64,000 bases of DNA from Paraspadella gotoi (taxonomy: Eukaryota; Animalia; Chaetognatha), in assembly GCA_051294375.1 (NCBI GenBank), contig CM119269.1, positions 1,628,537 to 1,692,536 of the forward strand, given 5' to 3'. Positions 1-64,000 of the stretch are shown in pieces (the first letter of the stretch is position 1; the number at the start of each line of letters is the position of its first letter). A model generated the notes under the pieces. The model made no database searches. It saw only the letters and a program-made list of their open reading frames with translations, and was not told the DNA's origin. A program made the position numbers and the translations under genes.

Positions 1-1224
1 AAACCTCGCGTAAACATTGAGAGAAGAAAAGGGAAAAAATAGAATGTGGACTGTGGAGTGTGGACTGTGGAGTGTGAAGGACGTGAGAAGCCTTTTGCGA
101 GATTTTGCGAAGGCAAAGAGAGAAGACGTTTCACGCTAACCGGATACGAATGGTAACAGCGACCGTTGACCCCGAGGTCAAAGAAAAGGTTCGGGAATCG
201 AACTAATGAGGTCGGGAACGTCGAGGGTCGCTGACCTTCCAAGTTGCAGAAAAGGAAAGAAAAAGAGAAGCGTGAAAAGTTATTTCATTTCTCTTATCTC
301 GCTTAAAAAATATAATTATGATGAATCTTCGACTATAAAGAACATTTTTTACTCTACACTTCTTAATTACTTTCTCTAATCTCTCTTCCACTTCTCCTTT
401 TTTTCCCTTTTCCTTATTTCCCCTTTCTCCTTTTTTTCCCCTTTCCTTTCGCCCCTTTCCCCTTTTTAACTCGGTCGTTTCTCCCTTCCCCTCCAGGAAT
501 TAAGTCCGTTCAAATCCATTACTTCGTGAAGAAAAACGTGAGACCGAAAGGATTTCTGCTTCACTACCGACGAATCACGAGGGAGATGATGGTGTCGCAC
601 GAAGGGGTGGAAGGAGGAGGGGGTGGTGGGGGTGGCGAAGAAGATAAAGAAAGCGGAATGGAGACGCGAAGGCCAGGCGAGTCGTTGTTGTTGTTGTCTT
701 TTCAGTTAAAGGTCGTAATTGTTTATGTTTACAAGTGAGTAAACAAACAAATCCTTACAACGTTTCGCGTGACGTCATGAGCGCGTTGAATTATAAATCG
801 AAAATGGCTGAAAGACGAAGTCATCAAGGCTCATGGCAGATGCAAGGGTTGTTGCGCAACGTAGGGGATTCGTGTTTTNNNNNNNNNNNNNNNNNNNNNN
901 NNNNNNNNNNNNNNNNNNNNNNNNNNNNNNNNNNNNNNNNNNNNNNNNNNNNNNNNNNNNNNNNNNNNNNNNNNNNNNNNNNNNNNNNNNNNNNNNNNNN
1001 NNNNNNTTTAGTTTGAATCTATTTTTATTTTATGCGACATATCTTTTTTAAAAAATTTTAACTTCTTTTCGATTCGTTTTGGTTTAGTTTTGTTTCTTGA
1101 AAAAAAAAGTGATATATGTTACAATTCAAATTTTCCTATAACCACGAAAAAAAAACATTCAAAAGTTTTGATGGCCTAAAAACATTCAAATCCTGAACGA
1201 TTTCAAATCGCTTTCTCGATTCAG

Positions 1225-2994
1225 CCGATCACCGTAGCGCCCTCAGCGGCAGCAGCGGCGGCAGCGGCGGCAGCGGCGGCGGACTAAGAGGCGACGTCTT
1301 GATCGGCGTCGTTCTCGGCGGCGGCGCCCTTATTTTGGCGGCGGCGCTGGCGATCGTCGCCATCTGCTACAAACAGAGGAACAACTTGGAAAAGCGAAAT
1401 CTGATGTCCGCCCCTTCGATGGGTAAGTTCGCGGGTGAGGAAGCGGGGTAAGTCGTTAGAAGAATTCCGATTTGACTTTAACACCCTCCGCTCATCCACA
1501 CCCCCGTCCAACACCCCGACCTTTGCCACCCCCAGCTTCCTCTTACGGACTTCGGGCTGAATCCATCGGCTACAACTCATCTACCGCGACGACGACGACG
1601 ACGATGACGACGACGAATTCCGCGTCTCTGCCTCCGTGGACGATGGCGCTGCCCGCCATCAACAACCCTGTATTTGCCGAGGATCAGGGATTCTACAGGG
1701 TGAGTTAAATTAGAATACCATAAATATGTTTCGTTCCATTCTTCACGGGACAATCTCAATTCGAAATCCGTTTCACAGCCAAAAAAAAAACTTATTTATA
1801 AGATTGAATTTATCGAATTAATTAATCTCTTAATCTCCCAATATTTAGAGGAATCGACGAACATCGAAGCAGGGAGAACTTAACACAGACGCCGGTTACA
1901 GCCGGGGTGATCCTGAAGTCACTAGTTACATCCGCGGGAACCCAGATTCGGCGAGTTACATTCAGGGAAACCCCGAAGACGCTGGTTACGGTAGAACTGA
2001 AATGAACGCGAGTAACGTTTGTCCTCAGGGAATGGAAGAGGATATTGTATCTCATAAAAGGTAAGGCTTAGTTTGGCCTTCGAAGTTAAAGCCAAAAAAT
2101 ATAAGAGGAACTGAGATATTAACTCAAACAATTTTTGTGGTCAGTCAAAGAGATTTAGCCAATCGGGCGACTCTTCTCACCAAAGAAGAATTTTCCCGGA
2201 TGAACTTGGGACCTTTGGCGCCAACATCCTCTTTGAGTCGCCCCGGGGAAACAGCGCGCCACGGAAGCGCCACCCCACGTCTAGACAACGCCACGCCGCA
2301 AAACGGTGACTTAGTTTCACGATACGGCGAAGTCAATCGCAGCTACTGCGACGTCCTGTTAGCGAGCTACGACGATGCGGCACCGGTTTACGGCGACGTC
2401 ACGCCACGCTACGGCACCCCACGTTACGTCGAGGCTGGTCCGCCGCGTGATGGCGTCACGTCTGCTCGGGATTTTGGTCGATCCTCGGCGCCTCTGACTC
2501 CTTTCACGGGTGAGAGTGAATTCATTTCTGTGAACATTTTGTGAACATTCTGTGAACATTTTGGTCGATCCTCGGCGCCTCCGACGCATTTGACGGGTGA
2601 GAGTGAATTGATTTCTGTGAACATTTTATTCTTCAACATCGACAGTCATTTCGAGTCTGGCGAACTTTTCGTGTTTCACGCTTCGTAAACTTTACGACGC
2701 TAATAATGCTGTGGGTGAGACTAAAAATAGCGACATTCACGCCTGAGCGATTACGAATTTGGGACGAATTAAATCATTTTTTCCCCTCTTTTGATAACTG
2801 TTAATAACAGTGTTATAAATTAATTTTATTTTTTTTATTATATCTACGTCATTTACTCATTAAAATCTCATTCGTATTCTTTAGGAGTCAACGGCGAATG
2901 TTACGAAATAACCGCATCCGCTGACGACGACGACGCTCGGGACCGTGGACGACAAACGACGACGAAAAAAGCGACGAAATCGGAAGTGGGATAC

Positions 2995-3028
<34 letters not shown>

Positions 3029-3273
3029 CGACGACGATGGAGAGAAAAGCGAAAAGGAACGAGAGACGAAAGATGCAAAGACTCGAAGATTATTACAACT
3101 CTATCGATATCGGAGATGGAGGAAGAGGAAGGGAGAAGGGGAGAGGAAGAGGAGGAGGAGGAGGGAGCAGGGGAGAGGGTAGGCAGGTAGATGGCTTAAG
3201 GCCGACGGAAATGGATTATCAAGGAAGCGTCCCTGGGTCGGCGGATTTGGGCGACGTCGTCGTCAGAATGTGA
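1225..3273 (+). CDS. 3' exons of a single-pass (type I) membrane protein: TM helix plus Tyr-rich low-complexity cytoplasmic tail; 5' part not in view
   Basis: Phase-consistent GT-AG exons 1225-1422 (..GLRGDVLIGVVLGGGALILAAALAIVAICYKQR..), 1536-1699 (..INNPVFAEDQGFYR), 1849-2060, 2145-2509 and 2885 onward. The last exon stops at 3190 as assembled, or at 3273 (..DYYNSID..DVVVRM*) if there is an indel near 2960-2990. Confidence 0.65.
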
Positions 3274-3324
3274 CCATCGATTGTACAGTTTTTTTTTAAA
3301 CTGATTTGTTTTTATTGAATATCT

Positions 3325-3691
3325 TTAACAAATTATTATTAAACTATGGAAAATGAAACGATATCTGTTTGTAAAGACGCAGAGACTTTTCGTTAGTTTA
3401 ACTAAAATTCGGTGAAATCCCGAAATATCGAGATGAGAGAGCTCGACCCGTCCTCACCTCTTCCCCAGATGGTTTGGCATTGGTCATTGTGAGTCGCGCA
3501 GGCACCATTGAAACAAATTCCCTCTCCGCGACGGCAGGGTGATCCGTTTTGCAGATAGTCGTTTCTGACGAGATGGGAAACAAAGATTTCATGGTATTTG
3601 TCTGATTTGAATAAGGGGCATGTCGTTCATTTCCTTTTTTTCTAAATATTTCTTTCTTTCTTTTTTCTTTCATTTTTTTCTTTCTATTTTT

Positions 3692-3759
<68 letters not shown>

Positions 3760-5429
3760 TTTTTTCTCCCTTTTTTTTTCTATTTCTATTTTTTCTTTTT
3801 ATTTTACTTTCTTTCTTTCTTTCTTTCTTTCTTTTTTTCTTTCTTTCTTTCTTTCTTTCTTTTCTTTCCTTCTTTCACTCACTCCGGACACTCCCCAACG
3901 ATCCCGTCGCAAAACTCAGGCGTGTCGCACTCGGTCTTCGGCGTGCGGCAGGCGAAGGACGCCGGACGCAGCAGGCAGTCGTGACAGCAGGGTCCGACGG
4001 AGCACTGGGCGCCGGCCTTGAGGCGACAGGTCAGCGGGTCGCAGCATTTATCTCTGGAGGAGCAACTGGAGGCGGAGCCGCAGTCGCATTCTTCGACACC
4101 CTCGACGACTCCGTTGCCGCAGACGTGGAGGGGGAGCTAGGAAGGGGGGGGGAGAGGAGGAGGAGAAGGAGGAAGAGGAGGAGGAATAGGAGGAGGAAGA
4201 GGAGGAGGGAAAAGACAGAATGAATGAGAGAACAAAGTCACTCGATTGATATTGAACCCTCGATCCAGCGTCTTTGTTTAAAAAGCCTTCTAATTCCTTT
4301 AAAAAGCCTTCTAATTCCTTTAAAAATCCTTCTAATTCCTTTAAAAAGCCTTCTAATTCCTTTAAAAAGCCTTCTAATTCCTTTAAAAAGCCTTCTAATT
4401 CCTTTAAAAAGCCTTCTAATTCCTTACCGAGGTCGATACGTCGCGCAGACAAACGGCTTTTCCTCTCTGCAGCAACTTGCGCATCGCGACTCTGCTGCAG
4501 TTGGAGAAAACTTGGAAAGGCAGCGGAGACGCGGCGGCGGCCGCGGCTGGGGCGGCGACGGGAGAGAAAAGATCGGGGCTCATCAAGCAAGAAGAAGGCG
4601 AGGAAGAAGCGGAGAAGGGGGAAAGGGTGGAGGAAGAGAGGGAGGAGCAAGAGCAGTCGGCTTCGTCGTGACGCAATCCTGAGGAGAGAGAAAAAAAAAA
4701 TAACGAAAGCCGATCGGGAAGAAATAAAATAAATTGTGAAGCGAAGCGGAAACTTTTATTTGGCTTTTAATGTCGGAAATCGAGTTAAGAGGAAAATTTG
4801 GAGACGAATTATTCGCCAGACAGTTTGTTATTTCGTTTGTTACTATTTGTATTTAGATATTTAAATACTGTGCGCATCATTTTTCACCCTTTATTTTAAG
4901 AGAAACAGCGTCTCAATCATTCAAGAATAATTTGATATTATGGCAACAGCCGGGTTGCCTGTGATGCCCATTGGGATGGGACATCTCACTGTTGACTTTG
5001 GGGGCTTCCGACCCTCAGTGATGCCTCCAGTCACTGGCGCGGTTACCCTAGGACGGTCTCGCTTTGCCAACATAGAGGGAAGTCGTTAGGACTGTGGAAA
5101 GAACACTACGCCTGGGATGGTGTGTTCCAATGGTATTGGCTGAACGATTGTGGACGTGAGATGGTGTGAATACACCACCACAATATTAAATATTTTTTCC
5201 TTTTTGAGATTAGAGTCGCGATAGTTCGTTAGTTTTAGTATCGTTAGTTTTAGTATCGTTCATATATAAAGTTTCGTTAACTCACCGAGATTGTGACTGA
5301 AGGCGTGGGCCGATTCGCGCGGCGACGTCGACGAGATTGACGGCGACGGCGTCGACGACGACGACGGAGGCGCATCTCGACGAGCAGATTGAATCTGGAG
5401 AGAAAAATTGGTGAATATATGTATGGAGA

Positions 5430-5501
<72 letters not shown>

Positions 5502-5612
5502 AAGAGAGAGAGAGAGAGAGAGAGAGTGAGAGAGAGAAGAGAAAAGAGGAGAGAGAAAGAGAGAGAAAAAGAGAGTGAGAAGAGAGAGAGAGAGGAAGAG
5601 AGGGGAGAGAGG

Positions 5613-5665
<53 letters not shown>

Positions 5666-5698
5666 AGAGAAAGAGGAGAGAGAGAGAGAGAGAGAGGA

Positions 5699-5730
<32 letters not shown>

Positions 5731-5734
5731 AGAG

Positions 5735-5773
<39 letters not shown>

Positions 5774-8700
5774 AAGAAAGAAAGAAAAGAAAGAAAGAAA
5801 GAAAGAAAGAAAAAGAAAGAAAGAAAGAAAGAAAGAAAAGGAAAGAAAGAAAGAAAAAGAAAGAAAGAGAGAAAGAAAGTAAAAGTAAGTAAGTAAGTAA
5901 GTAAAGGTAAACAAGCAAGGTAGCAAAATTTCCTGACTCACCCGGAACCGCCACCGTCGTCCGTCCCTCGCGAAAAAGAGATGAGGTGAGCAAAATGGCG
6001 GCGTCGTGGTAAGGCAGACCCGCGGATTGCTGAGAGCGGAGAGGGTAAGGTAACTCCTTTCTAACCTCATGAAATGTATTGGGCGAACTTACCCGTTTGA
6101 GGGTGAGAAAGTTTTGGAGAGTCTCCCGGATCGTGGGAGCGATGACTCCCTTTTCTTCCTTCCATATCTAAATGAAGAAAAATAAAATATGAAACAATTT
6201 TTCCCAAACTTGCAATGTCGCTTGTAAATGTTTTCGCTTAGATAAAAGCAAATTGAAAAAGTTCAATCTTACTGGGGACACAGATGGCATTTTCCCGAAA
6301 AACTTAATTGAAAAATATTCATTAAGCCATTAACAAAATTTATATTTGCTTCTTTTTTTTTATATTTACATTATACATTTTATTGATTATTCATTTTGAT
6401 CTTGTAAGCAAGATAATGTAAAGATTGAATATAGATTTATTAAAAAGATAATAATGTTTTAATAATATAATATAAAGAAAACTAATTTTGGTCATGATAA
6501 ATGATAGTAATTTAAAAATTGTTCATCAATTATTATCAATCATAAATCAAAATAGGGATAATCAAAATTAATCAATTGATGATGGTTATTAATCAATATC
6601 ATTTAATTATGGAGACCTTGTTAGGATAATTATTGTCATAATTGATTATAAATAATAATAAATATTAATTTGATAATAATAAAAATTTAAGAATAATTAT
6701 TCAAAAAAATGATAACATTCATTCATTGAGGCAATAAATAATAATTTTTGCCTACACATAATTTAAAATTATAAAAATGTTTAACAAATAATACAAAAAT
6801 AAAACGAAAAATATAAATAAAAGCATATTATGAGTTAAAAACTGTATTTTTTAAAAATATTATATCTCATTAAAAAATAAGCGATGATAAGATGATGATT
6901 ATGATAATAAGATAGTTGGATAAAATTTGTTAAAATTGTAAAAAAGTGACAATGATGACGACGACGACGTCATAATTAAATATTAAGTCAAAGAATCGAT
7001 ATCATGCCAAGTCAAACGCTTGCGAGATGAAAAAAAAAAATTTATTTTCTCTTCTGTCATTTGCGCTTCTCGTCGATGTTTCTTTTTGCGCAGCATTTTC
7101 AATTCCTGAATCAGTACAGTAAAGGTTTTTTTAATTTTGATATTGATCGAAATAACCCGTAAGTGAATCTCTACTCAATTCCTATTTTGCCAATTCTTGT
7201 GTGTAATCGTTAAGGTTACCCAATACCCAATACACTGCATTCGCCCTCAATATACATTGGACATTTTCTCGAAAAATCAGGTCGGTTGAATTATGTACGT
7301 GTTTTCATATCAATTAATACAATAATATATAATTATTTTTTTTAAATTAGATTATACATTGTCATTATATATATGTTACAATCAATTTACGGTTTTTGTT
7401 GTGAAATTTTCATGTATACCTTTAAGTAATTTTAATATTGATCTTGTAAACTTAAACGGTCAGGATTAACATAATAATAATAATTCGCATAATAATAATT
7501 TTGTTAATCTCTATTAAATTTATCATAAGATAATGTTGACGTCGGCGCTTTCGTTGGCGCTCTCTCTGACGCTGGACGTCCTCGACATGACGACCGATAT
7601 ACGGACGTCACTGTTGTACATATCAGAGTCGCTCGATTTGACGCGAAAGATCGGCGCGGCACTCCTTCTCGTCGCCAGCCTCCACGGCGCAGTCTCTGCC
7701 GTCTTCGGCGCCGTGGTGTTGAAGCGTCGCGGGAATTTCTTTCGGCGACTGGCGGCGACGCCCGCCCGTAAAGCGTTAACGGTGGCGGCGCTGGCGGTCG
7801 GGCTGGGCGCGGCGCCGTTCGGAATTGATCGGGTATTGGATGAGCGGGCCGGGGCGTCGAACGCGGAACTCGCCGTCAAGGACGACGTGATTCTCGCCGT
7901 TTCTATCTTGCACGTCATCGTGGAATCTTTTCCCCAATTTCTGCTCCAGGAATGTTCTTCTAGTAGAAGTTTTGACGCTTAGACTTTGTAGATGTTACCC
8001 GTCACTTTTCGGTCCGTCGGTCGATCGGGTAGTTCATAGGCTGGTTCGTTTTTATTTAAATGCTCATATGTTACAACATCAATTGAGTTCGAAGTATTTG
8101 GTTGGAATATAAAATACCATAAGACCTTTAATGTGCATACGTACCATATTTGAGGGTCATTAATAACTAATATTTACAAAATGATTAAAAACTAATTTAA
8201 AAAAAACTATTTTGTAAAAATTTTGTTTTTACATATCAATTATCAGAAAAACATTTCTGAAGTCATTCGTAATGTTACTGGAATGGACAAGCGGAACTAA
8301 AAAACAATGTTACACCAATTGCCTTCTTGCTCTCGAAGGTATAAATTTCCACACAAAAACGGTGTATGATCCTACCTCTCCAAAAAATTTTACTTTGTAC
8401 TTTCGGAAGTCTATGATACCACTGAGAAGTACTTGCACGTATGCGGGTAATTTGTCGACCTATCACTACAACGGAACAGTTGAACCAGAACCAAGCGATT
8501 GTTTTTGCTCGCCTATTCCAAATCAAGGCGCGTATAACAGTTATTATTGCTATTGGGATATTGATAACTATTGGACGATATTCTCCGTGATGTTGTCGAC
8601 TTTGAGCTTCGCTAAATGCGCCGCCGTTTACAGAAACAGATCCTCGGCTGACGACGGACTCGCGGAGTCAGAACTCTGCAAGATTTTCGGGATCCTTCAA

Positions 8701-11700
8701 GGGACGATAGGATTATTCGTTTGTCTCTACCTATTCTTCGCTAAATCCTTCAACAATTCTTTCTACTTGATCTTTTTATCTCCGCTGATCTTGCTGAGGG
8801 TGTTCACATTGAGCGATCTCAGAGTTCTCTTCGCCCACATTCGAACTCTTGATCACGTGGCTCGGCAACATTTGTCCGTGGTGCAGGTGAGTCGTTGAGA
8901 ATAATTGAAAAAAAAAATCAATCAATCAATCCCACTTACAAGATAACAACGTGGCTGGACTTATCTGGCCTCCCTATCAATTAAGTGGTATAATGTTTTC
9001 ATGAACTGTTTCCATCGTATAAAAGGTCCAATGAAAAAGTAATTTTTTTAATCGTGCCTTCTTGATTTGCTCCCTTATAGCTGCTCCTATCGTCAACGCT
9101 TAGCACCATCTTGCTCTCATTCTTTCACCACGTGGAGAAGCACATCACCCTCAGCGGACACTGGTTCTTACAACGCTGGAATTCTAATATGGCGCTCAAA
9201 TGGGGCCTGGCCAACATCCGGGACGATCTGGTTCCCAAGCTTCTCGTGTTCCATCAAGTGTGGAACTTCTCTTCGATGACGGACGAGTTGAGCTGCTTTC
9301 ACACCAGCGGGTTCGTGGATCGAGCCCGCTGGGAAAAGGTCACCTTGTGGCCCGGATTGAAATCGAAGAGGGACGATTTTTGTGAGAACCCGATGGCCGC
9401 CGATTTGAGACTCGGGGCGTGGCGAGCCGCGGAGCCGAAGACGGTTTTGAAATTGGGAAATTATCAGTTGGTGAAACCGCGATACGACCTCGTGTTGTTT
9501 TGGGTTTTAGTAGATTTGATTCTGGGATTGTTGTACGACGGGATGATTCTTTATCGCACCAAACGACTCGTCAGCGAGATTGGAATCGTTTTGACTTACG
9601 TCTTTCCTTTACCCATTGTTTGCGTCAATTTGTTTCTCAGCTTTAAACATAGAGATATTACGGATGGATTGAAAGCTTTCTTGGGTGCTGAGAGGTTTAA
9701 TTCGCTTTTTTTAAGGCCTCAAATCGTATTAGATAATCGAAGAAAGCCGATTGAGGAAAAGTTGTTAAGTTTGGATGAAATGAAAAATCTGAATTTACTT
9801 AGAGAAAAATTAATTATTTCAAAGGGAGAGGTATATTCTTACAGCCAGTCGATCGGACTAATTTTGGTTATCTATGTAATTATATTAGTTTCTGACGCGC
9901 AGTGCAGAGCCATTCGGCAAAGCTTCAGCGTCAAGGCCAGCAAACGTTGCCGCGTGAAATTAGGCCTTTTGACGGGAGTTTCCATTAGCTTTCCTTCAAT
10001 TTTATTCGCTTTAGCGATGAAACAGAGGAATGATAACCTATTTTATCGGACGTGGCAGTCGTATTGTAAATCAACCGATTGGTGGGTTTCGCTGCACCAC
10101 GAGATGTTTACCTTGGTTATTCTAAAAGAGAGCATCGTTATTTTGTTGTGCATCTCTATTTTGCCAGTTTTATCCGCGATCTGTCGTTGTATTACGGTAA
10201 TAGCTCGTCATTACAACCGGTCGAGGAAGATTCAAATATTTTTGACTTTATTAGTTTTTGCTCTGTACTTCTTCGGCGTTTCATTCGTAAAAAAAACGTT
10301 TTTATGCGTATCTGGTATATTAAATTCTCGGAATCGAACCTTCACCAAATATCTTAATCATAGACATTACGACTCTCGAATAAAGGAATTTGAATATTCT
10401 CTTCTGCAAGGATTCGAGTCTCATTCCTCAGTTTTTCACGGAATCGTCGCACTGAGTTCGATCTTAAAGCCAATTACTCGGCTTCAAGTTTGTAACTCGA
10501 CTTTGGTTAATGAATTTTGGCAATTTGTGACGGAGGAAAACTGTCGTAATTTTAGATCATTAAATGTTTATTCAGTCGCTATACCAGTAATTTTACTAGT
10601 CTTGAATGGTAGGGATTGAAGAAAAATAATCCTAAGCCTTTCACTGAACAAATTTTTTTCTATGAACTTTCTGTAAATTTTTTGCGCTGAATTTTAGAGA
10701 GAACAAAGATTACAAACAACGATTTTGTATTGACATAAGTAGGACATGTTTCGGCTTTAGTGCAAGCCTTCATCAGCACTTTTGTAACAAAATAAAAACT
10801 TTGTTCTCTCTAAACTTCCAAACGCAATGAAAAGAAAGGATAAAACCATGCGCTGAATTTCTAAATTTGCACTCAGTTTGATATTTACGGTATTATTGAC
10901 AATTGTATGAAATTTTATTTAAATTTTTCACTTTTTCTCTTCTTTATTTAACAAATTTTTCATCGCTTCTGTCACGTGAATTGTTCTTATGACTTTTGCC
11001 TATTATATCTTTAGTAAGAGGAAAACAACGCACCGATTTACTTTTGTACTTTGTCACCGAATTAATTTCAATTTTTTTTTTTTAATAAAACCCTTAAACT
11101 CCTTTCATTTCTCGCATCATATCATATCACACCGTATCATACATACATATCATATCTTAGAAAAGGATAAAACAATCCAGACCTCGAAATGAACGAGTCG
11201 GAGTCGGAGGCGAAGCTTCTTCGTCCAGAGGTCGACGAGGTTGAAGACGTCGAAGAGGCGCGTCTCGTCGAGAGGCGGAAGGGAGGAGGGGGAGGAGGAG
11301 GAGGAGGAAGAAGAAGAGGAGGAAAACTGGTGGAGAGAATACAATTTGTCATTTGAAGAGGAAATGAAGCGAAGAAAAGGGAAAGAAAGGGGGAAAAAAA
11401 AGGAAAGAAAGGAAAGAAAGCAGCTAAAATCACGAGATCAAACTACGAAAAAAATGATTTCCTTTGTTTAAAATTTTAAATTTCGCCGAACTGATTGCTA
11501 TTATAAAGACGGACAACAACAACAACGCGAGAAAAAAAAAAGGAAAAAAGGAAAAGGTAAAGAAGAAAAATGTTCTCACCAACGACTCGTGACAAAAGAC
11601 GGCGACTCGAAGTCGATTCTCTTTTTCCTCCGCGTCTCTTCTTCTTCTATTCTTTTCTCGGAAATTGTGTTTTTCTTTTTCCTCCCTTTCCTCCTTTTCT

Positions 11701-12574
11701 CCATGGTTCTCTGGATCTTCCTCCCTTTCCTTCCTCCAATTTCCTCCAGTTTTGATTCGAGAATCAAACTCAATCAGTCGTCGTCGTTTTCGCCGTCGTT
11801 CCAGTCGTCGTCGTCGTCGTCGCTGGAGCGGGTTCTTCGTCGTGATTGGTCGAAAGGACGGATTATGATCGACCAATGATCGTCGCTGTCGAAGGAAATC
11901 GATTTGAAATAAGTTTAATTGGAAATAAAAAAAAAATCAGAACAATTTCGTCGTCATCCGTTTATTTGCGGTATATTCGTTAAAAAGTCGAAAAAATAAA
12001 TAATAAATAAGAAAAATTAATTAATTAAATAATTAATTCAAAAACTCACCCGAATCAAGGACGAACTGAATTCCCTAGATTCTTTAGACGGAGCGTTTCC
12101 TAATGATAAAGAAAGAGTCATTTATATATATATTATATATATATCGCAAGGAATGTTAAACTCCACCGTAAAATATAACCACAAGCGGAAACTTAAATTT
12201 TAAAAAAATCTGGGAGTAGAAGAACTAGAGAAATAAAAGACTAAACTGTGGCAAGAACTCAGTCCCGTTTACTTGCCACAAAATCTCGCATCCTTTAGGT
12301 AAATCCTAACAATAGTATTGGAGGTGAAAGAAGAAGACCGATGCTGAGAATAACTGGTGAAAAAGAAAGTAGAAGAGAGGTCAGCCTTGTGTGGGTAAAG
12401 GGAAGTTTAATAAAACGGAACGTAAAAATATAGAAATGAGGCAAGGGGTAGAAAGCGATACTATGGGTTCTCGGGTAAAAAAAAATGTTCTTTTGTTATC
12501 ATTCTTAAGGCTGCTGGTGCTTGGTGTGAATAGAAGGGAATTCTCGGCTTATTTTGTCGCCGTTTTCGTCGTTT

Positions 12575-12605
<31 letters not shown>

Positions 12606-13312
12606 TACTGCCTGCGTTTTACGCCCACGCAAAAATCAGCCGTGTGGAGAAAAAGGAAAAAAGGATGAGGAGGAAGAAGAGGAAGAGGAGGAAGAGGAGG
12701 AAGTCAGTGGAGAAAATCGCAGAAGAAACCCGGGAGAGAGAGGGAGAGAGAGAGAGATAGAGAGAGAGAAAATGTTTTCTAGATGAATTTGAATTTTAAA
12801 TTCCAAGTTTTTTTTTGTTTTTTTTTATTTCGTTTCGCGACGCAAATTTTAAATTTCGTTCTCGCGATTTAGTCGTTCGGCTCATCCTTTGATCTTAAAT
12901 GCAGTAGCAGTAGCAACGTATTGGATGTATTTCAAAGCCGTTTGTATTTTAGTAATTCATTCAAAATTTTAGTTTTTAATTATAGTGAAATTGGTTCAAC
13001 CAATATAAAAATTATCCCTTCATTTAATAAATAAGCTATCTTGTCCCTGACTTTTTACAAGCTTTGGTGGACATAGCATGTCCCTGCAAAATTTTTCATA
13101 CGAGTCGAAGTAAAATTCAAAACCACCGTTAAACTTAAACTTAAACTTAAACTTAAACTTAAAGGTAAAAAAAAATCATTCATTTTCAGTCTTAGAAAGA
13201 AGAGATTTTTGTTGTATTCAATGTTGAATGAAAATAGATTCTCGTAAAAAAGTCAAGTCTTATTCATACTTCTATTTTTAGCAACTGTATCTCCCTCTTC
13301 CCATATGGATTC

Positions 13313-13343
<31 letters not shown>

Positions 13344-16041
13344 TCTCTCTCTCTCTCTCGCTTTGTTTACGTCTCTTATCACCATTCGGCAAGTATTCCT
13401 TTGTCAGGGTCACGACCCGCTTCTATCTTTCTCCTTCTTCTTTTCGTCGCCAGAAAGTCGAGTTTCTTGCAGAATACGATCCATTTTAAAATCATCTTTA
13501 AGGTCATGTTAAGAAACTATATGCATGTTTACATGTAACAAAGTAATTAAGTATTAATTGAAAAGACTTCATAGGGACTAATAATCAAATGAATGTCATA
13601 GCTTTTTTTTTCATTTTACAGTTTTACCGTCAGTTAATTCGTCGCGTCTGAAGTCTTAGACATACTAGTCTTAGGCCGAGTCTTAATCTAAGTCTTAGGC
13701 CTAGTCTTAGACTTACTCTTCGTCTTACTCTTAGTCTAAGCGATTTTATTTTTATGGGCACTTTGAGATGCGAGACATACAGGGACTTCAATCTGGAGCG
13801 ATACGAAAATTCTTGATTAAACTCGTAGTTATTTCGCTGTATATTATTTTTATATCATTTATTAATTAGAAAACTATTTGACGTTCATGTTGACCTAAAA
13901 AAATGTTAAAATTTCTTAATAGTATAATCACAGTGGCTCTCAAGCGCGGAGTCACTTTTCTTCTTTTTTTTCGTCCAAATTTTAAAAGTTTTTAACAATT
14001 TAACAATTTTAAACGTTGATTGTAATGTTATCTGTTATAAAAATTAAAAGATTTGGTGATAAAAAGTTAGTTTGGTGATTTGTTATTATAAAACAAAATT
14101 CTCATATAAAACCTTACCTTTTTACTTAGTAACTATTATTTATCCACCTAGTCGTCTTTTGTAATTTTTTTCCCCCAAGCTGCAATTTTTATTTTGAATA
14201 GATTTTAAAGGGACACGTGATGATTATTATAAAGTATTATTCTTATTATGAAAAAAAAATTTGATTCTGTTTCGTGATACATTTACTACAGTATCTTATT
14301 AATCATAAAAATTAAGCATGAAAAAAATTTAATTGCTTTAAATATCAAAGTAAAAAATTGAAAAAAATATTTAGCTCGAATGTTACAAATTGGTGGAAGT
14401 CAAATATTTTTTTATTAGTATATAACCTGATTGCTCTTCGTTTCGATTATATTACATTGTTCGTATCAGTCCTGATTGAAGTCCCTGTAGAGAAGCCAAG
14501 GACGGAAGGAAACTCCTTTTTTTTCCCTTTTTTTAATGTCGATTTTGACCGATTTTTTTTAAAGAAGAGAAAATACTAAAAAAAAATGTACAGGACTCGT
14601 AAAATTTGTTAACTTGTGCCAATTTGAAGTTAATAATTTAATTATTTTATATGCAGATGATGCTACTAAAGAGTTGCAGTTTGTCCTAAATGTTCTAAAA
14701 TGTTCTAAAATATTCTAAAATGTTCTACGGCTCCTTGTCCTCGTTTTCATTTCTGCCTTTTTCCCTCCGAAGTCATTCCTTCATTGTTTTGACGTTTTTA
14801 CCGATTTTTTCTCTTCAGTAATAAGTGATTCCGATTTTTATCCGGATCTACTTACAGCAGATTCCGGCTCTACGGTTCACTTTGTCGGTGCGTCGGTCTC
14901 GCCCCAAAGTCTCGTCGATTAGTCACTTAGATCATGATTTATGATAAATTAGACCAAAAAAATTGATGTCCGTCTGTCTGTCCATACTTCTCTTTGTCAG
15001 TCCATCCGTCCATCTATCTGTCCGTCCCCCCTAAGCTTTGAACGCAAATTACTCATGAGAGTGTTGAGCGATTTTCCTTTAAATTTTGTATGTGTGTAGA
15101 AAAATGTGTGATTGAGCTGGAAATCAAGTTTCGATGAAATCGTTTAAATGAAAACGAGTTTAAATAAAAAAAACAAACTAACTAGTTCATTATTTGATTA
15201 AGCTTTTTTTTGTATATAAATGTAAATTCAAGCTGTATTATTTATTTATTAATTAATTATTTAACTAATTAATAAATAAATGATTAATTAATTAATTGAA
15301 TTAATCTCTTCAAACTCTTCCATTAATTATTTAATTAATGCAATTGTCTGAGTGGAAAAGAATTAAAATGAAAAAAAAAACGGTTTTACTATTAGAATAT
15401 GCTTTTTTCTTTTTTCATTATTTAAACAAATAGATAATTGTGAGCATTGTTTTCTCAATGCTCACACTTATTTTACAGCTTTTGTCGTCTTCGTCGTCAT
15501 TCGATAAATCAAAGTTATATTTGTCAATGTATTTCCCCTCTTCAATTCGTTCTCGCCATCGTCGTCGTCGTCCGTCGTTCGTCGTCGTCGTTCGTCGTCG
15601 ATTCCTTGGTTTATTCGCCGTCGACTTAAAATCTCTCTGTCTTTTTTATTCATTCTCGTCATCTTCGTCGTCGTTCGTCGTTCGTCGTCGTCGTCGTCGT
15701 CGTTCGTCCGTCGTCGTTCGTCGTTCGTCGTTCGTCGTTCGTCGTCGAGGGCGAAATTAATTTTGTTTTGACGCTTCTGTTGATTTGACGACGTTCGTGA
15801 TTGGCGTTAAGGCGCAAAAGCTCAGCTCCAATTAGTGGGGGGCGTAAACAAAAGCCTCTTGTCAAAAGCCTCTTGTCTAAGATCTCCTGAAAGTGTTCCA
15901 ACTAAATTCTTTGTCCGTTAGTATGAATTACATCTTATAGATATGTATAATAATATAGGGTTAAGTACGTATCTGTTTAGAGAGAGAAAGAGAGAGAAAG
16001 AGAGAGAGAGCGAACTGAAAAATAATCTAAATAACACAAAT

Positions 16042-16072
<31 letters not shown>

Positions 16073-16754
16073 CAGATTTACCGCATCGATCCGACGAGTG
16101 ACGGGCTTCGACGTCGTAGAATAAGTGAGGAAATTTTAGAGCGCCGCTGACGCCACTCACGCCACTCGTGACGCCACGTAAAGGAAGAACGCTGAGCACG
16201 GTCCCGTTACGCAGATGAATTACGCCACTGGATCAAAAAAAAAAGGATTTATGCGTTTTAAATCTTGAGTGATTATTAAGGCTCACGTTGTCATCAGTTT
16301 AACTGGTTAATAATGCGTATTAAATATAATTTAATTTAAAATATAAAAATAAAAATAATTTAAATTAATTTAAAATTTTAATGTGTTTGTTTCCTCGTGC
16401 ATCAAAACGCGATTATTACTAGATGAAAATCCAAAAAAGGGCATATTTTTCAAAAGCGCCCTATTTCAAATTAAGTTAACTCAAGTTAGAACAAAGAGTT
16501 GGGGATTTGAATTAAAGATTAGGGGTTAAGGATTAAGTTAAGGTTAGGGATTATAGTTAAGGATGAGATTAAATTAGGAAAATAGTGCCTGACAAATGTC
16601 ATTATTCCGTTGTCGAAGAGAGGCCGCTAAGGCGATTGATTACCTGAGTCCATGACAAGTGGAAATGGCCACCTCAGATTCGCTCAATGAGGCATCCTGA
16701 GATTTTACTGTCCCGTGGTAGTAACAGTTGGCAGGGCGCTGTTTGATTGAATTG

Positions 16755-16823
<69 letters not shown>

Positions 16824-17778
16824 AAATTACAGCCTCCAACAAACTTTCACTTCTCTTAGCGGCAACAACGACAGCACCATCGAACAGCAGGACAACCTTG
16901 TCGGAGGCGACGGCGAAGTTTGCGGCGAAGAGCCTTCGATTCAGTTCGAGGCGAAGGCGAAGACGACTTCCGCCCACCGGAAGGAGAAAGTGGGCGTGGT
17001 TGACGTGACCGCGTCCCTGAAAAATGAAAACTTTTTCCTTTATCGATGATATCCAAGTCACCTCGAAATTTCTTTTGGGTTAATTTTTCTTTCGCCGATC
17101 GGGGTTAGGGGGGGTTAGGGTTAAGGGTAGTTTAGGGGTAGTTTAGGATTAGGGGGGTTAGGGCTAAAAGCGTTTTTTTAATAAATATTTTTAAATAATT
17201 TTTCAATAGACGACACAACCCCGGTCGGCGAACCTTCGTCCCTGTTTAAGGTCACGGCGAATCAACCCTACATTCATACAGCAAAACACGATACGATTTG
17301 AAACTCGCTGGTTGAAGATAAGAAGTTCAATGTAAACCTTCATGATTAAATTCTAAAATTTAATATTCAAGACCAAGTCTTCCGCAACTTTTCAGACTTT
17401 TTGCACTTTTTGAACATCATGGCGAAATTTTGATTTTTGAGTCTAAGAGTTTTAACTGAAATTTGTTGAAATATCTTTTAAATCGATATATTTTCTATCT
17501 GATAATTTTAATTTTGTGTCTCTCCGTCACTCCGCTTGACTCGGCTCACTTGATTTTATTAAATTATCGCATTATATTTTGACGTATATATAAATGTCGC
17601 CCACCCTCTTCCGTGCTGAGGCCGTATTTCCTGTGACGTCCTCTGCCTTGCAAAGGATAAAGAATCTCCACGCCGTCGTCATCATCGTCGTCGTCGGCGC
17701 TGTTGAGATAATTTTGAACGGCGTCGATGATATCTGCATTGAATTGTCGAATCTCTTCTTTCTCCTCTTGAATCGCAT
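3325..17778 (-). CDS. ADAM-family disintegrin and metalloprotease, non-catalytic UNC-71/mind-meld-like; signal-peptide exon not located
   Basis: Prodomain exons 17605-17778 (EILYPLQ..GLSTEE), 16831-17016 (LRLELNRRLFAANF), 16644-16738 (CYYHGTV..AISTCHGL), 16082-16227 (PHLFY..DRCG) and 12050-12099. Exon 11580-11885 has a furin-like RRRR then RLRVAVFCH. Protease-domain exons 11183-11326 (VFNLVD..LRLVHFE), 6093-6167 (IW..TLQNF), 5942-6029 (HDAAILLT), 5286-5394 (DSICS..AHAFSHNL, one extra base) and 4428-4678 (GLRHD..CLM..FSNCS..CL). Disintegrin exon 3883-4136 (CGNGVVEGVEECDCG..ECDTPEFCDG) and Cys-rich start 3458-3564. Tentative terminal exon 3325-3401. The 17605/17016 junction is off by one base (microexon or error). 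Confidence 0.9.
4277..4424. repeat. 21-bp intronic minisatellite (TTTAAAAAGCCTTCTAATTCC) x7
   Basis: Direct tandem units abutting the ADAM donor at 4426-4427. Explains the KELEGFL and SLLIPLK ORF repeats. Confidence 0.95.
4938..5172 (+). mobile_element. Dispersed GC-balanced repeat (SINE-like or unclassified non-autonomous element), copy 1
   Basis: Shares long blocks (CCAGTCACTGGCGCGGTTACCCTAGGACGGTCTCGCTTTGCCAAC; GGAAGTCGTTAGGACTGTGGA) with the reverse strand of 41972-42281. Confidence 0.75.
5427..5905. repeat. (GA)n/(GAAA)n/(GTAA)n compound microsatellite
   Basis: Visible directly. Similar (GA/CT)n tracts lie at 16760-16818, 22945-23039, 28230-28305, 28445-28526, 29067-29170, 32641-32945, 33610-33680, 35275-35370 and 46336-46430. 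Confidence 0.95.
7533..10619 (+). CDS. XK-related multi-pass membrane protein (XK/Xkr/CED-8 scramblase family-like), about 860 aa, nested antisense in an ADAM intron
   Basis: Exons 7533-7949 (LDVLDMTTDI..Y; XK-like HVIVESFPQFLLQ), about 8263-8886 and 9081-10619. The second intron is canonical and in phase. Many hydrophobic segments. The first donor is not GT as assembled. Confidence 0.7.
10736..10781 (-). ncRNA. Minimal type I hammerhead ribozyme of the Penelope-like element (PLE) kind
   Basis: Minus strand reads AAGTG-CTGATGA-AGGCTT-gcacta-AAGCC-GAAAC-AT-GTC-ctactt. Intact CUGAUGA/GAAA core, helix II, palindromic helix III and GUC triplet; helix I is bulged. Confidence 0.8.
14955..15145 (+). 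mobile_element. Possible DINE-1/HINE-like non-autonomous element fragment
   Basis: GTCCGTCTGTCTGTCC-type microsatellite followed by ..GATTTTCCTTTAAATTTTGTATGTGTGT.. . Loosely similar GTCCGTCGGTC tracts occur near 8010 and 37875. Confidence 0.3.
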
Positions 17779-19456
17779 CTGAATTACAATTTGAAAGAAA
17801 AAAGGAGTTGAAACATGAATTAAAGAATGAATTAAAGGCGGGAAGACTTTTTTTAAAAAAAAGGAATGTGAAGAAGAGAAGAATGTTCGAGTAATTCTAT
17901 GCTTAAAAAATAATTATTTTTAGATTCAATTGTATACCAAATTTTGGTAAAATTGTACATTCACTGTTTAGGATATTCTTAATCCTAACCACCCTTAACC
18001 TTAAATTCCCTTAACCTTAACGAAACTTTCTTTTTCTTTTCTTGTAGTATCAAACCCCGGAAATAATATATGCGAATGAAAAAATAACCAACTGGATCGG
18101 TTCCAGTCGGCGAAAGTAAAATAGTACCCGACTTTTCAATTTCACTAAAAAAAAAAAAGATGAAAGTAACAGAGCTTAAGAGATTAAAACCAATTAAAAC
18201 AAATAAACTATTGTGATATTTGGATTTTGTATTTTTTCATTTCACCGTAAAGAGAAACCGCACTGGAATGGTATTACCGGTGCCTGAAGTAAAAATTAAA
18301 ATTGCCCAAGGATATTAAACAATACTTAGTATTGTCCTATCTAAAATATTCTTTTTACTATTCGAATTCTTTTTTTTATATTTGAGGTGCAGAATACGAT
18401 CATCAATTCCGCTTTTCTCACTTGTCTATATGTCAAACATTTTATATATTATTTTAAATCAACAACGTTATGGATCCTAAATATACTTATGATGATATGG
18501 TCGTACATCCTTACTCAGTCTTAGGCAAATAAATTTGAAAATTGTTTTCAGAGGCAAACTGTATTTTAAGAGGTGAGACATCATTGAAATTGATGGAGAT
18601 AGCACATACAATATAACTTAAAATAAATTAAACTCTCTCATTTCAGTCTATTTTTGATAACGTGCAATTCAAATTATATCAAACTTGTAACGACAAGTAA
18701 GCCGAGATAAAAAATATTTGCAAACACTTCCGATTCTGGTTAAATAAAAATTTACCGATTAATTTACCTAAAAGGAAAAAATTGAAAGGATTACAGTAAA
18801 GTATATTTTCTACATATTTCCATACAGTTTTACAAACACTTTATTCCAGTTTCTTTAAAATTCGCAAAAAAATAAGAAATTTTATCATCAAAAATATGAA
18901 AAACAAATAATACAGAGGGGTTAAATTTAACAAGTTTTACAATAACTATTTCCACTATGTGATATGTACCAAAGGAAGAATACTGCCACAGGGGAATAGA
19001 AAATATTTCGATTTTAGAAACTGTTCATTTCTTCATCTCTGAAAATTGATAATATCGACATTTAACAGACTAGAGAAAAAGTATAAATATAATTTCTCTG
19101 GGACTTCATTCAATGACCACAATTTTTTTTTGGATGTGAGAAACCTTCAAATAACAGTTTCTCTTTTGATGTCAACTTGTGAACTCTATCGTGATAAATG
19201 TCATGTATTATCAGAGATAATAAATTATAAAAACATGTAAACAGGATTAAAGTCTGACAAGGAACAACATTTTCCTTTTTTTTTTGTTATATAACAAAAG
19301 TCGACATGTTCTCGATTTGCACCCATCGGATCGTTTTTTTGTTTTTTGAAATAAAAATTTTGATGTCAATAGCTAAGGCTTTTAAGGAATGTATATCGAT
19401 GGTATAAGAATTCACTTTTTCGGTAATGTAAAAAGCAAAAAAAAGCGCCATCGTTT

Positions 19457-22307
19457 TCATTGCGACACCGCCCTCAGGATCGCGTGAACTTCCTCGGCGA
19501 CGGCGGCCAACACAAACTCGAACTGCTCCCTCGTCCTGACGAGGTGCATTCTTTGATCCCTCAGATGTTCCAGAGTGGCGGCGATGTCGATTTCTTTAGC
19601 ACCCTTGTTGATACGGTTGAGCACCATATCCAACAAAATGTAGGTACCGGTTCTCCCGCAGCCCTCGCTGCAGTGAACGACAACCGGACATGCTCTCGAC
19701 CGATAGGACTTATTAACTTTTCTTCTAAAGTCCAAAAGCGCCTTGGTCGATCGCGGAACGCTGTTTTCCCTCCACGCCAAAAAGTGGAACTGGGTCACCG
19801 TACGGGTCTCCCCAGTGTGGAGGTTTTTTAAATAAAAGGATCGAACAAGAAATTCGTCGCACCAGACATGCTCGGATACGAGATGGACCTCATAGATGTG
19901 GTAGACGTTTGCTCCATCCTCGGGCCAGTACTGAGCGCACACGTGCTTGCCACTTTCGACTAGTCTAGTCAGCATTACAATAACGGTGCACCCTTGTTCC
20001 CAGATCATCTGCCAAAAGTCCGCTGTGGTGTGCTGCAACGGCCCTTGAGTGGCGATGTAAGCTGGACTTCGCGGGTCGTGGTCGAATATCAAGGATGCAT
20101 TGATGTATTCTCGACCGTTGACACTTAGGGCATTATTTAGGATGACTCTCGAGTGATCGTAAGGCAGAACGTCAGCGTATCTGTTCGTGGCCGAGTTCTC
20201 GGGTCTCGACGCGATTTGAGTGGAGCATGGGTCTGCCTCATACGCGCAAAGGCCCTCCCACTCTAGCATGAGGCGATCCTCATTTCTTAGATGATCTTCC
20301 ATATAGGCAAGGATGATATGACCTGTACTGATGTCCATGTTGGACACGACAGGTTCCTCGCTCCAAGAGGCGCCATTCCTCTGTTTAGCGCCATTCATCA
20401 TCGGGCCACCGCCCGACACGGTGGACCCGCCGTAAATGCTGGATGCTGCGGGACTAGCCCGACCAGTGGGTACGGGAGTGCTCCTCCCTTGCCTGGCGGC
20501 CACTGCCGACGTGTGAAGCTGCTCTCCTTTCTCGGCGCCCTGGTTCTGCATCCGCTGGCGGCAAAGGTCCTGGTAGTCTTTGTGCGGCTCTGTCTCGTTA
20601 CTCGAATCCGAAAGCCGTCGCAGTTTTGCCTTTGAACTTTCATGCCGTTTGATGGCGTAAATGGTGAGGGTGCCAATCACTCCAGCGGCGCCGATACTGC
20701 ACAAAACAAAAGAGAGCGAGGCAAATCTCGAATGCCGCGGGTGTTTCTCCACCATGTCGACCTGAGTCTTGTTTCCTAAACCATGCCCTATAATGCTCAG
20801 TCCCATGCCTTTTGTAACCAGTTGCTTCTTTTCCACGGCCTTTTGAATCGCCACGCTGGCATTCAGAGGAGAGCCCTCGTTCATGCGGAACGTCACCTGT
20901 GGCCCTCTTACGTTCACGTCTCGGAAATCGTTGGAGGAAATTCCGAGGACATCAGCGAGGTTGCGAAGGAGTAGGATTCCCTCGGCCTCGTCCTTAAACC
21001 TGCGATTGACCGTCAAATACCCGTAATTGTTTTGACGGTTTTTTGAGGAACCCCTACCGCGGTTCCTCTCTGACTGCAGGTTGTTTTGCCTGCCCCTCCC
21101 CGGCTTATCCGAAGAAGGCGCCTTCCCGTACGGCCGTCTCCCTCCGTGCCTGGAAGAGCTGTCTCCCTCGACAAAAGCTTCCGCGGAGGCCCCAAACACT
21201 ACGGCTTCCGTCTTTCCATTGTTTATCTTCAGCTCGAATTCCTTCAGCGGTATCTTCTCCCCCTTCAAACCCTTCCCCACCATATGAGCGGGAACGAAGG
21301 CGAACTTGTCGAGATGCCCGCCCTTGCGCAGATGCTCCTTGATGGGGCCCCACTTGCCGTTCTTCATTTCCGCCTCGTAGATCTCGTTCCCTTCTGGAGG
21401 GAGGTTGGGGGGATCGCCGAGAAACAATTCTTGTGAACCTGGTTTCGTCGATAGCGATGGGACGCCTCCTGGCGGATCATTCAGCTTCAACCAATCCAGC
21501 CCTCCCTCGATCCCGGCGGGATCCTCCAGGGTCGGGATCCCGCTCTCGTATCCCGTTATTTTCCCGTCCGTGTCGCGCTTGACCTTTTCGAAGATCTTGG
21601 CGACGGCGATGGCGGCCTTTACCTTCCCGATGACCCGGCCGCCCGGGTCCCTGACCTCGTGGGACTTTCCCACGTCGGAAAAGTTGCCCATGACGAAGAC
21701 GCGGCTCTCCCCGGTCTCCTTGGCGTCGCCCGATGGCTTGTAGGCCTTGCCCGTCAGCATGGCCTCCCAAATCTTGAGCAGCTCGTTCTCCACCGACTTT
21801 TCCTTCTTGCTCTCGTCCTCGTCTTCCTTCTTGAGCTTCTCGGCCGAACTCATCGGCGGCGCCTCGTTGCCGAGCAAGAGTCGCATCCCGCGCACCACCT
21901 CTTCCAGCTGCTTGCGAGACAGTTGCCTGGTCTCGTGCTCGATGTTCTGTACAGGGTGTAGAAAGGGGTTGGATGGCGAAGATAAAAAGAGAAAGAAAAG
22001 TAAAAAAAAAAGGGTGGGGAAAATAAAAAAAAGAAGAAAAGAAAAAAAAAACGAAAAAGAAAAAAAAACACGAGAGAAGGAAATAAAATGTATTCAGAAA
22101 AGGGAATTAGCAAAAAATTGTCGGTAAAAAAGAAAAGGAAAAAAGGGGAAAAATAAAAATGGTTTATAAACGATTTTATTGTCCATAAAAATTATATATT
22201 TTCAATTTTTACCTGTCCAGCCATTTTCTTGGCAGATAACTCGGCTAACAGAGCAATTGTGGCTGCAGATATTTCTCCCGGTGGAATATTCACATCATCA
22301 TCGCTGC

Positions 22308-22379
<72 letters not shown>

Positions 22380-22942
22380 TATAATAATAATAATAATAAT
22401 AATAGTATCGATTTGATGTAAAATTTGTTTAACAACGGTACTCACTTAGACGTCTGGGACCCTGACCACTTAGGTCTCCGACCTGAAGAAAAAGTTTTGT
22501 TTTCAACAAGTCCATTTTTAACTTTTCTATATTCTTAATAATTAACACCAACCTGGATGAACTGGGGATTCTGAAGTTTGAGAAGTAAGGTGGTTTTGAA
22601 AATTTTGTGGCGCTGTATCTGGATACTGCAGGTTTGTCCTTCCACTCTTGCTGGTACTTAAGTCGCCCCCATCACCTAAGAATGCAATTATATTGTTAAT
22701 TTTTTTTAAAAAATGATCGAACGAATTATTGTCCAGCTTTGAAATGTTGATCTTCCTTGTTCATCCGCGAATTACCTGGGAAATCCAAGTAGTCAAATGT
22801 ATCAGCACCATCTTCAAGTTCATGAAATTGCTCTTCACCACCAACTCCATGATATTGATTGATGGGATTTTCAATTGCGTGCCCTGAATTAGAAAGAGTA
22901 TTATAAATAATAAAGTGTGGCCGCAACAAGTTTCAGAGATTC

Positions 22943-23041
<99 letters not shown>

Positions 23042-25300
23042 CCTCCGCCCTACCTTGCGGGTTCGCGCCACGGACGTAGCTTAGAAGCTCCTTTGCTTCC
23101 GATAGGTCAGAGTTTCTGTTGTCTACCGGTTTGGCGTAGTAGGTTCGGCCGCCGCCGCGGTCCGCGCTGTGCGGGACTCGATGCCGCGCGGCCTGGGTGT
23201 CGGAGAACGAGTCGTAGTAACCGTCCCTGTAGTCATCGTCATTGTCGTAGTTGGCCCATCCGTCAGAATTTGAGGGATACCAACTGTCGACGAATCTGAA
23301 AAAAAAAAAAACTTGAATTAAACTAATTTAATTAGTAATATTGATTGAATTTCATTGAAATTCGGATGAGAGCAATTACAAATTTGAAGACGACACTGCA
23401 CATTACTATCGAACTATTGTTTTTTTTTAAAGATTTTATAATAAAATGTCTTATCACCTTTGATTTTGTGGGGTTCGTGATCCTTGTCGGTACTGATGCT
23501 TTTGGCGATCCATTCCGTTGATTCCCTGTATTTCATCTCTGCCACTCATTTTATCCATTTTATCCATTTTATCCATTTCATCCATTTCATCCATTCTATC
23601 GGAAGCGGAGGTTCTTCCTCGCCCCCTTTCTCCCTCCTCTTTGTGGCTCGAACCTTTTGATTTTAAAAAAAGAGGTAAAGTCAACTGAGATGGAATCAAA
23701 TGAAATTGGTACAACCAATATAAAAATCATTCATTCATTTAATAAATAAGCCATCCTGCCCCTGATTTTGGACAGGCTTTGGTGGTTTTAATTCCCCCAT
23801 CACTATTACAAGATAATGACACGCAGGTCCCTTTCAATCAAGACTCTCACAGTCTCGTTTATTCACTCCAGAGTACCTGGCTTCCCTATCAATGAAGTGG
23901 TATAATGTTTCAAAGAATGTTTCAATTGTATGAAAGACCACTCCCTCAAGTATTAGATCGGGGAATACTATATTGTACTCCGCCAAGCATCAAAATTACA
24001 AGGAGCTAAATTTTCATGAAATATTTTTGATTATTTTATTTAATAAAAAAAAGTATTGTCATAAAAATAAGATTTGAAAGGTTCGATGCCATCTTACCTT
24101 CGGTTTCTGCAGCTGAAGCAGCGACAAAAAGTCGCCCATGTCTCCGCCGCCGCCGGATGCTGCGTCCCTCGCTCTGCGCGCCCGTCGTTACGGTTGTGCT
24201 GCAGCGAGCGCTTGGACGGTTCGTCCGAAAACTCGACGGCGTCGTCAGATTTGTCGGTCGGCGCTCGCGTCTGTCGTTCGAGGAAAGAGAGGCCGTTGTC
24301 GGCCAACGAGTCGGCTTCGTAGCCGGGGATGCTTCTTCCTCTTGGCGTCGTCGTCGGCGCCGGCGTTGACGGAGCGCGCGGGGCGTCGGTGCTCGTCGTC
24401 AAAGTACCCGTGATCCGTCAGCATCTTGTCCAGTCTGGCGATAGTCGCGGCTCGACGGCGGCGGACGCTGCGGCGCCACCTTTTGGACCTCTTTGGACTC
24501 GGTGCAGTTGTCGTGAAGGTCCTTGACCGTTAGATCCTTGTAGACCGGGTTGCCCATCCAGCTCGAGGATGCCGCGCATCAACGCACTGAGATGAGATGA
24601 GATGAGATGCAAAAAGAATAACAAAAAAATCGATGAATAATTGAAATTCTATAATTTTTGTTTTTTCCTGAATTCCTTCTCAATTGAATTCGCCAATAAT
24701 TTTTAATTTGCGAACGCGAAATACGTCGTCCAACAACTTTGATCAATCGACTAACGAGGACGTCCAAATTGACCAATCAAAAAAGCGAAGAAAAAGAATC
24801 ACCTGCGTAAATCCATCTTTCCAGGTAAAAGATTTTTGCATCAAAAGAGAAATCTCGGCCTCGAGCAGTTCCAGCGTGTCCGAGTCGAGATCCAGTCTCA
24901 AGGGGTGCTTGTGCAGCTCTTTGTTCAAGCATTGCCCGAACAGGTTGTCCTCTAGACAAACCTGGGGTGGGGGGGACGAGGGAGGAAAGTGGAGGAAAGA
25001 AGAGAAGAGGGAAAAGGAGATTAAAAAAATAAAGAAAAGAGGTGGAGGAAAAAGTGAAAGAGAAGGGAAAGAAAAGTAGAAATGAAAGAAAAGTAAAGAG
25101 AGGAAAAATGGGGATAAAAGAAAAATTCAATTAAAAAAAAAAAATGTATTCCGTTGTACTACGGTGTACGGACAAACTCCGACACCGCGAAAAAAAAATT
25201 AGGTGACCATTAGAAAAAAACTTACCTCACTTTTGTCACAAAGGTCTCTGGAACTGAATTTGCAGCCTGCAAAAGAACGAAAAGGATGGAAAGGGAGAGG

Positions 25301-25345
<45 letters not shown>

Positions 25346-25717
25346 AATTAAGACAACATTTTTCTATCGCCGTCGATTCCCTCCCACGCGCGGTCTCATC
25401 TGTTCTTGAACGCTTTCCCAAAATTACCCACACATTGATGCCCACATTGATTGCCCACACTCATCCGTTCCAACCTCTCGTCCACACTCACCGATCTTCC
25501 CGGGAATCCATTGAGAAGCCTCCGCGTTGTCCGCGACGACGACGACGACTATCGCGACGACGACGACGACGAGCAACTGGACGAACGGGGCGACACTAGA
25601 GGGGGTGGAACGGCGCGAATACCCAAGCGGCGACGTCGGCCCGGCTTCACGCCGAGACCACGAACCGGCGTCGGTCGGCGGGAGGACGTGGAGGCGGCGT
25701 CTCCGAAGCGGCGTCAT
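19457..25717 (-). CDS. PTPRN: Receptor-type tyrosine-protein phosphatase N/N2-like (IA-2/phogrin/IDA-1), dense-core vesicle pseudophosphatase
   Basis: Exon 25492-25717 carries the signal-like [17 protein letters not shown]. Exons about 25226-25266 and 24803-24961 give RESP18-like [30 protein letters not shown]. Then about 24098-24587 (frameshifted), 23458-23653, 23054-23296, 22777-22883, 22553-22675, 22446-22482, 22213-22303 and 19457-21946. The last exon has ectodomain [48 protein letters not shown] domain [11 protein letters not shown] and the C-terminal [15 protein letters not shown]. Confidence 0.95.
22308..22403. repeat. (AAT)n microsatellite
   Basis: Visible directly, inside a short IA-2 intron; source of the poly-Asn ORF. 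Confidence 0.95.
23705..23945 (+). mobile_element. Dispersed non-autonomous repeat family; other copies at about 25775-26045, 12988-13090 and 8935-9035
   Basis: Shared blocks TTTAATAAATAAGCYAT..CCCTGA, TTACAAGATAATGAC..GCAGGTCCC and GGCTTCCCTATCAATGAAG. Confidence 0.75.
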
Positions 25718-26997
25718 GATTGAGGATTCGCTTTCTGTTTGTCGCGGGGGGGGATTGTATAATTATGAAATTGAAACAACCAAAATTATTGATTCTTTAA
25801 ATAAATAAGCTATTTTGCCCCTGACTTTGGAAACTGGACACTGGACACATTGGACACATTGGACACAGTGGACAGGCTATAGTGATTTAAGACCTCCGTC
25901 ACTCTTACAAGATAATGACATAGCAGGTCCCTGCAAGACTCGCTCACAGTCTCGTTTTTTCGCTCCCAGAGTAGCTGGCTTCCCTATCAATGAAGAGGAA
26001 CCTATCATTTTTTAAAGAATGTTTCAATTGTTTAGAAGGACCTCTCCCATGATGGAGAAGAATGAAAGACAAATTTAAGAAGAATGAAAAAAAAAGAAAG
26101 ATACGAGAGAAAGGAAATAAGGAAAAAGGATATAAATTATACTTAAATGTTTGAGTCGAGAATGATAAACTGTTTTAATTGAGGGTGATACAGATTTTGG
26201 CTAAAATTGACTCTGACCCAAAGTTTCGTTTTGATTTTATAATTAAGAAGGAAATTTTGTAATTAGAAATTTATTACTTTCAAAGTTAGATTGAGTGCGG
26301 GAGAATAAGTTAAGATTTCGGAATCTCTTTGATGCCATAAATGAAAGTTCTGACATTTAATCTTGTTTCTCGCAATTTCCAATTCCACCCACGACATTCT
26401 CGTATCAATTTCTCCTTTTCCATTTCGCTTTCCCACTTTTCCACTTCAATCAGCAACTTTAATTCTCCCCATTTCATCTTCTAGTTCTCATTCACACTTG
26501 TTAATTTCATCGTTTCCTTTTATCCGCCAGACGTAATGGCTCACACTGGCTGCCGCCATTCGGTCAAACGACTCGTCTTAATCTCCTCGCGCCCGCTCGA
26601 ACCACATAGAGGCCGTTGTTTCTCTTCATTAATTTGTCGGCCAGTGAATCGCTTTCTCTCCGTCTTTCCCTTCTATTCTCGTATTATTTCCATAAGATGG
26701 GCTTTTTTTTTAGAATGAAAACATCGAAACAAAAGAAGCGGACTTGATCAGAGAGAGAGTTATTTTCGTCGGAGGGAGGGCGAGAGACGCTGTTTAGTTG
26801 AATCGTTGATGAAGCTGTCGAACAGAAGCGGCGGCGGAAGCGGCGGCGGAATCGGCGGCGGCGGTGGCGGCGGAGGAGGAGGAGGAGGTTGAAGAATCAA
26901 ATCTTTGTTGTACGGGATAGAATAGCGTTGTAAAAATTCTAAATTTAACTTTAATTAAAATTCTTTGTGGTATAATCCTTTCTTTTCGTTGTGTAAT

Positions 26998-27146
26998 AAT
27001 TAGAAGAGTTTGAAATGAATTTTCAACAACGATTTTATTTTTAAACTTTTTAATGCTGATGAAGGCTTGTAGTTAAGCCGAAACATGTCCGTTTTTTATT
27101 AAAAATAAAATCGTTGTTGAAAATTCATTTCAAACTCTTCTAATTA
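26998..27146. mobile_element. PLE pseudo-LTR remnant: ~47-bp near-perfect inverted repeat bracketing the hammerhead
   Basis: AATTAGAAGAGTTTGAAATGAATTTTCAACAACGATTTTATTTTTAA is the reverse complement of about 27099-27145. Confidence 0.7.
27051..27094 (+). ncRNA. Minimal type I hammerhead ribozyme of the PLE kind
   Basis: TAATG-CTGATGA-AGGCTT-gtagtt-AAGCC-GAAAC-AT-GTC-CGTT. Core boxes intact; helix I is AATG/CGTT; predicted cleavage after GTC at 27089. Confidence 0.85.
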
Positions 27147-27704
27147 AAATTCTAAAAGTGAGGAACGAACAACATTATACTAAAAAATTTTATAATAAAT
27201 TTTCAATTTACTCAGAAGGCCTTACTTAATTTAGTAATAATCCAATAAATATTAAAATTTCAAAATATTTTTTTTGTCAGATTTTTTTGCAGTTTTGGAT
27301 TCGTGATGAAAAGTTGATATAAAGAAGTATAACTCTTTTTTAAAAATTCAAATATAAAAAAGAACCTATATTTTAAATTGAAAATTAAAATTTTATATAT
27401 TATATATAGTTTTTTTAATTTTTAACTCAATGAAATATTTTTTTAAAAATGATTTAGATTTTATAAGGATAGTACTATATATAAATATAGCCTACTGCGA
27501 AAATTGAAGAATATAATTTTTTTTTTACAAATTAATGTTCACTGATGGTATGTTGTTCAATGTTCAATGTTCATAATTAGCATTTAGAATTTTCGAATGA
27601 AACTCTCACTACGCTCTAGTGTATAGTATATAGTGTATAACTTGTAGAAGATTTAATTCGGGATCCGGCCCAGTCCGTCCTTCTTATCAAATCCTTATCT
27701 CCGT

Positions 27705-28224
27705 GTGATGAATTGATGATGAATTGATGAATGAATTGATGACGAATTGCTTGATCCCTTATTCTTCATAAAATATAAAGTCAGTTGTGACCGTTGGTTG
27801 TCACGGCAACGAAAAGCGACCGTAATTCTACGCCTCGTTTGTGACCAAGACGACGACGATAACGAAGCTCTTCTCCCCCACACAATCTCATTACATCCCT
27901 CCCTCCCGCCGTTGATGTCTTCATTCCAATTCCATTATCCCATATTCCCATTCCATCAGAGAGCATGGTGATGAACTTGAATGAATATTGATGAATGAAT
28001 TGATGACGAATGCTTGATCCCTTATCCTTCATAAAATATAAAGTCAGTTGTGACCGTTGGTTTGTCACGGCAACGAAAAGCGACCGGTAATTCTACCGCC
28101 TCGTTTGTGACCAACGACGACGACGATAACGAAGCTCTTCTCCCCCACACAATCTCATTACATCCCTCCTCTCCCGCCGTTGATGTCTTCATCCAATTCC
28201 ATTATCCCATATTCCCATTCCATC
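27705..28224. repeat. ~270-bp direct tandem duplication
   Basis: About 27705-27958 is repeated at about 27985-28224 with small indels. Confidence 0.85.
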
Positions 28225-28253
28225 TCTTTTTTCTTCTCTTCTCTCTCTCTCTC

Positions 28254-28297
<44 letters not shown>

Positions 28298-29064
28298 CTC
28301 TCTCAGAATCCATTTTTTCTGAGTTGAAGAAAAGATTTTATGTAATGGAATTTTTTTTTTTTTTTTATTAGAAATTTTTGTTTGTGGGTGAAGCAGAGTC
28401 TAGGAGTCCTGAAGCTGAAGCCTGGAACCGAGGACCTTTGGAACTCTCTCTCTCTCTCTCCTCTCTCTCTTCTCTCTCTCTCTCCTCTCTCCTCTCTCTC
28501 CTCCTCTCTCCTCTCTCTCTCTCTCTGGTCCGCCCCGCCCTCGTTTTCCCAGTCATAAAAAATTCCCCGCTGGTTTTTCTCACCACGCTGGAAAGTCATT
28601 ATGCGGTGAAGAGGAGGCGCGTGAGGCGCGGCGTCCACCCGCTCNNNNNNNNNNNNNNNNNNNNNNNNNCCCCGCCGTGAGAAGCGATCGGCGAAAGAAA
28701 AAAACCTCGAGCGAGACAGAGTGACTGGGGAATCTTAAAAGAGGAGGGAGAGAGAGCGAGACGGAGACAGCGATGGAGAGAAACCGTTCGTGCAGGATGT
28801 ATCGTTTCTGAGGTTCGAGAGTTTGTATATTGTTTCGTAAAAAAATCTGGAGGACGAGTTGTGAAGAAATGCTGTCGAAATCGTTCACGTGAACCGCGGT
28901 GTAATCCAAGAAAATTGTGATGAAATAGAGAGGAAGGCGAAGAAACGAAGAAATTTAGAAAAGAAGAAAAGAAGAAATGGAGGAAATGGACTTTGGCGTT
29001 CGAGAGGAGAACAACGACAAAATGGAAGACTATCGTGGAGCTGGAAACGCGCGAGAGCGAGAAC

Positions 29065-29173
<109 letters not shown>

Positions 29174-29956
29174 GCGCGAGCGCGTGAAAGGAAGAGGAGA
29201 AGGAAGAAGAGGATGCTGGAGATGATGGAAAGGCGTCGATTCCATTAGGAATCGCGAAAAAAATATTAATAACTTAACTTTAATGGAATTAAATTTATTA
29301 TTAAAAAACGTATTGCCGAGCTTATTCTCTTTTTAAAAGGAAAAAAAGAGGCAATGGAATAAATTAATGCCCGGAAGTGAAAAAAAGCTGGTTGAGTAAT
29401 TGTCTGATGTATCATGGAAAATGAATTTACATGAAACTTCTTGAGTTAATAAACATATCTGTTACGTAAAAAGATTCATGATTAGAAACAACTTTTCGTG
29501 GAATTAATTCTCACATCATACAGTATGATTTTTTTCGTTTGTCACATTTCCTGTGGAAGTATCTCAGAATCCCTTAACCCTAGAGACTTGAGTTATGGCT
29601 AATTTTGTAGCCCGCCGTCTGGCATTTTAGAATATATCAATTTTTATATAATTCTAATACGTCATTAGTATTAACTTCTTGGCCCCAATGTGATGAATTT
29701 GTAGACCAACTTATGATTTCTTTCACAAAGTTACAATCAGTTAAAACTTAGGTAAATTTAAAAGATATAGTATGCAAAATGTTGCAAGATATATATACAT
29801 ATGTTATGAAGGAGAAAAAAATAAAAGGGAAGGTGAATGGATGAATGAATAAATGATTGAATGAATGAATAAACGAATGAATGAATGAATAAATAAATGA
29901 ATAAATGATTGAATGAATGAGTAAACGAATACAGGAACGAAAAAAACGGTTGTGAA

Positions 29957-29997
<41 letters not shown>

Positions 29998-31074
29998 GAG
30001 AGAGAGAGAGTGACTGACCTGTTGTTAGCAGAGGCCATTGAAGAGAAGGCCCCCGATCAGTTCCTCCACTCCTGGGGTGGGGGTTCTGAGCGGCTCGATC
30101 TTCGCCAGCCTCGTTTCGCCTCAGCGCCACATCGAGGCTTCCGGTCCCAATTTTGTTCTTTTATTTTTTTTTCCTTTTGTCTTTGCGGAATTTTTCTTTC
30201 TTTTTTGAGCATCGATGCTGTCATTTGAAAAAAGGGAAAACTTATTAAACAGGCGTTCGATCTAACGTGAGTGAAAACAACTCGGAATAGCAATTCAGTG
30301 CTGTTGGCAACCGTTGGCAACAGTTGGCAACTGTGGTGCGTCGCTTTAACTTTTTTAATTATTTTTTAAAAAATATATGATTAAAAAATATAAAATAAAA
30401 AAAATATTCCATAGTTAATCGATCATCATTATCGCCAATATAGTATTCTAATTAACTCAGTATAAAATGTATAAAAAAGAATTTTTGTTATCAAAATTTG
30501 TAAATTACTTTTTCACTATTTTCTATTTTTATATTTTAATATTTTAATATTTTTATGAAGGATTTACTATTTAATCTATATTATTTAATCAAATATATAT
30601 TTCTTTCTTTTTTAAAAATGTTTTATTTATCTAATAATTCAATTTGGGAAGGGGAAGTCAGTGTTGTCTTCTGGAAATAGAAGGAGCATCTATACAACAC
30701 AAGGTTAGATTACTATCTGTCCTAGTTTTCTAATAGATATCACACATCATTTCTGTTAGAAAGTCATTAATGAAAAATTATAATATCTAAGAGGTGGGAA
30801 TGGATAATTTTTTGAGGGGGGACCAATGTTATATATGATTTTTTTTTTACCAATAGGGATAAGACTACCATGTAGAATTGTATGTTCTGATAGGGATACA
30901 TACTGGGGAAAGGTCTATAGGGGTACCTTTATGTCATGAATATAATTTTAAAATACTTTAATCAAAATTATATTTTTTCTTTATGCTACATTTTAATTAT
31001 TTCTTTTTTGAATATTTTTTACGGTTATTATATTCTTAAGAAATTATAAGAATAATTATATAAATATGAAGCAA

Positions 31075-31456
31075 ATGCATGTAGTAGGGAATTGCAATAT
31101 TTTCACCCCGCCTATAAGCACGACACCTTCAGTCATAACCTGGTTGATCATTGAATAATACCATCAGCCCTAAGGGAAGCGTGAGGACGTTCGTAAGCCT
31201 CGAGCCTGGTTCCAAGCTGCAATGGAACAGTTTCTGGGTTTTGGACCTGTCTTGAAGGCTTTCCACGCCCCCAAAGGGGTTATAGCCGTCCTCACACTTC
31301 CTGCAGGTTAGGTTCCATTGGGATTCGATCACGGTACCTAAAGCTCATCAATGAGTCATCATGCTGATGGTATTACTCAATGAGCCTCTGGGTTACGACT
31401 GAACGTCTCATGCTTCTCGGCGGGGTGCACATGTTGCAATGCCCGACTACATGCGT
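31075..31456. other. ~380-nt fold-back element: long imperfect terminal stem with a branched, pseudoknotted core (structured RNA or long-TIR MITE)
   Basis: 31075-31168 pairs with 31363-31456; 31174-31189 pairs with 31287-31302; CAATGGAAC 31220-31228 pairs with GTTCCATTG 31312-31320. Confidence 0.6.
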
Positions 31457-32667
31457 ATCAAATCAACACATAACATATATAAATTAACTGTTGACCAATT
31501 ATCAATTAAATTGATTTAATATTGTAAAAGTTTTGGAATATAAAATGTATGAACAAAAGATAAATCGAGAGACAGACCGACCAAAAAGTAACTTATGAAG
31601 TTGCTCTGCGAGTATTCGCGGCGCAATCGTTTATAGAACGTCCAAAGAGGAGAGAACGATCGCTAATCCTTTCATGGTTTTACTTTTATTCGCCATCTGG
31701 CGGTGAGACGGAGTCCGTCACTAATGATTCCTGACCTTCGGGCATTAAGCGGTTAAACGTAATTAGTATTTAGTCCATTAGAAAACTGTATAATGCAGTA
31801 TAAAGTGAAATATGTACTTTATAAACTTAATATATATTCCCATTTCATACATACTTTTGACAACTAATTTACAGTGACGCAATGAGCAGAAGTAGCTCCC
31901 GTGATTTTGAGAAAGAAAATAAAGTACTACCATTTATAGTTATATAGTTTTCTATACATTTATTTTACATATGTATCGTCAAAGATTAGCCGCTTGTTCA
32001 CCTTTTACCATCGCACACAAAATTACGTTCTCTCCTTTTGTATGACGTCATGGAAAAATCAGGGAAAAGTCGAAAAGTAAACCAAAGATTTTTTTTTCAA
32101 AATACAAAGCGAATTTAAACATAATGTGGACAAAATGAGAAACCATTCAAGGACAAAGATTAAGGATGAAAGAAAAAGCTGAAAAGTAAAGACGAAGAAA
32201 AGAAACAGAAGAGGAAAATTCTTTTTTTTTTTTTTTTTTTTTGCAATATTTTTCGAGCGATTTGACGCAAAAGCGTCCTCTCTCTTTTTTTTTCTTTCTT
32301 GACGCTCACCGACCTGGCGTCACCGTTGATCGTCGTCCACATCGTCACCGTCGTCGTCGTCGAAGCACGGCTACGGGGCGTCGCATATTTTTTCGCTCTC
32401 GTTTCCTCTTCACGGATCGCGATTGGACGATCGATCGGCGGCGAGCGACGCTGATTGGACGGTTTTTGTCAGTATCCGGCTTCCACGTCGCCGGGCGGAA
32501 CAATATGGCGTGAAGGCCAGGCTGCGAGGAAGAGGAGGGGGAAGAGGAGGAGGTGAAAGATGCATCGAGCGGCACGAGCGCAAACGCTTCAGCGATCTCG
32601 GATTGTGGGCGGAAAGGTGGGGGCGGGGGACGTTGTTGTGGAGAGAGAGAGAAGAGAGGGAGGGAGG

Positions 32668-32736
<69 letters not shown>

Positions 32737-32769
32737 GGAGGGAGAGGAGAGAGAGAGAGAAGGGAGGAG

Positions 32770-32818
<49 letters not shown>

Positions 32819-33605
32819 AGGAGAAGAGAGAGAGAGAGAGGAGAGAGAAAGAGAGAGAGAGAGAGAGGAGAGAGGGAGGGAGGGAGGGAGGAGGGAGGAG
32901 AGAGAGAAATAGGGAGGGAGGGAGGGAGGGAGGGAGAGAGAGAGACAGGGAGGGAGAATGAAAGGGAAAAGAGAGAAAAAGAGGGAAAAAGAGAATGGAA
33001 AATATAGAACGATTGAGAAAAGAATAATGTGATGATAAAACAAAAGGCACTGGTGATGACAATGACATTTTCAGAAGAGAAAAATCATGCGAGTGATAAG
33101 AAAATAAATTTACCGTCTGTACATAAAAACAATTAAACTAATTACCTGGAATGATTTTGTTAACGAACACAGATTTTCTATCCTGGGTAAAAATTTAAAA
33201 ATTCAATATGGCGACCGAAAATCAAGCGCGTTGACAAGGCGTAGAAGATTTTATACGTACGTATGACTCATGTTTCCTCCAACCTTTGACAAAATTCCAA
33301 ATGTGTTTATTCAGTGATTAATAATCACTTTTTGATATTTGAAGAAAAAGTAATTTTTTCAACGAAGAACAGCGTTTAATATTTTTTTAATATTTTCTAC
33401 TAGCAAACTGTCATATAAGTAATAATTAGAGTTTCCTAGTTAAATAATTCTCACGAAAAGACGATCCTATGAAACGTATTTTTTGACTAAAAAATTTAAT
33501 TAGTTCCAAAAATTACTTTAATAGAAACCGGAAGTTATGAATTTACAAATATTTTTTTTTAAAATTGGGTACGAGTCTGTTATCTTTCATAACCGAAGGA
33601 CGTTT

Positions 33606-33681
<76 letters not shown>

Positions 33682-34814
33682 TCCTCGAACCTTCGTATCT
33701 AGTTACATCCGGGTAATCGTAGTCCTCATAGCTTCCAAAATCGGCCGCCCTGTTTCTGCGGCGCTGTCCCCAGTTACTCCTTCCGACTGAGAACAATAAT
33801 TTGCCATGACGCGGACGTCACGCAGGCGTGGCGCGATTGGGGCGCGATTGGGGCGCGATCGTGGCGCGATTGTGGCGCGATCGTGTTGCGAGAATCGTCG
33901 TTGGCGCGGTTGTGGATGACGTGATCGAAGGCATTATATCCGTAGAAGAGGAAAGCATTAATCGGAAAATAGAAAACAAGTGGAGATAAAAATGCGATGA
34001 TTAGAAATGGGAAAACCGGTACTCAGCGATAAAAATGATGGGAAGGGAAAAGAGAGGGGAGAAAAGTAAAAGAAAATATGATTGAAAGAAATAAAGAAAG
34101 AAAGAAAGAAAGAAAGAAAGNNNNNNNNNNNNNNNNNNNNNNNNNNNNNNNNNNNNNNNNNNNNNNNNNNNNNNNNNNNNNNNNNNNNNNNNNNNNNNNN
34201 NNNNNNNNNNNNNNNNNNNNNNNNNNNNNNNNNNNNNNNNNNNNNNNNNNNNNNNNNNNNNNNNNNNNNNNNNNNNNNNNNNNNNNNNNNNNNNNNNNNN
34301 NNNNNNNNNNNNNNNNNNNNNNNNNNNNNNNNNNNNNNNNNNNNNNNNNNNNNNNNNNNNNNNNNNNNNNNNNNNNNNNNNNNNNNNNNNNNNNNNNNNN
34401 NNNNNNNNNNTTGGTCTGAAATTATACAAAATGTCAAATGCGTTGAGGAAGACTCGAAACAGTCGAAACATGTCTGTTTTTTTCGCTCAACAAAAATCGT
34501 TGTCGAAAAGAACAAACTTTCATTTTTCTAAGATAAAAAAAAGAAGGAAAAGTAATTTTGCCTTCACTTCATAATAATGAAAAATATTTTGCCATCACGA
34601 AGTCTCCGACTTTAAATATTAAAACGCAAGACAAAAAAAAAGAAAATAAAAATCGTTGTAAAATGAAATGAAAGTAATGAAATCTGCCCTTTTTTAGATT
34701 CTCGATAATAACTTTTCTTTTCCCCGTTGCTATTTTGTTTTCCTTTTATTTCAATTCTTGACTTTTTGGGACAAGTGACGTCATAGATGCGAACCAGAGG
34801 CCCAATATTCTTCG

Positions 34815-34828
34815 GTTGTCTTGACAAC
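34815..34828. promoter_or_regulatory. RFX X-box candidate upstream of RSPH4/6
   Basis: GTTGTCTTGACAAC fits RYYNYY-WW-RRNRAC, about 310 bp before the ATG. A CRE palindrome (TGACGTCA) and a CCAAT lie within 40 bp upstream. Confidence 0.6.
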
Positions 34829-35097
34829 GAGATCAACTAATAAAACACGAAATCGCTCTTCCAAGAAAAGCTCCCATTATAAAACCCATGATATTAATAA
34901 AAATAATAATAAAATGTATTTTAGTGTATAAGCAATTAGGTTTTTTCTTATTTAAGATTTTCTGCGTCACCTTCTGCGGATTCGACGATCTATTACAGTG
35001 GAATTATTTTAAGACTACGAAATTTTTCAATATAAATTTTATTTCTTTTTTTTTTTACAATAGAAAATTTGATAAATAAAAATTGTCAATTACTGCA

Positions 35098-35131
<34 letters not shown>

Positions 35132-35136
35132 AGAAA

Positions 35137-35280
35137 ATGGGAACGGAAGCGCATCCCTTCTCCGTGGGCGGCCTCACGGAGAAGGACTTCATCAACGCCA
35201 AAGCCTTTCTCTGAAATCTAGCACGCAGTCAATCAGAACCTCTACGATCAAAGGAGTCGATCATTCGAAAGTGAAGAGAG

Positions 35281-35340
<60 letters not shown>

Positions 35341-38300
35341 GAGAAGAGAGAGAGAGAGAGAGGAGAGAGGGAAACGCTTTACTCTTTTATCTTTCAATGA
35401 AGCCCTTTTGTCAGCTTTTCTTTTTAAACCCGTGACTTTTCCACCCATTATTTCACCTTCTAACCCATCGGCCATCTTTACCCTATTCACCCCCTTTTAC
35501 TCGAACGACTTCCTCAATCGACTTCCCCTTTCCTTCCCTGGAGATCACTCCCGTTGTTACGAGTCTGGTGAAGTGAATCCTCACACCGCGTGAAAGATTC
35601 TTTTCCAGCTGAGAAATTAAGACGCGTTGGAATGGAATCGTCGTCGTCGTCGTCGGAAATCGCTTTCTCTAAATTTAATGGAATCGTAAAAAGCGACGTC
35701 GATGTGAACGAACTCGACGACGACGACGACGAGGAAAGTGACGACGATTTTCGCTGACGAGGAACACGATCGTGATGAGAATGAATTAAGGATGACAACG
35801 ACGAGAGAGTAACGATGACAACGACGATTTTCTCACAGGTTCTCGACGAACAACCGGACAACGTCGTCGACACCCTGGAGGACATTTCTAAGGAGATCAA
35901 GCGGTCAAAGTTCACCGCGGCGCCCGACACAATCTTGGACAAGACGGAAAGGTGAATTGAAAGCGAAAGGATGGATTGAAAGCGAAAGGATGAATTGAAA
36001 GCGAAAGGATGAATTGAAAGCGAAAGGATGAATTGAAAGCGAAAGGATGAATTGAAAGCGAAAGGATGAATTGAAAGCGAAAGGATGAATTGAAAGCGAA
36101 AGGATGAATTGAAAGCGAAAGGATGAATTGAAAGCGAAAGGATGAATTGAAAGCGAAAGGATGAATTGAAAGCGAAAGGATGAATTGAAAGCGAAAGGAT
36201 GAATTGAAAAAAGTCGCGGATGAAGCGTGAAGGTGAATTGAGATTTTGAGATGACTTTCTTTCTCGTCCCAGGTCGACGGAGGTGTCGCTGGCGGAGATG
36301 CAGCAAAAATTGTTTTTAGGTAAGCGACGATTATTATTTTTTTTTCTCACTCAACCTTTTTTTTAAACATTTGTCCGTCTTAATTTAAAAGGTAAATCAT
36401 AATTGTATAAAACAAAAATCGTAGTATGTAAGATTTCCAGCCAATTTTTTTATAATGTAAAATTATTTTCCTGACAACTTCTAAAGTCCTCGCTGTTTCT
36501 CTCGGTTAACAACATCATTTACGTCGTCGTCGTCGTCGTCGTCGTCGCAGCTGGCGAAAGTAACGTCTTTATCTCTCCTGTCATCCGCGTAGCGCCACCT
36601 GCGATAGACGTGTTTCATCCCGAGTTGTCGTTGTGATCGTCTCTTAAGAAAAGAAATCTTTTTGACGCAAAAAAGATGACGTGAACAAAAGCCAAAGGCG
36701 ACGAAAAGTAAAAGATAATGAGGAAGACGATCGATGGAATAGAAAAAAAAATTATAAAAGGTTTAGATTCGAGGTGCAATGACCTAATATCGCGACGTCT
36801 AAATCTGGGGGGAAATGAGAAAATGCTCGTTCAGGGCCTTGGAGTCGAGCGATTTCGACTAAACGGAGCAATTTCGACCATCAAATTTCCCACCCCAAAA
36901 TTGGTCTAATAATAATAAGTCTCTCAAACCATTTCGAAAAATAATTTTAATAATGGAACAGGCGAGGATCCGGACAACGAAACTGAGGGTGAAGACGAGA
37001 GCGACACGCCGCTGCCGAATCTCATGGAACTCGTCTTTTTTTTCGAGCAGGTAAGGAACTGGTAGGGTAAGGTAAAGTAAGGCGGGCAAGAAGGAAGGGG
37101 ATGTTTATTTGGAGGGAGAAGTGCTGGGGCGAGGTTGCGTGGGGAGATTCAAGTATCCCAAAAATTATATCAAATTGGTAAAACCAATATACAATTTTTT
37201 TGTTAACAATTCTCGAAATTTAGATAGAAAACAATTTTTGTTTTGAAAATTGATAAATTTAAGCGGTAATAAAGAATTTAGGAAACATTAATTGCCTGTA
37301 ACTTTTGTCCAAATTAAGGATAATCACCTCTATGATTAAACTCTTTAAAAACATCATTAACACCTATCAATGTTAACAATTTTTCTCTCATTAAATTTAT
37401 ATAATTATATATCATTTCTAAAGATCCATTTTCTTTCCGTTTAGGCGGGAATCGGTCTGGCGAGAGAAGAAATGTTCAGGTAAACGAAGATGCTGTTTTT
37501 AATTGAATCGTCGCCTTCATGCGTTTGAAACCCAACGACTTTCCCCCCCCACCCCCCTGAAGGATCTGGCTGGCGCTCAAGCTCCTCGTCGAGCAGCACC
37601 CGCTGCAGAACGTCCGTTTCTGGGGGAAGATGTTCGGAACGGAGGCCAACTACCTCGTGGCCGAAGTAGAGTACAGAGAAGGGGAGGAGGAGGAAGAAGA
37701 GGAGGAGGAAGAGGGAGAAGGGGAGGAGGAGCACACGGAGAAGGAGCAGGAGGAAGAGGACGGGGAGGAAGGCGAAGCGGACGACGTCCCTAAACCGGAC
37801 TGGAAGCCGCCGCCCACGGGTCAGATGTTATTTTGGCCTTACTTTGCTTTTAAGTTGCGCCGCGAGTGACTTTTCGGTCCGTCGGTCCGTCGGTATGTCT
37901 GTCACACTTACGTTAGAAATGTTCATAACTTGCATATAGTTTGGTTGCTCAATACTCATTCGTTAAGAAGGGAAAATCCTCAAATTTAAGTGACTACTAG
38001 CGCCGCCTTCAGGAAATCCAAAAACTATAAAAAACAAAAGACGGATTCCGATGCAGTGCGTGTCGTAAATACATGGGCAAAGAAAGTTATTGTAGTCATG
38101 TAGTCATGTCATTTCATGTCATGTCCTGTCATTTCACGAAAAATACATGTCACTGCGGCGCAAAATATTTGAATTAACGTTCTTGTTTTGAATATGTTTC
38201 TGTTACTTTTTTACTAATTTATCTTTTCCCACTTTTTCGCCGCAGTTTTGAAGGAAGACAACAGAACTGGAGTCAACAAGAAGACTTACTTTGTCTGCAA

Positions 38301-40873
38301 CGAACCGGGAAAACCTTGGGTGAAACTGCCGATACTGACTCCGGCCCAGGTGAGTGATCGATTGATTGATATTTTTCTACCGTTTGCTTCTGTAACGAAT
38401 GCTTTATTAAACTTTATTCAACAGATCGTCGCCGCTCGTAAAATTAAGAAATACTTAACCGGGCGTTTGGACGCGCCGGTTATCAGTTATCCACCCTTCC
38501 CAGGTTAATCGAGTCGAAAATATTAACCAAGCGATGACAGTCGCTATGAGAGTCTATATGTCCGTCCGTCTTTTTTATTTTATTACGAATTATTACGAAA
38601 TATTACGAATAATTATGCTTCATATGCTATCTAACCCAGTTACCGCCAAAAAAAAAGACATAATTTCTAGCTTACTGAAAAAAAATATTTTAGAAATTTT
38701 TAGCATTGTTTCAGATTAAATTTTTTTAAGGTCCGGGATCACTCAATTCAAATTATAATTAGGCTAAAACAGAGCTCGGATTTCGAAAGGAGAGCTCCTG
38801 ACGATTCTGAAAATGTATGCACTTTACTATTTTTTCAAAGGCGTTATCGTTTTTTCGATTTTTTTTGTACTATATAAAATAAAAGAAACCTATTTGAAGA
38901 GTTGCAGCCCAAACGGTAAGGCGGTTTCTCATAAAATTTGGCATGAATTACCTTTAGGTCACGAACTCCATTTCTATGAAAAGATACTTTCAAAATTTGC
39001 CATCCTTCATTGAAAATTTGATTATTTTAGTCAATTTTTGGGAATTATTCCTTGAGTATCTTTGAAAAAGAAAAACATTTTCCAAAACGGCGCTACATAG
39101 AATCTCCCCACACCTTTCCTTTCTTGCCCAAGATATTTTTTTCTTTAAGAAGGAGTCCAACGGTTGAGCTGCAACTCTTCGGTTTTTAACTTCACTTTGT
39201 CAAGAAAGTGAAATTCTGTACTCCATATCTTTTGCAAGATCAAATACACAACATACACAAGCACGGGAGTGATGATGGAGTTTGTTCAACGTTGATGTCT
39301 TAAAAAAAATGGCCTTACCTGTTTTTATTTTTTTTTTTAATTCAGATTTGATTTTATTTTAGTGATCTCCCTAAGAAAAATAGGGCAACTATTTTATGAT
39401 ATAAACATTTACATAAGGTAAAAAGTTAAATTGAAATAAATTCGATAAGTTTTTTAACTCATAAAACTCATAAAATCATAAAAACCCGTCTGGAAAATGT
39501 GTAGAGTAGTTTATTTTAGACTTATTAGTGATACAACTCCAAGTATGTACTTGTACCAAAAGAAGAATTAAATATAAGAAGTAGAAATTGAGCTTACTAT
39601 AAAGAATCAGTTTTAAGTTAAAAATTTGGTTTTAGAAATTCAGCTTACATTTAAAAAAATATTTTTTTCTTGAAAATCTAGTTTTACCGAAGAAAAAATT
39701 TTGATTAAATTTTTATGAACATTTTAAGTAGATTTTTAAAAGTTTTTGATTATTTTTTAATAGAAAACCTCTTACAAGATGTGAGAAAATGATTAAGATA
39801 ACCTAAAATTGTAAAAATCTTAATTTACTTTGAGTGATCCCTGGCCTTAAGCTCCTAGTTTTTACCAATGTATTCTTAGATAATAAAAAAAAAATACTTT
39901 CCCTAAAAATATCTCGCCGAAAGCAAAAAATTAAAAAAAAAAAAAGAAGATAAATATTACATAATCCCCGTTCGACCCTCCCGCCCTCTTCAGGCAACGA
40001 GTCCAACTACCTCCGCGCCCAAATCGCTCGAGTCTCCGCCGGCACCCACGTCTCTCCGCTCGGCTTCTATCAGTTCGATGAGGAGGAGGAGGAGGAAGAG
40101 GACGGGGAAGGCGCCGGACGAGACTCGTTCGTCGTCAACATGGACTTCGAAGGGATTCCCGTCAAGGAGCTGGCCGACCCCGCCCTCTCCAACTGGGTCC
40201 ACCACGTCCAGCACATCCTGCCGCAGGGGAGGTGCACTTGGTGGAATCCGATTCAGGCACGTCGGGGGTTTTTTTGGTGGTGGTGGTGGTGTTGTTGTTG
40301 TTGTTATTGTTATTGTTGTTGTTNNNNNNNNNNTTGTTATTTGTAAGTAAAGGTGCCAGAAGAAAGAGAAAACAGAGGTTGTACCACGAAAGTGAATATG
40401 GGAAATTAATTATTACTAAGCGTTTTCAGCTTTTAGGCTTTTATTGTTGATGAAATGGTGTGCGGACAGCGAATGGGTTTTTTTTTTCTTTTAGTTAAGG
40501 AAAGTTAACGAGAATTTCGTCAGTCACAAAGACAACAAAAAAGACAACCAGGACAACAACAAAGACAACAACCAAGACAACAACCAAGACAACAACAAAG
40601 ACAACGACACCAACGACAACAACAAAGCCTTCGCTCGTCGTCAAAAAAGCCGGAAGTGACGTCTGCTTTCAGCGTCGTTGATGCGTCGCGCACGTGACTC
40701 TGGTTTTTCTTACTTTATTTTTTGGAAGGGGGTCAAGGGTCAGGGATGCGGAAGTTCGAGAGAAGCGATAGATGCTGAAACTTTTTTTAAGACAGAAAAC
40801 TAAACTTTTTAGTATTATTTATTTATTTATAATTTTATTTATGGGAGAAAAGGAAAATAAGAAAAGAAAAAAA

Positions 40874-40941
<68 letters not shown>

Positions 40942-41043
40942 AAAAAAAGAAATAAAGAAAGAAAAAAAGACAGACAGACAGACAAGCCTTGTGACGTCAT
41001 ACTCGCTCTCTGTCGACCTTGTCTAGCGTGAACGAGAATTAAG

Positions 41044-41111
<68 letters not shown>

Positions 41112-44100
41112 TTTTTGAACTCCTATTGTTATTGCACATCATTTGATCGCTAAAGTGTAACGAAATAAGCGCGAGCTTTTGTTCGCTGCCGCTGGAGGCG
41201 CAATTGTTATCTTTTTATGATATTTCGCCGTCTTATGTTTTGAATATTTGATTTAAAAGTTATAAAAATTCATGGAAAGTAAATGAGGTAGAAAACGGAC
41301 AACAAAACCTAAAATATACCCAACAAAATTACGGAGTAAACTACCACAAATTGCTTAAGCTTCTAAGTTTTAAACTTTAACTTGTCCAAAATACTAAATG
41401 CATAAATAATAGAGAAATAAATCTCTGCGTACGTTCAACTCGACCAAAAAAAAAAAAGAAATGAAAAATGATAGATGAAGATAATTTTTTTTTTAAATTA
41501 AGTGAAAATTGAAAAAACAAATGACATGGCGTCACCAGGCAACGGATAAACTCGTCGGGCGGAAAGAAAAACGTCGATGATTTAGTGACGTTCTGTCGAC
41601 CGAGTCGTCACGCCCTCTTTAGCCAAGACCGCGACGCAAACATTTCCCGTCTCCCGTCCGCTTCTGCCGAGCGGGCTCCACCTCTCTCGGTCCCGCCCTC
41701 CGTCTCCACCGTTTCCCAATCCTTTTTTGTTGTTGTTGTTGTTGTTGTCATTCTTGTTTGGTCGTCGTCGTCGTCGTCGTCGTCGCCCTCGGCGGAGTTA
41801 TTTTTAGATCACTTCAACGCTCACACGTTTTTCTCAGTTGGCGTCACAAAGTGAGTTAATCGCAAGATTGGATTTTTCACCAGTCGTGATTCACTTTTCG
41901 CCGTCGCAAACAAATCGAATGGCAAATAAAGTCGCGTAAAGTATATATAATTATAAATATATTGTAGCGGTATATTCACACCGCCTCACGTCCACCATTG
42001 TTCAGCCAAATCCATTGGCTCAGAGGGGCTATACACCATCCCAGGCGTAGTTTTCCATCCACAGTCCTAACGACTTCCAGAATCGAAGGCCTGTAGACGA
42101 CGCGGGTCTCCAGCTTCTCTTCTCTCTCTTTTCCTCCTCCCTCTTCTGCGTTGGCAAAGCGAGACCGTCCTAGGGTAACCGCGCCAGTGACTGGATGCGT
42201 TTCTGAGGGACGGAAGCCCCCAAAGCCGACAGTGAGATGCCCCATGTTAATGTCACAGGCAACCCGGATGTTGCCATAATATATTGTATATACTTACTAT
42301 TCCCCGTATTTTAATGTAGTATGCGTACTTTCACTTTTTTATATGTAATCTCCATTGGCTCTTTTTCATCGACCCAAACCCTTCCCAATTCCATCTCGCC
42401 CGCTCTCCACCCACCGGCCGCCATTTTGATAATCTCTAATCCTCTAATCTCCTCTAATCTCCTCTAATCTCAAACGGACGTCATCTTTCGCCCGCTGACG
42501 TCGTTGAGCCAAAATAAGTGAGATATTTAACGCTCTTTGTTCCCGGCTTTTTTCTTTGATAATTTTCTTTGTTTGTGGAATATTTCCGCAGAAATATCAG
42601 GCAAACTTTATTGCAATCAACTCTTGAGATAATTCGTAATTGGCCTTAAGTTATTGCAATTAGACGACGACGCGAAACTATCGATAAAACGACAAATTGA
42701 AGTGACTAAAGCAAAACAAAAAAAAAACAATTGGAGAAACCCCCAAGCCGTAGCGTTTTAAGAATTCTATCGGCTAAACAATTCCCGGGAAAGATTGCAA
42801 ACAAAGGAAGTCTCGACAATCTTTGTGAGGCAGCGCCATGGAAGCAAATGGCGGAGAAGAAGCGAATTGAGGCAGAGAAAAGGACAAACAAAAGAACGTT
42901 CGTCTGCGACTCTCAATTTAAGCGGCCTCTTTGGCGAAGAAGCGGAGGCTGTCAAGACGTGATTGGAAAGTTCGGGTATCGCGTCCTGGTCAGTCCAGCT
43001 TTGGTTGGCGGTATATGTCGGTATATGTCGTCGTACTTTCCTCTATCACAAAAGGAACTACTAATTTGGATTAAAGTACTATCTAGGAAAAAAGTATATC
43101 ACATTTTTAATCGAGGATATCTACTTAAAAACTTATTTGATTTAAAAAAAATTAAAATGTTTTTAAATTTACATTAAATTATTTTTTAGTAGCTTCTTTC
43201 CATTTTTTGTTGATCAAATCGTTTAGAAGTTACAGGCAAAGAAAAGAGGTAAAGACGCGCAACATCAAAATCGAGACTGAAAAGATTTGTGTTAAAAATG
43301 TGGAAAAACATTTCACTGTTATACCTCAATTCGCTGTATAAGAGCATGCCCAGACGAATGTTAGCAGTAATCGATGCTGAGGGACGGCATACCAAATATT
43401 GAGAATATTCTACTCATGTTTTATATATTTTTTATTGAATAAATAAACGTTTCGACAATTATGAGATATACTTTTTTTCCTAGATAGTAACCAACTTTCT
43501 CAAATTTGAACGGACAAATGACTTTTATTTCGTTTCCGGCAAGCAACAACGACGACAACGACAAACATTAAACCAAGCGGCGGATCCGACCAGAGACATT
43601 TGTAATTTATTTATGAGGTTTTGGCCGGTTGTTTGCCGAAGCGTTCAGCGGATAATGAGTTCCTAACCCCCTCCCCTTTTTTTTCTTTTTCTATGCTACT
43701 CGTTTCCTTTTTCCTTCATTTTCTTTTCCCTCCCCTTAATTTCTTTTCCTTCTCTCTTTTTTTTAAACTTTACTTATTCTTTTTATTTTCTTTATCCTCT
43801 CTTTTCTTTTTTTATCTTCTCAATTCTTTTCTTTCTTTTTCTTTTTCATTCTTATCTTCTAAAATTCTATTTATTTCTTTCTTTTTTTTGTTATCCTCCC
43901 CCATTTCTCTATGATTCTTTACTCCTTAACATTACTCTTTTCTTCCCTAACATTTCCTCCCTTCCTTTCCTTTCCTTTCCTTTCCCCCCTCCTTTCCTCC
44001 CCTAACATTTCCTCCCCTCCTTTACTCCCTAACATTTTCCTCCCTTCCTTTCCTTTCCTTTCCTCCCCTCCTTTCCTCCCTAACATTTCCTCCCCTCCTT

Positions 44101-45434
44101 TACTCCCTAACATTTCCTCCCTTCCCTTTCCTTTCCTTTCCTCCCCTCCTTTCCTCCCTAACATTTTCCTTCCCTCCTTTTCCTCCCTAACATTTCCTCT
44201 CTTCCTTTCCTTTCCTTTCCTCCCTAACATTTCCTCCCCTCTTTTCCTCCCTAACATTTCCTCCCTTCCTTTCCTTTCCTTTCCTTTCCTCCCCTCCCTA
44301 ACATTTCCTCCCCTCCTTTCCTCCTTCCAGCATTCGGCCGAGGACTTTGACGAGGAGGAGGAAGAGGAGGAGAGGGAGGAGCCGGACGAACCGGAGCCGG
44401 AAACGGGTCCTCAGCTGTTGACGCCGCTCTCCGAGGACGCGGAGGTGGAGAGCATGCCGCCGTGGACGCCGAGGTGTGCGTTGGGGGGGGAGGTTGGAGA
44501 AGGAGAAGGGAGAGGATGGGGTGGGGTGGGGTCGAGCGATAAGCGATGGAGGAGTCAAATAATTTAATCGGATTAATACATTTGGATTAATTGATTTGGA
44601 TTAATGGATTTGGATTAATGGATTTGGATTAATGGATTTGGATTAATGGATTTGGATTAATGGATTTGGATTAATGGACTTTTGGACGACATTTACAATT
44701 TCCCGGTTTCACGTATCTTATGGTCGATGGCCGTGACGACTTAAAAAATAATTAATTTCATTTTCTTTTGTCGCTTAAACCTCGAAAATAAAATTTTGAT
44801 TATTTAATGTTTTCAGATTGTCGTCAAACTTGATTCCGCAATACGCCATCGCCGTTCTTCATTCCAATCTCTGGCCAGGTATACATGTTTATATATATAT
44901 ATATGTTTCAAGAATTAAATTGATTATACAATTAAAAAGTCAAGGTAACCAAATAAAGTAATAAAAATTGATGGATGGTTATTGGTTAATCAAAAGGACA
45001 CTAAAAAAAAAATCTAGGATGGAATTACTTAATTAAGGCGCCCACGCGTTTTCGACGGGAAAGAAATTCGAAAACATCTACATCGGTTGGGGACACAAGT
45101 ACATCGCCGACAATTACAGGTAAGTCTCGACCCTGTGAGCTTTTACGTAACTTCTTTACCCAGTCGATCGATCGATGAACCGACGGATGAATAAATATAT
45201 CGATAAATAAGTAAACCCTATATATATTTATACAATCAATCGATCGATCAATCCTCCCCTAGCCCCCCGCCCCCCGCCGGCGTCATGGACGAATACTCCT
45301 CGGGACCGGAAATCACGGAGGCGGAAGATCCGACGCCGGAGGAGGAGGCGGCGCTGCGGGCGGCGCAGCAGGAAGCTGCGGAGAACGCTGAGGAGGCGGA
45401 GGAGGGCGACGACGACGAGGACGAGGACGATTGA
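35137..45434 (+). CDS. RSPH4A: Radial spoke head protein 4/6 homolog (RSPH4A/RSPH6A family)
   Basis: Exons 35137-about 35250 ([12 protein letters not shown], frameshifted), 35839-35951, 36273-36319, 36962-37050, 37445-37479, 37563-37819 ([18 protein letters not shown]), 38246-38349 ([14 protein letters not shown]), 38425-38503, 39994-40256 ([31 protein letters not shown]), 44331-44473, 44817-44878 (SNLWP), 45038-45119 ([12 protein letters not shown]) and 45263-45434 ([15 protein letters not shown]). Confidence 0.95.
35953..36210. repeat. 19-bp intronic minisatellite (TGAATTGAAAGCGAAAGGA), about 13 copies
   Basis: Tandem units starting at the donor of RSPH4/6 exon 2; source of the [22 protein letters not shown] repeat. 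Confidence 0.95.
38730..39846. mobile_element. ~1.1-kb non-autonomous DNA transposon with TTAA target duplication, Kolobok-like
   Basis: TTAA|GGTCCGGGATCACTCAA...TTGAGTGATCCCTGGCC|TTAA (17-bp TIR, 2 mismatches). The element is absent at the matching site (about 47308) in the duplicate copy. Confidence 0.8.
41972..42281 (-). mobile_element. Dispersed repeat, copy 2 of the 4938-5172 family, with a ~70-bp internal insert
   Basis: Reverse-complement homology to 4938-5172; extra segment at about 42080-42148. Confidence 0.75.
43940..44325. repeat. Pyrimidine-rich compound minisatellite (CCCTAACATTTCCTCCC core)
   Basis: Repeated core upstream of the acceptor at 44330. A separate 14-bp TTTGGATTAATGGA array lies at about 44580-44680. 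Confidence 0.9.
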
Positions 45435-46255
45435 GGAGGAAGAGGAGACGAGGGGGGGGGTGAGGGAGAAAGACGCGATGAATAGCGGGTGTGACTCGCG
45501 TCTTAAACGGAGTCTTATTTGTGTTGTTGTTGTTATCATTTTTGTTATTGTTTTTGTCGTTAGCGGTTGTTTTCATTTCGCGAATGGCATCCGCCCTCTT
45601 TGGTCAGTTATTTGGTTATCTATCGTATTAAGATTATTTGTAACACAAACCAAAAAAAAAATAATAAAAGCTGAAAGAAATTTCGATTTCTACTTTCGTT
45701 GATGTCGTCTCGTTGTTGTTTCGTGGTTACTTTTTGTTTTTTTGTTGTTGTTTTTTGTTGTTTTTTTTTTCTAATTCGAAACCAATACCTGTTTGTGAAA
45801 TATTATTTCTACAAAAAGTTTAATTTGTGAAATCATTCAATTATTTGACGCGTCATTTCACTCAATGTCCGTGACTCTTCCCTTCTCCCACTCTCCTCTT
45901 TTATATTTCGTCTCTCAATTTTGAATCACGAATTATTTCGACAAAAAAAGTTCCTCTCACAAAAACTCGTTGTAGTCGGCCTCCGAAGTTTACGCTGTAC
46001 ACTATACTATACAGGGTGACGCCGTTAAAAAAACTTTGTTTCGAAAGCGATAAAGTTGTTTTTTTTAAGGCGTCACTTAAATAAAATTTGTAAATATTTT
46101 CAAAGCAATATTATTCCTTCTGTGTTGTGTTCTCTCGAATTTAAAAAAAAATAAGTACATTAATATATTTCTGAAACGTATTTTGCAGTTAATATTGTTT
46201 TGTTTTGATTGGGTTTTTTAAACTTTGAACTGTGATATCTTTCGGATGATCGGCC

Positions 46256-57040
<10,785 letters not shown>

Positions 57041-57452
57041 TTGGAGATATTCCTTTAAGAATTGATTCAAACGATTTTAACGTCTCCTTCTTTGGGCTCA
57101 ACACGAGAAAAGAATCTAATCCGAACCATGTCTTGCCAAATTTATGTTTTTAACCGTTTCTTGGTTGTTTTTTTTACGAATAAATGATATCTGACGTTTT
57201 CTTTTTCTTTTTTTTTCTATCTTGCATGAAAAACAGAGAAAGATTGAACACACACAAAAAAGAATGAAGTCATGTTAATACTTTTTAAACTTATGCTCAG
57301 AAAGAAGGGAAGAAAAAAAAATAAGAGAGAAATTGAGAGAACTTGTTCTTGAAAGAAATCAGGAAAGCAAGCAAGCAAGCAAGCAAGCAAGCGGGTAAGC
57401 AAGATTCGATGGACCAAAAAAAAAAGGNNNNNNNNNNNNNNNNNNNNNNNNN

Positions 57453-58522
57453 TGGGTTTCCGTCTACTATGATTCACTTTTAATATTTTTCATTATCCTC
57501 AAAAACAAGCCAATTGGTCTTGCGGGGGCTAATCCTCTAAACCCTCCCATTTTTAATTGTATAATAATTTATTTTATATTTATATATAATTATAACATTA
57601 CTTTCCTCCGCTTTAAGTTAACATCTTTCTCTGTTACAACTTAAGTAAAAAAACAAAGACGTAACTTAGGGTACATACTAAAATGTATGCTTCATTTGTG
57701 ATGATCAATCAAAACCTTTTTTTTCGAATCCAATATCGATTTTAATTCACCTTCCCATTATTTTCTCCCCAGATTTCAATTTTCTCCGAGAGCAATAGCA
57801 ACACATCTAGTCCCAGTAAAAAGCAACGACGGCACGCGGAATATCACCGCAACAGCCTCGTCTGTATTCGCAATATTATTGCCAATAAATAAAGATTAAG
57901 AAAAAATTTTTCTGTAAAATTGTAATATTAAAAAAACCGTTATTTGAGTAGCTTAGTGCTAGAAGTTAGTAAAGTAGACAATTGTAACTTAAAGGAATAA
58001 GCTTCAATACAGAAGTATAACTGACAACTTTTTGACCTGTTTGCTAACACTAAAGAAACACAGATGAGAATTAAGAAAGAGCTCAAAATGAGCTGGCCCC
58101 CTTGGTGGAACAAATGGGGGACAGGGCGTGTGGCCGGGTCATGAGTTATAAAGCATGGTGTAAATCCTTTCTGTTTCGTTATAAAGACAAACAAACAAAA
58201 CGAAATGGGAGCGAAACCATTTGACGAAATAAAATAAAATAAAATTACGAGACAACTAAAAGGTTTAATTTATTTTGAAAAATCTATTAATATCTTTATT
58301 TAAATCTATTTATAACTTTATTTAAATTTTTTTTATCTTTTTTAAATCTTTTATATCTTTATTTAAATCTATTTATATCTTATTTAACATCTATTTATAT
58401 CTCTTCTGTGTCGCTCTCTTTACCATTCTGCTTGAACCCAATGACCCTTCTTTCTTTTTTTTATCAGGTTTGCCTTTCTCTGTCAATCTCTCCTTCTCTC
58501 TCCTCTCTCTCTCTCCTCGTCT

Positions 58523-58555
<33 letters not shown>

Positions 58556-59356
58556 CTCTCTTCTCTCTTCTTCTTTCCTTCTTCCCTACCCGCCCTCCTT
58601 TTCTACTTCACTCTCCTATAATTTCGCGATAATCAGCCTTTTAAATTTCTCCTTCAGACTTTTCCTCTATGTTCTTTTGTTCTTTTTTCCTCCACAACCC
58701 CGTCTCCTTTTCCTCCCCTGTCTCCACGTAGCCACTCTTTTATTTTCTTATTCCCTTAGTCGTCGTGACCTCCGCCCACGCAAAAGCCAGCCCCCATCAG
58801 TTCGTCCGACTTTAGGAAGTGGGACGTCTCTCATCATCCTTCTTTTCTCTCTCTCCTATCTCTCTGCTCTCTCTCTGATCTCGTCTCTAACTCTCGTCTC
58901 GCTATTCTCCCGTCCTCTCTCTCTCTCTCTCTACTCTTCCGCACGGACCCCGCGCGATTACGCCTCCGGGTTCCTGCCCTACGAAAACTAGAATTCCTAC
59001 TTCACCCAACCTCAAATCCAGGTCGTCTCTGCCGCGGTCTCAATATCGAGTCGACGACGGTTTGACGCGTTTTATGCCTCCTGGCGGGGGAGAGAGAGAG
59101 TAGTAGGAGATCAGAAGAGACGAGTTTAGATCGTAAGGAGAGAGTGTATGACCGAGAGATAGTGACGAGAGAAGCAATGAAGAGAGATGAGTTAAAGAGA
59201 GAGAAAGGAATTTACTTCGCGGTCACCATCTCACGTCTGGCCACTTCCGGTTGATTCCGCTTTTGAAGCGAGGGGACAAAAAAGAAGCTAAAAAGATCAA
59301 GAACACCGTCTTCTCTCGTCTCTCTCTCTTTCTCTCGAATTTCTCATCTCTCTCTC

Positions 59357-59401
<45 letters not shown>

Positions 59402-59726
59402 CTCTCTCTCACTTACTCAGTCCTTGCGTTTCCCATCGAGTTTTATCTTCTTCTTGTCTATTATTCGCCTCGTTCCAGTCTCCTCCTCTGACTTTTTCCC
59501 ATCCTTATCTCCATCTCTCTCTCTAATCATGTATTCGTTTTTCACGTTTCTACTCAGCTCTCCCGGACGCAGCGTCACCGGAGCAGCGGCGCGCGGCTGC
59601 CGACCGACTCACTTCTCCTTTCCGGGCTTCTTCCGCTCTGATCGGGGAGATTTTTCTTTCTCTCGATTGGTGAGTCGGGCTTCTTCCCGGTCGGAAGTCC
59701 GAGCTGGATCGGGGCCGGATCTCTCT

Positions 59727-59768
<42 letters not shown>

Positions 59769-61049
59769 TCTTCTCTTGCTCTCTCTTGCTCTCTATTTCT
59801 ATCTTTAGCCAATTATTTAGCAATTTACTTATATCAGTATTTTTTTCAACCTATTATTTTTAAATTGAAAAATACATTTTTTTTTATTTAAGAATATTTT
59901 ACAGGTGCAAGGCTCGATTTTTATTCTACTTGATTTAAAAATTGTTGTGCTACTATTTACTCTTCATACGTTCCTGCGTTTAAACAAAAATGCAAATTAT
60001 ATATATAATCTTATTTGCGATCATTTTTTAATCCTTTATCATTATTTTCAATTGTTTTCAGCAATTTATCATTATTGTTAGATTTTATATCTTTTTTTAG
60101 TAATATTATTATTTTAGCTCAAAATCTTAAAATTTATAAAAAAGGAACAAATATAGCAATTTCACTCTGTTTATTTTAATTTTCTGTTAATATTCCTCAT
60201 ATTTTTCCCCCCGTTTCTTATACTTTCCTTTATTTATTTTTTGTTCATTGGTTTATTTTATTGTTTCAATTTTGTAATATTTTTTCATTCTTTTTCTGCT
60301 TTTTTCTTTCTTTTTTTCTTCTTTTTTCAAAAAGAAGACTTCCCGGATCCGCAGCGAACCCATTAATCGATCCGCTCGGAGCAGAGAGAAGAGACGGTGA
60401 CGTTTGACGAGGGTAAGAGAGAGAGAAAAGAGTAGTCAGTTGCTGCGGCTCCGACCGGATCGACTTTGCAAGCCGCGGCGGTATCCGGGAGGAGATAAGG
60501 AGAAGGAGAGGAAGAGGAGTAAAGAAAGCCGAGCGAAGTAAGTCGAAGACAGGGAGCAGCCGCTCTTGCCGCCGCGCGGCTTGCTCCCGAGGCTGCGCTG
60601 ATACGAGGCTTCTGAGATATAAGCCATGCACTTTTCTCTCTCTCTCTCTCTCTCTTCTCCTCTCTCTCTCTCTCTCTCTTCTCTCTTCTCTCTCTCTCTC
60701 TCCTTCTCCTTCTCTCTCTCTCTATTTCCGTTCGGTCGAAGGTTTGTTGACTTTTCCGGTCTCGGTCAATTTACTCCTTTTATGGTGTCCCCTCCTAAAG
60801 TGCGAACGATGGGGGCGTGGCTTTTGCGTGGGCGGAGGTCACGACAGACTAAGGGGAATAAGGAAATAAAAGAGTGGCTACGTGGGAGACAGGGGGAGGA
60901 AAAGGAGACGGGGTTGTGGAGGAAAAAAGAACAAAAGAACATAGAGGAAAAGTCTGAAGGAGAAATTAAAAGGCTGATTATCGCGAATTAAGGAGATTGA
61001 AGTAAAAAGGAGGGCGGGTAGGGAAGAGGAAAGAAGAGAGAGAGAGGAG

Positions 61050-61097
<48 letters not shown>

Positions 61098-62168
61098 CGA
61101 GGAGAGAGAGAGAGAGAGAGAGACAGAGAAGGCCAAACTGATAAAAGAAAGAAAGGGTCATTTGGGGTTCAAGCAGAAATGGTAAAGAGAGCGACAGAGA
61201 GAGATATAAATAGATTTAAATAAAGATATAAATAGATTTAAATAAAGATATAAATAGATTTAAATAAAGATATAAAAAGATTTAAATAAAGTTATAAATA
61301 GATTTAAATAAAGATATTAATAGATTTTTCAAAATAAAATTAAACCTTTTTTAGTTGTCTCGTAATTTTATTTTATTTTATTTCGTCAAATGGTTTTCGC
61401 TCCATTTCGTTTTGTTTGTTTGTCTTTATAACGAAACAGAAAGGATTTACACCATGCTTTATAAACTCATGACCCGGCCTCATCAGCCCTGTCCCCCATT
61501 TGTTCCACCAAGGGGGGCCAGCTCATTTTGAGCTCTTTCTTAATTCTCAATCTTGTTTTCTTTAGTGTTAGCAAACAAGGTCAAAAAGTTGTCAGTTATA
61601 CTTCTGTATTGAAGCTTTATCCTTTAAGTTACAATTGTCTACTTTTACTAACTTCTAGCACTAAGCTATCAAAATAACGGTTTTTTAATATTACAAATTT
61701 TACAGAAAAATTTTTTTCTTAAATTCTTTATTTATTGGCAATAATATTGCGAATACAGACGAGGCTGTTGCGGTGATATTCCGCGTTGCCGTCGTTGACT
61801 TTTTACTGGGACTAGATGTGTTGCTATTGCTCTCGGAGAAAATTGAAATCGGGGAGAAATAATGGGGAAGGTGAAATTAAAATCGATATTGGATTCGAAA
61901 AAAAGGTTTTGATTGATCATCACAAATGAAGCATACATTTTTAGTATGTACCTAAGTTACGTCTTTGTTTTTTTTACTTAAGTTGTAACAGAGAAAGATG
62001 TTCAACTTAAAGCGGAGGAAAGTAATGTTATAATTTATTAATTAATGTTATAATTTATTATAAGCAATTAAAAATGGGAGGGTTTAGAGGATTAGCCCCG
62101 CAAGACCAATTGCTTGTTTTTGAGGATAATGAAAAAAATATTAAAAGTGAATCACAGTAGACGGAACC
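57453..62168. repeat. Large inverted duplication: ~1.4-kb arms (57453-about 58825 and about 60787-62168) with a ~2-kb spacer
   Basis: GGTTTCCGTCTACTATGATTCACTTTTAATA at the left end mirrors TATTAAAAGTGAATCACAGTAGACGGAACC at the right end; homology is continuous with small indels. Confidence 0.9.
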
Positions 62169-62219
62169 AATCACTCGCCCTCAATCTAGCCCCACACGCT
62201 CGCCCTTCAGTTTATCTTC

Positions 62220-62233
62220 GTTTCCATAGCAAC
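62220..62233. promoter_or_regulatory. Canonical RFX X-box
   Basis: GTTTCCATAGCAAC, 31 bp before the ATG at 62265, with CCAAT boxes at about 62107 and 62167. Confidence 0.8.
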
Positions 62234-62264
62234 CGTAGGCGGTGTCACTGTACGCGATTCCAAA

Positions 62265-62355
62265 ATGCGACTTGAGAACGTCCTTCGTCGACGCCGCAAG
62301 AAACGGGGTCCGCCCAGCGTCGCTTGGATAAGCGGCGAGCGGCAGATGAAGTTCT
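62265..62355 (+). CDS. First coding exon of a probable ciliary gene, possibly CPLANE1/JBTS17-like; continues at about 63533
   Basis: MRLENVLRRRRKKRGPPSVAWISGERQMKF followed by a GTGAGT donor. A phase-compatible acceptor at about 63532 gives FVDFDFLPP.. . The resemblance to the CPLANE1 N-terminus is recalled and weak. Confidence 0.4.
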
Positions 62356-62488
62356 GTGAGTTGAGGAATAAACAGAGTCTCTGGCCAAACCCAGTCTCTG
62401 GCCAAACCCAGTCTCTGGCCAAACGCCTCGTTAGATTGACGGATCCTTTTTTCGACTGAAGGTGCAGATAATTTCATTTCATATAATT

Positions 62489-62756
62489 CCCACCCAAAAA
62501 TCTTGTCGATTAATCATTTTTATCATATCAGAACATCGAATTAAAAAACTAATTAATTATTTATGCAAAAAAAAAAATGTCCGTCCATCCATCTATCCGT
62601 TCGTCCGTCCGTCCGTCTGTCCATTCGTCCTCCATTAGCATTAAACTCCTATTACTCAAATGCTAAGTGGGACGGACGGACGAATTTATAATAATTTATC
62701 ATAATTTGAGGTTCTGATATGATAAAAATGATTTACCGACAAGATTTTGGGGTGGG
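62489..62756. mobile_element. Palindromic MITE-like element
   Basis: CCCACCCAAAAATCTTGTCG..ATCATATCAGAAC pairs with GTTCTGATATGAT..CGACAAGATTTTGGGGTGGG; inner TCGTCCGTCC/GGACGGACGA and TTAGCATT/AATGCTAA stems. Confidence 0.65.
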
Positions 62757-63479
62757 ACCGACGGACCGACAGAGTGGATTATAGAATCGGAATCTGCGAT
62801 AAGCAGAACCGACTAAAAACTGTCGCGTAATTTTTCCAAAATATAATCAACGCCGAGCGACGAAGCCGAGGCGAACAGTAGTCAGGGCTCAGGTGGCACG
62901 GAGCCGAAAGTAATGCATTGCTTTTGTAAAACCTTAAATCATATGTATTATGTAATATTGTAAAATCAAAGAAAAGTTCCAGAACGACGGGTAAAACCGA
63001 GTTTCGTACTTGCGTGGTTAAATTCGGAGATAAATATATGATAATGTGTGATATGTGGGATAATGTGTGATACGTGATTTGCTCCTTTCGTAACTATCGA
63101 ACTATCATCTCAGCATCATAAAATCGTCTTCTGAGCGGTCAAGTATCATTAAAGCCTATCGCACTTATTATACTCACGAAGTTATACCAAAATATATTTG
63201 AATTATTTGTAATTTTGTATTATTTATTAAAGTCAAATATTTAATCATTTATCGTATTCTTCCAAACTGACACGAATCTGATTGATTATCTGCCGCTAAT
63301 TATCGTCGTTAATTAATAATTAGTAAACAATGAAAAACTGAAACAACAACAACAAAAAGTCATGTTTTTCCCCTGAGACTCAACAATGGATTCATGAGTA
63401 TGAATCAGTCACCAAGATTTAGGATGAGGATTGATATCACCTATTTCTAAGAGAGAAGGAAGAGGGAAGAGGATGATAA

Positions 63480-63522
<43 letters not shown>

Positions 63523-64000
63523 CCTTCTCTCAGTCGTGGACTTTGATTTCCTTCCTCCAACAAAACCGACGACGCGACGGCGACGACGACGACCAGAACG
63601 ACGATCGTTTCCATCTTGTTTATTGTTTATTTATCCCACAGAAGAAAAAAAACGAAAAGAACGATAGAATAAAATCCAGGGATCGAGGTGGCGGCGATCG
63701 ACGGCCATATTTATTTTAAATTTTACTATTTTCCAAATCGTCGAAAACCCGCGGCGAAAAAGCGAAGAAAAGTTGGTTCGGATTTCATGTTCGATTTTTT
63801 GGAGGAAAAACGGGATGCGATGATTCGTCGCCGCAGCATTCGGAGCGATGCGGCGGCGGCGGCGGATGTTCCCTGCCGCCGCTGATGACGGCTGCTGCTG
63901 ATGATGATGACGACGTCGTCGTCGGCGACCGGTATAGAGAGTTTAGAGTTTTCTGAAGAGATCGACGGGTGGCGGGGGCCGGCGGGCCGGCGGGCGGCGG

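What the first reader, a model, noticed from the sequence alone, without database searches (positions are those of the whole stretch)
17605..25733. The ADAM lacks its own signal-peptide exon: IA-2 is nested on the same strand, or the two genes share one leader exon
Seen: the most 5' ADAM exon found (17605-17778, g|AT GCG ATT = DAIQEEKEEIRQFN..) starts in phase 1 near the beginning of the prodomain. Only 1.7 kb of AT-rich DNA separates it from the IA-2 stop, and I see no ATG-plus-hydrophobic exon there. The IA-2 signal exon (25492-25717) ends in phase 1 (AAG ATC G|GTGAGT), so splicing it to 17778 gives an in-frame secretory ADAM (..[24 protein letters not shown]..). Known: ADAMs need a signal peptide, and shared-first-exon loci exist (unc-17/cha-1). 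Inference: two unrelated neuronal pseudo-enzymes could be produced from one promoter and one leader exon by alternative splicing and polyadenylation. Alternatively IA-2 sits inside ADAM intron 1, with the phase-1 donor near 28583 as a candidate upstream exon.
Basis: partly seen in the sequence, partly recalled or inferred. Interest (0 to 1): 0.8.

Follow-up and report, generated by a model that had tools for sequence, protein, structure and literature searches.

The report
IA-2 nested inside ADAM's first intron
An animal's IA-2 secretory-granule gene lies whole, on the same strand, inside the long first intron of an ADAM membrane-protein gene; a spliced sequence contig joins that ADAM to its own far-upstream exon, predicted to encode the signal peptide, so the two genes likely do not share a leader exon, and this is an uncommon but known nested-gene layout.

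Summary
In detail: ADAM exon 17778-17605 starts in phase 1, no leader exon lies between it and IA-2, and IA-2 exon 1 ends in phase 1. The headline idea (shared leader exon) is not supported. One spliced contig of run X1 crosses the 17778 acceptor. Its upstream 32 letters match window 63524-63555 exactly, not IA-2 exon 1 and not 28583. That exon (ATG 63614, phase-1 donor 63524) encodes a short hydrophobic leader. So ADAM intron 1 spans 63523-17779 (45.7 kb as assembled, about 36 kb without duplicated sequence). It holds the 11-exon IA-2 gene on the same strand and a radial-spoke-head gene on the other. IA-2 exon 1 ends in the motif typical of IA-2 N-termini, so it is IA-2's own. The phase match is a known bias of signal-peptide exons. 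Evidence is one run of contigs, so rare leader-swapped isoforms, in frame in both directions, are not excluded. IA-2's last exon (2.49 kb, 59% of the coding sequence) has no introns, which fits published selection against splice sites in same-strand nested genes. The scan had not reported this pair; an unchecked note describes another nested-gene host in this genome.

The parts
63524..63614 (-). ADAM exon 1, coding part: ATG, 13-residue hydrophobic core (predicted signal peptide), phase-1 donor GTAGGA. In-frame stop 4 codons upstream of the ATG. The contig holds 226 letters upstream of the acceptor, so about 135 nt of 5' UTR (to about 63749) if continuous
17779..63523 (-). ADAM intron 1: 45,745 nt as assembled, about 36.2 kb after removing 9,533 nt of second copies; contains 5 N gaps
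17605..17778 (-). ADAM exon 2, start of the prodomain (EILYP motif as in UNC-71-like relatives)
16897..17016 (-). ADAM exon 3; the contig lacks one genome base near 17011 (likely assembly indel) and leaves the genome at 16897
   Evidence: tables 5, 5c, 8
3458..16738 (-). Further ADAM exons (prodomain, metalloprotease-like, disintegrin 4136-3883, cysteine-rich 3564-3458). Zinc motif reads HAFSH instead of HExGH (5316-5286, next exon from 4678). The 3' exons are not found in the window
25492..25717 (-). IA-2 exon 1 (long n-region, hydrophobic core, ends G-K-I before the G-C of exon 2), phase-1 donor GTGAGT
22213..25266 (-). IA-2 exons 2-10 (cysteine-rich N-terminal domain and luminal pro-region); exon 4 carries several frameshifting indels, the exon 5 acceptor is uncertain
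   Evidence: joint 22213-21946
19454..21946 (-). IA-2 exon 11: 2.49 kb without introns; luminal segment, Receptor_IA-2 domain, transmembrane helix, PTP domain, stop
   Evidence: (record 6 unbroken 21946-19276)
18554..19453 (-). Likely IA-2 3' UTR; contig cover ends at 18554, 776 nt before the ADAM exon 2 acceptor; the only AATAAA is at 18845
   Evidence: records 5 and 6
35135..45420 (+). Radial-spoke-head-like gene (PF04712), multi-exon, antisense inside ADAM intron 1; part of it recurs at 46840-55408 as a likely assembly duplicate

Best explanation
The ADAM gene starts with its own exon at 63614-63524, predicted to encode its signal peptide, and a spliced contig joins that exon across a 36-46 kb first intron to exon 17778; the complete IA-2 gene lies inside that intron on the same strand and likely uses its own promoter, leader exon and poly(A) site. 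Shown: the exon 1 to exon 2 joint in one contig, and the gene order in the assembly. Inferred: polymerase making ADAM pre-mRNA must read through the antisense radial-spoke gene and all 11 IA-2 exons, skip them, and pass IA-2's poly(A) site, while IA-2 is made separately from an internal promoter near or upstream of 25717. Both products are predicted type I membrane proteins with altered catalytic motifs (an UNC-71-like ADAM and an IA-2/PTPRN-family protein). Also inferred: the loss of introns from IA-2's 3' 59% reduces the decoy splice sites that the ADAM transcript has to ignore.
For:: X1 record of 1148 nt (depth 10.6) covers 17780-17604 and 17010-16897 with 224 further letters upstream; it is the only record laid on 17705-17870 (1 of 1); its 30-letter loose end equals window 63526-63555 letter for letter, and the 2 letters before also fit. 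A 19-letter part occurs once in the window at up to 2 mismatches, 0 of 100 shuffles. The same exon came up before the RNA result in a scan of 2126 minus-strand GT sites (hydropathy 3.95, donor GTAGGA). IA-2 exon 1 ends G-K-I before G-C: G-x-[IVL] stands there in 57 of 87 homologues, and the E that the ADAM exon would give in 0 of 87. The IA-2 contig (4438 nt) has 1688 letters upstream of 22290; the modelled exons including exon 1 give 1633, and without it 281 letters are unexplained. IA-2 and ADAM exons 2 onward lie on one stretch without N, 1007-28644. Nested genes often lie in the first intron (PMC11694760, passages); long phase-1 introns follow signal-peptide exons (PMC7259759, passages).
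Against: One run, one study, assembled contigs; its RNA status is the tool's guess, though the joints follow GT-AG introns. Contigs drop rare variants. I did not lay the IA-2 contig on its exon 1, so that link rests on length and motif. No DNA reads were available to test the assembly, which has indels, 5 gaps in the intron and duplicated blocks. With its own leader the IA-2 cysteine motif starts at residue 76, against a median of 30.5 in 88 of 120 homologues (only 1 at 60 or later); the ADAM leader would put it at 31. No signal-peptide predictor was available; the call rests on hydropathy and alignment.
Confidence: 0.88

Rival explanations
1. Leader swapping as a minor route: the IA-2 promoter and exon 1 sometimes splice to 17778 and act as an alternative first exon of the ADAM.
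For: In frame; the IA-2 exon 1 donor scores like the ADAM exon 1 donor (7.5 and 7.9, rough matrix); only 7.7 kb to skip; contigs drop rare variants.
Against: The single record at the acceptor comes from 63524 and is not broken there. It would put the prodomain motif at residue 113, against 22-60 in 15 of the 17 relatives where the motif was found (100 and 151 in the other two; 68 with the ADAM's own leader). Phase agreement is expected for any two secretory genes.
Confidence: 0.05
2. Sharing in the other direction: ADAM exon 1 (63614-63524) also splices to IA-2 exon 2 (25266), so one promoter and one coding leader feed both genes, with the choice made by splicing and by IA-2's poly(A) site.
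For: In frame; gives an IA-2 N-terminus of typical length (motif at 31, median 30.5); IA-2 exon 2 is a phase-1 acceptor that ADAM pre-mRNA passes before its own.
Against: The junction residues do not fit IA-2 (0 of 87 homologues have E before G-C). The ADAM contig runs unbroken from exon 1 into exon 2, which a strong branch should interrupt (inference from how contigs are assembled). IA-2 has an intact leader exon of its own.
Confidence: 0.04
3. Assembly artefact: IA-2 is not really inside the ADAM gene, and the scaffold is misjoined.
For: Unpolished assembly: frameshifting indels, N gaps, about 9.5 kb of duplicated sequence within the intron. No whole genome or DNA run was available.
Against: IA-2 and ADAM exon 2 lie on one gap-free stretch, and contig cover runs from IA-2 to within 776 nt of the acceptor. 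The RNA joint agrees with the order and orientation of the two ends of the scaffolded intron. Wherever exon 1 lies, it is not between IA-2 and exon 2.
Confidence: 0.02
4. ADAM exon 1 is joined to exon 2 in trans, from separate pre-mRNAs, so the polymerase need not cross IA-2 in one go.
For: An unchecked note (e1-10588163) calls this an arrow-worm genome; in one chaetognath nearly half the genes are trans-spliced to leaders (PMC12460157, passages).
Against: Same strand, right order and ordinary GT-AG sites make cis-splicing sufficient. Published chaetognath trans-splicing adds short non-coding leaders, not coding exons. I did not establish the taxon.
Confidence: 0.01

Closest known systems
Same-strand nested gene pairs of Drosophila (Lee and Chang 2013, PMC3814207; passages read) and mammals (PMC11694760; passages read)
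   Same: A complete protein-coding gene inside a long 5' intron of a host, same orientation; the host also carries an antisense guest.
   Different: In Drosophila 71.27% of nested genes are antisense and 72.53% of same-strand ones have a single exon; here the guest has 11 exons, is an old conserved gene, and both genes begin with phase-1 leader exons that are frame-compatible with each other's second exon.
C. elegans cholinergic locus unc-17/cha-1 (PMC3875643; one passage read)
   Same: [quoted passage not shown]
   Different: There the two share a 5' untranslated exon. Here each gene has its own coding first exon, and no shared exon was seen.
UNC-71/ADM-1-like non-catalytic ADAMs (PMC11266112; passages read)
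   Same: Best hits of the disintegrin exon are an ostracod ADAM and nematode proteins, one labelled Unc-71; shared prodomain motifs; the catalytic Glu is replaced.
   Different: Keeps all three zinc-site histidines with Ala for Glu (HAFSH); UNC-71 is listed as QSIGH, the ostracod protein reads HMIGH. Identity is only 39% at best, on a long branch.
IA-2 / PTPRN / PTPRN2 family
   Same: PF11548 plus PF00102, transmembrane helix, N-terminal cysteine motif; 49-59% identity to IA-2 proteins of many phyla.
   Different: 11 coding exons with a 2.49 kb last exon, against 23 exons in human and mouse (PMC3671108, passages); E instead of the usual D in the HCSxG motif; a luminal segment with no family match.

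Membership tests
Same-strand nested gene pair | Host exons on both sides of the guest are joined in one transcript | tested here: met
   63524 joined to 17778 in one X1 contig
Same-strand nested gene pair | Guest lies wholly within that intron, same strand | tested here: met
   IA-2 25717-18554, minus strand, gap-free with ADAM exon 2; assembly not checked against DNA reads
Same-strand nested gene pair | Guest has its own first exon and shares none with the host | tested here: inconclusive
Same-strand nested gene pair | Guest has its own promoter | not testable with these tools
   Needs CAGE, 5' RACE or chromatin data
Shared-first-exon locus (unc-17/cha-1 type) | Both mRNAs begin with the same exon | tested here: not met
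   The ADAM contig begins in 63524-63555, not IA-2 exon 1
UNC-71-like non-catalytic ADAM | Signal peptide, prodomain, metalloprotease-like, disintegrin and cysteine-rich domains | tested here: met
   PF00200 1.4e-19, PF08516 3.6e-9, full-model blastp to E 3e-62; signal peptide by hydropathy only; EGF and transmembrane exons not found in the window
UNC-71-like non-catalytic ADAM | Catalytic Glu of HExGHxxGxxHD replaced | tested here: met
   HAFSH, with the other two His kept; an assembly indel lies just upstream, not inside the motif
UNC-71-like non-catalytic ADAM | Groups with UNC-71 rather than other ADAM clades | tested here: inconclusive
   FastTree, 28 rows (27 of 49 hits plus the model): groups with the ostracod and nematode rows, support 99, long-branch warning; no ADAM11/22/23 or ADAM12-type rows by name in the set
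IA-2/PTPRN family | Receptor_IA-2 ectodomain, one transmembrane helix, single PTP domain, N-terminal cysteine motif | tested here: met
   PF11548 7.8e-14, PF00102 1.3e-78; motif found; named IA-2/PTPRN hits
IA-2/PTPRN family | Acidic residue in the P-loop (HCSDG) associated with lost activity (that association is recalled) | tested here: inconclusive
   Window has HCSEG; D in 108 of 120 homologues, N in 1, no motif found in 11; activity not testable

The most novel reading that the evidence does not exclude
The locus is a two-way leader switch. Two promoters each carry a coding, phase-1 signal-peptide exon, and two gene bodies each begin with a phase-1 acceptor, so all four joins are in frame. 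In some cells the ADAM leader would feed IA-2 (giving it a textbook-length N-terminus), or the IA-2 promoter would make the ADAM without crossing 36 kb, and IA-2's poly(A) site would set the ratio of two unrelated membrane proteins.
Probability: 0.08. Interest if true: 0.72.

Novelty: new member of a known kind. Interest (0 to 1): 0.28.

Why it matters
It corrects the gene model: the ADAM has a normal secretory N-terminus 45.7 kb upstream, and annotation that stops at IA-2 would truncate it or fuse the two. As biology it is a modest case: a conserved 11-exon gene nested on the same strand, the class that is under-represented in Drosophila and thought to be selected against because of mis-splicing. 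Both leader exons are frame-compatible with both bodies, and the guest has no introns in its 3' 59%, so the locus is a ready test of how a host transcript skips a whole gene and whether nesting drives intron loss.

Tried and rejected
No whole genome is held for the window, so other copies and flanks could not be searched. No listed run is on record as RNA; X1 is a guess. X2 and X3 gave only short repeat-like matches. 18284-18466 had no contig cover; not used as evidence. A search with ADAM exon 2 alone found no protein (33 candidates, none at E 1 or less). A phase-1 donor near 33692 that I first favoured was rejected by the loose end. The idea that IA-2 is trans-spliced to a leader at an AG just before its ATG got no support: both AGs score below all 18 training acceptors (-4.0, -9.5), and the 55-nt remainder of the contig is uncertain by about 30 nt. 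That matrix is rough: sites picked by eye, 2 of 17 donors set one base off. Rfam: 0 matches in the window. A 45-row tree did not finish and was replaced by a 28-row FastTree. Atlas searches of the IA-2 luminal segment and of the antisense membrane gene gave nothing usable. Synteny in other animals could not be tested: the genome collections are prokaryotic or viral. Literature: 'IA-2, mind-meld, nested' (15 of 211 listed, all off topic), 'PTPRN, ADAM23, synteny' (1 paper, listing only, off topic), shared-first-exon terms (12 of 708 listed, none relevant by title); no earlier scan finding on this pair. These searches cover open-licence papers only; no supplements were read.
Full report
Observation. 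The window is animal DNA with short introns and many microsatellites. On the minus strand, IA-2 runs from an ATG at 25717 through 11 coding exons to a stop near 19455. The last exon carries PF11548 (7.8e-14) and PF00102 (1.3e-78), and the best hits are IA-2/PTPRN proteins of molluscs, arthropods, annelids, hemichordates and fish at 49-59% identity (120 of 3924 hits listed). Downstream by 1.68 kb, exon 17778-17605 opens an ADAM in phase 1.

The deciding evidence. One public run, X1, holds half of the sampled words of 16000-25900. It is kept as contigs and its RNA status is a guess, but its joints follow the predicted introns. A 1148-nt record covers 17780-17604 and 17010-16897 and has 224 more letters upstream. 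It matched the AG at 17780-17779, whereas IA-2 exon 1 ends in CG. Laid on 17705-17870, this was the only record (1 of 1), and its 30-letter loose end is identical to window 63526-63555. A 19-letter part occurs once in the window, 0 of 100 shuffles. A scan run before this result had listed the same exon, ATG 63614 to donor 63524, among the two leaders with a strongly hydrophobic core and a consensus donor; the other was IA-2 exon 1. An in-frame stop lies 4 codons upstream of the ATG and the DNA beyond is GC- and CpG-rich. The ADAM therefore has its own first exon.

What the intron holds. Intron 1 is 45,745 nt as assembled. Self-comparison finds 38272-46814 repeated at 46840-55408 and 57458-58817 inverted at 62166-60793, at 83-93% identity with many gaps and next to N runs. 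I read these as uncollapsed assembly duplicates (inference), leaving about 36 kb. Inside lie IA-2 on the same strand and a radial-spoke-head-like gene on the other (PF04712: 4.1e-43, 7.7e-25, 9.4e-6 in three exons). IA-2 and ADAM exons 2 onward are on one stretch without N (1007-28644).

Whose exon is 25717-25492? It ends G-K-I, and exon 2 continues G-C. G-x-[IVL] precedes this G-C in 57 of 87 homologues; the ADAM leader would supply E, seen in 0 of 87. The 4438-nt IA-2 contig has 1688 letters upstream of 22290; exons 1-10 from the ATG sum to 1633. Both points say it is IA-2's own leader, though I did not lay the contig on it. Against this, its n-region is unusually long: the cysteine motif starts at residue 76, against a median of 30.5 (range 3-85, 1 of 88 at 60 or later), and the ADAM leader spliced to IA-2 exon 2 would be in frame and put it at 31. 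This keeps a reverse-sharing isoform open.

Why the phases match. Phase-1 introns are in excess near signal-peptide cleavage sites (PMC1626468, passages), and long phase-1 introns near the 5' end are enriched in brain genes with signal peptides (PMC7259759, passages). Two secretory genes in tandem will therefore often be frame-compatible without sharing anything.

The proteins. A 530-residue ADAM model, with X at frameshifts and unmodelled gaps, hits nematode and ostracod ADAMs best (E to 3e-62). Its zinc motif reads HAFSH with the later His residues kept, so the catalytic Glu is Ala. The review PMC11266112 (passages) lists UNC-71 and ADAM11/22/23 as inactive by substitutions at this site. A FastTree of 27 of the 49 hits places the model with the UNC-71-like rows (support 99, long-branch warning, no ADAM11/22/23 or ADAM12-type rows by name), so 'UNC-71-like' is likely, not proven. 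The name mind-meld for the arthropod group is recalled. IA-2 has HCSEG where 108 of 120 homologues have D; that this position marks lost activity is recalled. Neuronal expression was not tested.

Mechanism. Shown: the exon 1 to exon 2 joint and the layout. Inferred: ADAM transcription crosses both guests, and splicing skips 11 same-strand exons and one poly(A) region whose contig cover ends 776 nt before the acceptor; IA-2 has an internal promoter. Nested genes are reported to cause exonization and premature polyadenylation of hosts (PMC3192792, abstract only; PMC11694760, passages), so some interference or separation by cell type is likely. In Drosophila 71.27% of nested genes are antisense, and 72.53% of same-strand ones have one exon; the authors propose selection against mis-splicing (PMC3814207, passages). 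In mammals the two orientations are broadly similar in number. IA-2 here has 10 short introns in its 5' part and none in a 2.49 kb last exon that holds 59% of the coding sequence and is unbroken in the contig; human and mouse IA-2 have 23 exons (PMC3671108, passages). I did not map intron positions, so 3' intron loss and its link to nesting are inference.

Comparison. The unc-17/cha-1 locus shares a 5' untranslated exon (PMC3875643, passage); the defining feature, a shared first exon, was tested and not met. The locus is an ordinary-type nested pair from the rarer multi-exon, same-strand class. I found no paper on IA-2 nested in an ADAM (open-licence library only). Unchecked notes on this genome mention a tubulin gene hosting 14 antisense genes and call the animal an arrow worm; I did not verify either. 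If right, fast rearrangement in that group (PMC12460157, passages) would make such nesting less surprising. Chaetognath leader sequences were read in PMC2481426 (passages); the trans-splicing idea for IA-2 got no support.

Verdict. Interest 0.28. The two-way leader switch remains possible at about 0.08.

Noticed in passing
window 21946-19454 (-): IA-2's last exon is 2.49 kb without introns while its 5' part has 10 introns of 70-444 nt; looks like 3'-biased intron loss.
   Followed up: partly
window about 21455-21170 (-): A luminal segment of IA-2 with no Pfam or Atlas match is about 91% identical over 94 residues in one unnamed relative (P0170), while the linker after it has diverged: a likely lineage-specific conserved domain. 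P0170 ends abruptly in a way that could be read-through into an intron that the window gene lacks (guess).
   Followed up: partly
window 38272-55408 and 57458-62166: An 8.5 kb tandem block and a 1.4 kb inverted block at 83-93% identity beside N gaps; likely uncollapsed assembly duplicates, which give a second partial radial-spoke gene.
   Followed up: partly
window 7518-9800 (+): A three-exon antisense gene for a hydrophobic, cysteine-containing membrane protein inside a later ADAM intron; no Pfam match, no usable Atlas hit.
   Followed up: partly
window 500-3270 (+): Exons of an antisense gene with a transmembrane helix and a tyrosine-rich tail lie just past the last ADAM exon found (3458); the ADAM's remaining exons were not found in the window, so this is probably another guest.
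   Followed up: no
window 28584 (-) and 28670-29080: A consensus-like donor after a GC-rich stretch and a 25-N gap; not used by the ADAM contig. Could be a non-coding first exon of IA-2 or another unit.
   Followed up: partly
window 46290-47100 and 54900-57060 (+): Exon-like pieces of a further plus-strand gene, partly duplicated, inside ADAM intron 1; not identified.
   Followed up: no
window 24586-24098, 17011, about 5317: Frameshifting single-base indels in coding exons; the one near 17011 is absent from the contig, so the assembly is unpolished.
   Followed up: partly
window 63706-63630 (-): A short upstream reading frame appears to end in the stop just before the ADAM start codon (read by eye).
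   Followed up: no
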